DNA of 64,000 bases from Saprospiraceae bacterium (GCA_041741095.1 JBGSKQ010000080.1:15850-79849); one strand, 5' to 3'. Shown: positions 1 through 64,000, numbered from the stretch's first letter. Made by a program: numbers and translations. The notes: generated by a model not told the origin, from the letters alone.

Positions 1-890
1 TATGGTCAAATGGTGCAACAACGGCCCAGGTGGAAAACCTGGGAGCATGCGATTACGAAGTCACTATGACCGATGCGGCGGGTTGTACGCTCATTGCACA
101 AAATAGCCTAACGGAGCCTACCCTTTTGCAATTCATAGCATTTTTCAGCGATCCAACCTGCGATGGTTTCAATACGGGGAGTGCTGCCATCAACAGCGTT
201 TCCGGCGGAGTGCAACCTTATCTATTCAGCCTCAACAACAGCCCGTTTGACACCATTCAGCTATTTGAAAATTTACCCGGAGGCACGTATGAACTTACCG
301 TGCAAGACGCCAACGGCTGCAGCACCACTGCCGAGTCGGCCTTGGCCGTGCCGGGCATTCCTATCATTGATGCAGGCGAAGACGTGACCATTAAGCTGGC
401 GGAAAGTGCCCGTCTGTATGTAGTGAGCAGTGTACCGCCCGATACCATCATCTGGTCGGCACTGCCCGGCCTTTCTTGTTATGATTGTCAAATAACCGAT
501 GCCTCGCCCGTACAGACGACGACCTACACGGTCACCGTTATCTCGGAAGATGGCTGCACTGCCAGCGACAGCGTGACAGTCAACTTATTGCACATCCGGG
601 ATTTTTATGTGCCAAATGTTTTCAGTCCCAATGCCGATGGGTTGAACGATGCGGTGACCATCTACAGCGGCCCCGCAGTAATGGAAGTGTCCAAGTTCCT
701 AGTCTTCGACCGCTGGGGTGAGCTGGTTTTTGAAAAGCACCATTTTCAGCCCAATGATCTGGAGGCGGGATGGGACGGCACCTTCAAGGACAAACAATTA
801 AAACCCGCCGTTTTTACCTGGTTTGCCGAGGTTCTTTTTATAGATGGCGAAACGGAGAAGGCCGAAGGGGACGTAAGTTTGTTGCGTTAA
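1..890 (+). CDS. C-terminal part of a SprB-repeat adhesin-like protein with T9SS type B (gliding-motility C-terminal, CHU_C-like) sorting domain; 5' end off-window
   Basis: The frame is open from nt 3. It reads WSNGATTAQVENLGACDYEVTMTDAAGC, the same repeat signature seen about 19 times in the 38706-45929 gene. The C-terminus (FYVPNVFSPNADGLNDAVTIY...FDRWGELVF...WDGTF...VFTWFAEV) matches the tails of the 32973-35360 and 38706-45929 proteins. Confidence 0.85.
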   Translation, partial: WSNGATTAQVENLGACDYEVTMTDAAGCTLIAQNSLTEPTLLQFIAFFSDPTCDGFNTGSAAINSVSGGVQPYLFSLNNSPFDTIQLFENLPGGTYELTVQDANGCSTTAESALAVPGIPIIDAGEDVTIKLAESARLYVVSSVPPDTIIWSALPGLSCYDCQITDASPVQTTTYTVTVISEDGCTASDSVTVNLLHIRDFYVPNVFSPNADGLNDAVTIYSGPAVMEVSKFLVFDRWGELVFEKHHFQPNDLEAGWDGTFKDKQLKPAVFTWFAEVLFIDGETEKAEGDVSLLR

Positions 891-1032
891 ACAGCTTTAA
901 AAAAAAGCAACGGTGGGATGCGGATAAGATTGAACTTCTTTTCTATACATTTGCCCTGTCACCAAAGACAACACCAAACTGAGCCGGAAACTATTATTCA
1001 TCCTTATACTCGCCAGCTCGACGGTCGCAATT

Positions 1033-2331
1033 TTGGCCACTTTATTATTTGAAACTAATATAGTGGCTTTGCCCTCCGCCATCCCTGCCATTTTACGCTG
1101 GGCAGCCATTGGTTTTTTAAGTTTTGCTTGCTATCGCCGAAAATCCCTCACGACTTGGATACTGTTCAGCATGGTCATCGGGGCGGAGGTAGGCCACGAC
1201 TTCCCGGCCGTGGCGCAGGAACTGAAAATCGTCTCCAAGATTTTCCTCAAACTCATCAAGACCATCATTGCTCCGCTCATTTTTGGCACCTTGGTGGTTG
1301 GCATCGCTGGCCATGCCGACCTGAAACAGGTGGGGCGCATGGGCTGGAAGTCCATCGTATATTTTGAAATAGCGACCACCATTGCCTTGTTCATCGGCTT
1401 GTTTGCCATCAACATCAGCAAGGCAGGAGTAGGCATTATACTACCGCCCAGCACTGAAACGGAAACCCTCGATGTGCCGCCGCCGATGGGCTGGCAGGAA
1501 ACCATCCTCCATATTTTCCCTGAAAACATTGCCAAGAGCATCGCCGAAGGGCAAGTGCTGCAAATCGTGGTATTCAGCATTTTGTTCGCCATTGGACTGG
1601 CGATGGTACAGGAGCCACACAAGCGCAACATGCTCGGTTTCTGCGAAAGCCTGACGGAGGTCATGTTCAAGTTCACCAATGTGGTGATGTACTTCGCCCC
1701 CTTTGCAGTTGGGGCAGCTATTGCCTATACGGTGGGGCACATGGGCTTTGGCATTTTGGTCAATTTATTCAAACTACTGGCCACGCTGTATGCGGCGCTG
1801 ATAGCTTTTGTGCTGTTGGTGTTCCTGCCGGTAGCGCTTATTATCAAACTGCCCATCAGAAAATTCATTAATGCCGTGGCCGAGCCTGCCACGATTGCAT
1901 TTGCCACAACCAGTTCGGAAGCAGCCCTGCCGAAGGCACTGGAGAATATGGAAAAGTTCGGCGTACCCAGGAAAATTGTGGCTTTTGTGCTGCCCGCAGG
2001 CTACAGCTTCAACCTCGATGGTTCGACGCTTTACCTTTCGCTGGCCACTATTTTTGTGGCCCAAGCGGCGGGCATCGAACTATCCATTGGCCAACAAATA
2101 TTGATACTCCTTACCCTGATGCTTACTACCAAAGGCATTGCCGGAGTACCCCGTGCCTCGCTGGTCATTTTGATGGCCACAGCAACGGCTTTCGGGTTGC
2201 CTGTCGAGCCGATTTTCATCATCCTCGGCATTGACGAACTGATGGACATGGCCCGCACGACCGTGAATTTGGTGGGAAATTGCCTCGCCTCTACCGTGGT
2301 GGCAAGGTGGGAAAAGGAAGGGGATTTTTAA
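1033..2331 (+). CDS. dicarboxylate/amino acid:cation symporter (DAACS, GltP/DctA family)
   Basis: 432-aa polytopic ORF. Family-typical segments are LIKTIIAPLIFGTLVVGIAG, ATTSSEAALP, YSFNLDGSTLY and IDELMDMARTTVNLVGN. The exact start codon is uncertain. Confidence 0.85.
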   Translation: MATLLFETNIVALPSAIPAILRWAAIGFLSFACYRRKSLTTWILFSMVIGAEVGHDFPAVAQELKIVSKIFLKLIKTIIAPLIFGTLVVGIAGHADLKQVGRMGWKSIVYFEIATTIALFIGLFAINISKAGVGIILPPSTETETLDVPPPMGWQETILHIFPENIAKSIAEGQVLQIVVFSILFAIGLAMVQEPHKRNMLGFCESLTEVMFKFTNVVMYFAPFAVGAAIAYTVGHMGFGILVNLFKLLATLYAALIAFVLLVFLPVALIIKLPIRKFINAVAEPATIAFATTSSEAALPKALENMEKFGVPRKIVAFVLPAGYSFNLDGSTLYLSLATIFVAQAAGIELSIGQQILILLTLMLTTKGIAGVPRASLVILMATATAFGLPVEPIFIILGIDELMDMARTTVNLVGNCLASTVVARWEKEGDF

Positions 2332-2333
2332 AA

Positions 2334-2410
2334 AGTTGTCCGTTAATCGTTGTCCGTTTTTGGGCAAACAACAATTGACGTGCAACAAACTACGATCAAC
2401 TAACAACTAA
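2334..2410. repeat. inverted arrays of degenerate heptamers (GTTGNNN)
   Basis: Left array is GTTGTCC GTTAATC GTTGTCC GTTTTTG (2335-2362). The right array (2365-2407), read on the other strand, is GTTGTTA GTTGATC GTAGTTT GTTGCAC GTCAATT GTTGTTT. The arrays fill the spacer between two transporter genes. Confidence 0.7.
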
Positions 2411-2414
2411 AAAA

Positions 2415-3767
2415 ATGCTTACCGCAGTCGTCATCACCTTTGTCCTGGCCTACTTGGCCATCGTACTCGAGCACCCGTTAAAATTAGACAAAACCGTACC
2501 TGCCTTATTTGCGGGGGTCATCACTTGGGTGTTTATTTTCACGGGCGGCCTAACCACCGTGGGGGCGGAACACCAAATCGCAGATTCCCACGATGTGCTG
2601 TTGCACCACCTTGGAGAGATTGCCCAAATTCTCGTTTTCCTCATTGGCGCCATGGTCATCGTCGAACTCGTTGACCTGCACCAGGGGTTTTCCATCATCA
2701 CCGACCGAATCCGCACCACCAACAAGTTGAAACTACTGTGGCTGGTGTCTTGGCTGGCGTTTTTTCTGTCATCTGTTTTGGACAACCTGACCACGACCAT
2801 TGTTTTTATTTCCCTGCTCCGCAAACTAATTCCTGACCATAAGGAACGGCTTTGGTACGTCAGTTTTGTCGTCATTGCCGCCAATGCGGGCGGGGCTTGG
2901 ACGCCTATTGGAGACGTGACGACCACCATGCTTTGGATAAAGGAAAAAGTGACGACGCTTGGCCTGATTGAACACCTGGCAGTGCCTTCGTTATTATGCC
3001 TGGGCATTCCGCTTTTATTGGCAGGGATGCTGTCAGTTTTCAAAGGGAACCTGACGGCTAACAAAGCCGGCGTCAACCTGGGATTCGATCAAAACAAGCC
3101 CCCGAAGAGCAGCAATACCATGCTGATGATGGGCCTTGGCGGGTTGATTTTTGTGCCGATATTCAAAGCCCTTACTGGTATGCCACCGTATATGGGCATG
3201 ATGCTTTCCCTGTCTGTAGTGTGGTTGGTGAGCGAGTTTGTGCATCCGGGCGAGGATTTTTCAGAAGAAAGAAAAAAAATGCTCACGGCCCGCCATGCAC
3301 TATCAAGGATAGAAATGTCGAGCATCCTATTTTTCTTGGGCATCCTGCTGGCCGTATCTGCTATGGATGCAGCGGTAGCTGGTACCCATGCCGATGGCCA
3401 CCCGATTGGTTTCCTGACAGCAATGGCGGAAGGCCTTCAAAAAGCCATCCCAAACCTTGATATTGTGGTCATCATCCTTGGCTTCCTATCCGCTATTGTT
3501 GACAATGTACCGTTGGTGGCAGCCGTTATGGGCATGTTCCCGATGGATCAATTCCCGATTGATTCAAAGCTGTGGCAGTTCATTGCCTACACTGCGGGGA
3601 CGGGCGGCAGTATTTTCATCATCGGCTCGGCGGCTGGTGTGGCTGCAATGGGTATGGAGCGCATAGATTTCATTTGGTATTTCAAAAAAATATCGTGGTT
3701 AGCTTTGGTTGGCTATCTTGCGGGCGTGGTTGCGTATTTGATTAGCTACCAGTTATTTCATGCCTAA
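2415..3767 (+). CDS. nhaD: Na+/H+ antiporter, NhaD/ArsB-type ion transporter superfamily
   Basis: 450-aa polytopic ORF. The DNLTTTIVFISLL and IVDNVPLVAAVMGM segments are typical of NhaD-type antiporters. Confidence 0.7.
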   Translation: MLTAVVITFVLAYLAIVLEHPLKLDKTVPALFAGVITWVFIFTGGLTTVGAEHQIADSHDVLLHHLGEIAQILVFLIGAMVIVELVDLHQGFSIITDRIRTTNKLKLLWLVSWLAFFLSSVLDNLTTTIVFISLLRKLIPDHKERLWYVSFVVIAANAGGAWTPIGDVTTTMLWIKEKVTTLGLIEHLAVPSLLCLGIPLLLAGMLSVFKGNLTANKAGVNLGFDQNKPPKSSNTMLMMGLGGLIFVPIFKALTGMPPYMGMMLSLSVVWLVSEFVHPGEDFSEERKKMLTARHALSRIEMSSILFFLGILLAVSAMDAAVAGTHADGHPIGFLTAMAEGLQKAIPNLDIVVIILGFLSAIVDNVPLVAAVMGMFPMDQFPIDSKLWQFIAYTAGTGGSIFIIGSAAGVAAMGMERIDFIWYFKKISWLALVGYLAGVVAYLISYQLFHA

Positions 3768-3788
3768 TTTTTGTTTGAGGGGGTTGTC

Positions 3789-3889
3789 GGGTTTGAATGG
3801 TTTGATGGGTTTGAATTGTTCGGTTTTTATGTCGAACATCTGTCCCATCAAACCATTCAAACAAATCAAACTCCTCAAACCCATTGAAC
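3789..3889. repeat. inverted GGTTTGA-type heptamer arrays forming a 19-bp perfect hairpin
   Basis: GTTTGAATGGTTTGATGGG (3791-3809) is the exact reverse complement of CCCATCAAACCATTCAAAC (3844-3862). Both arms are built from GGTTTGA(A)T units, and further degenerate units extend to 3889. Confidence 0.8.
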
Positions 3890-3899
3890 TACCTAATCT

Positions 3900-5540
3900 A
3901 TGGATTTCAAATCCCTGTTCCGCCGCAAGACCATACCTTCCGTTTTGGCCGACCTCAAAGCAATGGAGGCGGACTCCACCAACAGCCTTGTCAAAAATCT
4001 TCGGCTGGTTGACCTAGTTGCCTTCGGCATCGCCGCCATCATCGGGGCGGGCATATTTTCCACCATCGGCAATGCGGCGCACAGCGGTGGCCCGGCGGTC
4101 AGTTTGCTGTTCCTTTTTACGGCAGTGGCCTGCCTGTTCTCGGCGCTTTGTTATGCAGAATTTGCCAGCACCATTCCCATCAGCGGCAGCGCCTATACTT
4201 ATTCCTACACGGTTTTTGGCGAACTGGTAGCCTGGATCATCGGCTGGAACCTGCTCATGGAATATGCCATTGGCAACAGCACGGTTGCCTTCTCCTGGTC
4301 TGAATATTTTACCAATCTCCTCGCAGGCATGGGCCTTCACATGCCCGATTGGCTTGCCAACGATTATTACACCTGCTCCCGTGCCACAGAAGGGGTGGAT
4401 CTCGCCACCTGGCAAAGCGCCCCTACGCTTGCCGGCCTGAAGATCATATTCGACCTGCCCGCCCTCTTTATCAATGTGCTGGTGACCTGGTTGGTGTATA
4501 TCGGCATCAAGGAGACCAAAACCACTGGCAACCTGCTGGTTTTGTTGAAAATGATGGTGGTTGTGCTGGTCATCGTGGTGGGCGCTTTTTATGTAAAACC
4601 AGAGAACTGGACCCCTTTCGCCCCCAACGGCATGAAGGGCGTGCTGGGCGGCATTGCCGGGGTTTTCTTCGCCTATATCGGTTTCGATGCCATTTCCACC
4701 ACGGCAGAAGAATGCAAAAACCCACAGCGGGATTTGCCCCGTGCCACGGTGATAGTGCTTGTTATTTGTTCTGTGTTGTACCTGCTGATTGCCCTTGTAA
4801 TCACGGGCATGGTCAACTATACGGAACTGAACGTGGGGGATCCGATGGCCTTTATTTTTGAAAAATACAATATGGACTACATGGTGGGCATCGTCTCGGT
4901 AAGTGCCGTGATAGCCATTACGAGCGTGTTCCTGGTGTTCCAATTGGGCCAGCCCCGCATCTGGATGTCCATGGCAAGGGATGGCCTGCTGCCGAAGGCT
5001 TTTGGCAAAATACACCCCCGCTACAAGACGCCTTCCTTTGCCACCATTATGACGGGCGTGGTCGTCGCACTGCCCACGCTGCTGCTCAACCAAGAGGTGG
5101 TGACGGACTTGTGCAGCATCGGCACTTTGTTCGCATTTATGCTGGTGTCTGCGGGCATCCTGTTCATTGACCGGGGGCACGAGGCAGAACGCAAGGTTGC
5201 GTTCAAAGTCCCTTATATCAATGGTCAATACATCGTGCCGGCGCTGTTCATCCTGTGCATGGTTTTTATCAATGAAATGCCAGACAACCACAACATATTT
5301 TCTGGTTTTTCGGCTGAAAAGATACCCTACCTGATGTTTTTCCTCACTTTTGCCACTTTGGCTGTTTTTAGTTTTATGAAAAAATGGTCGCTTATACCCG
5401 TGCTAGGCATCGTTACCAATCTCTACTTGATAGCGGGCCTTGGTCATTTGAACTGGATACGTTTTGGCGTGTGGTGCGCTATCGGTTTGGTGGTTTATTT
5501 TTTATACAGTTATAAAAACAGCAGGTTAGCGAAGCGTTGA
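3900..5540 (+). CDS. amino acid permease, APC superfamily (cationic amino acid transporter-like)
   Basis: 546-aa ORF with about 13-14 hydrophobic spans. APC-typical N-terminal segment: GIAAIIGAGIFSTIGNAAHSGGPAVSLLFLFTAVACLFSALCYAEFAS. Confidence 0.85.
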   Translation: MDFKSLFRRKTIPSVLADLKAMEADSTNSLVKNLRLVDLVAFGIAAIIGAGIFSTIGNAAHSGGPAVSLLFLFTAVACLFSALCYAEFASTIPISGSAYTYSYTVFGELVAWIIGWNLLMEYAIGNSTVAFSWSEYFTNLLAGMGLHMPDWLANDYYTCSRATEGVDLATWQSAPTLAGLKIIFDLPALFINVLVTWLVYIGIKETKTTGNLLVLLKMMVVVLVIVVGAFYVKPENWTPFAPNGMKGVLGGIAGVFFAYIGFDAISTTAEECKNPQRDLPRATVIVLVICSVLYLLIALVITGMVNYTELNVGDPMAFIFEKYNMDYMVGIVSVSAVIAITSVFLVFQLGQPRIWMSMARDGLLPKAFGKIHPRYKTPSFATIMTGVVVALPTLLLNQEVVTDLCSIGTLFAFMLVSAGILFIDRGHEAERKVAFKVPYINGQYIVPALFILCMVFINEMPDNHNIFSGFSAEKIPYLMFFLTFATLAVFSFMKKWSLIPVLGIVTNLYLIAGLGHLNWIRFGVWCAIGLVVYFLYSYKNSRLAKR

Positions 5541-5608
5541 CAGGAGTTGGAAAGGTAAAGCAAACCATCTACCCTCATCAACAGTATCTACTTCATCAAC
5601 CTATAAAA

Positions 5609-6685
5609 ATGATAGCATTAAAACTCATCATCGGTCTTGTCTTGCTCGTGGCTGGTGCAGAAGTGCTGGTAAAAGGCGCATCCAAAATAGCCATAGCCAT
5701 AGGCATCACGCCGCTGGTAATTGGTTTGACGGTGGTAGCATTTGGCACCAGTTCACCAGAATTGGCAGTGAGCGTGATGTCTAGCTTGGAAGGGAAACCC
5801 GACATAGCTCTGGGCAATGTGGTGGGCAGCAATATTTTCAATGTGTTGCTCATCCTGGGCCTGTCTGCCCTGATCGCTCCTTTAGTCGTTGCCCAACAGC
5901 TTATCCGTTTGGATGTCCCAATTATGATTGGCGCTTCGCTGTTGACGTTGTTTTTTGCGTGGGACGGCAACATTCAAGCCTGGGAAGGCGCGGTATTGAT
6001 TGCCATTGGAATTGCTTATGTCGTTTTCCTCATACGTTTGAGCAAAAAAGAAAAAAGCAAGGCCGTTTTAGAGGAGTACAAGGAAGAATATGGCGATGAC
6101 ATTAAAGCTCCAAAGGGCAAATTGTGGGTGTCCATTTTATTGGTCCTGGCCGGGTTGGTATTGCTGGTAATGGGATCGCGCTGGCTGGTGGAGTCGGCAG
6201 TGGTCATTGCTGCCAGCCTGGGGGTCAGCGATTTGGTGGTAGGCCTAACGATTATAGCTGCAGGCACCTCGCTGCCGGAAGTGGCCACCTCTATTATCGC
6301 CACTATGCGTGGCGAAAAGGACATCGCTGTGGGCAACGTAGTAGGCAGCAATATTTTCAATATCTTTTTCATCCTGAGCATGGCAGCTATTGTAGCAAAT
6401 GATGGTGTCCCCATTGCCGATTCAGCTATCCGATTTGACATACCTGTGATGATTGCTGTGGCAGTGGCTTGCTTGCCAATGTTTTTCACCGGGCGTCGGA
6501 TTGACCGCTGGGAAGGGGCGATTTTCCTGGGATATTACGTTGCTTACACCATCTATTTAATACTGGCCAGCCAGCGCCATGCCTCGCTCGAAGCCTTTTC
6601 CAATGCCATGATATGGTTCGTCATCCCCCTCACCGTACTGACACTGGGCGTAGTAACGGTAAGGGAGGCGAGGAGGAAAAATTAA
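5609..6685 (+). CDS. Ca2+/Na+ antiporter (CaCA/YrbG family)
   Basis: Two internal alpha-repeats, GNVVGSNIFNVLLILG and GNVVGSNIFNIFFIL, each preceded by GTSSPE / GTSLPE. I start the gene at ATG 5609 (MIALKLIIG...). The 24 codons upstream look like a non-coding extension. Confidence 0.85.
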   Translation: MIALKLIIGLVLLVAGAEVLVKGASKIAIAIGITPLVIGLTVVAFGTSSPELAVSVMSSLEGKPDIALGNVVGSNIFNVLLILGLSALIAPLVVAQQLIRLDVPIMIGASLLTLFFAWDGNIQAWEGAVLIAIGIAYVVFLIRLSKKEKSKAVLEEYKEEYGDDIKAPKGKLWVSILLVLAGLVLLVMGSRWLVESAVVIAASLGVSDLVVGLTIIAAGTSLPEVATSIIATMRGEKDIAVGNVVGSNIFNIFFILSMAAIVANDGVPIADSAIRFDIPVMIAVAVACLPMFFTGRRIDRWEGAIFLGYYVAYTIYLILASQRHASLEAFSNAMIWFVIPLTVLTLGVVTVREARRKN

Positions 6686-6811
6686 TACTTCACGTGACCA
6701 TTCCCGCCAATGTTAACTGAAGATTAAATTTTAATCAGCGGAGAGTTAACCTGCTGTTGTTCAGCATAGTTGTGCCAGCTTTGCGGCCATAAACCAACTA
6801 AACTGAACAAT

Positions 6812-8209
6812 ATGTTCGGCATTGAAACAGACCTTTCTACGGGCTTGCTGCTGCTGCTCGGCATCACCATCCTCACTGTTTGCATTTTTGAATTTGTCAA
6901 TGGCTTCCACGACACTGCCAATGCGGTGGCGACGGTCATTTATACAGGCAGTCTGCGGCCCATCCCTGCCGTGGTGTGGTCGGGCCTGATGAACTTTGCC
7001 GGGGTGATGGCCAGTGGCTATTTCTTTGGCATGGGCGTGGCGATGAAGATTGCGGGCCTGCTGCCGGTGGAGGCGTTAATGGGACAAGATTTGCACCATA
7101 GCATAGCAATGGTGTTGTCTGTACTTCTGGGGGCTATTATCTGGAACATCGCTACATGGTACAAGGGCATTCCATGTTCCAGTTCGCACACCATGATCGG
7201 GTCCCTGTTGGGGGTAGGTATCGTGTTCTCCTTTGTGCCGGAGAATACGGAACACATCGGTGTCAACTGGAACGAAGCCATCAAAATCGGCAATTCGCTG
7301 CTGTTTTCGCCAGCCTTCGGCTTTTCGATGGCCATTGTGCTGATGTTTATTTTTAAACAAACCATCAAGGACAAGAAGATTTTCAAAGAGCCTGAACAAG
7401 GCACTTCGCCGCCCTGGTACATTCGGGGCTTGCTGATACTCACCTGCACCCTTGTCAGCTTTTTTCATGGCTCCAATGACGGCCAAAAGGGCGTGGGCCT
7501 GCTGCTTATCGTGCTGATGACCTTTCTTCCCTTGCAATTTGCCCTCTCACCCGATTTTGAACCTGCCACCGTTGGCCAATCATTGGAGAAAATACAGGCC
7601 GCCCTACCCTCCGCTTCTATTTACCCTGAAATTCAAAAAACCAACGAAAGCATCGAGGCGCTGAAGCAAGACATCGTCACGCTTGACCCGCAAAACGTGA
7701 AACAACGCCTGGCCATCCGCAAACGGATCACCATCGTTAGGAAAAACCTGGATGTACTGCTGGATGTGCCCAACGTCATCCTCAACAACAAAGACCGCCA
7801 CGCCATTGTCCAAGAAATCAAGCACCTTGGCAGATATACTTCACATGTGCCCACTTGGTGCGTAGTACTTATTTCCGTATCGCTCGGCCTCGGCACTATG
7901 ATTGGTTGGAAGCGAATCGTAGTGACCATCGGCGAAAAAATAGGCAAGCGCCACATGACCTACGCCGAGGGCGCAACGGCTGAACTCATTGCCTCCTCCA
8001 CCATTGGCCTGGCCTCCGGCCTGGGCCTGCCCGTCAGCACCACGCACGTCCTTTCCTCTGGCGTGGCGGGCGCTATGGTAGCTTCTAAAGGCGTAAAAAA
8101 CCTGCAAGGCGACACCATCAAAAGCATTGCCCTTGCCTGGATTCTGACCTTGCCCGTGACGATGATACTATCAGGTTTGATGTATTGGATTTTGAGAAAT
8201 GTGGTGTGA
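6812..8209 (+). CDS. inorganic phosphate transporter (PiT family)
   Basis: The GFHDTANAVATVIYTG and HGSNDGQKG signatures are duplicated across N- and C-terminal halves, with a long hydrophilic central loop. Start chosen at ATG 6812 (MFGIETD...). Confidence 0.85.
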   Translation: MFGIETDLSTGLLLLLGITILTVCIFEFVNGFHDTANAVATVIYTGSLRPIPAVVWSGLMNFAGVMASGYFFGMGVAMKIAGLLPVEALMGQDLHHSIAMVLSVLLGAIIWNIATWYKGIPCSSSHTMIGSLLGVGIVFSFVPENTEHIGVNWNEAIKIGNSLLFSPAFGFSMAIVLMFIFKQTIKDKKIFKEPEQGTSPPWYIRGLLILTCTLVSFFHGSNDGQKGVGLLLIVLMTFLPLQFALSPDFEPATVGQSLEKIQAALPSASIYPEIQKTNESIEALKQDIVTLDPQNVKQRLAIRKRITIVRKNLDVLLDVPNVILNNKDRHAIVQEIKHLGRYTSHVPTWCVVLISVSLGLGTMIGWKRIVVTIGEKIGKRHMTYAEGATAELIASSTIGLASGLGLPVSTTHVLSSGVAGAMVASKGVKNLQGDTIKSIALAWILTLPVTMILSGLMYWILRNVV

Positions 8210-8222
8210 GGGGGGTAATTAA

Positions 8223-8260
8223 GTCATTAGTCATTTTGTTATTGGTCATTTTGTCATTGG
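8223..8260. repeat. tandem degenerate heptamers (GTCATTN)
   Basis: GTCATTA GTCATTT TGTTATT GGTCATT TTGTCATT lies directly after the PiT stop codon. Two more GTCATTN units occur at 22926-22939. Confidence 0.65.
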
Positions 8261-8372
8261 ATAAAATTTTGACAATCAGCTATGTAAATGATAAAAAGCT
8301 GTATGAATAAAAGATTCTCAAAATATTAGCTGCCGACATGAGGCACTCAAGGGGCAATGTTGTAAAACTTAA

Positions 8373-8563
8373 CGACCCTGAAAGGGTCGAACTTGAATAG
8401 TTCCGGATGAAATCCGGGGTATTTGGTGGGGGATTAGCAACAACCCTGAAGGGGTTGAATGATTATAATTCCTTGGTATTCAGCCCCTTTGGGGTTGCCA
8501 TCATCGCTTGATTCAATCCCCGGATGAAATCCGGGGCTATTCACGTTTGACCACTTTGTGGTC
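8373..8563. repeat. cluster of six short GC-rich hairpins (REP/MITE-like mosaic)
   Basis: The hairpins are CGACCCtgaaaGGGTCG (8373-8389), CCGGATgaaATCCGG (8403-8417), CAACCCtgaagGGGTTG (8441-8457), CAGCCCCtttGGGGTTG (8481-8497), CCCCGGATgaaATCCGGGG (8518-8536) and GACCACtttGTGGTC (8549-8563). The CCGGATGAAATCCGG and ACCCTGAARGGGTYGAA modules each occur twice. Confidence 0.75.
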
Positions 8564-8808
8564 TCGATTTCCATTAAGCTATTGCCAATATCCTAACGGG
8601 GTCATTCTATGGGCAATGAACAGTTTTTTAAACCTCGACGGCCTTGTCCCAACAATGCCCAAAACTTGGCGTTGCGAGCTATAAACCATATCAACTTTAT
8701 CAACCCTATCTAAAATTTAGTGGTGCGTAGTAGGAACTGGAATAATAGCTTATTTAAAGAAAAATAACTATCCTTGCCATTGTAATTTTTCATAAACAGG
8801 GGCATTGA

Positions 8809-10035
8809 ATGAGTACACAAGAAATAATTATATTACTCTGCGGGCTGGTAATCTTTTCCTACCTTTTTGAAGTTTTTGCCAAAAAAACGAAGGTGCCTGC
8901 TGTGCTCTTGCTACTGGCAACGGGCATCGGACTTCGGCTGCTGGCGGACGCTTTCGGGTTTGCGGGCATTGATTTTTCCAAGATTTTGCCTTTGCTCGGT
9001 ACCCTCGGCCTGATACTGATCGTGCTGGAAGGTGCCCTTGATCTGCAATTTACGCCCGAGAAAAAGAAAGTTATCCTAAAAACCCTGGGCACTGCGTTTT
9101 TCCTGCTCATCGCCTCCACTTTTTTGATCGGTTGGTTTTTCGTTTACGTCACAGGCGCTGACTACAAAACCTGCCTGCTCAATGCCGTGCCTTATGGTAC
9201 CATCAGTTCTGCCATCGCCATCCCGTCGGTCGTCCACATTGCAGCATCGCAAAAGGAATTCATCGTGTATGAGTCCACCTTTTCGGACATCCTGGGCATC
9301 ATGTTCTTCAATTTTTTGCTGCACAACGAGCAGATACAAGCCAGTTCTTTTGTGGGCGTGGGATTGGAAACGGTCATTATACTTGGACTGGCAGGGGTTT
9401 TTTCTTTCTTTCTGTTGTACCTGCTGCGGCGCATTGGCCACCATGTCAAGTTTTTCCTCATCCTCACCATTTTGATACTCATATATGCCATCGGCAAAGA
9501 ATACCACCTGTCCACCCTGGTCATCATCCTGGTGTTCGGCTTGTTTTTGAACAATACCCAACTATTTGATACCGAGTGGTTTAAAAAGATATTCTTATAC
9601 CCCGAATTTGAAAAAGACATCAAACAGCTCCGCCAATTGACTGCCGAGAGCGCATTTCTGCTGCGTACTTTTTTCTTTGTTATTTTCGGCTATACCATGG
9701 AACTGACCCACCTCGCCAATTGGCCGACCATCGCCAACGGCTTGGCAGTGGCCGGCATTTGCTATTTGCTTAGGGGCATTTACCTGTATTTTTTCGCCAA
9801 AGTTGATTTGAGGCCGGTACTGTTCATCAGCCCCAGGGGTTTGATCAGTATCCTGTTGTTCTTCAGCATCCCCGATGAATACTTGCTGTTGGGAATAGAC
9901 AGCGGGCTCCTGCTTTCCGTCATTCTGATCACCAATTTGATAATGACATACGGCCTGGTGATGGTAAAAGCCCTATTGGATCCCCCAGCCGCTGTACAAA
10001 GCACGGAACCCAAGGATGAAATTTTGCAATCATAA
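8809..10035 (+). CDS. cation:proton antiporter (Na+/H+ exchanger family, CPA1/CPA2-like)
   Basis: 408-aa polytopic ORF. The N-terminus LCGLVIFSYLFEVFAKKTKVPAVLLLLATGIGLR is typical of Na_H_Exchanger family proteins. Confidence 0.75.
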   Translation: MSTQEIIILLCGLVIFSYLFEVFAKKTKVPAVLLLLATGIGLRLLADAFGFAGIDFSKILPLLGTLGLILIVLEGALDLQFTPEKKKVILKTLGTAFFLLIASTFLIGWFFVYVTGADYKTCLLNAVPYGTISSAIAIPSVVHIAASQKEFIVYESTFSDILGIMFFNFLLHNEQIQASSFVGVGLETVIILGLAGVFSFFLLYLLRRIGHHVKFFLILTILILIYAIGKEYHLSTLVIILVFGLFLNNTQLFDTEWFKKIFLYPEFEKDIKQLRQLTAESAFLLRTFFFVIFGYTMELTHLANWPTIANGLAVAGICYLLRGIYLYFFAKVDLRPVLFISPRGLISILLFFSIPDEYLLLGIDSGLLLSVILITNLIMTYGLVMVKALLDPPAAVQSTEPKDEILQS

Positions 10036-10047
10036 AAAACAAGAATT

Positions 10048-11448
10048 ATGAAAAACGGGAACTCCACCTCCAGACGGAAATTCCTGCGCCAGATTGGCGC
10101 TACTTCTTTGGCTTCGGCGGCATTGCCACTGGTATCGCTGGCAGCCCGGGAAAAGGCAGAAGAACGCATCCTGCACTATGAAAGGAAAATTTCGGCCAAC
10201 GATAAAATCAGGGTAGGGGTGATTGGCTACGGCGTGCAGGGCCATTTCGATTTGGGCACGGCGCTCAAAGTGCCGGGAGTGGAATTGGCGGGCATTTGCG
10301 ACCTTTATACAGGCCGGATCGAAAACGCCAAGGAACAGTACGGCAAAGACCTCTACACCACCATTAATTACAAGGAACTTCTCGACCGGGCAGACATTGA
10401 CGCTGTGCTCGTTTGCACCACGGATTGCTGGCATGCCCGCATCACACAGGATGCTTTGGCGAAAGGCAAGCACGTGTATATTGAAAAACCGATGATTTAT
10501 AAAATAGAAGAAGGCTATCCGGTGATGGAAGCGGCCAAAAAGTCAGGCAAAGTGGTGCAGGTGGGCAGCCAACGGGTGAGCAGCATCGGCTATGCCAAGG
10601 CCAAAGAACTGTTGGCGGCAGGCGAAATCGGCAAACTGAACATGGTCAATGCCGTGTATGACAGGCAAAGTTCCATCGGCGCCTGGCAATACACCATTCC
10701 GAAAGATGCCAACGCAGAGACGACCCATTGGGACAAATTCATCGAAGTCACCGAGAAAATGGCCTACGACGCCAAAAAATTCTTCTGGTGGAGGGCCTTC
10801 AAAGAAGTAGGCACAGGGGTAGCCGGGGATTTGTTTATCCACCTGTTGAGCGGGACCCACTTCATGACCAATTCAAAAGGGCCGGAGACCATCTACAGCA
10901 CCGGGCAGTTCAGCTACTGGAAAGATGGCCGCAACATGCCCGATGTGATGTCCGGCGTGATGCAATACCCCGATTGCAAGGAGCATGACGCCTATCAATT
11001 GACCTTGCAGGTGAATTTCATCAGCGGTACAGGCGGCCAGGAAATCATCCAATTGGTGGGGTCGGAAGGCGTGATAGTCGTCAGGGGAAACAGCATCACG
11101 GTCAAGCACAGTTACATGCCGGAAGCCCCCGGCTTTGGCGGCTATGATTCGCTGTTCACCTTCTCCAAATCCATTCAGGATGAAATGCAGCAGGAATACG
11201 ATGCAAAATGGACGGAAGCACAGAAAAAAAGGCCGACCAAAGAGGATATTGTTTTCAAAGCCCCCGAAGGTTACAGCGACCATCTGGACCATTTCACCAA
11301 TTTCTTTGACTCGGTAAGGACAGGAAAACCCGTGGTCGAAGATGCAGAGTTTGGCTTCCGGGCCGCAGCCCCCGCCTTAGCCTGCAACGAAAGTTATTTC
11401 AAGAAAAAAATCGTGCAGTGGGACCCGGTGGGGATGAAGTTGAAATAA
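10048..11448 (+). CDS. Gfo/Idh/MocA family oxidoreductase with twin-arginine (TAT) signal
   Basis: N-terminal TSRRKFLRQIGATSLASAALPL (RR motif followed by a hydrophobic stretch). A Rossmann start IRVGVIGYGVQG follows, with an EKP motif (YIEKPM). Confidence 0.85.
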   Translation: MKNGNSTSRRKFLRQIGATSLASAALPLVSLAAREKAEERILHYERKISANDKIRVGVIGYGVQGHFDLGTALKVPGVELAGICDLYTGRIENAKEQYGKDLYTTINYKELLDRADIDAVLVCTTDCWHARITQDALAKGKHVYIEKPMIYKIEEGYPVMEAAKKSGKVVQVGSQRVSSIGYAKAKELLAAGEIGKLNMVNAVYDRQSSIGAWQYTIPKDANAETTHWDKFIEVTEKMAYDAKKFFWWRAFKEVGTGVAGDLFIHLLSGTHFMTNSKGPETIYSTGQFSYWKDGRNMPDVMSGVMQYPDCKEHDAYQLTLQVNFISGTGGQEIIQLVGSEGVIVVRGNSITVKHSYMPEAPGFGGYDSLFTFSKSIQDEMQQEYDAKWTEAQKKRPTKEDIVFKAPEGYSDHLDHFTNFFDSVRTGKPVVEDAEFGFRAAAPALACNESYFKKKIVQWDPVGMKLK

Positions 11449-11455
11449 GGCCAGA

Positions 11456-11488
11456 AGGAGTGAGAGGAGTGAGAGATTGAGAGGAAGA
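11456..11488. repeat. tandem GTGAG-type short repeats
   Basis: AGGAGTGAG AGGAGTGAG AGATTGAG AGGAAGA lies immediately after the oxidoreductase stop. Same family as 24054-24080, 46605-46679, 52373-52420 and 58610-58644. Confidence 0.7.
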
Positions 11489-11536
11489 ACTTTATATCAA
11501 TTTCCTATACTTGGCGCTAATAGGTTTTTGCCTAAA

Positions 11537-11823
11537 ACGTCGTAGTCCAGATAGCTATCGGGATAAAACCCTGTTCATTACCTACAGAATCAGGGGCGTA
11601 GCCCCGGCTCCGTTTGTAGGTTCGGCCAACACCCTCAATTTTAAGGGGCGTAGCCCCGACACGGGTGATTTTCATAGCTTTTCGTGCCGGGGCTACGCCC
11701 CTTTGGAGTCCTTTTTCAAATGACTGCTACAAACGGGGCCGGGGCTACGCCCCTGATTTTCAATGAATTATTCTGTGGGCAATCAACAGGGTTTCATCCC
11801 GATAGCTATCTGGACGACGACGT
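11537..11823. repeat. 287-nt three-tier nested inverted repeat (rod-like palindromic element; MITE-like or structured RNA)
   Basis: Outer arms 11537-11575 / 11785-11823 match at 37 of 39 nt. Middle arms 11588-11619 / 11727-11758 match at 31 of 32 nt. Inner arms 11643-11663 / 11683-11703 match at 20 of 21 nt. The self-complementary unit GGGGCGTAGCCCC occurs four times. Confidence 0.85.
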
Positions 11824-11863
11824 TGTGCTGAAGTTTAAATCTAACAGATTCGGACCCGCCCGG

Positions 11864-12505
11864 CTAGGCGTTTTCAGGAAAAACCTCTTTCGTCCTTTTC
11901 TCCATTTCGGCGGCAATAACCTGCCCATTTTCGCCCTGCTGTTTGAGTTTTGCAATGATATTTTGGTAACTCTCCGCATCCCTGTCCTGGCTCAACTTGA
12001 AAATATTATCCATATCTACCACTTCAATTTCAAAGGCGGCAATGGCGTGCATATATTTTTGTTTAAACGAATCGGGCAAGTTGTCAAAAGTCGTGGTGGA
12101 CGCCGGGTCGTAGTTTTCAAAATGCAGGGACGTCAATCGTAGTACATCTTCCAGGGCGGCATCGTCCAGAAAGCGGATCATGCCCTTCACATGCACGCTC
12201 ATATAGTTCCAGGTAGAGGCAATGTTCGGATTGCTGTACCAGGTGCCGCTCACATAAGTATGGTGCCCCGTAAAAACCACCAGCACATGCGGGTTTTGCA
12301 GGAAGGCTTTGTGGTGGTCCGTGTTCCGCATGATATGTCCCCGCAATATCTGCCTGCTGCCCTCTTTTTCCAAAAACACCGGCACCTGCGTGGCCACAGG
12401 TTTGTTTTCGGCATTGCAGCCGCTTAAAAAGGCGAAAGGATACTTGGCAATGAAGGCTTTGATGACTTCGGGATTGTTTTCTTTGTGGTAAGGTAGTTTG
12501 TACAT
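11864..12505 (-). CDS. paiB: FMN-binding negative transcriptional regulator (PaiB family)
   Basis: 213-aa ORF. N-terminus MYKLPYHKENNPEVIKAFIAKYPFAFLSG, with GHIMRNTDHHKAF and SQDRD segments typical of the PaiB/FMN_bind_2 family. Confidence 0.8.
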   Translation of the reverse strand: MYKLPYHKENNPEVIKAFIAKYPFAFLSGCNAENKPVATQVPVFLEKEGSRQILRGHIMRNTDHHKAFLQNPHVLVVFTGHHTYVSGTWYSNPNIASTWNYMSVHVKGMIRFLDDAALEDVLRLTSLHFENYDPASTTTFDNLPDSFKQKYMHAIAAFEIEVVDMDNIFKLSQDRDAESYQNIIAKLKQQGENGQVIAAEMEKRTKEVFPENA

Positions 12506-12658
12506 GTGGAGGTGGTGGATTTAAGATATTGAGTAAGCTTTCTTTCGCCCAAAGTTGGAAACATCCACCCATTAATCCTAATCCTTTTTGAAAGGAAGCC
12601 TACAGCGAAGACCGTGGTTCCCCCTGCTGCGGGTAAGGACTGCTGTACTTGATAAAGG

Positions 12659-12697
12659 AAATCCCGGGGCCTGGAAGGGCTTCGGGATTTTTTTGTG
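12659..12697 (+). terminator. strong hairpin with GGAA tetraloop followed by a T7 run (plus-strand intrinsic terminator; possibly bidirectional)
   Basis: AAATCCCGGGGCCT-GGAA-GGGCTTCGGGATTT followed by TTTTTTT. On the minus strand the stem is followed by the weaker TTTCCTTTAT. It lies 150 nt downstream of the giant NTPase gene stop. Confidence 0.55.
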
Positions 12698-12843
12698 TAC
12701 TTTATGTTGGCTATTACATTTAATTTCAAATACGACTATCTATACTGCCAAGTCTTCGTTTGACAATACTGCCATTCACTTAATACAGGTGATAGCATTT
12801 ACAACAAGATCAATGGTATCAAAAAGCAACTTTGAGGATTTTA

Positions 12844-15800
12844 TTAATGCTTTATTAAATGTTCATCTTTTATACCAAGCTTTCCATCAATAATTCCATC
12901 TTGTCTTAAAATATAAGCACCACTAAATTCAGAAATTGAAAATTTTTGGCCGCTGCTTGGCTTGTGAAAAATCTGCTTCTCACCCAAAAGCGTCCAGCAA
13001 AGACTCAATTTGTTTCGCTGTAGAAACTCCAACAGCAAATCCTTGCGAATTAAAAAGCTGAATGGTTGGTCGGTGCCAACTGATGGATCAAAACAAACCA
13101 GTTCGCCATTTTCGTTTACACATTCGCCAGTCTGTTTGCCTTGTTGGAGGTTCATTTTCTGCCACAAGAATTGAGAAGGCTTAATTACGTTTCCATTTTG
13201 GTTTTTGTAACTTCCCCCACCGCAACCATACTCTTCGACTGGAACTACACCTTTGAAAGGACTGTCCCGGAATTGCCTCCAAATATTATTTCCTTGATAA
13301 GAGGTATCTTTTTCTTTTTCTCGAAAGTGCTTGTATGCAGGAGACCAATAGTATTCCTTTTCAAATATCTCGTAACGCTCTCGCTGGTTTGGCATCCATT
13401 CGTTCATAAAATGCTGTTTCAAAAGCCACACGTGTATTTTTGAAGCGTCCTTTTGCTTGACAAAATAGCTCCGTAAATGATACCATATCATCCAAGAGTT
13501 GCCTTCCTTTTCATGGACACCTACTTCCTCTTTGTACTCCCAATCTGGGAATGTGTACAGATTCAGCCATTCCTTACCATTCTTATCAACAGCATTCAGA
13601 AATTTTCGAGGGTCGGGTAAATCATCTGTTCTTTTGAGCCAACCATCAATGCCCCATTTTTCATAAGACGGGGGAAGCCACCAACCTTTTACTTTAGAGT
13701 GGTTTGAAAAGCTGGAATTCAAATGGAGAAAGGGATATGTCGGGTCAATATTCCTTACGAAGGGTTCCCAAGTTCCCTGGTAAGGTTCGGGCTTGTCGCC
13801 CCATTGCGAGACTTGGTGGTTGTCAGCAATAATGGCAAGTATCTCATGCAGGGCAATCCACTGGTATTTCTTGCCGATTCGTTCAGTATTCCAATTGCCC
13901 CAATAATCATACTCACGAGCCTTACTGTCAAACTCCCCGTGCCAATCCTTTCGCCAACCCAATTCAAAAACACGGCGGAAAATCCAACGAGCGATTTGTT
14001 GTGGTTCTATAGTTGAATGTCTTCTGAACTTAGGGTTTTGATTCAATGATTTTAAGTGACTGAGTATTCTTTTTCTGAATATCTCCTTTTGTTCAGTCTC
14101 AAGTTTGCTTTCAATAGAAACCACCAACGACTCATAAAAATCCGCCGTCATCTTTTTGAATTTGGAAAATTCATCTTCTGAAAGGCTGCCTTTGCTTAGC
14201 GGATCAAGGTATTTGCATACTTTTTCAAGTGCCTTGAAATTGCTTCTTGTACCGTTTGGCAAACTTTTTTTGAATTTTTGATACTCCTTGACAAGCGGAA
14301 AAGCGATTGAATGGAACTGCTCCATTTTGCTTCCAATGACATACCTGTTGAAATCCCATCCTAACACCGAATGCTCAATTGCGCCTTGGGCGCGGTTGAT
14401 AAATTCATTCTTTTTGAAAGTTTTAGAATCGTAATTGGTCTTGTACTTTTTTATGTCCTGTTCTGTTGGATAAGGTAGCGGTAGCTGGCTACCGTAAGGT
14501 GGACGTATCCTTTCAACCTCAATATCAATTTGTAAACCTGTGTATAGAGCATACTCGACTACCTGCCTTGCGTAATCTCGGAGCAAAATATGGGCAGGCG
14601 GTATCCCATCCTTGAAAATCTGGTCGTAAACGCATTGGGCAAGTTGTGCAATGTCAGGATGCTTGCCTGAATTGGTCGCCACACCTAAGGCTACTGCAAA
14701 AAGACGCTCCCTAACATAGGGGTCATTCACCTTCTCAAATTGTTGAAGTATCCGAGTTATTACAATGGGATAACCAGAAAGCAGCCTGACCAATGAAAGC
14801 GTCGCCGTATCCCGTAGGGTAATACTGGAGGAAGTCAATGTCCATGCAAGTATAGTGGCTGTCAGCCTTCTTGTTTCTTCTGACAAGAGGGATAAATCAT
14901 AGTCACTCCAAACCCAAGACAATAGCCTGTTAATAGCAGAACCCTTTGAGCGGAAGACCTCATGGACAAAAGGAGACCACCACCTGTCCAATGCTGCCAT
15001 TGACATGCCGATATGGTGATTATGAATCAAATCGGCGTTGTACGGATGGTCGGAAATAGGAGCGAGATGCAAAATTGTCGAGTTGAAAGAATCAACCAGC
15101 ATGTATCTATCCACCCAAGTAACACAGGTTTTTAAAATCTGATTTCTGTCAATCTTATCGGCCTTTCTCCAAAGCAGGCTATTTATAAAAGCGGTCGTTG
15201 CATACTGCCCAAACTGGTCATCTTTCAAAAGTTTAGAGGGTAAAACCGCCAATAGTTCTATCCCGAATTTTTCTGGCAGTAGGATAGCAAGCGCTTCCAA
15301 TATGCCAAGCTTCCCGTAAAAATTCCCACTGAAGTATTCGCTGAAAAAGCCCTTTCCTCTAAAGGCTTCTTTTGGCTTCTTAGGGTTCAAATGGGTTTCA
15401 AGTAAATGACGGGCTGCAAGAAAATCCCCAAACCGCTCGTAGTTGAACCGGACTACATCTACATATTCATCCTCCTCGTATTGCCAACTTCTATCTTCGT
15501 GCAAAATGCCCTCTCTCAGAAGTTCTATGAATATCTGGCTTCCATGTTCAGGGTGAAATTCACGGAAAAGCTGTTCTGCTGGTAAGTGTTCTATATTACC
15601 CAAACCATTATTTGCCATCCCTTCCGCCAATCGTTCCAATCCATTTTTTACAAGATTCAAATTTTCGGCATAATCCAACTTTTTGGCGATTTTATGGTTG
15701 ACGACAGCAAGATAGTCTTTGTAAATGGTCGTAATCCCATTTAGTCCTTCGGGGATTATGCGCTTACCACTATCCCGCAGGCTCCGGCATAGAAGTAACA

Positions 15801-17532
15801 AAAGTTGTGGCCTTGAAAATTCTGGTGCGAGTATTGGGAATCTCGGCTGTTCTAAGCCAAAATAGCGGGCAAAGTGTTTGACAGCCTCTAACTCGTTGTC
15901 TTCAAAACCAGTGTGTTCCACCATTACAAAATAATTGCTGTCGTTTAAATGAGTGGGGACAACCGTTTTAAGGTAAGTATCACGAACCGCAAGAACAAGT
16001 CCTATGTATGGGTATCTTTTGACTTGTTCGGCAAACACAGTGAGCGAATCATGCCAGATAGATTTGCCTTCGCCTTCGTTGAGGGCATCTATTATAAACA
16101 ATATCCTTTCACCCAAGAAGCTGCCAATCCCATTCAAGGTTTGCAGAAAGGTAGCTGCATCACAACCCAATTGCATCTCTGAAAGGATTTGCTGCCAAAC
16201 ATTACTTCTGTCTTGTAGCTTATTGCCAAGAATAAGAATTGCCGGGGTTTTTGTTTTCTGCTTTTGGGCAGCTATATCCCCAAGAAGATGGGATTTTCCG
16301 CAACCTGCCTCCCCATGAAGTAGAAGACTTGGGTTTTGCGCAAGTTGAAACGTTTGTGTATGTATTTGTTTATAGAAGGCGTTGATGGCGCCTGTGATAT
16401 TTCGCACTTTACTTTCCTCCGAATCAAGCGGTCGAGTAGCATATTGGCGCTTTTCGTGTGGTATCTTTTCCCGTTCTTCTGATTGGATGTCCCAGATTTT
16501 TCGTTGAAAACGATGAACATCTTCATCCATCTTGTTCAAAACTTCTTTCAGTTCCTCAATTTGAATTTTACTTGGGGTTGACCACTCGGTTTTTTCGTGA
16601 AAATCGTGAAACCACGAGTGTTTTTCTTTGAAATAGGCTGCCATATCCAAACCTCCTGGCGCTTTCAACCTCGTACCCTCTTGAAGTGCCTGCAAAAGTT
16701 CATGAAAGTAGCTTCGCACCTTTTGTTTAAAAGCCTTCCCTCTGTTTAAACCCTCAAAGATTTGGGCCATCGGCAATTCAAAATTGAGTTCAGGCGTGTA
16801 GCGGTCTCCCAAACCCTTTATACTCAACTCAAGGTGGTGCTGAAACCACTTAACGTTCATTCCCAGCGAATTGGCGAAGGAGTAGGGTAAGGGATGGTAG
16901 CTATTAGCCACCAATAGTTCGTTCAACTTGCCAACCTTGATGCAGACGAAATCTTTATACTCCTTTGAAAAACTGGTCAAGATTCCTGCGAGATAGGTTG
17001 CTCCACCAGATTCCATGAAAAAACCACCACCCGACATTCCTTGTACGTTCTCATACCCGTCGCTGATGAGGGTGGTCAAATCCTCTTTTTGGGTACTTAC
17101 CTCAAAGCAATTTGGCAACCCAGGTCTAAATTGCCTTAACTCCCCCCGCAGCTTTTTCAAGCCATCATTGGCATTGGGAAAACCTACTGCCCAGCCGTCT
17201 TTCAAGTCAAAAAAATCGTTCAGGAACTCGAACTGCTGTGTCGGCTCACTCATCGGGAACGACTGGCGGGGGATTGCCAAAATGGCGAGGTCGTTTTCGC
17301 CCTCCTTTTCCTCAAAACTCAAAATGTGGTGGTTGCCATCGTCAAGGCATTGGTAGTTGGTTTGGTTGCTGATTTCCAAGCGCAGTTCTGAAAGAGATGT
17401 ATCTTTTATACAGTGCCATGCAGTGAATACGAAAACAAGGTCAGGGTGACTCGGTGGAAAATAGATGATGCCGCTGCCAGATTGGGAGCCTACAATTTTA
17501 AGGATGAAATGTTTGGGAGATTGGGAGTACAT
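12844..17532 (-). CDS. 1562-aa fusion protein: N-terminal trypsin-like serine protease, central P-loop (STAND/NACHT-like) NTPase, HEAT-like repeats, and an uncharacterised Trp-rich C-terminal region; candidate anti-phage protease/ATPase (Avs1b-like?)
   Basis: The protease triad sits in canonical context: TAWHC (His40, nt 17413-17415), NDLAIL (Asp81, nt 17290-17292), GMSGGG (Ser167, nt 17032-17034). Walker A is LLLHGEAGCGKSHLL (nt 16291-16314). Walker B is ILFIIDALNEG (Asp482, nt 16087-16089). A HEAT-like segment is NDPYVRERLFAVALG. Base composition is markedly AT-rich relative to the flanks. Confidence 0.8.
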   Translation of the reverse strand: MYSQSPKHFILKIVGSQSGSGIIYFPPSHPDLVFVFTAWHCIKDTSLSELRLEISNQTNYQCLDDGNHHILSFEEKEGENDLAILAIPRQSFPMSEPTQQFEFLNDFFDLKDGWAVGFPNANDGLKKLRGELRQFRPGLPNCFEVSTQKEDLTTLISDGYENVQGMSGGGFFMESGGATYLAGILTSFSKEYKDFVCIKVGKLNELLVANSYHPLPYSFANSLGMNVKWFQHHLELSIKGLGDRYTPELNFELPMAQIFEGLNRGKAFKQKVRSYFHELLQALQEGTRLKAPGGLDMAAYFKEKHSWFHDFHEKTEWSTPSKIQIEELKEVLNKMDEDVHRFQRKIWDIQSEEREKIPHEKRQYATRPLDSEESKVRNITGAINAFYKQIHTQTFQLAQNPSLLLHGEAGCGKSHLLGDIAAQKQKTKTPAILILGNKLQDRSNVWQQILSEMQLGCDAATFLQTLNGIGSFLGERILFIIDALNEGEGKSIWHDSLTVFAEQVKRYPYIGLVLAVRDTYLKTVVPTHLNDSNYFVMVEHTGFEDNELEAVKHFARYFGLEQPRFPILAPEFSRPQLLLLLCRSLRDSGKRIIPEGLNGITTIYKDYLAVVNHKIAKKLDYAENLNLVKNGLERLAEGMANNGLGNIEHLPAEQLFREFHPEHGSQIFIELLREGILHEDRSWQYEEDEYVDVVRFNYERFGDFLAARHLLETHLNPKKPKEAFRGKGFFSEYFSGNFYGKLGILEALAILLPEKFGIELLAVLPSKLLKDDQFGQYATTAFINSLLWRKADKIDRNQILKTCVTWVDRYMLVDSFNSTILHLAPISDHPYNADLIHNHHIGMSMAALDRWWSPFVHEVFRSKGSAINRLLSWVWSDYDLSLLSEETRRLTATILAWTLTSSSITLRDTATLSLVRLLSGYPIVITRILQQFEKVNDPYVRERLFAVALGVATNSGKHPDIAQLAQCVYDQIFKDGIPPAHILLRDYARQVVEYALYTGLQIDIEVERIRPPYGSQLPLPYPTEQDIKKYKTNYDSKTFKKNEFINRAQGAIEHSVLGWDFNRYVIGSKMEQFHSIAFPLVKEYQKFKKSLPNGTRSNFKALEKVCKYLDPLSKGSLSEDEFSKFKKMTADFYESLVVSIESKLETEQKEIFRKRILSHLKSLNQNPKFRRHSTIEPQQIARWIFRRVFELGWRKDWHGEFDSKAREYDYWGNWNTERIGKKYQWIALHEILAIIADNHQVSQWGDKPEPYQGTWEPFVRNIDPTYPFLHLNSSFSNHSKVKGWWLPPSYEKWGIDGWLKRTDDLPDPRKFLNAVDKNGKEWLNLYTFPDWEYKEEVGVHEKEGNSWMIWYHLRSYFVKQKDASKIHVWLLKQHFMNEWMPNQRERYEIFEKEYYWSPAYKHFREKEKDTSYQGNNIWRQFRDSPFKGVVPVEEYGCGGGSYKNQNGNVIKPSQFLWQKMNLQQGKQTGECVNENGELVCFDPSVGTDQPFSFLIRKDLLLEFLQRNKLSLCWTLLGEKQIFHKPSSGQKFSISEFSGAYILRQDGIIDGKLGIKDEHLIKH

Positions 17533-17565
17533 GCGCTAAAATTGAATGGATTTTGGCAAATTTAG

Positions 17566-18579
17566 TCAAAGCTCGTAAAATCCATCCGGCAAGTGTTCGA
17601 TGCGAAAATTAAGCATTTTGGCAGCATGTGGTTCATTGTGAAAAATGTCTTTGTGCCGAGGTGTTTCGTCATTGAAAAGAAACACGGTTGGTTCTGGCTT
17701 GCCCAATCGGGAAGCTGCAATCCTGACAAGCGTTTTCTTTGCTGGGAATCCGCCATTAGCTGCACAAAAGGCAAAATAGCTGCAATCAATCAGTCTCAAC
17801 AAGTCTGGCGAGGTATTTCCAGCACTTCCGTGGTGGGAAACCTTTACCAAATCCAGTTTCAACGGATTTTCATCGGAGCATTTGAACTTGTTTCTGAGGC
17901 TTTCTGCAACGACCGAAGGATGGCTATCACCAAGGAAAAGCACTCGCCGCTCTTGATGCTCAAACAAAAAAGCAATGCTGCTTCCGTTCCAAACCCCAGT
18001 GTCTTCCTTGAAAGGCGTCTTCATCAGATTTTCGATAGGAATATCGTAGTCAAAAGTCCCAGCAATTGGCTTTGCATTTCTTGTCTTTATTTCCTCTACA
18101 CTCCACACAGTAAGCGCACCGTCAAGTTTAGCATCGTCGGGTGAAAGCATCGTGATTTTTGAACCAAAGCAATTGATGGTAGGCAAATCGGAAGTGAACC
18201 GCTGGTCAGGGCATTTTCCTTGTTCAATCAGGTAGTCCCGTAGCTTGATGCCTTGCTGTACACTGATTTTTTCAGAATCGTCTGGCACAGTCGCCATACT
18301 TGGGTTGAACCAAAATTCGGTTACGAAATCAGCAGGAAAATCGGCATCTTTCAAAAAGGCAAGTATGCCGCTGATATGGTCCTGGTCAATGTGAGTTATT
18401 ATCCAAACGTCTATCTTCTCATTTCTTTCAGAAATGGCATTCAGCGACTTTTTTAATCTGACTTTATAAGTTTTTTTGAAACCACTATCTATAAGGATAT
18501 TCTTTAGATTTCCATTTTTATCAAGGAATCTAATATGAATAGTGTCAGCGTTTCCTGAGGGCAAAAAATGTATTTGCAT
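17566..18579 (-). CDS. MBL-fold metallo-hydrolase (ComEC-type beta-lactamase fold; predicted nuclease; Avs1a-like?)
   Basis: The motif THIDQDHISG (nt 18376-18393) is a HxDxDH variant of the canonical HxHxDH motif. Also present are NILIDSGF, LFLGDSH and VSHHGSAGN metal-ligand-like segments. The gene lies 33 nt upstream of, and co-oriented with, the giant NTPase gene. Confidence 0.8.
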   Translation of the reverse strand: MQIHFLPSGNADTIHIRFLDKNGNLKNILIDSGFKKTYKVRLKKSLNAISERNEKIDVWIITHIDQDHISGILAFLKDADFPADFVTEFWFNPSMATVPDDSEKISVQQGIKLRDYLIEQGKCPDQRFTSDLPTINCFGSKITMLSPDDAKLDGALTVWSVEEIKTRNAKPIAGTFDYDIPIENLMKTPFKEDTGVWNGSSIAFLFEHQERRVLFLGDSHPSVVAESLRNKFKCSDENPLKLDLVKVSHHGSAGNTSPDLLRLIDCSYFAFCAANGGFPAKKTLVRIAASRLGKPEPTVFLFNDETPRHKDIFHNEPHAAKMLNFRIEHLPDGFYEL

Positions 18580-18591
18580 AATATTAAAAGC

Positions 18592-18614
18592 GATACTTTT
18601 TGAGCAAAAGTATC
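18592..18614 (-). promoter_or_regulatory. hairpin that may terminate the upstream HTCS gene and contains a Bacteroidota-type -7 promoter box for the island operon
   Basis: GATACTTTT-tgagc-AAAAGTATC forms a 9-bp stem. On the minus strand it reads TACTTTTG (nt 18605-18612), which matches TAnnTTTG, 26 nt upstream of the MBL ATG. On that strand the stem is followed by GCTTTTAATATT. Confidence 0.35.
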
Positions 18615-18659
18615 ATTCAAGAAGAAGAATGTGGGCGACTAAATTTACAATCAATCCCC

Positions 18660-21600
18660 TCACTCCTGCATCACCACCCCCTCCCGCCACTCCACCGGCG
18701 TCACACCAAACTCCTGTTTAAACACCCTTCCAAAGTAGCTCGGATCGTTGAAGCCCGTGTCGTAGGCCACGGCGGAGATGCTCGTGTCGGCGTCTTGCAG
18801 CAGTTCCTTGGCCTTGTTCAGGCGGATGTGGCGGATGAACTTGTTGGCGGAGAGGCCCGTCACGGCGGTCAGCTTGCGGTGCAATTGGGAGTGGCTCATG
18901 CCGATTTCCCGGCAGAGGCTTTCCACGTTGAATTCGTAGTCGTCGAGGTGGGCTTCCACGGCCCGGCGCACTTTTTTGACGAAGTAATCTTCTACCAGTG
19001 GGGCAGGGGCGGGTGCGGCGGGTGTTGCGATATTTGATAGGGGCGCTTCCTCTGTGCCTGTGGCCAAGGAGAGGTAGTGCTGTTGGAGTTTCTTGCGGAG
19101 GTGCAGCAGGTTTTTGATGCGCACCAGCAGTTCTTCCTTGTGGAAAGGCTTGGCGAGATAGGCATCGGCGCCTTGTTCGAGGCCCTCCAGTTTGCTGTCC
19201 AGGTCAGCCTTGGCGGTGAGGATGATGATGGGGATATGGCTCGTGCGCTCGTCGTTTTTCAAAAACTGGCAAACCTCGAAGCCGTCCTTCTGCGGCATCA
19301 TCACATCGGAAATGATGAGGTCGGGGATGAGTTGGGTGGCCAGGTCAATGCCCTCTTGCCCGTCCTTGGCGACGGCGAGGCGGTAGCTGCCGTCCAGGCA
19401 GGAGGCGAGGTAGGCGACCACGTCGGCGTTGTCTTCCACGATGAGGATTAAGGGGTGGTTGGATGGCTGGATGGTTGAATGGCTGGATGGTTGAATGGCT
19501 GCTTGGCTGAATGATTGCTTGGCAGCCTTCCCGTTGCTTTGGATTGGGGCAAGTGTGGATGCTCCATTTGCCAGGACGGCAGGTTTTGTAACATCCGATA
19601 TATTTCTGATGGGCAAATGCACCTGAAACTCGGTGCCTTTGTTCAGCCTGCTCTTCACATGGATGCTGCCACCGAGGGCCTGTACCAGTTCTTTGGCGAG
19701 CGAGAGGCCGATGCCCGTGCCTTCGTTCTGGCGGGTAGAGGAGCCGTCCACCTGGTAAAAGCGGTCGAAGATGAAGGGCAGTTGGTCTTCGGCGATGCCG
19801 ATGCCTGTGTCTTTTATTTTGATGATAAAATCGCCCTGGAAGCAAGAGGTGGAGACATAGACGTTGCCATTTTCGGGCGTGAATTTCACGGCATTGGACA
19901 ATAGGTTCGTGATGACCTGTTTGAGTTTTTCGGGGTCGTAGTCCATCACCAGTTCGTCGGGGTCGGAGAGGAAATGCAGTTGGATGCCCCGGCTCTCGGC
20001 GAAAGAATGGAAGCTCTCCACGATGTAGCCCACGTATTTCACCACGTCGCCCTGTAGGTAGTGGATGGGCAGGCTGCCGCTTTCCAGTTTGGACAAATCG
20101 AGCATTTGGTTGACTAGGCCCAGCAGGTTCTCACTGTTCCTTTTTATCATGGAAAAACTGTTGCCAATGCTTTGCTTATCGTCGCTGCCGACTGCCGACT
20201 GCCAACTCCCGGCTGAAAGCTGCTCCGTCATGCCCATGATGATGGTGAGCGGCGTGCGGAACTCGTGGGTGATGTTGGCGTAGAGGCGGTTTTTCATGGC
20301 GTCCAATTCTATCAGGCGCTGCGTTTCGGCTTGCTCCAGGCGGCGGTTTAAATAAAAGCGGTAGATGGCATAGAGCGCTGCCGCAACCAGCAAAAAGTAC
20401 AGCGTGTAGGCCCACCAGGTCATCCACACGGGCGGACTGATGACCACCGCCAGGGAAGCCTCCTCGCCCCAAATGCCGAGGCTGTTGGCGCCCCGCACCC
20501 GGAAGCGATACTGGCCGGGCGGCACCTTGATGTAGGTCGCCTTGGGTTCCTGATCGGCCAGGCGCCAGTTTTTATCAAAATTTTCGAGCATAAACTCCAG
20601 GCGGTTGCCATCGGGGTCTGTGAAGTCCATCGCCGCAAAGCGGAAGGCGAAGACATTTTGGTTGTAGTCCAAATGCAGGGTTCCCGTTTTCCAAAATGCG
20701 ACTTTTTGGGAACTGTCAAACATGGCCTGCTCCGACTGGTCGAGCAACTCAAACTCGGTGATGCGTACAATGGGCGCCGAGCCGCTGGAATCGCCCAAAT
20801 CTTCGGGGTTGAAATAGTGGAAGCCGTATTGCCCGCCGAGGAAGATTTCGCCTTTTTCATTTTTATAAATCGCCCCTTTTTGGAAGGAGTGCGATTGCAG
20901 GCCGTCGCTCATGGCATAAGCGAAAACGGTTTCCTCCTTGGGGTCGAATTTCAGCAGCTTCTGGCCCATGATCCAGAGCTTGCCCTCGTCGTCCATTTCC
21001 ATGCCCTTCAGGGGCAGTGCGTCCTTGCCAATGACCGTGCTACCGTAATAGACACAAGTGCCGGTGACGGGCACCAGTTTCAGGATGCCGTTTTCCAAAC
21101 AAAGCCAGATGTTGCCTTCTTTGTCCTGCGTGGGCGGGCTTTGCCAAATGTCTTTTTCATTGGGCACGCCGTTGAGGTTGTAGTTGGTAAACTGCTTTTG
21201 TTGCGGATCAAAACGGTTGACGAAAATGGCCCGGCCTTGCTTTTTGTTGCCGGAACCGACCACCCAGAGCTTGCCGTCGTCACCTTGGAAGAGTTTGTCC
21301 AAATGGTTGTGCGTCAAGCTGTTGGCCTTGTCTTTTTGGTTGAGAAAGTGCTTGAAAGTCTTGGTTTTTTTATCAAAATAATCCAAGCCGCCATCGGCGG
21401 TGGCTACCCAGAGGTTGCCGTTTTTGTCCAATAAAATGTCGTTGATAAAATTGGAGGCCAGGCTGGCCGGGTCGCCTTTGTCGTGGTGGTAGCGTTCGAG
21501 CAGTTTTTTGTCGGGGTCATAATGGATAAGGCCCGTGGCGGAATCGGCCTTTATCACCCAAAGCGTTCCGTCGTCGTCGGCAGCGATTTTTGTGGCCCCT

Positions 21601-22937
21601 GCGAGCGCATTTTCTTGCTCCGCAAAACCCACCTGCAAACCTTTCTTTTTGCTGTCCAATTCCATTTTCCCTACGGAAAATTCATTGGTGGCCACCCACA
21701 AATTGTCCTTTTTATCTTCGCTGAAACTGCTCACGTAGCCTTGTTTGGTGGGCAGGATGACCGCCTTGAAATGTTCCTTTTTTTGTGCGATGCGATAAAC
21801 CCTGGCGTCGCTCAAGGCCGTGCTGAACCAAAGAACGCCGTCTTTCGATTGGAAAACCGTCCAGGCAGCGTTGTCGAGCAGTTTGGAGCTTCTGTCGCTG
21901 GCCTGAAAGAGTTTGGATTCCCCTGTCGCTGGGTTGACCACTTTGAAGCCGCTGGAAAAATCGCCGATCCACATCAGGCCGTCCCGGTCTTCAAATACGC
22001 AGGTTACATGGCGGTTGGAACCGCCGTCGTAGCGGGGCGCACTGAATGGGGAAGTGTTTCCTTTGCTGGGGTAGTGGATAAACTTTCCCGTGCTGCGGTT
22101 CATTTTCTGCAAACCATCGCCCGAAGTCCCCACCCAAAAGTTGCCCTTGGAATCTTCGAAAATGGCCCGCACCGATGGCCCGGCCAAGCCCGTCGGGTCG
22201 TTGCGTTTGTAAACGTAGCGGGTGAAAGTTTCCGTCTCAGGGTGGAAGCGGTTCAGGCCGCCACAGTTTTGTGCGCCATGATCGTCAAAAACAAAGCCTG
22301 TGCCCACCCAAAGGGTGCCTTCCGAATCTTCGTACAAAGCCCGCACTTCATTGCAACTGAGGCTGCTGGGGTCGTTTTTTTTGTTGTTAAAATGGGTGAA
22401 CCCTCCCGTTTTGGGGTTTAGCCTGTCCAAGCCACCTTGTGAGCCAATCCAAATATTCCCTTTTCTATCTTCCAGTATGACCGATACCACGTCAGAACTC
22501 AAGCCATTTTTCCAGCCACCTTCCCGGTAATGGGTAAACTTCCCCGTTTCATGGCGGAAATGATCCACGCCGCCGCCCCAAAAGGCCAACCACAATGAGC
22601 CATCCTTTGCCACCAAAATGTATTCGATATAATTGTCACCGATGGAATTTGGGTCGGAGGGGTCGTGCAGGTAGGTTTTAAAATGGTGGCCGTCCCAGCG
22701 GTGCAGGCCGTATTGCGAGCCAAACCACATGAAGCCATACTGATCCTGGACGATGGCCTGCACGTGGTTGCCCAGTTCGCCATTGGGCAGTTCAAACATT
22801 TCCATTTGCAGGCCGTCCAAAGAGGATTTGGTCTGGGCCAGGGCGGCTGTGCCTGCGAGGCAAAGCGATAAAAGGACGAAACAGGTGAATTTTTTAAGCA
22901 TCACAGTTGGGTGATTTTTTTTTGAGTCATTGGTCAT
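18660..22937 (-). CDS. hybrid two-component system protein: periplasmic two-component-regulator propeller repeats + Y_Y_Y + TM + HisKA/HATPase + receiver + AraC-type HTH
   Basis: Many repeats of the type G.LW.GT..GL..(F/Y). H-box ITHEFRTPL. ATP-lid segments NLLSNAVKFT, DTGIGI and GTGIGLSLAKE. Receiver segments ILIVEDNADV...DLIISDVMMPQKDG...AKP. C-terminal HTH segment SYFGRVFKQEFGVTPVEWR. The true start may be ATG 22901 (MLKKFTCFVLLSLCLAG..., signal-like). Confidence 0.9.
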   Translation of the reverse strand: MTNDSKKNHPTVMLKKFTCFVLLSLCLAGTAALAQTKSSLDGLQMEMFELPNGELGNHVQAIVQDQYGFMWFGSQYGLHRWDGHHFKTYLHDPSDPNSIGDNYIEYILVAKDGSLWLAFWGGGVDHFRHETGKFTHYREGGWKNGLSSDVVSVILEDRKGNIWIGSQGGLDRLNPKTGGFTHFNNKKNDPSSLSCNEVRALYEDSEGTLWVGTGFVFDDHGAQNCGGLNRFHPETETFTRYVYKRNDPTGLAGPSVRAIFEDSKGNFWVGTSGDGLQKMNRSTGKFIHYPSKGNTSPFSAPRYDGGSNRHVTCVFEDRDGLMWIGDFSSGFKVVNPATGESKLFQASDRSSKLLDNAAWTVFQSKDGVLWFSTALSDARVYRIAQKKEHFKAVILPTKQGYVSSFSEDKKDNLWVATNEFSVGKMELDSKKKGLQVGFAEQENALAGATKIAADDDGTLWVIKADSATGLIHYDPDKKLLERYHHDKGDPASLASNFINDILLDKNGNLWVATADGGLDYFDKKTKTFKHFLNQKDKANSLTHNHLDKLFQGDDGKLWVVGSGNKKQGRAIFVNRFDPQQKQFTNYNLNGVPNEKDIWQSPPTQDKEGNIWLCLENGILKLVPVTGTCVYYGSTVIGKDALPLKGMEMDDEGKLWIMGQKLLKFDPKEETVFAYAMSDGLQSHSFQKGAIYKNEKGEIFLGGQYGFHYFNPEDLGDSSGSAPIVRITEFELLDQSEQAMFDSSQKVAFWKTGTLHLDYNQNVFAFRFAAMDFTDPDGNRLEFMLENFDKNWRLADQEPKATYIKVPPGQYRFRVRGANSLGIWGEEASLAVVISPPVWMTWWAYTLYFLLVAAALYAIYRFYLNRRLEQAETQRLIELDAMKNRLYANITHEFRTPLTIIMGMTEQLSAGSWQSAVGSDDKQSIGNSFSMIKRNSENLLGLVNQMLDLSKLESGSLPIHYLQGDVVKYVGYIVESFHSFAESRGIQLHFLSDPDELVMDYDPEKLKQVITNLLSNAVKFTPENGNVYVSTSCFQGDFIIKIKDTGIGIAEDQLPFIFDRFYQVDGSSTRQNEGTGIGLSLAKELVQALGGSIHVKSRLNKGTEFQVHLPIRNISDVTKPAVLANGASTLAPIQSNGKAAKQSFSQAAIQPSSHSTIQPSNHPLILIVEDNADVVAYLASCLDGSYRLAVAKDGQEGIDLATQLIPDLIISDVMMPQKDGFEVCQFLKNDERTSHIPIIILTAKADLDSKLEGLEQGADAYLAKPFHKEELLVRIKNLLHLRKKLQQHYLSLATGTEEAPLSNIATPAAPAPAPLVEDYFVKKVRRAVEAHLDDYEFNVESLCREIGMSHSQLHRKLTAVTGLSANKFIRHIRLNKAKELLQDADTSISAVAYDTGFNDPSYFGRVFKQEFGVTPVEWREGVVMQE
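19453..19524. repeat. nine tandem octamers (GNWTGGYT) inside the HTCS coding sequence
   Basis: GGGTGGTT GGATGGCT GGATGGTT GAATGGCT GGATGGTT GAATGGCT GCTTGGCT GAATGATT GCTTGGCA. The array encodes the linker ...AAIQPSSHSTIQPSNHP between the kinase and receiver domains. Confidence 0.8.
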
Positions 22938-22956
22938 TCAGGGGTGAGGGAGGTTT

Positions 22957-23002
22957 GACGCAGTTTTTTTGACGCTGATTTTTTTGACGCAGATAGACGC
23001 AG
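22957..23002 (-). promoter_or_regulatory. four spaced copies of GACGCWG in T-rich context upstream of the HTCS gene (possible operator or promoter-region repeats)
   Basis: GACGCAG at 22957-22963, GACGCTG at 22971-22977, GACGCAG at 22986-22992 and GACGCAG at 22996-23002. Copies are separated by T/A runs. A tandem ATGATTTTTT x2 follows. Confidence 0.35.
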
Positions 23003-23071
23003 ATTTTTTATGATTTTTTATGATTCTTACCGCCTTCGGCGATAAGCGTGATTCTCTCATTTCTCTCATAA

Positions 23072-23104
23072 AACACAAAAAGCAAGGCAAGCCTGTGCTT
23101 GCCC
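23072..23104 (-). terminator. intrinsic terminator of the 23142-23873 gene
   Basis: On the minus strand, GGCAAGC-acag-GCTTGCC is followed by TTGCTTTTTGTGTTTT. Confidence 0.55.
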
Positions 23105-23141
23105 CGCATCAAATATGAAACTTAAGTCCGGGCTTAATTTC

Positions 23142-23873
23142 TTAATTCAAAACCCCAGTTTTGTTCAAACAATGCTGCGCCGGGCCGAAGGACACACCAT
23201 GCTTTGAAAGTGTAAAAAACTGGCAGATCGTTGCATCTTTTGTTTGCACACGCAGGAAATAACTGCCATTGGCCATTCCTTCGAGGTTGAAGTTCTTGGC
23301 GTAGGCGTGTTCGCCCTTAATATTTTGTACCAACACCGGGCCTGCCCCGACGGAGTACAAGGTGACACTGGTGGGCAGTTCTTTCAGATTGGCCAATTGC
23401 ACCCGGATGGACTGTTCGCCTTCGGGGCTGATGCGGGCGATGGTTTTTCCGGCCTGCTTGCCTCCGGTCAGCATCACCATGCCCTTTTCCAGGTCAAATT
23501 TGCTGCTCGTTTCAAACAGCAGGACGGCTGCTTGCCCCACTTCCAGCAACTGGGCAAATTCGCCCGCTTGTCCAGTAATATGTATGATGTATTGACCCGT
23601 CGGCATCCCCGACAGGTTGAACAGTTTTGCGTAGGTTTCTTCTTTCCAAACCACATCGGAGGCCCATACCTTGCCGAGCATGTCCTGTAGGGAAATGACC
23701 GTCCGTTTTTTATCCAAATGGTTCACTTGTACTTCAATGGTCATGGATTGCTGCCCGTTTTTTACCAGGGCTTTCATGCCGTGCATGGCAGGCGGTGTAT
23801 TGGCAAAGGAAGGTGCCAGCAGTGTTGTCAAAAGGAACATCCCAGCGGTGGCGAGAACGAATTGCTTTTTCAT
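23142..23873 (-). CDS. hypothetical secreted protein with two tandem beta-sandwich modules resembling T9SS C-terminal-domain folds
   Basis: Start chosen at ATG 23873 (MKKQFVLATAGMFLLTTLLAPSFA, signal-like). There are two internally similar modules, ending in LFNLSGMPTGQYIIHITG and NFNLEGMANGSYFLRVQT. No family assignment is possible by eye. Confidence 0.5.
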   Translation of the reverse strand: MKKQFVLATAGMFLLTTLLAPSFANTPPAMHGMKALVKNGQQSMTIEVQVNHLDKKRTVISLQDMLGKVWASDVVWKEETYAKLFNLSGMPTGQYIIHITGQAGEFAQLLEVGQAAVLLFETSSKFDLEKGMVMLTGGKQAGKTIARISPEGEQSIRVQLANLKELPTSVTLYSVGAGPVLVQNIKGEHAYAKNFNLEGMANGSYFLRVQTKDATICQFFTLSKHGVSFGPAQHCLNKTGVLN

Positions 23874-23911
23874 AATAACAGATTTGTAGATTGTTAATCG
23901 AGAAGCGGCAG

Positions 23912-23950
23912 GAACGATGAACGATGAATGATGAACGATGAATGATGAAC
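23912..23950. repeat. 5.5 tandem heptamers GAAYGAT (= TTCATCR family)
   Basis: GAACGAT GAACGAT GAATGAT GAACGAT GAATGAT GAAC lies 39 nt upstream of ATG 23873. Same family as 37226-37255 and 50977-51011. Confidence 0.8.
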
Positions 23951-24053
23951 TTGCAAAACATTGAATAAGAGGTGTTTGCAAGCCAAAGTGTCACCATTGA
24001 TTTTTCAAATTCACTGAGTAATTCATTGGAAGGAGTTGCGGGACTGGCCTCGC

Positions 24054-24080
24054 TTCTCACCTCTCACTCCTCACTTCTCT
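24054..24080. repeat. tandem heptamers YYCTCAC (= GTGAGRR family)
   Basis: TTCTCAC CTCTCAC TCCTCAC TTCTCT. Confidence 0.7.
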
Positions 24081-24261
24081 TTAAATACAGGTGATTAAAA
24101 AAAGCTTCATGAAGTCTTCGCCACAAAGATGTCAACCTTGCCTCCATCCTCTTTCGGACGGATACGCCAAGGTATAGGACATTCCTGGCAGGGGGTCGGA
24201 GATTCCTTGCAAGAGGGGAGGAAGTATTGTATTTGCGTGAAAAGGGGTGGGTCGGCTTGCC

Positions 24262-24951
24262 TTATTTCTCCAAAAACCGCATCATCCATTGTGCGATCAC
24301 TCGGTCATGTACGGGCAGGGCCAAGCTCTCTTTGGCGGCGTCTATTTTTTCGGCGGTGATGCGATCCCAGCGGCTGTCGAGCAGGGCCAGTTCATAAGCT
24401 TTGGGAAATTCGGGGTGCGCCTGTACGCCCAGCATGTTTTCCCCCACCCGGAACATGCCGACGGGACAATTGGCAGTTTTTGCAAGCACGGTACTGTTTT
24501 CTGGCAATTTCACCACCTGATCCTGGCACATCATCATCAGGTTGTAATTGGGTTGAAACGGCTCCATCCAAGCCTCTTTTGCCAACACTTCAAAAGTGTT
24601 CACACCGACCGACCAACCCGTTTGTGCCTTTTCCACTTTGCCGCCGAGTGCCTCGCCGAGCATTTGGTGGCCAAAACAAACGCCGATGTATTTTTTCCCG
24701 CTGTCATAAATGGCTTTGACAAATGCCTTCAGTTCCAAAATCCAATCCACTTGGTCGTACACGGAATATTTGGAACCCGTGACCAAGTAGCCGTCGCATT
24801 CGAAGGGCGAACTGGGGAAATGGCCTTTGCACACATCATAATTGACAGTGTCCAATGCTGGCAGCAGCGTTTTGAACATGTCGCTGTAGTCCCCGCCGAT
24901 GGCCAGGTTTTTTTTCGATACGTGGTCGCATACAAGGATTCCGATTTTCAT
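24262..24951 (-). CDS. type 1 glutamine amidotransferase (GATase1-like)
   Basis: Start chosen at ATG 24951 (MKIGILVCDHV...). Nucleophile-elbow motif GVCFGHQMLGEALGG, followed by a downstream HPEF motif (GVQAHPEFP). Confidence 0.8.
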   Translation of the reverse strand: MKIGILVCDHVSKKNLAIGGDYSDMFKTLLPALDTVNYDVCKGHFPSSPFECDGYLVTGSKYSVYDQVDWILELKAFVKAIYDSGKKYIGVCFGHQMLGEALGGKVEKAQTGWSVGVNTFEVLAKEAWMEPFQPNYNLMMMCQDQVVKLPENSTVLAKTANCPVGMFRVGENMLGVQAHPEFPKAYELALLDSRWDRITAEKIDAAKESLALPVHDRVIAQWMMRFLEK

Positions 24952-25254
24952 AGTTGTCGAATGATTTTTTTTAAACAAAAGTGCAGCACAAGAAAGGCCC
25001 AAAAATATTCTGCCCAAAGTGAAATATAATAATTGATTTTCAACCAAATATAAATACGCATTTCATCGTATTGCCCGCTCCTATTACATAGCTCAACTTT
25101 GTCCATTGCCACTTGCAAGCATCTAAAACCCCATTTTGCGAATTCTGCAATCCTTTGTTCAATCGAATTAATCCTTGTGATAAAAGGGCAGCCTCCCAGG
25201 TTGCCCTTCCATTTTCCCATTCTACAAAATTCTACTGGTAAGGAACCCCCTTAC

Positions 25255-25294
25255 AGCGTTGCCAACGGACAGGTGCCGGGGCGACGCTTTTTTA
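25255..25294 (+). terminator. orphan plus-strand hairpin + T-run in a 520-nt divergent intergenic region
   Basis: AGCGTTGCC (25255-25263) pairs with GGCGACGCT (25280-25288), with one G-U pair. The T-run TTTTTT runs from 25288 to 25293, and its first T closes the stem. No plus-strand CDS lies upstream. Confidence 0.4.
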
Positions 25295-25471
25295 TTGATG
25301 GCATAAATATCCGATCAAAAGCAAGGAACCTGCGAACAGGTTGCCGTTGTGAAGGGCATTTTTGTAGAAAGTTTCCAGGTGTTTTGTCTATTCAGCCTGG
25401 TATTTGGGTTTAAAAAAGCACAAATTACGCTTGCACCCAACTCGAACAATAATTGCTTCATTTTAAATTGG

Positions 25472-26500
25472 ATGTTTATGGACAAATCAATGGCCTCCCT
25501 GTTGCTGTTTGTTTTTTTGGGAAACATGCTTTTTGCCCAGCACGGCCTCCAGGCCGAATACTACAACGGCATCAACTTCGAAGATAAAGTGGCCACCCGC
25601 ATTGACGATAAGATTGACTTTTATTGGCTGGATACACCGCCCGTGCCGGGCCTCGACCCCAACTATTGCTCGGTGCGCTGGACGGGCAGGCTCCTTTCGC
25701 CGGAGACTGGCACTTACACTTTTTCTGCCAAGGTGGACGACGGCATCCGGGTGTGGGTGGGCAATGTACTGGTCATCAATAACTGGAACCTGAACGATTA
25801 CGGCATTTTCAGCGGCCAAGTGAAAATGGAAGCGGGAAAACAGTATGATCTGAAGGTGGAGTTTTTCAATGCCCTGGTGGAAGCCGAGATTTCGCTGCTG
25901 TGGGAATTGCCCAGCGAGCAAGCTTCTTTTCCGAACCTGTTTGGAAGAAACTATAAAACAGTGGAGGAAGAATATTTTTTACAAAAACCTGCGCCCAAAC
26001 CAGCCGTGAAGACGCCCGTAAAAAGAGAAGAAGTGGCGCAAAAAACACCCGAAAAACCCAATCCCGCCCCGCAAAAAACAAAGCCCAAAACCCAGGCTCC
26101 CAAGCAAAATCCTCCTGCCAATGTTGAACCTGCTGCGAAAGTGGTCGTCCACAAAGATACCATCGAGCGTTATACCCCGAAAAACGTCAATTTCGAGCGG
26201 GGAAAGAGCATTATGCTGGCCACTTCGCACGAAGCGTTGGACAATTTGGCGGCTTTCCTCCTGCGCAACCCTGACATCCACCTAAAGGTGGAAGGCCATA
26301 CCGACATCATCGGCGACCAGCAAAAAAATTGGGAATTATCGGAAGAACGGGCCAATGCCGTGGCTGATTACCTGACGGGCAAAGGCATTGAGCGAGACCG
26401 TATTAAAGCCAAAGGCTACGGCAGCAGCCGGCCCATCGTGAAGGGGAGTCCGAAGAAACACTATCCCATCAACAGGCGGGTTGAGTTTGTCATGTATTGA
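25472..26500 (+). CDS. PA14 domain + Pro/Lys-rich linker + OmpA-family peptidoglycan-binding domain protein
   Basis: PA14 segment: GLQAEYYNGINFEDKV...VRWTGRLLSPETGTYTFSAKVDDGIRVWV. Linker is rich in KP/AP. OmpA_C segment: LKVEGHTDIIGDQQKNWELSEERANAVADYL...NRRVEF. The start is ATG 25472, 25478 or 25490. Confidence 0.85.
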   Translation: MFMDKSMASLLLFVFLGNMLFAQHGLQAEYYNGINFEDKVATRIDDKIDFYWLDTPPVPGLDPNYCSVRWTGRLLSPETGTYTFSAKVDDGIRVWVGNVLVINNWNLNDYGIFSGQVKMEAGKQYDLKVEFFNALVEAEISLLWELPSEQASFPNLFGRNYKTVEEEYFLQKPAPKPAVKTPVKREEVAQKTPEKPNPAPQKTKPKTQAPKQNPPANVEPAAKVVVHKDTIERYTPKNVNFERGKSIMLATSHEALDNLAAFLLRNPDIHLKVEGHTDIIGDQQKNWELSEERANAVADYLTGKGIERDRIKAKGYGSSRPIVKGSPKKHYPINRRVEFVMY

Positions 26501-26554
26501 AATGGAATGTGTGGTTGGCTATTTGCTTCAATATGCCACGTAACAGCCAATAAC

Positions 26555-26592
26555 AAAAAAAAACGGTTACCCGATAAAATCAGACAACCGTT
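26555..26592 (-). terminator. intrinsic terminator of the 26629-27144 gene
   Basis: On the minus strand, AACGGTT-(19 nt)-AACCGTT is followed by a T9 run. Confidence 0.55.
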
Positions 26593-26628
26593 CGGCATGG
26601 CAAGAGGGGGTCAAGCCTACTACTATCT

Positions 26629-27144
26629 TTAGTTGTGTGTCCCTTTTGTATCGAAATAAACGGGTATCACCACCGTACTTTTTACACTTTTGCCATCATG
26701 GATGGCGGGGTGCCAGTCTCCCAGGGCCGCCACTAAGTTCACCGCAGTTTGGGTACAAGGCTTGCAGACAACAGGCTGTTTCACCACTTGGTAATTGTTG
26801 ATTTTTCCGTTCGATTGCACATCAAAAGTAACGTATTCCACGCCGCTGTAGCCGCTGGGAAAATTGCCCGTGGGGTTTTCCACTTCGGTAAATTTGCTTT
26901 TCATCATACGCTCGGTACAGGCACCGGGGTTGGTAGTTTCCTGGCAGTCGTCAGAACTGACGGGGCCGTGGCCCACCTTCGCTTTTTCATCAGTGGCATA
27001 TTGAAATGCATACGCTGTGGGCGTGAACCAAGCATCGCTTGTTTCTTTCCACGAAAAGGGATGATTGGTCTGCGCATGGGCGGTAGAAAAGTAGCCAAAG
27101 GCAAGCAGGGCCAAGGCGAGCTTTGCAAAGTGTTTGAATTTCAT
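26629..27144 (-). CDS. hypothetical secreted protein with TonB C-terminal-like fold
   Basis: Signal-like N-terminus MKFKHFAKLALALLAFGYFSTAHA. The C-terminal segment YVTFDVQSNGKINNYQVV...WHPAIHDGKSVKSTVVIPVYF resembles the TonB_C pattern. Confidence 0.45.
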   Translation of the reverse strand: MKFKHFAKLALALLAFGYFSTAHAQTNHPFSWKETSDAWFTPTAYAFQYATDEKAKVGHGPVSSDDCQETTNPGACTERMMKSKFTEVENPTGNFPSGYSGVEYVTFDVQSNGKINNYQVVKQPVVCKPCTQTAVNLVAALGDWHPAIHDGKSVKSTVVIPVYFDTKGTHN

Positions 27145-27376
27145 AATACTCGTTTTTGGTTAAAGAAAATAAGGGTGGTCGGCGTTTCGTGTGTGGATGG
27201 AGATATAACAGAAAGGAGATAAGTGATGTTCGCTCAGGCGAAGAATGAACAAAAAGATATTGAGTCGGTGGGTATTTTTTTGTTTTGATTAATTCAAATA
27301 TAGTAGAACAGGGAATCAACAGCCCAGACATGGGTCGCAGTGATAAAATAAAGGTAAATATTTGAAAGTGAATAGA

Positions 27377-28087
27377 TTAGAGTTTTAAATAAAACTCACC
27401 CGTCAATGCTTTGTACGCCGTTGTCCAATCGTTTGCCTCATTGTCGTTGATAACCAAATCATCCTTTTCCATTGGTTTTAACTTCCCTTCAAACTGCAAA
27501 AGCAGCCTTTCGATAGGTTTGTCGGCTTTGGGTTTTACCTCCGTCATTTTGGTGCAGTAGAGGTTGTAGGTATTGGCCAATTCCTTGAAGCGCAAGCCCT
27601 CCATATAGGGCAGGATGAGGCAAAATTTGCCGTTTTCTTTCAACAGTTTGCGAGCGGAGCGCAGCAGGTCGCCATGTGGCAGTTTCACGGTGTGGCGGAC
27701 GGAGGTTTTGTCCTGGCTGCTGGAGAAAGTGCCGCCGGAGAAGAATGGCGGGTTGCTTACGATGAGGTCGTATTCGGCGTCCCTGTTTTTTGAAAAATCC
27801 TGGATGGAAGTTTGAAAAGCTTGAAGGCGTTCGGCCCAGGCGGTGTTTAGCATGTTTTGGGCGGCTTGTGCGCAGGCTTCTTCGTCAATTTCCACGGCGT
27901 GGATGCTGGCCTTGGTTGCCCTTTGTGCCAACATGATGGCTATGACGCCGGTGCCGGTGCCTACGTCCAAGATGCGGGAAGCGGAGTCCACATCAGCCCA
28001 TGCGCCCAGCAGCACACCGTCCGTGCCGACCTTCATGGTGCATCGATCTTGTTCGATGGAAAATTGTTTAAACTGAAAGGGTTTCAT
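27377..28087 (-). CDS. tRNA1(Val) (adenine37-N6)-methyltransferase-like SAM-dependent methyltransferase (YfiC/TrmN6 family)
   Basis: Start chosen at ATG 28087 (MKPFQFKQFSIEQDRCTMKVGTDGVLLGAWA). SAM motif ILDVGTGTGVIAIMLAQR. Catalytic motif SNPPFF. Confidence 0.8.
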   Translation of the reverse strand: MKPFQFKQFSIEQDRCTMKVGTDGVLLGAWADVDSASRILDVGTGTGVIAIMLAQRATKASIHAVEIDEEACAQAAQNMLNTAWAERLQAFQTSIQDFSKNRDAEYDLIVSNPPFFSGGTFSSSQDKTSVRHTVKLPHGDLLRSARKLLKENGKFCLILPYMEGLRFKELANTYNLYCTKMTEVKPKADKPIERLLLQFEGKLKPMEKDDLVINDNEANDWTTAYKALTGEFYLKL

Positions 28088-28493
28088 TGCGGTCACTTGC
28101 ATCTGTTGCCTTTTTGTGCTTGAACAGGGGCAGAAATAGCCCCGCCCAACTGCCTGCATAAATCCCCGCATAGTTACATACCATGTCCAATAATTCAAAA
28201 TTGCGGGAGGGAATGAATGCTTGGCTGCACTCTTCCAGGGTGATGCCAAAGGTGATCAGCCAGCTTCCCACTAACACCTGGAAGCCATTGATGTTCAGGC
28301 GTTTCTGCTTTAAACTGCCGTTGAGCAAAAAGGTCAAAGTGCCCAAAATACAGAAGTGCATTCCTTTGTCGCCCAAGGGCATGTTTCCCATTATATTTTT
28401 GATGGACATGCCAATCGGCATTTGTAAACCAATGGAAAAAATGACCAGAAAAAATGCCAGGAAAGCCAGTGAAGTAAGCGTTTTGAGCAGCAT
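28068..28493 (-). CDS. VanZ-like family membrane protein
   Basis: 141 aa with 4 hydrophobic spans. The spacing DKGMHF...LEECSQAFIPSRNFELLDMVCNYAG is typical of VanZ. Its 3' end overlaps the next gene's start by 20 nt. Confidence 0.55.
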   Translation of the reverse strand: MLLKTLTSLAFLAFFLVIFSIGLQMPIGMSIKNIMGNMPLGDKGMHFCILGTLTFLLNGSLKQKRLNINGFQVLVGSWLITFGITLEECSQAFIPSRNFELLDMVCNYAGIYAGSWAGLFLPLFKHKKATDASDRNETLSV

Positions 28494-28577
28494 AAACCGG
28501 TGTTTTGATTTTTGTACAAAACACCTTCAAATTTTTGACCAAAAGCATTGGCATTGCAGACTGAAACTTATTATATC

Positions 28578-28612
28578 GGATTGTGGACTGTGGACTGTGG
28601 ATTGCGGACTGC
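28578..28612. repeat. five tandem heptamers GGAYTGY
   Basis: GGATTGT GGACTGT GGACTGT GGATTGC GGACTGC lies between the stop of the 604-aa gene and the start of the VanZ-like gene. Confidence 0.8.
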
Positions 28613-28620
28613 CGACAACC

Positions 28621-30435
28621 CTACCGCTCTGCCACATTGAACACAAAAGCCGCCGGGAACAGCTTCAACAGCCCATCTTCGTCCCTGACCACCAGTTGGT
28701 CAAAATAGACACTTGTTTCTGTGGAAATGCCATCAAAAGCAAACAGTAAAGCGGGATGGTCGAACCGGTCGCTTTTGAAGCCATAAGGCGTCACGTTTTT
28801 ACCGGCGATGATGCACTCAAAAGTCTCGATGGAAAGCTGTTTTTCGCCAATCCAAAGTTCGATTGCTTGGTTGGATGCTATTTGAAAACTGTCCAAAGGA
28901 AAATTGGAACTGGAAGGTGCAGCTTCCATATTTCCCCATTTAAGGGTGACCTTTTGGTTCTGATAGGCTTGATACTCAGGCATATAGTCCACATCAGGGC
29001 TGTGCCGGATAAGTTCCACTTCTGCAAAAGTGCCATTTTTAAAAAGGGCGTCGGCCTCCGTCAGGTAGCGGCGGTTGGTCTGAAAACCTGGGATGTGGAC
29101 GATTTCGTAGCGGCGCTCGTCTTTGTACATTTCGAGGATGCGGCGGGAATCCAGGTCGAATGTGTCCACTTTGACCAAAGCCCGTTTGTCGGGCCTGGCG
29201 ATGATCTGAAAACCAAAACTGGGATCGAGGTGGTTGATTTCCGGCACCTGCACCAGCGGTTCGTAAACAGAATTTGGGTCAATGATACGGATGGTGACCT
29301 TGGAAATGTAGATGTCGCCGATTTCTCCAAAAATGGTCAACTCGTCGCCAAAGTCCAGGCTGTCGTTGTAAATCCTGTCGTTGCGCCTATCCCTCAGCAG
29401 GACATGCTTTCGGTCAATGTCGTTGATGTAGGCGTGTTTGTCGCCCTTTTTGGTTTGGTAAATGATGCTCAAAATACCTGCCTCCAACGACTGTGTATCC
29501 CGCATGATTTTCATTTCTTCTTTTACAATTTTTTGAAAATCAGCAAGATGCAGGTCTATATTTCCGGCATAGCCGTTGGGTTGGGCGAATTTTAGGAGTG
29601 GCAGCACCACTTCGCCCCATTGGAAACTGTACTTGACAGGCCGGGGTTTTTCATATTTGAAAATGACATAATTGGCCAGCCTGGCAGTTTTATTGGCAAA
29701 CAAATAGGTGGGGGAGGTGTGCATCGGAAAAAAGGAAAACAGAAGCGCCACTAATCCTGCCATCCCGCACAGGCCTGATATTTTCAATAAAAATAGAGCA
29801 TGAATGGAATGTTGCTGCCGTTGTTGCAAGCTGTTTTGGTAAATGGATTTCCACTGCCTGCCCCACCACAGCAGCAGTGGGTTCCACCAATTAATCACCA
29901 GCAGTATTTCCACCAAAAACGCTTCACAGGCAAACAGTGGATGGATAGGCAACCAGGTATCGGCCCAGCGTTTTTTGTCAGCATCATCCATGTAATTCCA
30001 TTGGAAAATCAATTGGCTGAAACAGGCCGTAGCGTCGCCTTGCCAGCCCAGTGCGTATTTTGGGCGGTTTTTTTCCTCTTTTAAATAAAGCCCAATCTCC
30101 CACAGCCTGTCCACCAACCGCAAAGCGGCAACCATCAGCCCCAAAAAATACACGACGAGCAAGATGCCCCCCAGGGAAACAAAAAGATTTGGCATTTCAA
30201 AATTGAACCAATCCGGCAGGTACGGGGCTGATTTGGTGATAAAGCCTTCCAGGTGTGCATATTCGTCCAAATCCAATGTGGCGAGCGGAAATAGGTAAGC
30301 AAATAGCGGCATTAGGCGCAAATACCATCGGTGTATGCTAAAATTGAAAATGCCTTTCAATGCCCATTGGTAGCTAATGGCCAATAGCAAAAGCCAAAAG
30401 CTGGATTCCAATAGATATGCGAGAAACAAAGGCAT
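28621..30435 (-). CDS. hypothetical membrane protein (BlaR1/M56-like N-terminal membrane region without a visible HExxH motif)
   Basis: 604-aa ORF. The N-terminal approximately 250 aa carry several TM spans (MPLFLAYLLESSFWLLLLAISYQWAL...). The C-terminal soluble part has no motif I recognise. Confidence 0.5.
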   Translation of the reverse strand: MPLFLAYLLESSFWLLLLAISYQWALKGIFNFSIHRWYLRLMPLFAYLFPLATLDLDEYAHLEGFITKSAPYLPDWFNFEMPNLFVSLGGILLVVYFLGLMVAALRLVDRLWEIGLYLKEEKNRPKYALGWQGDATACFSQLIFQWNYMDDADKKRWADTWLPIHPLFACEAFLVEILLVINWWNPLLLWWGRQWKSIYQNSLQQRQQHSIHALFLLKISGLCGMAGLVALLFSFFPMHTSPTYLFANKTARLANYVIFKYEKPRPVKYSFQWGEVVLPLLKFAQPNGYAGNIDLHLADFQKIVKEEMKIMRDTQSLEAGILSIIYQTKKGDKHAYINDIDRKHVLLRDRRNDRIYNDSLDFGDELTIFGEIGDIYISKVTIRIIDPNSVYEPLVQVPEINHLDPSFGFQIIARPDKRALVKVDTFDLDSRRILEMYKDERRYEIVHIPGFQTNRRYLTEADALFKNGTFAEVELIRHSPDVDYMPEYQAYQNQKVTLKWGNMEAAPSSSNFPLDSFQIASNQAIELWIGEKQLSIETFECIIAGKNVTPYGFKSDRFDHPALLFAFDGISTETSVYFDQLVVRDEDGLLKLFPAAFVFNVAER

Positions 30436-30637
30436 AGGCCGTGTTATTTCTATTGCGGAAATGAGAAAATGGAAAATTAGGCAGTGGAAAAATAACGTGG
30501 ATTTTCCTGATAGTCAAGCCTTTTTGAAAATGTTAACACAACACCCAAGGAGTTGTGTACCTCTACCATTGAAATTGCTTTCTTGAACAGCAATATCATT
30601 GCAAGATTGTGATACTTGGAAAAGCTCAGGTTTGCTG

Positions 30638-31435
30638 TTATTTCATCTTTCCGACTGCCACCATTTTGTCTTCTACGTGCTGCACCAGTTCTATAAAATG
30701 CGGGTCACGTTTCAGCTCACGGGTGCGGTGGAACGGCAGGTCAACGGTAATATGCTCGACGAATTGGCTTGGCGGAGATTTCATAATGTAAATATCGTCG
30801 CCCAGATAGACGGCCTCGGCTATGTCGTGGGTGACGAAAATGACCGTCGGGTGGAATTCGAGCCAAAGGCTGGTAAGCAGTTCCTGCATCTGTAGGCGGG
30901 TGTTGATGTCCAAGGCGCCAAAAGGCTCGTCCATCAACAAAATCTCTGGGTTGGCGACCATGCTTCGGGCAATGGCTACCCGCTGCAACTGTCCGCCGGA
31001 GAGGGTAGGATACTGGGCATATTTGTTTTCGTGGCCGTCGAGGCCCACTTTTTTGATAATGTCCATCGCCTTTTCCTTGCGCTCTTTTTCCGGCACCCCT
31101 TTATACTGAAGGCTGAGGGCCACGTTGTCCAAAACAGAAAGCCAGGGCAGGGAGGAATATTGCTGAAAAACCATGCTGACACGGGGTGCTTGCTCCATGG
31201 GTTTACCATGAATCAGTACCTGGCCTTCCGTGGGTTTTTGCAAGCCTGCCACGTAGCGCAAAATGGTGGATTTGCCACAACCGGACATGCCGAGTATGAC
31301 GACAAATTCCCCTTGGGCGGGCTTGTCGGGGATAGACAAATTGGCGTTTTTCAACACCCAATGTTCGCCACCATCGTAGCTCTGGCCGATGTTTTTCAGT
31401 TCGATGATATTGGAAAAATTTTCAGGTATTGCCAT
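30638..31435 (-). CDS. ABC transporter ATP-binding protein (NitT/TauT-like)
   Basis: Walker A GMSGCGKST, signature LSGGQLQRVAIARS, Walker B ILLMDEPFGALD, H-loop VTHD. Start chosen at ATG 31435 (MAIPENF...). Confidence 0.9.
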   Translation of the reverse strand: MAIPENFSNIIELKNIGQSYDGGEHWVLKNANLSIPDKPAQGEFVVILGMSGCGKSTILRYVAGLQKPTEGQVLIHGKPMEQAPRVSMVFQQYSSLPWLSVLDNVALSLQYKGVPEKERKEKAMDIIKKVGLDGHENKYAQYPTLSGGQLQRVAIARSMVANPEILLMDEPFGALDINTRLQMQELLTSLWLEFHPTVIFVTHDIAEAVYLGDDIYIMKSPPSQFVEHITVDLPFHRTRELKRDPHFIELVQHVEDKMVAVGKMK

Positions 31436-31489
31436 GTTGTTGAGGTCAGCGGAAGAAGTACAGGGTGTTTGGCCCCGCAGCTTCAATTT

Positions 31490-32596
31490 TTAGTTTTGTT
31501 TGCGAAGGGCAGTTTGCACCTTCATTTCACCGAAAAGCATAAAAACCAGAGCGGCCAAAGCACCGATGAGGGCAATGGTGCCGATGAGGTCAACATTCGG
31601 CAGGAAAACGGCCAAGGCCAAAATGGCCAGGAACAGGTAGATGCCATAGCGTACCTCTTTATTGCCGTTGAGGGTGGTTTTATAATAACGGAAAGGGAAA
31701 AGACGCCTGCCGAGATAGACAAAAATCATGTCCTGCAAAAAACCAATCAGCACAATGACGAGGATGATGGCGAACATGTCCGGCACTTGTTGCAGGCGGC
31801 GCTTGATGTAAATAAGCGCACCGAGGCCGCCACCGTCTTTGTTGATGTATTCGGCGACGATGATGTAGGTCCAGGAGACCGCCGTAAGTACTCGAATATC
31901 GTCGAGCAGTTTGCTCATGACGGCCGGAAAATAAACAGTTTTGATGGTCTGCCAATTGGTAGCGCCCAATGTAAACACGGTGGATGTATAAACGTCCTCT
32001 ACCTCTTCAACGCGGGAAATGACCGTTGGCAATAAAAAAACGATGATGCCGAAGGCGAGGAAAGCCACCTTCATCTCATCATAAATCCCAAACCAGATGA
32101 TGAAGACGCCAATCAGCGCCGTGAGCGGCAGGTAGCGCAGTGCGTCCACAGGTTTGCTAAAAAGCCCCTTGAACAAAGGGAAGAGGCCGATGAGAAAGCC
32201 AAGAGGCACACAGAGCAGCACCGCCCAGAAGTAACCTTTCAGGTTGAGCCATATTGATCGGAGCGCATTGCCGATCAGCTTGTCTTTCTGGAACAAATGG
32301 CTATAACTGGCCACCACCTCCGTTGGCAGCGGTACGATGGGATAAACCTTTTTGAATTCGGTCGCATTGGCGAATTTGAGCGAATCGGCCAGGAGGATGG
32401 AGTCACGCAGTGCGATATTGGCCAGCGAATCGCCCGTCAGGCTGGAAGGCAGTTCTGTGTTGTAGCCTTTAATGACGGGTATTTTTCTGGAAAACGCTTC
32501 GGCCAAAAGCCACCATATCGCCAAGATGACCACCACGCCTGCTATGCCAAGCCCGATTTGTTGTGCATTGCTGAGTTTGCCCCTGAGTTCAAACAT
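31490..32596 (-). CDS. ABC transporter permease (NitT/TauT-like, BPD_transp_1)
   Basis: 368-aa polytopic ORF adjacent to the ATPase gene. It has an EAA-like loop region (STVFTLGATNWQTIKTVYFPAV). Confidence 0.8.
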   Translation of the reverse strand: MFELRGKLSNAQQIGLGIAGVVVILAIWWLLAEAFSRKIPVIKGYNTELPSSLTGDSLANIALRDSILLADSLKFANATEFKKVYPIVPLPTEVVASYSHLFQKDKLIGNALRSIWLNLKGYFWAVLLCVPLGFLIGLFPLFKGLFSKPVDALRYLPLTALIGVFIIWFGIYDEMKVAFLAFGIIVFLLPTVISRVEEVEDVYTSTVFTLGATNWQTIKTVYFPAVMSKLLDDIRVLTAVSWTYIIVAEYINKDGGGLGALIYIKRRLQQVPDMFAIILVIVLIGFLQDMIFVYLGRRLFPFRYYKTTLNGNKEVRYGIYLFLAILALAVFLPNVDLIGTIALIGALAALVFMLFGEMKVQTALRKQN

Positions 32597-32648
32597 GAAG
32601 AGTTGATTTGGAGGCTAAATTAGAAAGGGGAATGGCGGATTGGAAGGA

Positions 32649-32954
32649 TTATCCATTTTTTTTGTGGGAACCGTTTTTCTTTTTTTGGTGGAAAGAAACT
32701 TCTCCTTTTTCCACTCTTTTTTGGATCTGGAGCAATTCGTCTTTTTCTAATCCGGTCAATTCCATGACGAAGTCAAGGCCAAGGCCTTTTTGGAACGCCT
32801 TGGCAGCGGTTTCTATGGCTTTTAATTTTTCGCCTTTTTCGATTCCCTCTTCGATACCTTTTTCGATACCTTGTTTGTACCGTATATCCGTTTCTATGTC
32901 ATAAACCCAAGGCATTTCTTCTATTATTTGAATTGTTAAGGCTTGCACAGCCAA
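32649..32954 (-). CDS. small protein resembling only the C-terminal module of Rpn/YhgA-type (PD-(D/E)XK transposase-like) proteins
   Basis: YKQGIEKGIEEGIEKGEKLKAIETAAKAFQKGLGLDFVMELTGLEKDELLQIQK matches the G-[IL]-E-K-G repeat plus helix-turn-helix-like tail typical of those proteins. No nuclease domain lies upstream, because the next gene ends 18 nt away. Confidence 0.45.
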   Translation of the reverse strand: MAVQALTIQIIEEMPWVYDIETDIRYKQGIEKGIEEGIEKGEKLKAIETAAKAFQKGLGLDFVMELTGLEKDELLQIQKRVEKGEVSFHQKKKNGSHKKNG

Positions 32955-32972
32955 GATAATGCGATTTTTTTG

Positions 32973-35360
32973 TTATTTTCTAATGATCGCTACATCGCCC
33001 TCGAAAATTTCCTTTCTGCCGTCTGCATATTCCACTTCGGCCCAATACACGAATACAGCCGGATCCATAAACCTGCCATTGAACCTGCCGTCCCAGCCTA
33101 TTTGTTCCTTATTAGGTTGGAAATCATGTTTTTCAAACATCTTTTCCCCCCAGCGGTCAAATACCATAAGGGTGTTCACTTGCTTCACCGAACGGTCGGT
33201 GTACACCGTAAAAAAGTCGTTGATGTTGTCGTTGTTGGGCGAGAATGCATTGGGGATGTAAACGGCATCCGACTTTTCGACGATAATCCTCAGGTAATCC
33301 CTGGCATCGCAGCCGTTTTTGTCCACAATCCTGGCGGTTACAGTGGTAGTGTAGTAAATGTTGTTGATCCAAGGCTCCATGCAATCCGTACAGGACAGGA
33401 ATTCTGGTTGCTGCCAATTGATGTAAAAAGAATCGAGCAGGTTGGTCAGGGCCTGTACCTGTGTGCTGTCGCCCAAATCAAGAAAAATATCCGGGCCCAA
33501 CTCCAACAGCACCTCCTCTGGTTGGTCAATAAAAAAAGTTGTGTCAAACATGCACCCGAATGTATCCAAAACTTCCAGGGTATAATTGCCAGGGGGCATC
33601 CGCACATAGTCGGCTACATTCTGCCACTCGCCTCCATTGAGCGAAAACTGATAGGGTGGCGTACCGCCTACCACATTTTCGATAAAAAACTCTGCATCGT
33701 CGGCGCCATAGCAAGAAACAGGCCTTCCATCGCTGAGCAGTGACTCCGGCCCTGGCACTATTTCAATCACTACTGAATCGCTCAATTCACAGCCGTCCGG
33801 GTGCATCAATGTCACTTTCACTTGTACCGTCGTATCCGGTGAAAATTGCCGGACAGGGCCGCTGCCGCCATCGTCCCAGATGTACAGGCACTGATCGCAG
33901 GCAGGCACGGTAGCGTCCACTTCCACATATTCGTCACGGCAAACCTTTGGCAAATCATCCAGCACTGGGCCAGGGAAACCGCATCCTGTGCGCAAAACCC
34001 AAAAGTCGTTGGCGCCCCTGCTGTCTTCCGATTTGTAGGGCGGACTAATACCGGAAGCAGATATGCCTGCCATGATGTAACCATAGCCATGCGCACGGGC
34101 AATGTGCTCAAATTTGTCGGCTTGGGTGCCTCCCAGCGATTCGTCCCAAAGTTTATTTCCAGAGGGATCTAAGAACAAAACCCAACTATCACTGACACCT
34201 ATGAGTTCCGAACTTTTATTGCCCACGCCGGATATAGAATCGGGCAGCGAGAATGACACCCCTACGGCCATATAATAGCCTATTGGATTCTGGGCGGCGG
34301 CATAGCCGATGTCAGCCGATTGGCCGCCGTACCTTTTGTCCCAGTTGATACCGCCGGAGTCGTTGATGCTAATAAACCAAGCGTCCCGTTGCCCAAACCC
34401 GCTTTGTGAAACTGAATGGCCGCTCAGCAGGTAGCTGTTGCCGGAGGCGGTCAAAATATCGTTGCAGGAGTCCTCGTTGTCGCCCCCAAAGCTCCTTTGC
34501 CAAAGGATGTTTCCAAAATCGTCAATACGGACGACCCAATAGTCATTCAGGCCAAAAAGTGGCGATGTTTTATCTAAACCAATCGGAGAGGTTGATTGCC
34601 CCGCCAGGATGAAACCGCCGCCATGGGCTATTTCGGCATCGTTCAAAATATCTTCGCCGCTGCCACCGATGGTTTTATCCCACAGCACATTGCCCAGGGC
34701 ATCTATCCTGACGACCCAAAAATCATTGTTTCCCCTTGAGTTTTCGCTTTTTTCAAAACCAATATCAGAATTGGAATGCCCTGCCAGCAAATAGCCTGAT
34801 CCATCGGGTATGGGCAAGATGACCCTTATCAAATCGCTGTCAACACCGCCGAAAGTTTTTTCCCATTCCACATTGCCCAAGGGATCGGTTTTGATGAGCC
34901 AGGCGTCAATTACGCCCCGTAGTTGCTCGGAATGGTCCTCCCATTTGTTTGATCGGGACTCGCCGCCTAAAATAAACCCTCCGTCAGGAGCCTGCCTTAT
35001 TTCCCAGAGCCTGTCCTCCGCATCGCCGCCCAAGCGTTTTTCCCATTCCATGATGCCGCTTCCATTGGTTTTTATCAACCAAAAGTCACCGGTACGGGTG
35101 GGCCATTCCACGGTATCTTTAGTGACAGTGGAAATCTCCGTGCCCGAGGCTGGGTTAAGGGTATTGGTAAAACCGCCAAATATATAGCCGCCATCATCGG
35201 TCAGTGAAATGGCATTAACTTCTTCGTAGCCAATGCCGCCGTAAGTATGTTCCCATTCTATGGTAAGTTGCGCAAAGGAGGGGTTCGGTAGGAGTAGCCA
35301 CCCGAAAAACAAAAAAAAGGATGTTGAGGACCAAATGCATTTTTGGTAGTGTGGGTTCAT
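32973..35360 (-). CDS. T9SS type B sorting domain-containing protein with N-terminal propeller-like repeats
   Basis: There are about 9 repeats of the pattern GG...D......DGG(Y/F)ILAG.S.S.........G..D.W(V/L)(V/I)(R/K)(I/T)D..GN..W(D/E)K. One SprB-like repeat follows (GGTPPYQFSLNGGEWQ). The C-terminal tail is VYIPNAFSPNNDNINDFFTVY...FDRWGEKMF...WDGRF. Confidence 0.85.
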   Translation of the reverse strand: MNPHYQKCIWSSTSFFLFFGWLLLPNPSFAQLTIEWEHTYGGIGYEEVNAISLTDDGGYIFGGFTNTLNPASGTEISTVTKDTVEWPTRTGDFWLIKTNGSGIMEWEKRLGGDAEDRLWEIRQAPDGGFILGGESRSNKWEDHSEQLRGVIDAWLIKTDPLGNVEWEKTFGGVDSDLIRVILPIPDGSGYLLAGHSNSDIGFEKSENSRGNNDFWVVRIDALGNVLWDKTIGGSGEDILNDAEIAHGGGFILAGQSTSPIGLDKTSPLFGLNDYWVVRIDDFGNILWQRSFGGDNEDSCNDILTASGNSYLLSGHSVSQSGFGQRDAWFISINDSGGINWDKRYGGQSADIGYAAAQNPIGYYMAVGVSFSLPDSISGVGNKSSELIGVSDSWVLFLDPSGNKLWDESLGGTQADKFEHIARAHGYGYIMAGISASGISPPYKSEDSRGANDFWVLRTGCGFPGPVLDDLPKVCRDEYVEVDATVPACDQCLYIWDDGGSGPVRQFSPDTTVQVKVTLMHPDGCELSDSVVIEIVPGPESLLSDGRPVSCYGADDAEFFIENVVGGTPPYQFSLNGGEWQNVADYVRMPPGNYTLEVLDTFGCMFDTTFFIDQPEEVLLELGPDIFLDLGDSTQVQALTNLLDSFYINWQQPEFLSCTDCMEPWINNIYYTTTVTARIVDKNGCDARDYLRIIVEKSDAVYIPNAFSPNNDNINDFFTVYTDRSVKQVNTLMVFDRWGEKMFEKHDFQPNKEQIGWDGRFNGRFMDPAVFVYWAEVEYADGRKEIFEGDVAIIRK

Positions 35361-35547
35361 AGGTTTAATGTTTGCTAAAAGCAGTGTTTGTTTGCTTGTG
35401 AATAGTCAATTATCAGTGATGCGCAATGTTTGATGAGGGGGTATGGGCGGGGGCAGCAAACAGATTCGATTGGTGTGTAGGATGTCCTTTTTTGGAAAAG
35501 TGGCCTAAAGGTAGGGTGGAATGAAGAGTATTCCAAAAATCATCAAC

Positions 35548-35586
35548 AAAAAAAGTCCGGCAATGTGCATTGCCGGACTTTTTTTG
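35548..35586. terminator. bidirectional intrinsic terminator (12-bp perfect stem flanked by A7 and T7)
   Basis: AAAAAAA-GTCCGGCAATG-tg-CATTGCCGGAC-TTTTTTT lies 11 nt downstream of the SBP-OmpA stop on the minus strand. Confidence 0.8.
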
Positions 35587-35596
35587 TTGGAAAAAT

Positions 35597-37159
35597 CTAC
35601 TCACGCACAAGTTCAAAATCAGTCCGGCGGTTTTTGGCTTTGCCTGCGTCTGTGGTGTTGGGGCCAACTGGATTGTCCGGCCCATTCCCTACAACGATGA
35701 AACGGTTGCGTGGCATCCCATGTTCGCTCACCAGGTAATCCCGGACGGCCTCAGCCCTTTTTTGCGATAGGGCGACATTGCTTTCCCGCTTGCCCACATC
35801 ATCTGTATTGCCTTCGATGCGGATGCGGGCATTGGCAAAAGCCTTGGCTATTTCTACAAATTCTTTATCAATTATGTACTTGGCATTTTCGTCCAATTGG
35901 AATTCGCCCGAACGGAAATTGATGCTCACTCGCTTGGTAGCAATAGCCTCTTTTTCCGAACCTTCCTGCTTGGTTACTTCCGTGAAAGTTTTTTGTGCTT
36001 CGGCATCGTTGGCACCGCCGCTCAGGTTAGTGCCTTTCACGGCTGCCGAATAGGCGATTTCCCGCCAGGTGGGCACCCTTCCTTCGATAAAGCCCAGATC
36101 AGCATACACCTGCGACATACGTCCATAGAGGCGGTCGCCCGTCACGCCTTTAAAGTCTGGGTTCAAACCATAAAAATTCAAGTTGTCGCCATGCGTGGCC
36201 AGGCGCACGTTGTTGATGGCCTTGTAGGCCCATTCTTCGCTCACGCCCTCGAAGTTTTCGGACAAAATTTTGGCGGCTTTGCGTTTGTTGCCATCATTGG
36301 AATTGATTTCAGCAGCGCCTTTCATCCAGCCTTCGTACAGTTGTTGCAACTGCCTGGCATGGCTTTCTGCCCAAGATTTTTTGGCAATGAAAACGTCGGC
36401 GATGATGTTGGAGGCAGACTTTGTGCTTTCCAAAATCCTCGATCCGGCCACCGCTGAAAGACATGCCTCATCGTCCGGGCTCCACACCACGGCGGCATCC
36501 ACCTGTTGTGCCTTAAAAGCTTCGGCGGCGTCAATGGCGCTGGCCTGTGCCACTACTTGCACATCTTTTACCGTCAAACCACCTGCATCCAACAACCATA
36601 GCAGGAACGAATGAGAGGGCGTCAATTCGGCCACCGCTATTTTTTTTCCTTTCAAATCGGCCACATTGGTAATGCCCCTGCGCACCACAATGGCGTCGCC
36701 GCCCCTCGACCAGTCGGCCTGGAAGACAACCTGTGGTTCGATGTCGGACATGGCGCCCGCCTCGGTCGGGAAGGCATCAATGGTGGCCCAAAGCAGGTCC
36801 ACGTCGCCCCGCTTGAAAGCATCACGGCTGGCGTTGAAGTCGTCTAAAACTTTAAAATCCACCTGAAAACCGTAGTCTTTGAAAAAACGTGAGTTTTTAT
36901 TGGCCTTAAAGCCTTCGTTGTAATATTGGCCCCCGGCGTAGCCGCCCCAGGTCACCACGCCAATTTTAATGGCGTCGGAAGGTACATCTGAACTGCTGTT
37001 GTCGGCATTGCTGTCGGTTTGGCCGTTCGAGTCGGATTTATTGAGCAGGTCTTTGCCGGCATCGGTGTTTTTCAGTAGCCAACGGCCACCTAAAACAACC
37101 ACAGCCACAATCAATAGGGTAATGATTAGTTTTGAAAAAGGAGTTAGTCTGGATGCCAT
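35597..37159 (-). CDS. ABC transporter substrate-binding domain (NMT1/SsuA-like) fused to a C-terminal OmpA-family domain
   Basis: N-terminal TM/signal anchor (LIITLLIVAVVVLGG). The periplasmic-binding-like core is about 330 aa. The C-terminal OmpA_C segment is IRIEGNTDDVGKRESNVALSQKRAEAVRDYL...NRRTDFELV. Confidence 0.8.
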   Translation of the reverse strand: MASRLTPFSKLIITLLIVAVVVLGGRWLLKNTDAGKDLLNKSDSNGQTDSNADNSSSDVPSDAIKIGVVTWGGYAGGQYYNEGFKANKNSRFFKDYGFQVDFKVLDDFNASRDAFKRGDVDLLWATIDAFPTEAGAMSDIEPQVVFQADWSRGGDAIVVRRGITNVADLKGKKIAVAELTPSHSFLLWLLDAGGLTVKDVQVVAQASAIDAAEAFKAQQVDAAVVWSPDDEACLSAVAGSRILESTKSASNIIADVFIAKKSWAESHARQLQQLYEGWMKGAAEINSNDGNKRKAAKILSENFEGVSEEWAYKAINNVRLATHGDNLNFYGLNPDFKGVTGDRLYGRMSQVYADLGFIEGRVPTWREIAYSAAVKGTNLSGGANDAEAQKTFTEVTKQEGSEKEAIATKRVSINFRSGEFQLDENAKYIIDKEFVEIAKAFANARIRIEGNTDDVGKRESNVALSQKRAEAVRDYLVSEHGMPRNRFIVVGNGPDNPVGPNTTDAGKAKNRRTDFELVRE

Positions 37160-37225
37160 TTTGTTTGATTATGAATCTTTGAACTATGAACTTTAAATGA
37201 TGAATGGGCAGGATGTGCGGGCGCC

Positions 37226-37255
37226 GTTCATCATTCATCGTTCATCGTTCATCAT
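37226..37255. repeat. tandem heptamers TTCATCR (about 4 copies) with an upstream inverted partner
   Basis: GTTCATC ATTCATC GTTCATC GTTCATC ATT. AATGATGAATGG (37196-37207) can pair with CCGTTCATCATT (37224-37235) through one G-U pair. Confidence 0.75.
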
Positions 37256-37267
37256 TTTAATAAAGTC

Positions 37268-38290
37268 TTATTCAAAGAAACTGTCATACTGGTTGCGGTG
37301 CCCGGCCCTTTCAGGCACTTTGATGGGTTCGTTTAGGTCCAGCACTTCGTTGTCGTCATGGGCCTGTTGGATAAGGGCTGCTTTTTCGGTGCCGAGCAGT
37401 TTGGAGAAGGATTCTTTTTCCCATTTTTCCAACATCTCCAAGCCTTCTTCCTCGAATACGCCGTTTTGCAGGTCTATGCTGTCCATAAAGCTGGCAGACA
37501 CCTCCATGAAGCGCTCCATTTCGCCAACTTTTTGGCTGACATCTTCTGCCACGGCCTCCAGTGCTTCGTCGAACATGGCCCGCTTGTCCTTGTCGCCCTT
37601 GATGACGCTCATGGCCGAGCGCATGGCAGAATTGGAGGCGTGGATGGCTTTGCGTTCCTGTTCTTTCAGTTCTACCTGATCTTTGATGTCTTCCATCAAA
37701 ATTTCAGAGTTCTCGTACATGCGCTTGAGTACCCTGTACAGCACTTCCATTTTGTTGTATAGTTCGTCCAGGCGTATATTCGATTCTTTCAATCGGCCCG
37801 CCTTGCGGGATTTAAGCACCATCATGGCCTGGTTGTTCTGGTCTTTTGCACGGCTGGCCAGTTCGAGATTGCTCTGTATTTCCTTTTTGTTGTTGACAAT
37901 GATTTCCTGCAATTGGTGCATTTGGCCCCGCAATTTATTCATCTGCTTGTTCATGTTGCGCAGATTGTCCTGCAGGCTTTCCACATAGCTTTTCAATATG
38001 CCGATGGGATCAATTTGCACAAACAAACCCGTCATCCAGCGCATAAAACTCTTGTAGCTGTAGCCAATCAAAGCCCGCATTTTCGGGTCGAGTATCACAT
38101 AAATCAGCCCGGCCAGGGCCATTAGCATCAGGGTTAAATACACTGCATTTTGAGCCAGCGCAATCAGAAACGGCAAACCTGTCACAAGCAAAAAACCACC
38201 ACCGATCAGGACGGCTGCCAAAAAAATCATCCCGGTCACGCCTTCTGGGCGCTTCCAAAATGTTTTTGGTTTAAAATCATTCATTTCCAT
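37268..38290 (-). CDS. membrane-anchored coiled-coil protein (PspA/IM30-like?)
   Basis: Two N-terminal TM spans are followed by about 230 aa of heptad-rich sequence (ILKSYVESLQDNLRNMNKQMNKLRGQMHQLQEII...). The family call is tentative. Confidence 0.4.
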   Translation of the reverse strand: MEMNDFKPKTFWKRPEGVTGMIFLAAVLIGGGFLLVTGLPFLIALAQNAVYLTLMLMALAGLIYVILDPKMRALIGYSYKSFMRWMTGLFVQIDPIGILKSYVESLQDNLRNMNKQMNKLRGQMHQLQEIIVNNKKEIQSNLELASRAKDQNNQAMMVLKSRKAGRLKESNIRLDELYNKMEVLYRVLKRMYENSEILMEDIKDQVELKEQERKAIHASNSAMRSAMSVIKGDKDKRAMFDEALEAVAEDVSQKVGEMERFMEVSASFMDSIDLQNGVFEEEGLEMLEKWEKESFSKLLGTEKAALIQQAHDDNEVLDLNEPIKVPERAGHRNQYDSFFE

Positions 38291-38326
38291 CGTTATTCCA
38301 CTTTGCAGATGATGAAACCACCTTTC

Positions 38327-38518
38327 TTATTTAAAAAAATATTTAAAAACCTTAACTATTAAAAACACAAATAACCCTATTACTGCCAAGAGCATGAAAA
38401 GTGAAAATGCATTTATTGCCCCACTTATCATAACGGGCAAAAAAGCATAGAAAAAATAAAAACATCCTGCAATTATGATAAGCAGGGTGATAACTCCGAC
38501 AAGTTTGCGGTTTTTCAT
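38327..38518 (-). CDS. small hypothetical membrane protein (2 TM)
   Basis: 63-aa ORF that is almost entirely hydrophobic (VITLLIIIAGCFYFFYAFLPVMI... LLAVIGLFVFLIV). Its coding status is unverified. Confidence 0.35.
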   Translation of the reverse strand: MKNRKLVGVITLLIIIAGCFYFFYAFLPVMISGAINAFSLFMLLAVIGLFVFLIVKVFKYFFK

Positions 38519-38628
38519 GTCTTTAGGGTATTGATGCTCAAGGTATTCGCAACATTACCTCATTTTTTTCAAAGCAATGGTGCAGTTGCGAATTTTACAC
38601 AAAAGAAGATAAATCCCTGATATTCTGC

Positions 38629-38668
38629 AAAAAATTAAAAAACCGGAAGCCAATTGCCCCCGGTTTTT
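38629..38668 (-). terminator. intrinsic terminator downstream of the giant adhesin gene
   Basis: On the minus strand, AACCGG-gggcaattggctt-CCGGTT is followed by TTTTAATTTTTT. Confidence 0.6.
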
Positions 38669-38705
38669 CAATCCCAAACCCTTTATCGAATTTCAAATCC
38701 AATTT

Positions 38706-41700
38706 TTATCGGACCAGTGTCACATCCCCTTCAAACAAAACCTCTTCGCCGTCCACAAACTCAATAACGGCAAACCAGACGAACACGGCTGGATTGAGGC
38801 TCTGTTGCCTGTATGTTCCGTCCCAGCCATAAACCGGATCATTGGGCAAGAAATTATAGTATTGGTGTACGGTTTCCCCCCATCGGTCGAACACGAGGAA
38901 TTCCTTCACCTTCACGGCCTCCTGCCCCGTGTATATCATGAAAACATCGTTCGAGCCATCGCCATTGGGCGAAAAGCTGTTCGGGACGTAAACGTGCCTT
39001 TCTTTTTTTACAAAAACCGTCAGGTCGTCGCTCGAACGGCAGCCGTTGGTGTCTATCACTGTCACTTCCACGAATGTTTGCTGGGTAGGTTCAAACGCCA
39101 TTTCATCGCAGGGCATTCCGTCGCAGTCCATCATGTCGGAAGGCGTCCACAGTATCGTATCCAATTGCGAGGGCGGCAGGTTGTAAATTACCTGCAAAGT
39201 GGCGGTTTCGCCCAAATCTAATACCAGATCGGTGCCCAGTTCCACGTTCAATTGTTCCGGCTCCGGCACATATACTATTTCCGACCAGGTGCATCCCTGT
39301 CCATCCGTCACCAATAGCTGGTAGTTGCCGGGGGCAAGCGGAGCGAAGAAATTATTGCTGCCATTGCTTTGGCCATCCAGGGCATACTGGTAAGGCCCAT
39401 TGGCAGGATCGGTTTCTACAGTAATAGCACCGTTTTCATCGCCAAAACAAGTAGGTGCTGATATGGTTAGTTCCCCTTGTGGCTCATTGCTGTATTGAAA
39501 AACTTCCACATCATCGGAGTCCGTGCAGAAATTGCCTAAATCGGTCACGGTCAGCGTATAAATCCCGTTTGTATTGACCGTGATGAAAGGCGAATTTGGG
39601 TTGCTAATTAAAATAGCCGGGTTGTCCGCCGACCACTCATAAGCCACTCCCGCTGAGCCGTTCCCTGTCAATTCGACTGGTGTTTGAAGGCAATCCAGCG
39701 TTTGGTCCGGCCCGGCCTCCACGGCTGGCAAAGTGAAATCGCCCGATATCGTCACCGCTTCTCCATTTTCGCAACCATTGGGCGCAATACCCAGCAGATA
39801 ATAGGTACCTGGTGCTGTTGCTACAAAACTGTTTCCGCTGCCGAGCAAAACCGTGTCAACCCCATTGATACTTGCCCAAGTGAACTGGACACCGCTAATA
39901 TCCGAACTGCCGCTGAGGGTGGTCGAAGTGACGAGGCAGTTCAGTTCCTGCGGCTGATTGATGGTGATGATAGGCGGGAAATCCGTATTATCGCTGATAG
40001 TGATAGAGGTGGTGTCGGCACAAGCTGTGAGTGGATCAAAAGCGATCAGTTCGTACATGCCGCCCACGTCCACCACCAAGCTGCCATTGGTTGAAACAGG
40101 GACGCCATTTTCCAACCAAACAAAACTCAAGTTGGGGGAACCCGTGCCTGTACCAGTCAAAATAATCTGTGAAATGGTGCAGTCCAGCAGTTCGCCGGGG
40201 GAGGAGGTGATGCTGGCTTCCACTACCATGCTTTGATCCTCCACTTCCACCGTAGCCGTGCCGCTGCAGCCGTTCGCAGTGACTGTCAAGGTGTAAAAAC
40301 CTGCCGCCCCGGCTTGTATGTTCGCTTGCGAAGGGTTGCCAAGAATTTCACCACCATTGGTCACCCAACTGAAAGTTGAACCAGCCAAGTTGGAGCCACC
40401 CGTCAAATCCGTTTGTGAAACAAGGCAATTCAGCGGTGCTGGCTGCACGATGCTCGCCTGTGGTATTTCATAAAAAACAATGGGCGTACCGACAGAAACC
40501 TGCGTACAGGCATCCCCCAAAATCACATTGCCCACTGCGTCAGCGCCGCCCGCCGCAACAGAGATATAGTAAGTGGATCCATAATCCATCAGGGCCGCAT
40601 CAAAACAGAAGGTAGGATTGTCGCTGCGCTCAATCTCATTGACGATGGTATTGCCATTGCCTTCGTGCAAAATGTATTGCAGCACATCGTCTGGGTCGAG
40701 GTACTGGCCGAGCGGGCTGTAAGTGGCCGTTTGGCAGCCGTCGCCACAAAGGGAAAGGGTCGCCGTGCCCATTGTGCCAATGGCCGTCACGCAATCGTTA
40801 GGGGTTATGGTGAAACTGCAGGTGGATGGGCAGCCATTGGCATCCGTTACTTGCACTGCATAGCCGCCTTCGCTAAGGTTATTTAGGTCAAAAACGCCCG
40901 CTTGCAAATTCGTCTGCGAACCGCCCGGCGTCCATGTAACAGAATATGGCGCTGTGCCTCCTGAAATATCCACACTGCCGCTGCCATCGGAAGCGCCCGG
41001 CAAGCTGACATTGCTGGTGGCATTGCTAACCAATTGTACCGCAGAGGCTGGTTGTACGATACTAAAATTGGCTGTTCCCGTGCAGCCGGAGGCATCCGTC
41101 ACCAACACGCTGTAATCACCCGCCGACAAGGCCGTTGGGTCTTCGGGGTTTCCAGTAATGGCGGGTGACCATTCAAATTGGTAAGGAGCGGTGCCGCCAC
41201 TCGCCGTCAGATTGATAGAACCGTCGTTTTCATCAAAACAAAGGATGTCTTGCGAAGTGCCACTAACGGCAATTGTTGCCTGATCATCGTCAATGGCAAA
41301 TGAAGCGGATGCGGTACAATTGCCGCCGTCGCTCACCGTCACGGTGTAGCTGCCTGATAGTTGGCCCGTGAGGTCTTCCGTTGTTTCGCCATTTGACCAT
41401 AAATAAGAATAAATGCCGTTGGGCGAAACAGTCAAATCAACGCCGCCATTGCCACCAACACAAAGGGTATTGGACGAGGCCAAGCCATTGATTGTGAAGG
41501 TGTTGCTGTTGTTGGGCACACTGTAGCTGGCCGTGGCGGAACAACCGTTGGCGGCCGTAACGGCCACATCATAAGTACCTGAAAGGATGCCACTCAAATC
41601 TTCCGTTATTTCACCATTTGACCATAAAAAACTGTAAGGCGATGAGCCGCCATTGATGGTCAAATCAATGCCGCCGTTGGCTGCGGCGCAGATGGAAGCC

Positions 41701-44700
41701 GTGATATTTTCCGAAATAATAGGCTCATCTGGATTGTCGGCAACTGAAAATGTGGCCGTAGCCGAGCAACTGCCGCCAGCGCTCACGGTTACTTCATAAT
41801 CGCCGCCGGGCAGTGCATTCAGGTCTTCTGTCGCTTCGCCATTTGACCATAAAAAAGTGTAAACTCCGGCAGGCGTCACGCCGATATCCACGCTGCCGTT
41901 TCCACTGGTACAGGCTGTATTTTCAACGGCCACACCCGTGATAGAAATGGCCGTGGTGTTGTTGCCTATGGTAAAATTGGCGCTCGAAGCACAGCCGTTG
42001 GCCCCGGTCACCTCCACAGAATAATCTCCGGCAGGCTGACCAGTGAGATCTTCAGAATTTGCTCCGTTTGACCAAACAAAAGAAAACGGGCCAACGCCAC
42101 CACTGATGGTCAAATCAATTGCCCCGTTATTTTCTCCGCAGATGGCAGAGGTGATGGTCTGCGAAATAACTGGATCGGCGGTGGTACTGCTGACGGTAAA
42201 GGAGGCTTCGGCAGTGCAATTGCCCCCGGCGCTCACAGTGACGGCGTAACTGCCGCCAGCGAGGCCGCTCAGGTCTTCCGTTGTTTCTCCATTTGACCAA
42301 AGAATGTCGTAAGTGCCTGAGGGCGAGATGCTTAAATCAATGCTGCCATTGTTGTTTCCGCAAAGGGTATTGGCGGCTGTGCTGCCGTCGAGCGTAATAT
42401 TTACACTGTTATCTGGCACTGTCGCAGAAGCCGTTGTGCTACAGCCGTTTGTCCCTGTGATGGTGACGTTGAAAACGCCTGCCGAAAGGCCGGATAGGTC
42501 TTCGCTGCTTTGGCTATTTGACCAAATGAAGGTGTAGGGCGCTGTGCCGCCGCTCACGGTCAGGTCAATGGTGCCGTCGCTTTGACCACAAATTTCATCT
42601 GTGACGGTTTGGGTGGTTGTTGGCGAAGCGGTTTGGTCATCAATGGTAAATGTAGCAGAAGCGGAGCAGGTGCCCAAAGCCGTGACTGTCACCGTGTAGC
42701 TGCCAACGGAAAGGCTGTCGAGGTCTTCCGTTGTTTCTCCATTTGACCAAACAATGTCGTAAGTGCCTGATGGCGTGACGCTTAAGTCTATGTTGCCATT
42801 GTCAAAATTACAAGTGTTGATGGGCTGCGCTATGCCATCCACTGTAAAATTGGAACTGTTGTTTGGCACGCTGAAGCTCGCCGTTGCGGAGCATCCATTG
42901 CCGCCGCTCACGGTTACTTCATAATTGCCAGGGGCAATGTTGGCGAGGTCCTCGCTGGTAGCGCCGTTTGACCAAATAAAAGAATAGGGTGGGGCAGCGC
43001 CCGAAACGCTTAGGTCAATGCCGCCGTTGCTTTCCCCGCAAATGGCTGCTGTGATGCTTTCCGAAATTTGTGGGTTTTGAACATCGTCGCCCACGGTAAC
43101 TGAGGCGGTCGCCGTGCAAAAATTGGCGTCGGTGACAGTGGCGCTATAGTCACCTGGGGCGATATTGCTGAGGTCTTCCGAGGTAGCGCCATTTGACCAT
43201 AAAAAGCTGTAAGGCCCGGTGCCATCCGTGGCGGTTGCGTTGATGCTGCCGTTGTTTTGGCCGCAGGTGGCCGCAGTTGGCGCCAGGGCCAAATCGGGCG
43301 GCGTGGTGAATTCAAATACTTGAAAATCAGCCACCTGTGTACAAGAGCCGCCCGCACTCACGGTGACGGTGTATATGCCAGCCGGGACATCTATAATGAA
43401 AGTGGACGTTTCGCCATTTGACCATAAATAAGTATAGCTGCCGGGTGGCGTGACGGTCGTTTGCACGGAACCATTGGGCGTGGAGCAAGAACTGTTTCCA
43501 GTGGCGATGCCCGTCACGCTGAAGGTCGCATTGTTGTTGGGGATGGTGACGCTGGCATTGGAAATGCAGCCCGCCGCCGAGGTGACGACCACGGAATAGG
43601 TGCCGGCCAGGACGCCGCTCAGGTCTTCGGAAACTGCGCCGTTTGTCCATGAGATTTCGTAAGGTGCCACGCCGCCCGTGATGGTGAGGTCGGCTGCGCC
43701 ATTGGGCAAATCACAGGTGGAGGCGGTTGGCGAGATGGACAAACTGGGGGCACCGCTATTGTCCGGTACGGTAAAATTGGAAATGGATGAACAGGAACCT
43801 CCACCGCTCACCGTGACGGAATATGTGCCAGGCGACAAGTCGAAAATGTCTTCCGTTGTTTCGCCATTTGACCATAATATGTCCAGCCCAGCGGGTGTGA
43901 TGCTCAAGTTGATAGAGCCGTTTCCATCGGTACAGGAGGTATTGGGCGTAATGGCCTCTGTGATGTTGATAGGAATAACATCATTGGGGACGGTGACATT
44001 GGTAACATTGGAACAGCCATTGCCCCCGGTAACGGTGACGGAATAGCTGCCCGCCGGCACGTCGAAGATGATTTGACCTGTTTCGCCATTTGACCATAAA
44101 TAAGTGAAAGGCGCTACCCCGCCGCTGGTGATGACGGTAGCCGATCCATTGCTCAAGCCGCATGAGGCAGCATCAAAAGTAGTGGTCAAAGAAGGCAGGT
44201 TGGGGTTGTCGGGAACTATGAAAGTGCCTGTCTGGGTGCAGGCGCCACCAGCGCTCACCGTGACGCTGTAGGAGCCAGGGGCAAGGTTGCTGAGGCTTGT
44301 GTTCGTTGAGCCGTTTGACCAAATATAATCGTAAGTGCCTGGTGGGCTTACATTGATACTAATGCTGCCATCATAGCTGCCCGGCAAGCAGGAGGTATTG
44401 GGTAAAATGGTGGGGTTGATGGTCAAGGTCACGCTGTTGTCAGGCACTGTAAATGCAGCCGTTTCCGAACAGCCATTGGCACCTGTCACGGTGACGGAAT
44501 AGCTCCCGGCGAGTACCCCGTTTTGATCTTCATTGGTGACGCCGTTCGACCAAAGAAAGGTGTATGGTGGAATTCCCCCATTGACGTTCAAATCAATTTC
44601 ACCGTTCAATTGCCCGCAAGTGGAGGGGGTAATAAAAGAGGAAAGCAGGGGCAAAATTGGCTGGTCAAATACGGTAAAAGTGGCCGTGCCGGTACAAGAA

Positions 44701-45929
44701 CCGCTGCCCGTCACCGTCACCTCATAGTCGCCGGGTGCGAGGTCGTTGAGGCTGGACGATGTAGCCCCGTTTGACCATAAATAGGTGTATGAGCCTGCCG
44801 GGATGACGGTGATCACGATGCTGCCGTTGCCCAGAAAACATTCCGTATTTGGCAAGGCTGTGCCTTGAACGGTCAAGGGCGGGCTGTTTTCTGGCACGTC
44901 AATGGTGGCCGTGGCGGTACAGCCGTTGCCGCCTGTCACGGTGACGGTGTAGCTACCAGCCAGCAGGTTGTTGATGTCTTCGGAGGTGGCCCCATTTGAC
45001 CATAAATAAGTATAAGGAGGCGTACCGCCGCTCACGATAAGGTTGATGGAACCATTGCTTTGCCCGCAGGTGGAGGGCGTGATGCTGTTGGTCAATGTCG
45101 GCGTGGGGGCAAGGGTCACGTTGATTGTGGCGATGCCCGTACATCCGCCCACATCGGACACGGTGACAGAATAGGTGCCGGGCGAAGTTGCTGTGATGGA
45201 TGCTGTATTGGTTGGCCCAGAAATATTGCCACCACCAGAAGCTGCCCAAATAAAGCCTGTCAGGTCGGTGCCGTTGGCGGTGAGGGTCGTCGTTTCATTG
45301 GGACAAATCTCCAGATCACCAGTGATGGTGGCAGTGGTCGTACAGGCGCATGAAAGGACAGCCGTACCGGTCCAGTCGAGGAAGAAGCCCTGGCTGGATG
45401 AGGCCCAGTTGTCAATTAAAAGAATGTAAGATTGGCCGGGCTGCGTGACCAATTCAGCAACGAAGCCATCGCCGCCAGCTCCCTCAGAGAAATCGCCCGC
45501 TCCCATTCCCATCCCAGTTTCTGGGCAAAATCCGCAGCTGGAGGAGGCGTAGGAACAGCGGATGGGCTGGCCAAGGTTGTTGCAATCGGTATTAGGCCCG
45601 TAAAGGGCAAAGTCGTAATCTTCGCCAAAACCTGCAGTGGGTGTCAGGGTAAATGCCAGCATGGCACCGGGCGGTGAGCTTGGCGAGATAAAAATCTCGA
45701 ACCAAGCTGATTGGTGCTCGTCGTTGGAGAGGCAGCCATTGGCGTTGTTGTTGGGACCAGAGCCGAAGTCGTTAAAGCCGGGGCCGTTGCTATTGTAGTT
45801 CAACTGCTGCGAACTGCAAATGGGGATGGCGCTGGTGCAGTCAACAGGATCCTGAGCGGCCAGCCTTTGCTCGAAAATCAATAGAAATAAAACCGTGATA
45901 AGTGCGGTGGGTAAGTGTTTTATCATCAT
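38706..45929 (-). CDS. 2407-aa SprB-repeat cell-surface adhesin with T9SS type B sorting domain
   Basis: Signal-like N-terminus. There are about 19 repeats of 75-80 aa carrying C.(Q/E)(S/N)NG.I(D/N)L.V.GG..PY.(Y/F).WSNG.T.EDL..L..G.Y.VTV....GC. Ig-like modules follow. The C-terminal tail is VYVPNSFSPNGDGSNDVFMIY...FDRWGETV...WDGTY. Confidence 0.92.
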   Translation of the reverse strand: MMIKHLPTALITVLFLLIFEQRLAAQDPVDCTSAIPICSSQQLNYNSNGPGFNDFGSGPNNNANGCLSNDEHQSAWFEIFISPSSPPGAMLAFTLTPTAGFGEDYDFALYGPNTDCNNLGQPIRCSYASSSCGFCPETGMGMGAGDFSEGAGGDGFVAELVTQPGQSYILLIDNWASSSQGFFLDWTGTAVLSCACTTTATITGDLEICPNETTTLTANGTDLTGFIWAASGGGNISGPTNTASITATSPGTYSVTVSDVGGCTGIATINVTLAPTPTLTNSITPSTCGQSNGSINLIVSGGTPPYTYLWSNGATSEDINNLLAGSYTVTVTGGNGCTATATIDVPENSPPLTVQGTALPNTECFLGNGSIVITVIPAGSYTYLWSNGATSSSLNDLAPGDYEVTVTGSGSCTGTATFTVFDQPILPLLSSFITPSTCGQLNGEIDLNVNGGIPPYTFLWSNGVTNEDQNGVLAGSYSVTVTGANGCSETAAFTVPDNSVTLTINPTILPNTSCLPGSYDGSISINVSPPGTYDYIWSNGSTNTSLSNLAPGSYSVTVSAGGACTQTGTFIVPDNPNLPSLTTTFDAASCGLSNGSATVITSGGVAPFTYLWSNGETGQIIFDVPAGSYSVTVTGGNGCSNVTNVTVPNDVIPINITEAITPNTSCTDGNGSINLSITPAGLDILWSNGETTEDIFDLSPGTYSVTVSGGGSCSSISNFTVPDNSGAPSLSISPTASTCDLPNGAADLTITGGVAPYEISWTNGAVSEDLSGVLAGTYSVVVTSAAGCISNASVTIPNNNATFSVTGIATGNSSCSTPNGSVQTTVTPPGSYTYLWSNGETSTFIIDVPAGIYTVTVSAGGSCTQVADFQVFEFTTPPDLALAPTAATCGQNNGSINATATDGTGPYSFLWSNGATSEDLSNIAPGDYSATVTDANFCTATASVTVGDDVQNPQISESITAAICGESNGGIDLSVSGAAPPYSFIWSNGATSEDLANIAPGNYEVTVSGGNGCSATASFSVPNNSSNFTVDGIAQPINTCNFDNGNIDLSVTPSGTYDIVWSNGETTEDLDSLSVGSYTVTVTALGTCSASATFTIDDQTASPTTTQTVTDEICGQSDGTIDLTVSGGTAPYTFIWSNSQSSEDLSGLSAGVFNVTITGTNGCSTTASATVPDNSVNITLDGSTAANTLCGNNNGSIDLSISPSGTYDILWSNGETTEDLSGLAGGSYAVTVSAGGNCTAEASFTVSSTTADPVISQTITSAICGENNGAIDLTISGGVGPFSFVWSNGANSEDLTGQPAGDYSVEVTGANGCASSANFTIGNNTTAISITGVAVENTACTSGNGSVDIGVTPAGVYTFLWSNGEATEDLNALPGGDYEVTVSAGGSCSATATFSVADNPDEPIISENITASICAAANGGIDLTINGGSSPYSFLWSNGEITEDLSGILSGTYDVAVTAANGCSATASYSVPNNSNTFTINGLASSNTLCVGGNGGVDLTVSPNGIYSYLWSNGETTEDLTGQLSGSYTVTVSDGGNCTASASFAIDDDQATIAVSGTSQDILCFDENDGSINLTASGGTAPYQFEWSPAITGNPEDPTALSAGDYSVLVTDASGCTGTANFSIVQPASAVQLVSNATSNVSLPGASDGSGSVDISGGTAPYSVTWTPGGSQTNLQAGVFDLNNLSEGGYAVQVTDANGCPSTCSFTITPNDCVTAIGTMGTATLSLCGDGCQTATYSPLGQYLDPDDVLQYILHEGNGNTIVNEIERSDNPTFCFDAALMDYGSTYYISVAAGGADAVGNVILGDACTQVSVGTPIVFYEIPQASIVQPAPLNCLVSQTDLTGGSNLAGSTFSWVTNGGEILGNPSQANIQAGAAGFYTLTVTANGCSGTATVEVEDQSMVVEASITSSPGELLDCTISQIILTGTGTGSPNLSFVWLENGVPVSTNGSLVVDVGGMYELIAFDPLTACADTTSITISDNTDFPPIITINQPQELNCLVTSTTLSGSSDISGVQFTWASINGVDTVLLGSGNSFVATAPGTYYLLGIAPNGCENGEAVTISGDFTLPAVEAGPDQTLDCLQTPVELTGNGSAGVAYEWSADNPAILISNPNSPFITVNTNGIYTLTVTDLGNFCTDSDDVEVFQYSNEPQGELTISAPTCFGDENGAITVETDPANGPYQYALDGQSNGSNNFFAPLAPGNYQLLVTDGQGCTWSEIVYVPEPEQLNVELGTDLVLDLGETATLQVIYNLPPSQLDTILWTPSDMMDCDGMPCDEMAFEPTQQTFVEVTVIDTNGCRSSDDLTVFVKKERHVYVPNSFSPNGDGSNDVFMIYTGQEAVKVKEFLVFDRWGETVHQYYNFLPNDPVYGWDGTYRQQSLNPAVFVWFAVIEFVDGEEVLFEGDVTLVR
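40795..45101. repeat. in-frame tandem coding repeats (SprB repeats, about 230 nt period, two alternating subtypes)
   Basis: The string CCATTTGACCA(T/A)A (reverse complement of the WSNG codons) recurs at about 230-nt intervals across this span. I counted 17 WSNG/WTNG motifs plus 2 degenerate copies in the translation. Confidence 0.85.
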
Positions 45930-46185
45930 AACAGTTTTTGGCCTGTGTACAACCAGGTGAATGAATGCTAAAATTATTGTATCACAACCTATCCAGGCTT
46001 ATTACAAAATTGAAAAATGCTCAGTGGGAAGTCTGATACGCCGATCAGGAAGAATAATTCGATGGGTGAAAAGGTGTGGGTTGCCTTCGATTGGCAGAAA
46101 AGGGTGGCGAAAGGTAGTTTTATTTAAAAAAACCGCCAAGCAAGTGCTTTAAAATGTGCTGGAAAAGTAAGGGTGAATAACCATT

Positions 46186-46593
46186 TCAGAAAAACTGCGT
46201 CAGTTTTTCCATCAAAAAGCCCGGCGTGGGAATGGTTTTTTTAGTGTTCATATCAACGAAAACGAGGCGTACCGTCCCGGCGTTCACCACTTTTCCGTTT
46301 TCGTTCAAAATTTCTGTATAAAAAATGATTTCCTTTTCTGGCAGTTGCCGCAGCGTGGTGCGGATGGTGAGCATTTCGTCATATTTGGCGGGCCTCAAAT
46401 AGCGCATTTCCATGGAGGCCACGGGCATCATAATCCTTTCTTTTTCCTCCATGTCTTTGTAGGTCAGGCCCAATGAGCGCAGCATTTCCACCCGCCCTAT
46501 TTCATACAAATCGGCGTAGCGGCCATAGTACAGGTAGCCCATTTGGTCAGTTTCGCCGTAGTGTACCCTTTTTTGTGTTTCGTGCGTGTACAT
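46186..46593 (-). CDS. acyl-CoA thioesterase (YbgC/4HBT hotdog fold)
   Basis: Start chosen at ATG 46593 (MYTHETQKRVHYGETDQMGYLYYGRYADLYEIGRVEMLRSLG). This carries the classic 4HBT catalytic Asp context. Confidence 0.85.
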   Translation of the reverse strand: MYTHETQKRVHYGETDQMGYLYYGRYADLYEIGRVEMLRSLGLTYKDMEEKERIMMPVASMEMRYLRPAKYDEMLTIRTTLRQLPEKEIIFYTEILNENGKVVNAGTVRLVFVDMNTKKTIPTPGFLMEKLTQFF

Positions 46594-46604
46594 TTTTTTT
46601 AGAT

Positions 46605-46679
46605 GTTGAGAGGGGTGAGAGAATGAGTGAGGAACTTGCCGAAAAATTGCCAATATCTCATTCTCTCATTCTCTCTCAG
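46605..46679. repeat. inverted GTGAG-type repeat arrays forming a hairpin between two co-oriented genes
   Basis: Left array is GTTGAGAGGGGTGAGAGAATGAGTGAGG (46605-46632). Right array is ATCTCATTCTCTCATTCTCTCTCA (46655-46678). GAGAGAATGAG and CTCATTCTCTC give an 11-bp perfect stem. Confidence 0.75.
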
Positions 46680-47929
46680 TCCCGCTCAATCGGGCAGGTC
46701 ATACAGTGCGAGCCGCCCCTGGCCCTTGACAGTTCGTTGGAGGGCAGGTTGATGATGGTATTTTCGATGTCTTCCGGTTTTATTTTGCCGGAATTCAAGT
46801 CTTTGAGGAGTTTGCGGGCATGCACGGTTTTGTAGCCAAATTTTTTGAATGCTTTTTCTGTGTGCGGGTTGCGGTCATAAGTGAAAGCCACGCCGGGTTT
46901 AAGGGCCACAAGGTTGCAGCCGTCCGTCCATTGCTCCCGCTCCTGGTAGGGCGATTCGCCGTCGCCGCTGAGGATGAATTCCATGTTTGGGTTCACCTCG
47001 TTGATGATGAAATCCCGCACGGAATGGTAGAAAACGGAGGTGCCATTTTTCTTGTGTACCTCCACATTGGAACTCAAACCATCCACTACTATAGGCTTAA
47101 AGGCTACGATATGGTTGTTGTTGATTTGGGTGAAAACGGTGTCAATGTGCATGTACGAACGCTCCTGGGGGATGTTGATCTGCACCACATTTTTCACCAC
47201 GTTCCGTTCAAACAGCTTATCCCGCAGCGTTTGGATGGCGTGGCCGCTTGTGCGTTCGCTACGGCCAATCAGCAGGTAGTTTTTGTTCAAAACCATCATG
47301 TCGCCGCCTTCCAGCGAGATAACCTCGCCTTTGCGGGAGGGAGGGAATTCTTCGTAATGGTTCATGTTGATGAGGCGGCCTTCGTCTTTCAAATGTGAAA
47401 AAATAGGGTGCGACCAGAAAATGAACCTCGACAGGTAGTTTTCACGGAAGCGGGCCTCCTTGCCAGGTTTGGTGATAATCACATGGTCGTTGACGGTGAC
47501 GGCGATGTCCCTCGTGAAAATGAAGTTGGGGATGGGGTCGAAAAGGATATAGTCTTTTTCCTTGTGATAGCCGGTTATCAGCACATCGGCCAGCTCTTCG
47601 TCAGGAAGGTCAATCAACATTTTCTCCGTGTCTTTTGGCAGTTCCTCGTAGTCCACGATTTCGTGGATGATCCACTCCTTGGTGGCCTTATCTGCGCCAA
47701 TGGCCCCGGTGAGCAAATCTTTGGTTTCCAGCACGTTTTTATCCCCTAAAAAAGCACGGAGGATACCTGTAAAAACATCGTGTTCTTCCTGCATTTGCGG
47801 CAGGTGTACGATGTCGTCGAACAGTAGTTCGCTGGCCCTCCGGGGCGAAATTCGTGCGATGCCCTCGTCGGGGCGGTGTACGATGACTTTGCGGAGCGGG
47901 CCGATTTCTGATGAAACTTGGATGGGCAT
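46676..47929 (-). CDS. arcA: arginine deiminase
   Basis: 417 aa. The N-terminus VSSEIGPLRKVIVHRPDEG...LLFDDIVHLPQMQEEHDVF and the C-terminal active-site context RGGSHCMTCPIERD are typical of ADI. Confidence 0.8.
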   Translation of the reverse strand: MPIQVSSEIGPLRKVIVHRPDEGIARISPRRASELLFDDIVHLPQMQEEHDVFTGILRAFLGDKNVLETKDLLTGAIGADKATKEWIIHEIVDYEELPKDTEKMLIDLPDEELADVLITGYHKEKDYILFDPIPNFIFTRDIAVTVNDHVIITKPGKEARFRENYLSRFIFWSHPIFSHLKDEGRLINMNHYEEFPPSRKGEVISLEGGDMMVLNKNYLLIGRSERTSGHAIQTLRDKLFERNVVKNVVQINIPQERSYMHIDTVFTQINNNHIVAFKPIVVDGLSSNVEVHKKNGTSVFYHSVRDFIINEVNPNMEFILSGDGESPYQEREQWTDGCNLVALKPGVAFTYDRNPHTEKAFKKFGYKTVHARKLLKDLNSGKIKPEDIENTIINLPSNELSRARGGSHCMTCPIERD

Positions 47930-47965
47930 AATTTAGTTTGTGGTTAGTGGTTGAAAGCAAGTGGG

Positions 47966-49108
47966 TTACACCACTTTTTCGATTTCATAAATGGAATTAA
48001 TCTTTCCGGCAAATATGCAGAAAAAGTCAGGATTGCGGTGAAGGGCTGAAATTTCCGTTGGCCTACCATCGTCAATGAAATTCGCCTTCAATTTTGATTT
48101 GATGGTAAAATACGACGTCAGATAGTTCAGCTCCACTTTATCTGAAAAATAATGCCCGATTTGCCCTGCCATCTTGTGGTAATTGGAGCGGGGCTTGGCC
48201 GGGCAAAAATTGCAGGTGGCCACAAAATCGGGTTTACATTCGGTGTTGATGGCCTGGCAATCAAAATGCGGCAGGTTGTCGTAAGAAACCTTGTGGTGCG
48301 TATAGGCGACCGAACTCAGCGACAACAAACCCGATTTCCCATAAGGCATCAGGCTGCCAAACTGCCCGTCCATCACCGTCAGGCCGATGTCTTTTAACTG
48401 TGGCGAAGTGACAAAGGCGATTTCCGAAATCTCGTGCATCAGGTTGATATCGCCCATGCCAAATTGGCGATTTACTGCATTGCTGCCGCAATAAGTGGCG
48501 TTGATGGCCGAAGCGGCTCCGATGTTTTGCAACTCCCCATTTTCCAAATTTTCCAAAACGGCCCGCCATTCGCCTTCGCCTTTTTCCACTGATTTTATTT
48601 GGTGAAACAATTTAAGCTCAATGAGTGGCTCGGCCTTCACTTTTTCTTTGTAAAACTCGCCAATCAGGATGGGATCGAAAGTGTATTCGGTAGTCAGGTA
48701 AAGCGCCTCCAGCCGTTCGTAGTTGAACAGCGGATGGTCATCCACCCGCTCGCAGCGGATGTTGATGAATTCGCAAAAACGCTCAAACTGTGCTGCATCG
48801 GTAAAGCTGCCGAACTTGTCAATGGCGTAATATTTTTCAAACTCAAAATGGATAAATGGCTTGTGCTCTTCGGTAAAACGGGCTTTGTTGTCGTCGCTCA
48901 TGATGGCCGTCGCCACGCTGCGTGGGTAGTGGTAGCCGCCGTGCAGTCGGGCCTGGTTCACGATGCTCGCTTTTTTAAACATTTCCCGCTCCTTCTCCAC
49001 CAGGCAAATGCGGTGGCCTTTCCGGGCAAGGTACAGCGCCGCATAGCAGCCAAAAAGGCCGCCGCCGATGATGAAGAAGTCGTATGTGCTGGATGCTTGG
49101 ATGGTTAT
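47966..49108 (-). CDS. FAD-dependent oxidoreductase; the start codon is unresolved because no canonical start lies upstream of the GxGxxG motif
   Basis: The frame is open from the preceding gene's stop (TAA 49121-49123). It encodes ...TYDFFIIGGGLFGCYAALYLARKGHRICLVEKE, a Rossmann beta-alpha-beta with acidic terminus. This lies before the first ATG at 49000. Only ATA (49106-49108) and ATC (49100-49102) are available as near-cognate starts. Confidence 0.65.
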   Translation of the reverse strand: MTIQASSTYDFFIIGGGLFGCYAALYLARKGHRICLVEKEREMFKKASIVNQARLHGGYHYPRSVATAIMSDDNKARFTEEHKPFIHFEFEKYYAIDKFGSFTDAAQFERFCEFINIRCERVDDHPLFNYERLEALYLTTEYTFDPILIGEFYKEKVKAEPLIELKLFHQIKSVEKGEGEWRAVLENLENGELQNIGAASAINATYCGSNAVNRQFGMGDINLMHEISEIAFVTSPQLKDIGLTVMDGQFGSLMPYGKSGLLSLSSVAYTHHKVSYDNLPHFDCQAINTECKPDFVATCNFCPAKPRSNYHKMAGQIGHYFSDKVELNYLTSYFTIKSKLKANFIDDGRPTEISALHRNPDFFCIFAGKINSIYEIEKVV

Positions 49109-49120
49109 ATGATTGAATGG

Positions 49121-50041
49121 TTATTGTAGGCCTGAAATCTTTTCAAAGACATCTCGATAGTCATTGTGGTTCAATAAGTTATGAAAATCAATACTTTCCT
49201 TCAACTGCCCCACATTGGACACTCCCAACAAAATTCCCTGCATGTCAGGCTGGTAAAAAGCGTGAATCATCCCTATCTGGTGCATGGCCGTTAGCGGTGG
49301 CCTTTCGGTGTTTTGATTGGCCGCATCTACGATCCGAATGAGTTTTTCTGCCATTGGCCGCATCTTTTCCACATCTGCCCCCCGTGCCTTAAGCGAGCTG
49401 TTTTCATGGTAAAATGAGGGGTCGAGCTTTAGGCCCCCCGCATTGATGCCGTAGGCGATGAAACGCCGCTGGCCATGAAAGGCTGCGTAGCGGCCATAGT
49501 CCGATTGCAGCACGTTGTGCTTTATTTGTATCCTGAAATCCAGTTGGAATTCCCGGTTCAAGGCTGCATAAATATCAGGCCGTTGGATGCCCGATAGTCC
49601 CACCTGCAAGCCTTTTTCCTTGACCGTTTGTAGGGCTTCCAATGTCTCACGGATGGCCTCGGTTTCTTCCCTATTGTCCCAATGCACCATCAGCGTGTGC
49701 AGGTTTTTGCCAAACAGCCAGGCGTACTCGTCCAGCATCATCAGCACAAAAGATTTGGTCAGCAAATGCTCCGGAGTGCGCAGGTTGTTCACGCTGCCGA
49801 TTTTCATCATTACTTCCAAATCAGCAATGCCATGCGTTTTTATCCAATCCAGCAAAATATTTTCCGCCTTCCTGAAATCCTCCGGCTGCTTGTTAATAGG
49901 ATAGTTCGTCGCCCCATCCACCTGCCGGAAGCCCTTGGCATACCACTCGTCGAGCAGCCCAAAGGCTGTTTCCTTAGAGGTCGTCCAGCCCCACATAGCA
50001 GTGCCAAGTATCAGATCCGTGCCCAGTCGTTCATCTTTCAT
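49121..50041 (-). CDS. aldo/keto reductase
   Basis: 306 aa. N-terminal segment LGTAMWGWTTSKETAFGLLDEWYAKGFRQVDGATNYP is followed by a (beta/alpha)8-like periodicity typical of the AKR family. Confidence 0.8.
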   Translation of the reverse strand: MKDERLGTDLILGTAMWGWTTSKETAFGLLDEWYAKGFRQVDGATNYPINKQPEDFRKAENILLDWIKTHGIADLEVMMKIGSVNNLRTPEHLLTKSFVLMMLDEYAWLFGKNLHTLMVHWDNREETEAIRETLEALQTVKEKGLQVGLSGIQRPDIYAALNREFQLDFRIQIKHNVLQSDYGRYAAFHGQRRFIAYGINAGGLKLDPSFYHENSSLKARGADVEKMRPMAEKLIRIVDAANQNTERPPLTAMHQIGMIHAFYQPDMQGILLGVSNVGQLKESIDFHNLLNHNDYRDVFEKISGLQ

Positions 50042-50051
50042 CGTTTATAGT

Positions 50052-50780
50052 TCAAAGCTGACGAAAAGGTTTTTTCCCTTTTAACACCTTCATCGCCTCC
50101 AAATATTGCTTTGCCAGGGGCCCGATTTTCACCCGGCTGCTGCTCACGTCGTCCGTCCATTTCACGGGGAGTTCCAGCATTTTCAGGCCCTGCCATTCAG
50201 CTATCGTCAATAGTTCAGTGGAAAAAAACCAGCCGTCGCTGATGGCTCCGCCCTGGTGCAGTGGTGGATAAACTTCCCTTTTCAGCCATTTGAAACCGCA
50301 CATGCCATCGGAGAAGCCCACATTGAGGTAGGTTTTTAAAATGAGGTTGAAAACCCTGGACGTGATTTCCCTTTTCACGGTACGGCCAACCACCTTCGAC
50401 TTTGGGTGCAGGCGGGTGGCATATACCAGGTCGTAGTTTTTGTTGGCAATGGCATCGTAGGCTTCGAGGAAGTGCGGCAGATCGGTCGCCAAATCGAGGT
50501 CCATGTAGCCCACCATGTCGGCTTTCGATAGGCCCCAGGAGTGCTTGAGCGCCAGGCCCACGCCCTTTCTCGGCACGGTCAACGGCACGATTTCAGGGTG
50601 GCGGCTTTGCAGCGATTGGGCAATTTCAAGGGTGCGATCCTTCGAGCCGTTGTCGGCAATCACGATGCGCCACTGGCCCGGCGTGGGGAAATGTTTTTTC
50701 AAAAAACCATGCAAAATAAGCACCTGCTGTTCCAGGGTAGCCTCCTCGTTGAGTACGGGAATGGTGACGTCGAAAGTCAT
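50052..50780 (-). CDS. glycosyltransferase family 2 (polyprenyl-phosphate glycosyltransferase-like)
   Basis: Start chosen at ATG 50780 (MTFDVTIPVLNEEATLEQ). Segments IVIADNGSKDRT and YMDLDLATD (DxD) are present. Confidence 0.85.
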   Translation of the reverse strand: MTFDVTIPVLNEEATLEQQVLILHGFLKKHFPTPGQWRIVIADNGSKDRTLEIAQSLQSRHPEIVPLTVPRKGVGLALKHSWGLSKADMVGYMDLDLATDLPHFLEAYDAIANKNYDLVYATRLHPKSKVVGRTVKREITSRVFNLILKTYLNVGFSDGMCGFKWLKREVYPPLHQGGAISDGWFFSTELLTIAEWQGLKMLELPVKWTDDVSSSRVKIGPLAKQYLEAMKVLKGKKPFRQL

Positions 50781-50976
50781 TGGAGAAATTAAGTTTGAGA
50801 TTTTTCGGCGGCAAATATACCTGTACGCAGCCCCCGGCAGTCTGTTGCAGCCCATCTATTTTGCGGTGTAAACGGGTTTTGTTTCTTTTGCACATCCAAT
50901 TTTTATCCTAACTAAAGTTAAAAATGCCATGCCCCCCAAGTTTTTAACCCAAAACCATTGCGCCGAAGCGCCTACC

Positions 50977-51011
50977 GTTCATCATTCATCGTTCATCATT
51001 TATCGTTTCAT
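50977..51011. repeat. five tandem heptamers TTCATCR family
   Basis: GTTCATC ATTCATC GTTCATC ATTTATC GTTTCAT ends 6 nt before ATG 51017. Confidence 0.8.
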
Positions 51012-51016
51012 AAATT

Positions 51017-51691
51017 ATGCCCTTCGATTTCAATAAAATAAAATCCATTTTCATCGTCGAGGAACAGAAGTCCGCCACGACTGAAACTACCACTGCTGGC
51101 AAAAATGAGCCGAGGCCCAGTTCCAACAGCCGCCCAGAAGCGGCCATGCCGAATTTGGCCAACATAGAGTCGGGACAGGCTTCCACCAAGTTCATGGACG
51201 TGCTTTTTCGGGCGATGGAAAACGCCAACCTGCCCGGCGTTGACTACCTGGAATACCGCCAGTCGCTGAAATCTTTGGAAAAAATGCCGATGGACGAACA
51301 GGTGCGCTACCAGTCCGCCTTTGCAATGGCGCAGGCGATGGGCGCCACCCCGCCCAAACTCATCGAATCGGCCAACCACTACATGGACGTGCTGAAAGGC
51401 GAGGAGGCCAAATTTGAACAGGCACTGCGAAACCAACTCCAGCAGCAGGTGGGCAACCGGGAAGAGGCCGCCAAAAACCTGGAAAACGTGGTGCAGCAAA
51501 AAGCGGCACAAATAAAAAAGCTCACCGAAGAGATCGCCCAGCACCAGGCCGAGGCCGAAAAACTGCGGAAAGAAACCGCCGAGGCTTCCCAAAAAATGGA
51601 GGCGACGAAAGGCAATTTCATCGCTTCGTTCAATGCCCTCGTTACACAAATACAAGTGGATGTGGAAAATATGAAGAGGTTTTTGAAATAA
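51017..51691 (+). CDS. hypothetical coiled-coil protein
   Basis: 224-aa ORF with plausible amino-acid composition. The C-terminal half is heptad-rich (AKFEQALRNQLQQQVGNREEAAKNLENVVQQKAAQIKKLTEEIAQHQAEAEKLRKE). The antisense 249-aa ORF is low-complexity and I rejected it. Confidence 0.6.
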   Translation: MPFDFNKIKSIFIVEEQKSATTETTTAGKNEPRPSSNSRPEAAMPNLANIESGQASTKFMDVLFRAMENANLPGVDYLEYRQSLKSLEKMPMDEQVRYQSAFAMAQAMGATPPKLIESANHYMDVLKGEEAKFEQALRNQLQQQVGNREEAAKNLENVVQQKAAQIKKLTEEIAQHQAEAEKLRKETAEASQKMEATKGNFIASFNALVTQIQVDVENMKRFLK

Positions 51692-51833
51692 TTGTGGTTT
51701 TGAAAAGTGTGTTTGGGTGCTTATGTGTTTTGGAAGTCCCAGATCATCCAAAAACACATAAACCTAAAAACACACAAACACAATCACAAAAAATCCCCTC
51801 CAAACGGTAACACCCAACCAACTCCCAAGATAA

Positions 51834-52370
51834 ATGAGCAAATACCGGCAAGACGAGGAACGGCTGAACGAACTAAAAACTGGCAACCACCGGGCGTGGA
51901 AGCGGTTTTTTGATGAAAATAGCGAAGCCTTCCTGCTGTTCACGATGAAATACGGGCAAACGGATCGGGAGCAGGCTTATGGCATTTTTCAGGAAGCCCT
52001 TGTCATCCTGCACCGCAACTGTACGGGCGGGAAACTCGTGCCGCCCTTGCGCAGCAGTCTGCAAACCTACTTGTTCGCCATTGGGAAGAACCTTTGCCGA
52101 AGGGGTGGAAAAAACCATTTGCAGTTCCCTGAAAACCTCCCCGATCTCCCTGAAAACCCATTTGAATTGGATGACGAGCGCCGGCACAATGCAGCTTTGG
52201 TAAAAAGCCTGCTCGGCCGTATCGGCGATAAATGCAGGGAGTTCCTCACACTGGTTTTTTTGGAGGAAATGCCCCAGGTTGACATCATGCAGCAAATGGA
52301 AATACCCTCCGATGAGGCTTTCCGCAAGCGCAAGTTTGATTGTTTGAAAAAAATGAGAACCCTTTTATGA
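51834..52370 (+). CDS. RNA polymerase sigma factor, ECF (sigma-70 family group 4)
   Basis: 178 aa. The region 2-like segment is AFLLFTMKYGQTDREQAYGIFQEALVILH. The region 4 HTH segment is CREFLTLVFLEEMPQVDIMQQMEIPSDEAFRKRKFDCLKKMR. Confidence 0.85.
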   Translation: MSKYRQDEERLNELKTGNHRAWKRFFDENSEAFLLFTMKYGQTDREQAYGIFQEALVILHRNCTGGKLVPPLRSSLQTYLFAIGKNLCRRGGKNHLQFPENLPDLPENPFELDDERRHNAALVKSLLGRIGDKCREFLTLVFLEEMPQVDIMQQMEIPSDEAFRKRKFDCLKKMRTLL

Positions 52371-52372
52371 TT

Positions 52373-52420
52373 AGAAGTGAGGGGTGAGAGGTGAGGCCCT
52401 CACTCTCACCCCTCACTTCT
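52373..52420. repeat. 48-nt near-perfect palindrome built from GTGAGRG units between the sigma and anti-sigma genes
   Basis: AGAAGTGAGGGGTGAGAG (52373-52390) is the exact reverse complement of CTCTCACCCCTCACTTCT (52403-52420). The 12-nt spacer GTGAGGCCCTCA pairs further (TGAGG/CCTCA). Confidence 0.85.
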
Positions 52421-52434
52421 ACGAACAAGTAACA

Positions 52435-53178
52435 ATGAGCCAGTACAACGACATATCGTATATAGAAGCTTACCTACAGGATAGGATGGGGGAGGCCGAG
52501 CGGCGGGCTTTCGAGGCGGAGCTTTCGGGCAACGAACCGCTCCGGCAGGAAGTGGATGCCTACCAAAAAATCTACTCAGGATTCAATGCCCTGAAAGAAA
52601 ATGCCTTCTCCGGCCAGGTGGCCCAATGGATAACTGAAGCCAAAGCCCAAGACCAAAGCAATATCGTTCCGATAAAAAAGGGTGCCATCGTCCGGACAAT
52701 GTGGCGGCGCTTGGCAGTGGCGGCAAGCGTTGTTTTGCTGCTGGGCATCGCAGCGGCATGGTGGGTGTCGCAGCAGTACAGCGACGAAAAATTGGTGGCG
52801 GAAGCCTACATTTCCCCAAAGGCCAGTGGCACGATGGGAGGCCAGGAAACCCAGGCCAGCTTGTTGGAAAAACAATTTGAAACAGCGCACCAGTTCTTTA
52901 AAAATGCCGCTTATGCAGATGCCACCAGGGAATTTGGATTAGTGGTGAATCAACTCGAAGCCAACCCGGCCCTTTTCGACCAACTCACCCACCAATTTTA
53001 CCTCGACAATGCCAAATGGACGGGCCTGCTGGCGCAGTTTGCCGCCGGGCAAATTTCAGATGAAGCATTTTCAGAAAAATTAGCTGCTTTTGCCAATGAT
53101 CCGGCCAGCGATTATGCTGAAAAAGCGAAGGATTTGAAGAGGGATTTGGGATCGGTTTGGCGGAAGATCGGCGGGTAA
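52435..53178 (+). CDS. anti-sigma factor (single-pass membrane protein with TPR-like extracytoplasmic domain)
   Basis: Start chosen at ATG 52435 (MSQYNDISYIEAYLQDRMGEAERRAFEAEL, an anti-sigma N-terminal pattern). The TM span is WRRLAVAASVVLLLGIAAAWWV. It lies immediately downstream of the ECF sigma gene. Confidence 0.7.
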   Translation: MSQYNDISYIEAYLQDRMGEAERRAFEAELSGNEPLRQEVDAYQKIYSGFNALKENAFSGQVAQWITEAKAQDQSNIVPIKKGAIVRTMWRRLAVAASVVLLLGIAAAWWVSQQYSDEKLVAEAYISPKASGTMGGQETQASLLEKQFETAHQFFKNAAYADATREFGLVVNQLEANPALFDQLTHQFYLDNAKWTGLLAQFAAGQISDEAFSEKLAAFANDPASDYAEKAKDLKRDLGSVWRKIGG

Positions 53179-53200
53179 AGTGCCTCTAAACCACGGTTTC

Positions 53201-53266
53201 TCAACTTTTGGGGATCATATTCCCTAAAAGTTGTGATAATTAGGGATTGTATTCCCCAAAAGTTGA
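53201..53266 (+). terminator. compound hairpin downstream of the anti-sigma gene (14-bp perfect inverted repeat enclosing a 7-bp hairpin)
   Basis: TCAACTTTTGGGGA (53201-53214) pairs with TCCCCAAAAGTTGA (53253-53266). An inner hairpin is TCCCTAA...TTAGGGA (53221-53247). ATTTTTAT follows. Confidence 0.4.
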
Positions 53267-53328
53267 ATTTTTATAAAACGGCTCCACTTTTACCCATCAG
53301 CACGGCGGGACTTCACTTATGACGTGGC

Positions 53329-53531
53329 AGGTCGCCTATGGCGATGACAAGGGGCGTCGGGACTTTGAAATAGGGGCGGTGCTTTGTCATTGCCGCAGGC
53401 AAACCGCAACGCCAAATGTGCAATCCGCTTATGTCATTTCCCAAGGCAAGCCGCAAAGCCACGACGGGGCTTCCCTATTGGCGTTGCAGAGCTTGTCCCG
53501 ATTCTTCGGGATCGCCTGCGGCGCTGACAAG
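53329..53531. repeat. four copies of a ~22-nt motif TTGTCAT-(small GC hairpin), in orientations -,+,+,-
   Basis: The copies are the reverse complement of 53330-53351 (CTTGTCATCGCCATAGGCGACC), 53384-53405 (TTTGTCATTGCCGCAGGCAAAC), 53430-53451 (TATGTCATTTCCCAAGGCAAGC) and the reverse complement of 53510-53531 (CTTGTCAGCGCCGCAGGCGATC). Confidence 0.7.
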
Positions 53532-53545
53532 TGGCATCTGGCCAT

Positions 53546-56416
53546 TCAGTTACTTTTCTTTTTGCGTTTTTTAGTAACAAAAATAAACAGCCCAAGGGCG
53601 GCGCTGCCGAGCAAGAACCAAGGCCACTTCAAGCCGCCATTTTCCACCGCTGCCATGTCGCCTATCGGGGTATAGGCTGCCCAAAAGACGGGGTGGGCAT
53701 ACATATCCTGTTGGGCCTTTTCCAGTTGTTCCAATTTGGCATTCCAAAGTGCTTCGTCCTTCCGTTCGCCCTCGTTCAGGTGGCGGAAGAAGCTGATAGT
53801 CAGGTCTTTGTTCGATTCGTCGTTGATGCTCCAAAGCGTTGTCACCACGCTTTTCGCCCCGGCGTACAAAAAGCTGCGGGCCAAGCTGATGATACCCTCG
53901 CCATTAAACCACTGGCCATTTCCCGTTTCGCAGGCTCCCAAAAAAACAAGATCGGCGGACAGGGGCATATTGTAGATGTCGTTGACAAAAACGGTGTCGT
54001 AGCCGCCCTCGCCGTTTGACAAAATAATAAAGGAAAAATCGCCGTCGCCGGAATTGGCCTTGGCATGGGTGGCCAAGTAGAGGATGTTGTGCAGGGCCGC
54101 ATTTGTCCGAAAAGCCGCTACGTTGGCACTATCCTTAAAAAAAACAGCCCCGCCGAGCAGGGATTTCACGGCTTCTGCGCTGCCAATATTGAACAGCAAA
54201 GGGGATATTCCAGACATGTTCCCTTCGGGAAATTCGGGGGCAAAGGCTGCGAAACCAGCCAATGCCTTCTGCTTTTTGTGCGAACGGAGTTCTTGCAAAA
54301 GCGACAGCGAGTAATTGTAGGAAATGTTATGACGCCGGGCGAGGTAAGGGTATTTTTTAAAAACACAATCCGATACGGGCGATTCGTACAGCAGGGCATC
54401 AAAAGGCAGGAAACCCAGGATACCACCGGGCACGATGACGAGGTCTTGCGGCAGGCCGTATCGTTCAACAGGGGCCAACAGTTTTTGGTACAAACGCTGT
54501 CCCAAATCGGTGTAGGTTTGGCACAAACTGTCCCGATTGCTGCCGTAAAATTGGAAGGCTTCAATGTCACGCCGGAACTGCGTAACCCAAGCCTCCAAAG
54601 GGAAATCTTTTGCCAAACGCTCCACAAAAAAGCCGTCCTTTTTTACCAAAAAAATGAAAATCGTACTGTCGCCTACGAAATACTCCACGATGGCCTGAAC
54701 CTGCCGCAAGGACTGCTGCATTTCGTCCAGCGCCGTTTCGGCTTGCTGGTATTTAAGCTTGTAAAATTCTGGATAGTCCCGCTCGATCCGCCGGCGCAGG
54801 TTGGAGAGTTCCTGATTGCGCAGCAGGGTTTCGTTTTTAAGGTTTTCGATAGCGGATTCGTCCAAGTCGGCCCCATGCTCCCTCGTGTAAATTTCCTTTT
54901 CCAATTGCGAGACTTGCTCGGCCAATTGTTTTTCCAAAAAAAGCAGTTTGGAAGGGATGTTGGCCATCGAATTGGCCCCGGCGTTGCGCAGGGCTTCGAG
55001 CAGGAGCAGGCTTTTGCTTTTTTCTGAAAAACGGAGGGCCTGCTCCAACCACTTTTCACCGCCCTTGCCCTGGCTGGCCTCCCAGGCAGTGTTAATGGCA
55101 GTTTCAGCACGTTGGCTGGCTTCGTCGAGGGTCGCCAATTTGGAGGATTCGTAGTGGTGTACACGGCGGTAGGCTTGTTCGGCATTAAAGAGGAGGTCGT
55201 GGCATTCCAGCGACTTTTCTATCCACTTGCGCTCGCCCGTTTGGCGGTACATTTTTTTAAAAACCTCCGCCTTGCCGCCCAGGGCTTCCATGAGGGTATT
55301 TTCGGGGTAAAATTTTTCGGGTTTGGGGTTGGCCGCTGGGTCATTTTCAACAAAACCCAGCATCACGCTTTGAAGCGCCAATTGTTGCTGTTCGAGTGCT
55401 TTTTTCAGTTGGTTTTGCTGCAAATAATAAGCCGCCCAAGAAAGGCGCAATTTGCCAAACTCCCGCCGCAACGTGTCGCCACCGCAAAACTCCCGGAGCA
55501 AGGAGTAAGAATCTTGGTAGAGCCTCTCAGCACCAGGCTCGTCGTGTTTCAGTTCGGCCAGCAGTTTCAGGATGCCTGACAGCCACAGTTTGCCAGAATA
55601 ATGCAGGTCATTTTTTACCACATTTTCCAGATATGACTTGGCTTTTTCCGCATGGATTTTCGCAGCATGATTAGATGATAAACGCTGAAAAGCTGTGGCC
55701 AAAGTCGTTTCCAGCAAGCCTTTGGATACTGCGTTCAAGCCCGGCAAACGCAGCGCCGATTCGCAGCTATCAATGGCCGCCTGTTCATGTCCCGTATCGA
55801 GCAGTGCAATACCGATGTCGCTGGTGATTTCTGCTGCCAGGTTGTACTCTTTGAAGCGCAGGCTCGTCCGTTTGGCCTTCCCCAACAGCACAAAAGCCGC
55901 CTCGTAGTCGCCGAAGCGGGTGTAGATATTGCCGAGTTCACGGTGCAGATAGGCCGCTGTGCGCAGGCTTTCTTTTTTTATTTTTTCGTCAAATACAAAA
56001 AGCGCTTTTTCGTAGCAAAGGCGGGCGTCATAGTATTGGCCCAGGGCTTGGTGCGAGTAGGCCCAGAGCAGGTAAACGGAGCCGAGCAGATCCCATTCCC
56101 GTTCATTTTCGGGCTGACGGGGCAGTTTATCAAGGGTTGTTTTTTTGCACAATTCTATGGCATCGGCAGGGTGGAGTTCGTAGGCCACATTGTAGAGGGC
56201 GTTGATCCAGTTGTAGAGGTCTTTTTCTTTTTGGAAAATTGCTTGGGCGGCTTGAAGTTGGAGCAGGCTGCTGTCTGGTTTTTCCAGGGCGAGTTGGGCT
56301 GCTTTTTCAGCATATTTTTTGGCCAAAATCGTGTCTTGTGGGAGGGCAAATAATTGCGCAGCAAAAAAAACAAGGAGTGTAAAAGGCAGGTGAAAACGCC
56401 AGAGGTAGATTGTCAT
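53546..56416 (-). CDS. TPR-repeat + CHAT (caspase-like protease) domain protein with N-terminal signal-like sequence and C-terminal TM anchor
   Basis: N-terminus is MTIYLWRFHLPFTLLVFFAAQLFA. Multiple TPR-like helices span residues about 30-330. The CHAT dyad context is LYLATHAKAN (His784, nt 54065-54067) and VFLGACETG (Cys829, nt 53930-53932). The C-terminus is WPWFLLGSAALGLFIFVTKKRKKKSN. Confidence 0.85.
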   Translation of the reverse strand: MTIYLWRFHLPFTLLVFFAAQLFALPQDTILAKKYAEKAAQLALEKPDSSLLQLQAAQAIFQKEKDLYNWINALYNVAYELHPADAIELCKKTTLDKLPRQPENEREWDLLGSVYLLWAYSHQALGQYYDARLCYEKALFVFDEKIKKESLRTAAYLHRELGNIYTRFGDYEAAFVLLGKAKRTSLRFKEYNLAAEITSDIGIALLDTGHEQAAIDSCESALRLPGLNAVSKGLLETTLATAFQRLSSNHAAKIHAEKAKSYLENVVKNDLHYSGKLWLSGILKLLAELKHDEPGAERLYQDSYSLLREFCGGDTLRREFGKLRLSWAAYYLQQNQLKKALEQQQLALQSVMLGFVENDPAANPKPEKFYPENTLMEALGGKAEVFKKMYRQTGERKWIEKSLECHDLLFNAEQAYRRVHHYESSKLATLDEASQRAETAINTAWEASQGKGGEKWLEQALRFSEKSKSLLLLEALRNAGANSMANIPSKLLFLEKQLAEQVSQLEKEIYTREHGADLDESAIENLKNETLLRNQELSNLRRRIERDYPEFYKLKYQQAETALDEMQQSLRQVQAIVEYFVGDSTIFIFLVKKDGFFVERLAKDFPLEAWVTQFRRDIEAFQFYGSNRDSLCQTYTDLGQRLYQKLLAPVERYGLPQDLVIVPGGILGFLPFDALLYESPVSDCVFKKYPYLARRHNISYNYSLSLLQELRSHKKQKALAGFAAFAPEFPEGNMSGISPLLFNIGSAEAVKSLLGGAVFFKDSANVAAFRTNAALHNILYLATHAKANSGDGDFSFIILSNGEGGYDTVFVNDIYNMPLSADLVFLGACETGNGQWFNGEGIISLARSFLYAGAKSVVTTLWSINDESNKDLTISFFRHLNEGERKDEALWNAKLEQLEKAQQDMYAHPVFWAAYTPIGDMAAVENGGLKWPWFLLGSAALGLFIFVTKKRKKKSN

Positions 56417-56478
56417 GCGCTTCGGTTTTGGTTGATTGCTCTGAAAAAGTAAAAGTACTAAATGCGGCTATGCGGCGT

Positions 56479-56575
56479 GTCGGAAATAACTTTCTGATTT
56501 TGGCAACATTAGACCTTGGAGGTTTTTAAAACCTCCAAGGTCTAGCGACCCTCATACCGGAAAGTAATTTACGAC
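56479..56575. repeat. ~97-nt palindromic element with a 33-nt perfect central palindrome
   Basis: AGACCTTGGAGGTTTT-T-AAAACCTCCAAGGTCT (56511-56543) is perfect. The outer arms GTCGGAAATAACTTTCTG (56479-56496) and CCGGAAAGTAATTTACGAC (56558-56575) match as inverted repeats at 15 of 18 nt. Confidence 0.8.
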
Positions 56576-56688
56576 CCATTCCAATATGAAAAATGCCGGG
56601 CTACCCGAAGAGGGATTTGCCCGGCAGTTTTCATATAAAAAAAGGGACTGATTGGGAAAATGGCAGCGCAACTTTCTGTGCTGACCTT

Positions 56689-58500
56689 TCAATTATTTCC
56701 CAAAAACTTCTTCACAAACCAAATCACGACCAAGAAAACGAATAGCCCCACCGCAACCAGCAACATGCAAAGCGGGCCGCAGGCGCAGCCATTCGGTTCG
56801 GGTTTGGCTTCTTTGCACTCCTCGCATTCCAGTTCCTCGTTCACCTGGTCGTTGCCCGTTGTGGTGATGATGTTGGTATTGTCCACGGGCTGGGTACACA
56901 TCTCCTCGCCGCCGTTGAAGGTGATGCAGGCGAACGTTTCCTCCAGGTTGCCGATGTCAGTGCCGTCTTTTAGTTGCAGCGTGAAAATGATTTCACCAAT
57001 GGTGCTTGGATGGCCAACGCCCGCTTCGATGGCGGGGCTGAGGGGGCCGGGCCATTGCCAGGTGATGGTTCTTTGGTTGATGTCAATTTTCCCGTTGCGG
57101 AATTCGGGCTGGGCTGGGTTGGGGGTCATGGAGATGTCCTCCAGGCTGTTCATGTTCAGTTGAGGAGGCACATGCAGCACTACTTCCAGGTTGGTGGCAG
57201 GAGCGCCGCCGTCGTTGGAAAAAGTGATGATGCCCACTACTTTTTTGCCGCCTGTGCCTGGGCATTTGCAACCGTACAAGGATAAATTGTTGGGGTCGTG
57301 GGCGGCCACGATGGGTGTGCGCACCTCGTCCATCCCAATGATTTTGGACACCTGTATTTGCGGGTTCATGGACACGAACCCTTCCCCCTCCATAAAATAC
57401 TGGTTGCCCAACAGGCCAAGGATGCCCGATTCCTCCAGGGCTTGTTGCTGTTGCTGGCTAAGGTTGGGCAATTGGCTCAACAACTGGTCGGTGCCAGTAA
57501 AAAAGGTGTCGAGATAGGTCATCACGGCGAGGAAGCGCAGGGTGTCGCCTTGCAGGCTGGCCTCGTTGAACAGGGCCTGCATGGTGGAGTCGTTGGTCAG
57601 TTCTGCAAACAGATTGCGCCTTTCCTCGGTGCTGGGTTCTTCCTTTAAATTGCGGTAATTCCAGACCAGCACATCGTTGAATTCGTCGGATTCCGTTGGG
57701 TTCAGGCCAAAGGTTCCCAATGTGTCCGTGTCCAAAAAATGCAGCAGGGATTGCTGATAAACCGAACGCCCGCTTTTAATGGCGGGCGGACCAGCGGGGA
57801 GCGCACTTTCATTCGAAAACAAGCTGTTGACTTTGGTGCTTTTCGTCGGTACGCCTTTGATTACCTGGCTATTGTAAAACAAAAATACCTGGCCATCAAT
57901 GGGAAAAGCGGGCGATAGTTTGATAGGCTGCCGAAAAGACAAAATGGCAGCCATTGTATCGCCGGGCAACAAACCAGTATTATTGAATTGCAAACGGATT
58001 GGCAGGTTGGGATCAAAGGCAACGTCCACTGGTTGGACAGGCAGGGGTGCCATAGAAATGGCCAGGCTGCCGTTTGGCAAAAAACTATACGCTTTGCTGG
58101 GCGTGCGGCCAATGTCGCCTGTGGAAAGCATCCTTTTGGGTGGTTTTGAGCCGCCACTGTAATTGCCAGTCATATACACCGTCACGTCGGCACCGGGGCT
58201 ACCGCTATTCAAAAGCTTGGTATTCAAAGCATTGCGGTAGTTGTGCGTCAAGATAGAATCCCGGCTGTCGTTGATGAAAGTGCCGTCGCCAAAAATCCAT
58301 AAATAGGTATAGTATGGCTGCACTGCGCCCGCATCTGCCGAAAAGCTGAGCAGGCTGTCTTTGTCGCCTACCTTTAAAGTAGTGGTGGAAGTAGGGCCAT
58401 CCGCCGCTTCCACGGTGATTTTACCTTGAGAAAAAATAGCAAGTGGGCTAATGAAAGCAAGGAAAAGCCCAAACAGAAAAGGGGTAAGAAAACGGTTCAT
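56689..58500 (-). CDS. hypothetical secreted protein with PKD-like N-terminal module, Cys-rich juxtamembrane segment and C-terminal TM anchor
   Basis: The signal-like N-terminus is MNRFLTPFLFGLFLAFISPLAIFSQG. The PKD-like motif is YTYLWIFGDGTF. The C-terminus is ECEECKEAKPEPNGCACGPLCMLLVAVGLFVFLVVIWFVKKF. The gene is co-oriented with, and 272 nt upstream of, the CHAT gene. Confidence 0.6.
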   Translation of the reverse strand: MNRFLTPFLFGLFLAFISPLAIFSQGKITVEAADGPTSTTTLKVGDKDSLLSFSADAGAVQPYYTYLWIFGDGTFINDSRDSILTHNYRNALNTKLLNSGSPGADVTVYMTGNYSGGSKPPKRMLSTGDIGRTPSKAYSFLPNGSLAISMAPLPVQPVDVAFDPNLPIRLQFNNTGLLPGDTMAAILSFRQPIKLSPAFPIDGQVFLFYNSQVIKGVPTKSTKVNSLFSNESALPAGPPAIKSGRSVYQQSLLHFLDTDTLGTFGLNPTESDEFNDVLVWNYRNLKEEPSTEERRNLFAELTNDSTMQALFNEASLQGDTLRFLAVMTYLDTFFTGTDQLLSQLPNLSQQQQQALEESGILGLLGNQYFMEGEGFVSMNPQIQVSKIIGMDEVRTPIVAAHDPNNLSLYGCKCPGTGGKKVVGIITFSNDGGAPATNLEVVLHVPPQLNMNSLEDISMTPNPAQPEFRNGKIDINQRTITWQWPGPLSPAIEAGVGHPSTIGEIIFTLQLKDGTDIGNLEETFACITFNGGEEMCTQPVDNTNIITTTGNDQVNEELECEECKEAKPEPNGCACGPLCMLLVAVGLFVFLVVIWFVKKFLGNN

Positions 58501-58609
58501 AAGGTCAAGTTGGTTGGTGAGAAAATGTGGGCCTCAGGTGTTGAATCCCATTCTTTATATGTCTGATGGGAGTATTGTTACAGCCGGGGGTGGAATACTT
58601 TGCATTAAT

Positions 58610-58644
58610 GAGACGTGAGGAGTGAGAAAATGAGAAGTGAGGAA
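58610..58644. repeat. tandem GTGAG-type heptamers
   Basis: GAG ACGTGAG GAGTGAG AAAATGAG AAGTGAG GAA. Confidence 0.7.
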
Positions 58645-58779
58645 ATTAGACGTTGAAAATTATCGAAATATCCCAGTTCGGTTTTCTTTTGACAATTCAC
58701 GGTTCAGTAATGCCTTGTAAAGGTAATTTTTTAATGTTTTGATGCATCTCTACCTACTGATTTTTGGTAAACAAGCTTT

Positions 58780-58942
58780 AGAGCTTGTTTGCGATTAGGT
58801 CACTTGGTCAAAAAACGGCTCTTTTCCGCCATCTTTTCATCTTTTTTCAGTTGCGTAGCCCAGCTATGCGCCTTCAAAAAGCTGAAAAACTGACGAAAAA
58901 TAGCTCGTTTTTGCCTCAAGCACCAAATAGCAAACAAGCTCT
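58780..58942. repeat. 163-nt nested inverted-repeat element (MITE-like)
   Basis: The perfect 13-bp termini are AGAGCTTGTTTGC (58780-58792) and GCAAACAAGCTCT (58930-58942). The internal arms are about 70% complementary. The centre is TTTTCAG...GCGTAGCCCAGCTATGCGC...CTGAAAA. The right terminus abuts the stop codon of the 58942-59274 gene. Confidence 0.75.
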
Positions 58943-59274
58943 TACTGCTTTCTATAATACATCAACACCGCCCCAAAGGCCGTGATCAGCACGATTAGCA
59001 CGGTGGCCATTTTGATGGTATAGCGGATGTTGTTGGAAAAATCGAGGATGTCTTTTTTCATGTGCGGGTACTTGGGCAGGATTTCCGCCTCCATTTTTTT
59101 TGGGTTGAAGATATGCGCCGTGTCGAACTGCACCCGGTTTTGCACCAAGCGCTTGTACGATTTCAGCACCTTCACCCTGAAATACACGTTGACGAACAGC
59201 ATTGCCACGAAAAGGCCGATGATGAGGGAAATGAGGAAGTTGATCATTGGTTGAAGGAAAAGTGAAAAGGGCAA
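58942..59274 (-). CDS. hypothetical membrane protein (2 TM)
   Basis: 110-aa ORF. It has N- and C-terminal hydrophobic spans (FLISLIIGLFVAMLFVNVYF; MATVLIVLITAFGAVLMYY) and a basic cytoplasmic loop. Confidence 0.5.
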   Translation of the reverse strand: MPFSLFLQPMINFLISLIIGLFVAMLFVNVYFRVKVLKSYKRLVQNRVQFDTAHIFNPKKMEAEILPKYPHMKKDILDFSNNIRYTIKMATVLIVLITAFGAVLMYYRKQ

Positions 59275-59275
59275 A

Positions 59276-59301
59276 GTAAAAAGGTGGGCGAAGTTACGCC
59301 C
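59276..59301 (-). terminator. possible weak terminator downstream of glsA
   Basis: On the minus strand, GGGCG-taactt-CGCCC is followed by ACCTTTTTACTTT. Confidence 0.3.
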
Positions 59302-59340
59302 GCTGTCCGAAAGTTAGCGAATTGCCTATCCACCATCCAC

Positions 59341-60252
59341 CTAAAATATACTCTGCTCCAATTTTGAGGTCAGCAATTCCAAAGCCTTCATGCCCATGAC
59401 CGAATTGCCTTTTTGGTTGAGCCGGGGGCCCCACACGGCCACGCTGTAAGCCTTTGGGTGGATGGCCACGATGCCGCCGCCGACCCCACTTTTGCCGGGC
59501 AGGCCTACTTCAAAGGAGAACTCGCCTGCTTCGTCGTAGAAGCCGCAAGTTTGCATGAGAGCGTTCAGGCGTTTAGTTTGGCTTTTGTTCAGGAATTGAG
59601 GGCGAAAGTTTGAACTGCCGTGATTGCAATAGAAAAGAAAAGCACGGGCCAATTCCTCGCAGGTCATTTCGATGGAGCAAATGTGGAAATAGAGGTCAAG
59701 TACCTCGTCCACCCCGTTGTGCAAGTTGCCAAATGATTTGAGGAAATAGGCCAGGGCAAAGTTTCGGAAGCCCGTTTTCCGTTCCGAGGCGGCTACGGTT
59801 CCATTAAAGGTGATACCGGGCCTGCCCGCAAGGTCGTCCACCAATGCGAGGACTTCCGCTTTCGGGTTGGCGCATTGGCTTATCAGGATGTCGCACACCA
59901 CGATGGCACCAGCATTGATGAGCGGGTTGCGGGGGATGCCCTTCTCGTATTCCAGTTGCACCAGTGAGTTGAAGCGGTTGCCCGACGGCTCCACACCTAC
60001 CCGATCCCACAGCCCTTCGCCTAGTTTGGAAATGGCCAGTGTGAGAGCAAATACTTTGGAAATGCTCTGGATGGAAAACTTTTTCTGGTAGTCGCCAAGG
60101 CCGTATTGCCCGCCCTCCAGCAGTTGTAGGCAGATGCCGAATTGGTCGGGGTTGACGTTGGCCAGTTCAGGGATGTAGTTGGCAGGCTGGCCTTGGCCGT
60201 GGAAGGGGGAGAGGTCTGTCAAGATGGCTTGAAGAACGGTGGCATAATTCAT
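59341..60252 (-). CDS. glsA: glutaminase A
   Basis: 303 aa. The segment FSIQSISKVFALTLA carries the Ser-x-x-Lys catalytic motif. NAGAI and GKSGVGGGIVA segments are typical of the Glutaminase family. Confidence 0.9.
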   Translation of the reverse strand: MNYATVLQAILTDLSPFHGQGQPANYIPELANVNPDQFGICLQLLEGGQYGLGDYQKKFSIQSISKVFALTLAISKLGEGLWDRVGVEPSGNRFNSLVQLEYEKGIPRNPLINAGAIVVCDILISQCANPKAEVLALVDDLAGRPGITFNGTVAASERKTGFRNFALAYFLKSFGNLHNGVDEVLDLYFHICSIEMTCEELARAFLFYCNHGSSNFRPQFLNKSQTKRLNALMQTCGFYDEAGEFSFEVGLPGKSGVGGGIVAIHPKAYSVAVWGPRLNQKGNSVMGMKALELLTSKLEQSIF

Positions 60253-60253
60253 A

Positions 60254-62314
60254 TTAAAATGAAAAGACTATCAATTTTCTTACTTTTGATTTCCCATTTT
60301 CATCGTTTGCGATGATAAAATAAACCCCGGGTGGGATGCCTGAAAGTTCTATTGTTTCCTTTAATTCATTGCTGCGATTTACTTTCCTGAGCAAGTTCCC
60401 CTGAGGAGTGCAGACATCAATAGAAGTAATTTTTTGCCATTCTTCGCCTAATTGAATGTTGACTGAACCATTGGATGGATTAGGAAATAATTCAAAATCT
60501 AAAAATTGACTTGATTTTTCAATAGTATAGCTAACCCCGCAATTTTCAGCGGTAGTTGGAGCGTACTTTGCTAAAACTCCTGTTTTAGAATCTGCGATGT
60601 AATAGGATAAATAGCCTAAATCAGCTGATATCATGGATAAACTAAACATCGTTAAATCAGTTAATCCACATGATTGGAGATTCCAAGTTAAACCACCATC
60701 AATAGTGCCCAATACTTTCCCGAATAGCCCACGTGCCCATCCAATTTTTGGAGTGACAAATTGAATCTCATTTATTCGTTCTTCCTCATTTGATTCATAT
60801 TGTATTTCCCATGTCATGCCACCATCAGTAGTATGCAGGATGGCATTTACACCAGCTATCCAACCTTCGTTTTTATTGATGAAGCAAATATCGAAAGGGC
60901 CATGTTCACCCGGCAAGGTTGAAACGGTCCACGTATGTCCTCCATCCAAACTTTTTGCTAAATAAGCAGGGAAATAAGGTTGATTTTCATTTTCATAACC
61001 GGACACAAAAATTGTCAGCGAATCAAGTGCGAAGACATCTGTAGCATAGGTAATAGCAGGTACATCAATAATTGACCAGGTTAAACCTCCATCCGTTGTT
61101 TTGCTCAAATCATCATATTTGCCGCTTCCAAAAATTGTCAAAGAATCAACAATGTCTATCCTGAAAAGATTTGGCTCGCTTTCAATTTTTATGAAATCCC
61201 AAGAGTCGCCTCCATTATTAGTTTTAAGTACATGAATTTCTTCGTTATAGTCAAAAACTCTAACGACTCCAATCTCATCGTTTAGAAAATCAATTTCCCC
61301 CATAGAAGGAGAACCAGAAAATTGAATTTGTAGATTCCAAGATTGCCCCCCGTCAACAGTTTTGTATAGAGATTTATCTGTTGCTGCCCAGCCAACTTGA
61401 GCACTGCTAAAGAAAATATACCTGAATAAATCGGAGCTATCCTCATATATGGTATGAAAGTATTGAGGCTCACTTACTGGAACTGTTTTTATTTTTTCAT
61501 AAACAACAGGCAGGCAATCAGTACCAGCGATCAGATGAACTTCATAGCATCCTGCATTGGCATAAGCGTGCATGGGATTTTCTTCGGTGGAAATGGTTCC
61601 ATCTCCGAAACGCCATAAATAACTATCAGCATCTTTACTCTGGTTTTGAAAATGAATAAATTCGTTTTCACAATACCATGTAAAAGACGGTTTTGGTGGA
61701 TTGCAAAGCAAGGAATCGCAATCTAATCCGGCATCATTATTATAGTAAAGAATTCCGGATTTATCCCTTGCGCAAACAAATTCCTGCCATCCGCCATCAA
61801 TGTCCTTAGCTCGTTGAAATCCATATCGAATATCACCTATACCATCAATCCAAAATTGCTCATAGGATGGCCAATTGTTTGGGGGTAATGCCTCTAATTT
61901 CAGGTATTTTCTGGTTTCACCGTTGAGCAATGAAATTTGTCCAGTTTCAACAACTTTGGAATCCGGCCAATTAGTCAAGTCTATGGTGTCGCCTACCTCC
62001 AGTGAAAAATCATATTGTAGAGTCCCATTGCTGCATGGATTGAGAAAACTATTGAAATAGATTTTACCGCTATCATAACGCATTAACAGCAGGCCATAAG
62101 GTTCGGCTATTTCTTGAAATACATGAAAAAGCTTATTGCATAAAACCGTATCCCAAACGTACTCAATAGATTCATTTCTATCCGGGCTATTGATCCAAGG
62201 AACATGATAATTAGACCCTATAGCTAACCCTTCAGTTGGGAAGGCAACCAATTGTGAATGCACAATTGGTTGAAAGGAAAAATAAAGGAAGAGATGTAAA
62301 ATAATTTTTTTCAT
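60254..62314 (-). CDS. T9SS type A sorting domain protein with PKD domain and BNR/Asp-box (Ycf48/sortilin-like propeller) repeats
   Basis: Six Asp-box motifs are present: TVDGGQSW, TNNGGDSW, TTDGGLTW, SLDGGHTW, TTDGGMTW and TIDGGLTW. The PKD-like motif is YLWRFGDGT. The C-terminal tail is LFPNPSNGSVNIQL...GVYFIIANDENGKSKVRKLIV. Composition is AT-rich relative to neighbouring genes. Confidence 0.85.
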   Translation of the reverse strand: MKKIILHLFLYFSFQPIVHSQLVAFPTEGLAIGSNYHVPWINSPDRNESIEYVWDTVLCNKLFHVFQEIAEPYGLLLMRYDSGKIYFNSFLNPCSNGTLQYDFSLEVGDTIDLTNWPDSKVVETGQISLLNGETRKYLKLEALPPNNWPSYEQFWIDGIGDIRYGFQRAKDIDGGWQEFVCARDKSGILYYNNDAGLDCDSLLCNPPKPSFTWYCENEFIHFQNQSKDADSYLWRFGDGTISTEENPMHAYANAGCYEVHLIAGTDCLPVVYEKIKTVPVSEPQYFHTIYEDSSDLFRYIFFSSAQVGWAATDKSLYKTVDGGQSWNLQIQFSGSPSMGEIDFLNDEIGVVRVFDYNEEIHVLKTNNGGDSWDFIKIESEPNLFRIDIVDSLTIFGSGKYDDLSKTTDGGLTWSIIDVPAITYATDVFALDSLTIFVSGYENENQPYFPAYLAKSLDGGHTWTVSTLPGEHGPFDICFINKNEGWIAGVNAILHTTDGGMTWEIQYESNEEERINEIQFVTPKIGWARGLFGKVLGTIDGGLTWNLQSCGLTDLTMFSLSMISADLGYLSYYIADSKTGVLAKYAPTTAENCGVSYTIEKSSQFLDFELFPNPSNGSVNIQLGEEWQKITSIDVCTPQGNLLRKVNRSNELKETIELSGIPPGVYFIIANDENGKSKVRKLIVFSF

Positions 62315-62450
62315 AGCTATAAAACTTAAATTCGAGAAAGTCTAATGAATTCAAAGGACGCAATTTAGTTAAAATCTTGGAGCCTGGTTATATTCGTTTA
62401 ACGATTTTCCTTCCTTTCGATTTTCATCAGTTTCTGGGTTATTTCAAAAC

Positions 62451-62483
62451 AAAAAAAGCCCCCCCGACATGCGGAGAGGCTTT
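62451..62483 (-). terminator. intrinsic terminator of groEL
   Basis: On the minus strand, AGCCTCTCC-gcatgtc-GGGGGGGCT (9 bp with two G-U pairs) is followed by TTTTTTTGTTTT. It lies 30 nt after the stop codon. Confidence 0.65.
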
Positions 62484-62512
62484 TATACCTAAAACAATGA
62501 GTTGTTCTGCTA

Positions 62513-64000
62513 TTACATCATGCCACCCATGCCGCCGCCTGGAGGCATGTGGGCGTGTGCAGCTTCTTTTTCCGGTTTGTCGTTGATGACGCACTCGGTC
62601 ATCAGCACCATGCCGGCGATGGAAGCAGCATTTTCGAGGGCCACACGGGTCACCTTCGTTGGGTCAATGACGCCTGCTTTTTTCAGGTCTTCATACACGC
62701 CTGTGCGGGCGTTGAAGCCAGTGGCGCCTTTGCTGCCTGCTACTTTTTGGAAGACCACGCTTCCTTCTTCGCCTGAGTTTTCGGCAATCACCCGAATGGG
62801 CGATTCGAGCGACTTGCGCACGATGTTCACACCGATGTTTTCATCTTCGTTGATGCCTTTCACGCCTTCGAGCGAAGCAATGGCACGAACCAGGGCCACA
62901 CCGCCGCCAGCCACGATGCCTTCCTCAATGGCGGCACGGGTAGCGTGCAGGGCGTCGTCCACACGGTCTTTCTTTTCTTTCATTTCCACTTCGGTAGGAG
63001 CGCCTACGTTCAGCACTGCTACGCCACCTGCCAATTTGGCGAGGCGCTCTTGCAGTTTCTCTTTGTCGTAGTCGGAAGTGGTCGCTTCTATTTGCTGTTT
63101 GATCTGGTTGATACGGGCAGTGATTTCTTTCTTCTGGCCCTTGCCGTTCACGATGGTCGTGTTGTCTTTGTCAATGGAAATTTTTTCGCAACGGCCCAGC
63201 TCTTGCAGGGTCGTATTCTCCAGTTTGTAGCCTTTTTCTTCTGAAATCACGGTGCCACCTGTCAAAATGGCAATGTCTTCCAACATGGCCTTGCGGCGGT
63301 CGCCAAAACCAGGAGCTTTCACGGCCACGATTTTCAGGCCACCACGCAGACGGTTGACCACCAATACGCCAAGTGCCTGACTTTCAACGTCTTCTGCAAT
63401 GATGAGCAGCGGACGGCCAGAACCGGCCACTTTTTCCAAAATTGGAAGGATTTCCTGCAGGTTGGAGATTTTCTTGTCGTGGATGAGGATGTAAGGTTCT
63501 TCATATTCTGTGATCATGTCCTCGGCATTGGTCACAAAGTAAGGCGACAAGTATCCACGGTCGAACTGCATACCCAGCACTTCCTCCATGAAGGTTTCGG
63601 TACCTTTTGCTTCTTCCACAGTGATAACGCCGTCTTTGGACACTTTCTTCATCGCCTCGGCAATCAAGGAACCGATTTCCTCGTCGTTGTTGGCGGAGAT
63701 GGCAGCTACTTGCTGGATTTTCTTGAAGTCGTCACCGATTTTTTCGGATTGTTTTTTCAAATCCTCTACGACCACTTTCACGGCACGGTCAATGCCACGC
63801 TTCAGGTCCATCGGGTTGGCACCGGCGGCCACGTTTTTCAGGCCGGCGGTAATCATGGCTTGGGCCAAAACGGTAGCAGTGGTAGTACCATCGCCAGCGA
63901 TATCGCTGGTTTTGCTGGCCACTTCTTTCACCATTTGGGCACCCATGTTTTCCACTGGATCTTCCAGTTCGATTTCTTTTGCCACGGAAACGCCGTCCTT
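62513..64000 (-). CDS. groL: chaperonin GroEL (N-terminus off-window)
   Basis: The frame is open to nt 64000 ([48 protein letters not shown]). The C-terminal tail is GGM-type ([11 protein letters not shown]). Confidence 0.97.

What the first reader, a model, noticed from the sequence alone, without database searches (positions are those of the whole stretch)
12844..18579. Two-gene island: MBL-fold hydrolase + 1562-aa trypsin-like protease/P-loop NTPase giant protein (candidate anti-phage STAND-type system; AVAST type 1-like but without a third gene)
On the minus strand an MBL-fold gene (18579 to 17566) is followed after 33 nt by a 1562-aa ORF (17532 to 12844).

The large protein has these modules, in order:
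- A serine-protease module with an apparently intact triad in canonical order and context: TAWHC His40, NDLAIL Asp81, GMSGGG Ser167.
- A helical linker of about 230 aa.
- A P-loop NTPase: Walker A GEAGCGKS, Walker B LFIIDALNEG.
- About 1000 further aa, including HEAT-like repeats and an unassignable Trp-rich C-terminus.

Protease + STAND-like NTPase + long repeat/sensor region, partnered with a predicted metallo-nuclease, follows the design logic of pattern-recognition/abortive-infection NTPases.

From memory, AVAST type 1 (Gao et al. 2020) comprises an MBL-fold hydrolase (Avs1a), a protease/ATPase (Avs1b) and a small third protein (Avs1c). This locus has counterparts of the first two, but I see no credible third ORF on either side. 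It is therefore either a two-gene variant or an unrelated, undescribed system with convergent architecture. I cannot test homology here.
Basis: partly seen in the sequence, partly recalled or inferred. Interest (0 to 1): 0.85.

Follow-up and report, generated by a model that had tools for sequence, protein, structure and literature searches.

The report
Avs2 protease–MBL nuclease anti-phage pair
These two genes are an ordinary, intact copy of an already described bacterial anti-phage system: an Avs2 sensor protein with a built-in protease, which on sensing a phage protein cuts open and activates the DNA-degrading enzyme encoded next to it.

Summary
In detail: both ORFs, all quoted motifs and their residue numbers are as described.

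- **Family.** The 1562-aa protein is AVAST type 2 (Avs2), not type 1. It passes the NCBIfam Avs2 equivalog cutoff (1232 bits against 1000) and matches a solved Avs2 structure (9o4e, E = 3e-185).
- **Effector module.** The N-terminal trypsin-like domain plus the adjacent MBL-fold gene form the published "trypsin–MBL" module.
- **Pairing.** In 79 Avs2 loci from reference genomes, the MBL gene is adjacent in 38 of 38 protease-type loci and in 0 of 41 others (p = 2e-23). No conserved third gene exists.
- **Pro-nuclease hallmarks.** The MBL protein has a ComEC-like fold, intact metal ligands, and exactly two disordered loops. Each loop carries a conserved Ile followed by a small residue (I105|S106, I172|A173).
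[quoted passage not shown] Phage terminase drives Avs2 tetramerisation, which activates the protease. The protease makes two cuts in the MBL protein, releasing an indiscriminate DNase that causes abortive infection.

Verdict: a known system in a Bacteroidota genome, of low novelty. Minor points of interest are the gene-order and metal-motif dimorphism among Avs2-linked modules and the signs of module swapping.

The parts
17566..18579 (-). MBL-fold pro-nuclease (337 aa), the separate partner of the trypsin–MBL effector module
   Evidence: - Pfam Lactamase_B, 47 bits.
- PADLOC LmuA-hydrolase 275 bits, RT-associated MBL 187 bits, Avs1a 126 bits.
- Profile hits to the ComEC MBL domains 9vc6, 9ic4 and 30bt.
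- AF2 model with pLDDT 87.6 and pTM 0.89. The top Foldseek hit is the ComEC MBL domain 9ic4, E = 2e-11.
18376..18393 (-). Metal-binding motif H63-I-D65-Q-D67-H68 (ComEC-type HxDxDH); further ligands are D218 and H249/H250
   Evidence: - H63, D67, H68, D218, H249 and H250 are invariant, and D65 is at least 90% conserved, in the 32-sequence alignment A2.
- ComEC 9ic4 shows the same H-P-D-A-D-H motif.
- The VcMBL D65A mutant abolishes defence.
18250..18276 (-). Gating loop 1 (aa 102-110) with the predicted cleavage site I105|S106
   Evidence: - One of only two segments with pLDDT below 50 in the AF2 model.
- '..(I)S-V-x-Q-G..' is conserved across the clade.
- Published sites lie after a conserved Ile followed by S/G/A.
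18061..18084 (-). Gating loop 2 (aa 166-173) with the predicted cleavage site I172|A173
   Evidence: - The second and last segment with pLDDT below 50.
- [I/V]-[S/A/G] is conserved 4-5 residues before the invariant D177 (followed by Tyr in most sequences).
12844..17532 (-). [quoted passage not shown]
   Evidence: - NCBIfam NF041813 Avs2 equivalog, 1232 bits against a cutoff of 1000.
- PADLOC Avs2 PDLC02163, 1207 bits, covering aa 16-1556.
- PDB 9o4e (Avs2), E = 3e-185 over aa 227-1543.
16888..17532 (-). Trypsin-like serine protease domain (aa 1-215; triad H40, D81, S167)
   Evidence: - The triad is invariant.
- Scanned on its own, the domain scores 26.1 bits on Pfam Trypsin_2 (cutoff 27.6), and 15 of 18 homologues match.
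- The profile hits trypsin-HamA 9wh1 at E = 5e-14, then factor Xa.
- The AF2 model has pLDDT 87.7. Foldseek returns chymotrypsin-fold proteases such as Rv3671c, factor XI and HtrA.
16291..16314 (-). Walker A G407-E-A-G-C-G-K413-S414
   Evidence: G407, G410, G412, K413 and S414 are invariant. There are weak Pfam hits to AAA_22, nSTAND6 and NACHT over this region.
16075..16101 (-). Walker B L478-FIID482-ALNE486
   Evidence: D482, A483, N485 and E486 are invariant.
12892..16821 (-). Conserved Avs2 body (aa 238-1547): helical linker, STAND NTPase and C-terminal helical-repeat sensor. Internal boundaries are approximate.
   Evidence: This is the span of the NCBIfam Avs2 model and of the alignment to the solved Avs2 9o4e. 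In characterised Avs2 the sensor binds the ATPase domain of the phage large terminase.
18592..18614 (-). Inverted repeat GATACTTTT-GCTCA-AAAGTATC overlapping a TAnnTTTG motif (TACTTTTG) 26 nt upstream of the MBL start codon; a candidate Bacteroidota-type promoter or operator for the two-gene operon. This assignment is inference.
   Evidence: Unique in the window and read directly from the sequence. Calling it a promoter rests on general knowledge of the Bacteroidota -7 consensus and was not tested.
12655..12694 (.). Strong hairpin between the Avs2 stop codon and the next gene; a candidate terminator marking the end of the island
   Evidence: 18-pair stem. The minus-strand RNA fold is -17.5 kcal/mol with z = -3.3.

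Best explanation
The locus is a two-gene Avs2-trypsin-MBL anti-phage system, that is, AVAST type 2 carrying the trypsin–MBL effector module.

**Shown here**
- The large protein is an Avs2 family member with an intact STAND NTPase and an N-terminal chymotrypsin-fold serine protease with an intact triad.
- The adjacent gene encodes a ComEC-like MBL-fold enzyme with intact metal ligands and two disordered insertions, each carrying a conserved Ile followed by a small residue.
- The MBL gene is strictly co-inherited with protease-type Avs2.

**Inferred by homology to the characterised Vibrio cholerae system**
1. In uninfected cells Avs2 is a monomer, its protease is inactive, and the MBL protein is an auto-inhibited pro-nuclease whose two loops block the active site.
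2. On infection, the C-terminal sensor binds the phage large terminase subunit, with ATP.
3. Avs2 tetramerises, and the four trypsin domains assemble into an active C4 ring.
4. The protease cuts the MBL protein after I105 and after I172.
5. The unmasked nuclease degrades DNA indiscriminately, which stops phage replication by abortive infection.
For: **Family membership**
- NCBIfam Avs2 equivalog above cutoff.
- Full-length match to the PADLOC Avs2 model.
- Solved Avs2 9o4e, E = 3e-185.

**Protease**
- Invariant H40/D81/S167.
- Profile hit to the solved trypsin-HamA 9wh1, E = 5e-14.
- Pfam Trypsin_2 in 15 of 18 homologues.
- Confident AF2 model with a chymotrypsin fold.

**MBL protein**
- ComEC-type motif and invariant metal ligands.
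- Top Foldseek hit is the ComEC MBL domain.
- The only two segments with pLDDT below 50 are aa 102-110 and 166-173, and they contain the conserved I|S and I|A.

**Pairing**
- 38 of 38 protease-type Avs2 loci have the MBL gene adjacent, against 0 of 41 other Avs2 loci. Fisher p = 2e-23. It is on the same strand, with gaps of -104 to +25 nt except in two loci, where a frameshifted Avs2 gene leaves about 400 nt.
- The pair is also intact in all close relatives examined.

**Mechanism from the literature**
- PMC12642450: VcAvs2 plus VcMBL; terminase-dependent cleavage at I133/S134 and I232/S233; S151A and D276A abolish defence.
- bioRxiv 10.64898/2026.08.25.746987: cryo-EM tetramer and DNase activation.
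- PMC12799240: gated pro-nuclease in Hachiman and in Avs.
- bioRxiv 10.1101/2025.09.03.673762.

**Mobility**
- GC dip across the island.
- Flanking genes differ even at 82% identity, and some relatives sit in defence islands or next to an integrase.
Against: - Nothing was tested experimentally for this ortholog.
Relatives in reference genomes are only about 30% identical.
- The cleavage sites are predicted from conservation and model disorder, not mapped. The spacing between them is 67 residues, against about 99 in VcMBL and HamM.
- A subgroup of trypsin–MBL modules cleaves after Ser in a KSS motif rather than after Ile, so the P1 assignment is not certain.
- Alternative, non-terminase activators are known for some Avs2 proteins.
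- In this window the neighbours are housekeeping-type genes (a hybrid two-component regulator and an FMN-binding protein), not a defence island.
Confidence: 0.87

Rival explanations
1. It is a genuine Avs2-trypsin-MBL system, but the sensor of this Bacteroidota clade is triggered by something other than the large terminase, such as another phage protein or a host perturbation. Downstream the mechanism is the same.
For: - The sensor region is only about 30-42% identical to relatives outside the immediate clade.
- The literature notes alternative activators for Avs2.
Against: - The Avs2 sensor type is reported as clade-specific.
- The whole body, including the C-terminus, aligns end to end with the Avs2 equivalog model and with the solved Avs2.
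- Many C-terminal residues are invariant across the family.
Confidence: 0.08
2. It is an AVAST type 1 system that has lost Avs1c.
For: - It has the same MBL-then-protease-STAND gene order as type 1.
- The MBL protein has a sub-threshold Avs1a match: NCBIfam 176.6 bits and PADLOC 126 bits.
Against: - The large protein matches Avs2 above the curated cutoff and matches no Avs1b model at E <= 0.01.
- The Avs1a score is far below its cutoff of 420.
- None of the 38 related loci has a conserved third gene.
Confidence: 0.02
3. It is a Lamassu/ABC-3C-type hydrolase-protease effector pair, or another non-Avs host of the trypsin–MBL module.
For: - The best PADLOC hits for the MBL protein and for the protease domain are 'LmuA' hydrolase and protease models.
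- MBL relatives at 36-41% identity sit in Trypsin-CTD4/MComp1/SMC-like loci.
Against: - The protease is fused to a full-length Avs2 body.
- No SMC/LmuB-like or MComp1 gene is adjacent in the window.
- The resemblance reflects the shared, mobile effector module, not the sensor.
Confidence: 0.01
4. It is a non-defence or decayed locus: a ComEC-like DNA-uptake nuclease next to a housekeeping protease-NTPase, or an inactive remnant.
For: - Flanking genes in the window are not defence genes.
- NCBI names some MBL relatives 'ComEC/Rec2 family competence protein'.
Against: - Both ORFs are intact, with every catalytic residue conserved.
- The MBL protein lacks the ComEC membrane domains.
- The pair is strictly co-inherited and sits in varied, sometimes defence-island, contexts.
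Confidence: 0.02

Closest known systems
Vibrio cholerae Avs2-trypsin-MBL (VcAvs2 + VcMBL; PMC12642450; bioRxiv 10.1101/2025.09.03.673762; bioRxiv 10.64898/2026.08.25.746987)
   Same: - A two-gene architecture.
[quoted passage not shown]
- A separate ComEC-like MBL protein whose active-site Asp is at position 65 in both proteins.
- Two disordered loops, each with an Ile followed by a small residue.
   Different: - The host is a Bacteroidota, not a Vibrio.
- The gating region is shorter: predicted sites at I105 and I172 are 67 aa apart, against 99 aa between I133 and I232.
- The protease residue numbering is shifted (H40/S167 here, H32/S151 in VcAvs2).
- Sequence identity to the Vibrio proteins was not measured, and nothing was tested experimentally here.
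Solved Avs2 structure, PDB 9o4e (1484 aa)
   Same: The NTPase and sensor body are homologous: E = 3e-185, aa 227-1543 aligned to 167-1470.
   Different: Its N-terminal effector of about 166 aa is a different domain. About half of the Avs2 loci recovered here likewise carry a non-protease N-terminus and have no MBL partner.
AVAST type 1 (Avs1a MBL, Avs1b protease-STAND, Avs1c), for example EpiAvs (PMC12799240)
   Same: It uses the same trypsin–MBL effector logic and the same MBL-upstream order. The terminase trigger and the Ile-gated pro-nuclease have been shown for EpiAvs1a.
   Different: The STAND/sensor family is different, there is no Avs1c, and the Avs1a and Avs1b model thresholds are not met.
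Hachiman-trypsin-MBL (HamMAB; PMC12799240; PDB 9wh1) and ABC-3C/Lamassu hydrolase-protease loci
   Same: - The protease is homologous (9wh1, E = 5e-14).
- The MBL modules are homologous (PADLOC LmuA models; L086 and L087).
   Different: The sensor is a helicase/nuclease complex or an SMC-like complex that senses DNA, not a STAND protein that senses a phage protein.
ComEC/Rec2 C-terminal MBL nuclease domain (9ic4, 9vc6)
   Same: It is the closest solved fold and shares the HxDxDH metal motif. It is a DNA nuclease.
   Different: ComEC is a membrane channel protein that is constitutively competent for DNA processing. It lacks the two gating insertions and has no protease partner.

Membership tests
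Avs2 (AVAST type 2) | Full-length match to the curated Avs2 equivalog profile above its trusted cutoff | tested here: met
   NF041813: 1232.1 bits against a cutoff of 1000, aa 238-1547 on profile positions 1-1315 of 1317. PADLOC Avs2: 1207 bits over aa 16-1556.
Avs2 (AVAST type 2) | STAND-type P-loop NTPase with intact Walker A and Walker B | tested here: met
   GEAGCGKS with K413 and IIDALNE with D482 are both invariant in the family. Weak Pfam hits to nSTAND6, NACHT and AAA_22.
Avs2 (AVAST type 2) | Avs2-specific C-terminal sensor homologous to a structurally characterised Avs2 | tested here: met
   PDB 9o4e, E = 3e-185, with the alignment running to aa 1543.
Avs2 (AVAST type 2) | Activation by the phage large terminase, tetramerisation, and an anti-phage phenotype | not testable with these tools
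   Known only for orthologues.
Trypsin–MBL gated pro-nuclease module | Trypsin-like domain with an intact triad, fused N-terminally to the sensor | tested here: met
Trypsin–MBL gated pro-nuclease module | A separate, adjacent, co-inherited MBL gene | tested here: met
   38 of 38 against 0 of 41 loci, p = 2e-23. Close relatives also keep the pair.
Trypsin–MBL gated pro-nuclease module | ComEC-like MBL fold with intact metal ligands | tested here: met
Trypsin–MBL gated pro-nuclease module | Two disordered insertions, each carrying a conserved P1 Ile followed by a small residue | tested here: met
   pLDDT falls below 50 only at aa 102-110 and 166-173. I105|S106 and I172|A173 are conserved. That the loops occlude the active site was not measured.
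Trypsin–MBL gated pro-nuclease module | Site-specific cleavage that unleashes DNase activity | not testable with these tools
   Shown for VcMBL, HamM and EpiAvs1a.
AVAST type 1 | Avs1a equivalog match for the MBL protein | tested here: not met
   176.6 bits against a cutoff of 420.
AVAST type 1 | Avs1b-type protease-STAND protein | tested here: not met
   No Avs1b family appears among the NCBIfam or PADLOC hits at E <= 0.01; only Avs2 models do.
AVAST type 1 | A third gene, Avs1c | tested here: not met
   No hit for the flanking ORFs and no conserved third gene in 38 loci.
Lamassu / ABC-3C hydrolase-protease | SMC-like (LmuB/ABC) ATPase and middle-component genes in the operon | tested here: not met
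   The neighbours are a hybrid two-component regulator and an FMN-binding protein. Genuine ABC-3C-type loci do have these genes.

The most novel reading that the evidence does not exclude
The most novel reading has two parts.

- The window's clade (MBL gene upstream, ComEC-type HxDxDH, short gating region) acquired its trypsin–MBL module independently of the dominant Bacteroidota clade (MBL gene downstream, HxHxDH). The donor would have been an ABC-3C/Lamassu-like or other STAND system.
- The sensor of this clade may have diverged to recognise a trigger other than terminase.

The first part is fairly likely, but it is only a further instance of a pattern already published. The probability given is for the second part, which is the more novel.
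Probability: 0.08. Interest if true: 0.35.

Novelty: already known. Interest (0 to 1): 0.12.

Why it matters
It matters little beyond annotation.

- **Annotation gap.** The locus can be labelled confidently as Avs2-trypsin-MBL. The MBL partner is missed by current equivalog models: it falls below the Avs1a cutoff, and PADLOC calls it LmuA-like. Defence-system callers would therefore report a single-gene Avs2 and drop its obligatory nuclease partner.
- **Survey result.** The MBL gene is adjacent in 38 of 38 protease-type Avs2 loci. Two gene orders and two metal-motif variants exist.
- **Possible use.** This is a small, useful datum for anyone building models of the trypsin–MBL module, or studying its repeated capture by sensors, in Bacteroidota.

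Tried and rejected
- **Pfam on the full-length protein** gave no trypsin hit at E <= 0.01. Scanning the domain alone and its homologues resolved this.
- **First MBL alignment across clades** misplaced the window's gating loops, aligning V107 and R167/N168 with the conserved Ile/Ser columns. Realigning within the window's own clade gave I105|S106 and I172|A173, and the AF2 disorder agrees.
- **Sigma-70 promoter scan.** It found 16 sites against 10 expected. This is not informative and not appropriate for Bacteroidota. The TAnnTTTG assignment is from memory only.
- **tRNA or integration-site search.** No tRNA genes in the window. The island borders were not resolved beyond the GC dip and the hairpin.
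- **Third-gene search.** Clustering flanking ORFs within 3 kb across 38 loci found nothing conserved. NCBIfam found nothing for the small flanking ORFs.
- **Defence-island test.** PADLOC on ten other window proteins returned only generic MotB-like and methyltransferase-like hits, so this window is not a dense defence island.
- **Comparison with VcAvs2 and VcMBL.** A direct sequence comparison was not possible because the sequences were not retrievable with these tools.
- **Readings rejected.** AVAST type 1, Lamassu and competence-nuclease readings were considered and rejected; see the rival explanations.
Full report
**1.

- ORF listing reproduces both genes on the minus strand at the stated coordinates: 17566..18579 (337 aa) and 12844..17532 (1562 aa). 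They are separated by 33 nt.
- Translation and a residue check confirm every quoted motif and number: TAWHC/H40, NDLAIL/D81, GMSGGG/S167, GEAGCGKS/K413, LFIIDALNEG/D482, and MBL H63…H68.
- The pair lies in a low-GC patch, 0.42-0.46 against about 0.50.
- It is flanked by a Bacteroidota-type hybrid two-component regulator (Reg_prop/Y_Y_Y/HisKA/HATPase/REC/AraC) and an FMN_bind_2 gene.
- T9SS sorting domains and SprB repeats elsewhere in the window point to a Bacteroidota chromosome.

**2. What the large protein is**

- It matches the NCBIfam equivalog 'AVAST type 2 anti-phage system protein Avs2' at 1232 bits (cutoff 1000) over aa 238-1547.
- It matches a PADLOC Avs2 model at 1207 bits over aa 16-1556, so that model already includes the N-terminal domain.
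- The PDB holds a solved Avs2 (9o4e) that aligns at E = 3e-185 over aa 227-1543.
- No Avs1b model is matched.
- Among 352 homologues, several are named Avs2 by NCBI, for example in Olivibacter and Mucilaginibacter.
- In a 20-sequence alignment reaching 29% identity, the triad H40/D81/S167 and the Walker residues are invariant.

**3. The N-terminal domain is a trypsin-like protease**

- The full-length Pfam scan missed it.
- Scanned alone, the domain scores 26.1 bits on Trypsin_2 (cutoff 27.6), and 15 of 18 homologous domains match.
- A profile of the domain hits the solved trypsin-HamA of Hachiman (9wh1) at E = 5e-14, then factor Xa and other S1 proteases.
- The AF2 model is confident (pLDDT 87.7). 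It superposes on chymotrypsin-fold proteases.

**4. The MBL protein**

- Pfam Lactamase_B matches.
- The best PADLOC matches are the Lamassu-associated hydrolase (275 bits), the RT-associated MBL (187 bits) and Avs1a (126 bits).
- NCBIfam Avs1a scores 176.6 bits, well under its cutoff of 420.
- The nearest solved relatives, by sequence profile and by fold, are ComEC competence-nuclease MBL domains.
- Metal ligands are intact: H63-x-D65-x-D67-H68, D218 and H249/H250. The HxDxDH variant is the ComEC type.

**5. The pair is a unit**

- A scan of one genome per species recovered 80 Avs2 loci. Using tblastn and ORF calling, I classified 79 of them; one was truncated.
- All 38 loci with a protease N-terminus have an MBL homologue immediately adjacent on the same strand. 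None of the 41 loci with another N-terminus, or none, has one. Fisher p = 2e-23.
- No other flanking ORF family is shared by more than 4 of the 38 loci, and the small ORFs flanking the window's pair hit nothing. There is therefore no third gene.
- Close relatives (36-82% identity) keep the MBL-upstream pair in entirely different neighbourhoods. These include HEPN, an integrase, and a NACHT-caspase/GmrSD/CHAT/HNH defence island. This, with the GC dip, indicates a mobile cassette.

**6. The mechanism is already published**

A literature search found four directly relevant studies.

- *Tuck et al., Science 2025 (PMC12799240).* The MBL protein is a gated pro-nuclease, activated when the partner trypsin-like protease cuts after conserved isoleucines in two disordered insertions. 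This was shown in Hachiman and in an Avs system.
- *PMC12642450.* This study reconstitutes V. cholerae VcAvs2 + VcMBL. It shows defence against T2, T4 and PhiV-1, terminase-dependent toxicity, cleavage at I133/S134 and I232/S233, and loss of function in S151A and D276A.
- *bioRxiv 10.1101/2025.09.03.673762.* This study describes the widespread trypsin–MBL module.
- *bioRxiv 10.64898/2026.08.25.746987.* This study gives the cryo-EM structure of Avs2-trypsin bound to terminase. Terminase binding drives tetramerisation and a C4 ring of trypsin domains, which is required for MBL cleavage and DNase release.

**7. Testing the published hallmarks on this locus**

- In the window's own clade, a conserved '…K-I105|S106-V-x-Q-G…' matches the reported Ile-plus-small-residue rule.
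- So does a conserved '[I/V]172|[S/A/G]173', which lies 4-5 residues before the invariant D177.
- The AF2 model of the MBL protein (pLDDT 87.6, pTM 0.89) has exactly two segments below pLDDT 50: aa 102-110 and aa 166-173. These are precisely the two sites.
- The middle fragment would be 67 aa, shorter than the roughly 99 aa in VcMBL and HamM.
- These assignments are predictions. A subgroup of modules cleaves after Ser instead.

**8. Conclusion and comparison**

- The locus works like, and is a member of, the Avs2-trypsin-MBL systems.
- It is not AVAST type 1: the Avs1a, Avs1b and Avs1c criteria were each tested and not met.
- It is not Lamassu/ABC-3C: it has no SMC-like partner. The resemblance there reflects only the shared effector module.
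- Novelty is therefore low.

**9. Minor things learned**

- Among reference genomes the commonest protease-Avs2 arrangement has the MBL gene downstream with a canonical HxHxDH motif (36 loci). The window's clade has it upstream with HxDxDH.
- The window's protease and MBL protein are more similar to the module of another STAND-like 1607-aa protein (L088) than to the clade-B Avs2 modules.
- The window's MBL protein is also closer to the MBL proteins of ABC-3C loci than to those of clade B; its protease is not.
- Its Avs2 core is closer to clade B.
- This discordance fits the repeated module capture already reported.

Noticed in passing
L002-L080 (36 loci, e.g. L005 7929-13755) versus window 12844-18579, L049, L078, L082-L085 and L088: There are two configurations of protease-type Avs2. 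In most Bacteroidota reference genomes the MBL gene is immediately downstream and carries a canonical HxHxDH motif. In the window's clade it is upstream and carries a ComEC-type HxDxDH motif. The published description is 'typically upstream'.
   Followed up: partly
window 12844-18579 compared with L087 7001-9357, L088 7001-12804, and L003, L005, L012, L050: The effector-module tree and the sensor tree disagree. The window's MBL protein is closer to ABC-3C-type and L088 modules (208-219 bits) than to clade-B Avs2 modules (134-170 bits). Its protease is likewise closer to L088 (117 bits) than to clade B (41-69 bits), but not to the ABC-3C-type proteases (36 bits or no hit). Its Avs2 core is closer to clade B (612-660 bits in three of the four loci compared, 527 in the fourth) than to L088 (466 bits). 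This suggests the module was swapped or acquired independently.
   Followed up: partly
L082 5938-6804; L084 389-1678; L085 297-4898 and 10831-16770: Close relatives of the pair sit next to a HEPN protein, next to a tyrosine integrase, or inside a dense defence island (NACHT/Peptidase_C14 STAND, GmrSD, CHAT-TPR, HNH). The neighbours in the window are housekeeping-type genes.
   Followed up: partly
window 53546-56416 (-): A 956-aa protein with N-terminal TPR repeats and a C-terminal CHAT (caspase-like protease) domain. It has no PADLOC hit. The architecture is reminiscent of conflict-system proteases.
   Followed up: no
window 27377-28249 (-): A 290-aa methyltransferase-like ORF (PADLOC mad2 76 bits; weaker type II MTase hits). 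No partner restriction gene was examined.
   Followed up: no
window 18592-18614 (-): A perfect 9-bp inverted repeat, GATACTTTT-GCTCA-AAAGTATC, overlapping a TAnnTTTG motif 26 nt upstream of the MBL start codon. It could be a promoter or operator, or the terminator of the upstream regulator gene.
   Followed up: partly
window 12655-12694: A hairpin with an 18-pair stem (z = -3.3 on the minus-strand RNA) and a T-run on the plus strand, between the Avs2 stop codon and the FMN_bind_2 gene. It probably marks the 3' edge of the inserted cassette.
   Followed up: partly
window 38706-45929 (-) and 32973-35360 (-): A giant 2407-aa protein with SprB repeats and a CHU_C sorting domain, and a 795-aa relative. 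Both are typical T9SS-secreted gliding or adhesion proteins of Bacteroidota.
   Followed up: no
window 60000-62400: A second low-GC patch (0.39-0.41) covering a 686-aa BNR/PKD/Por_Secre_tail secreted protein. It has no defence-family hit.
   Followed up: partly
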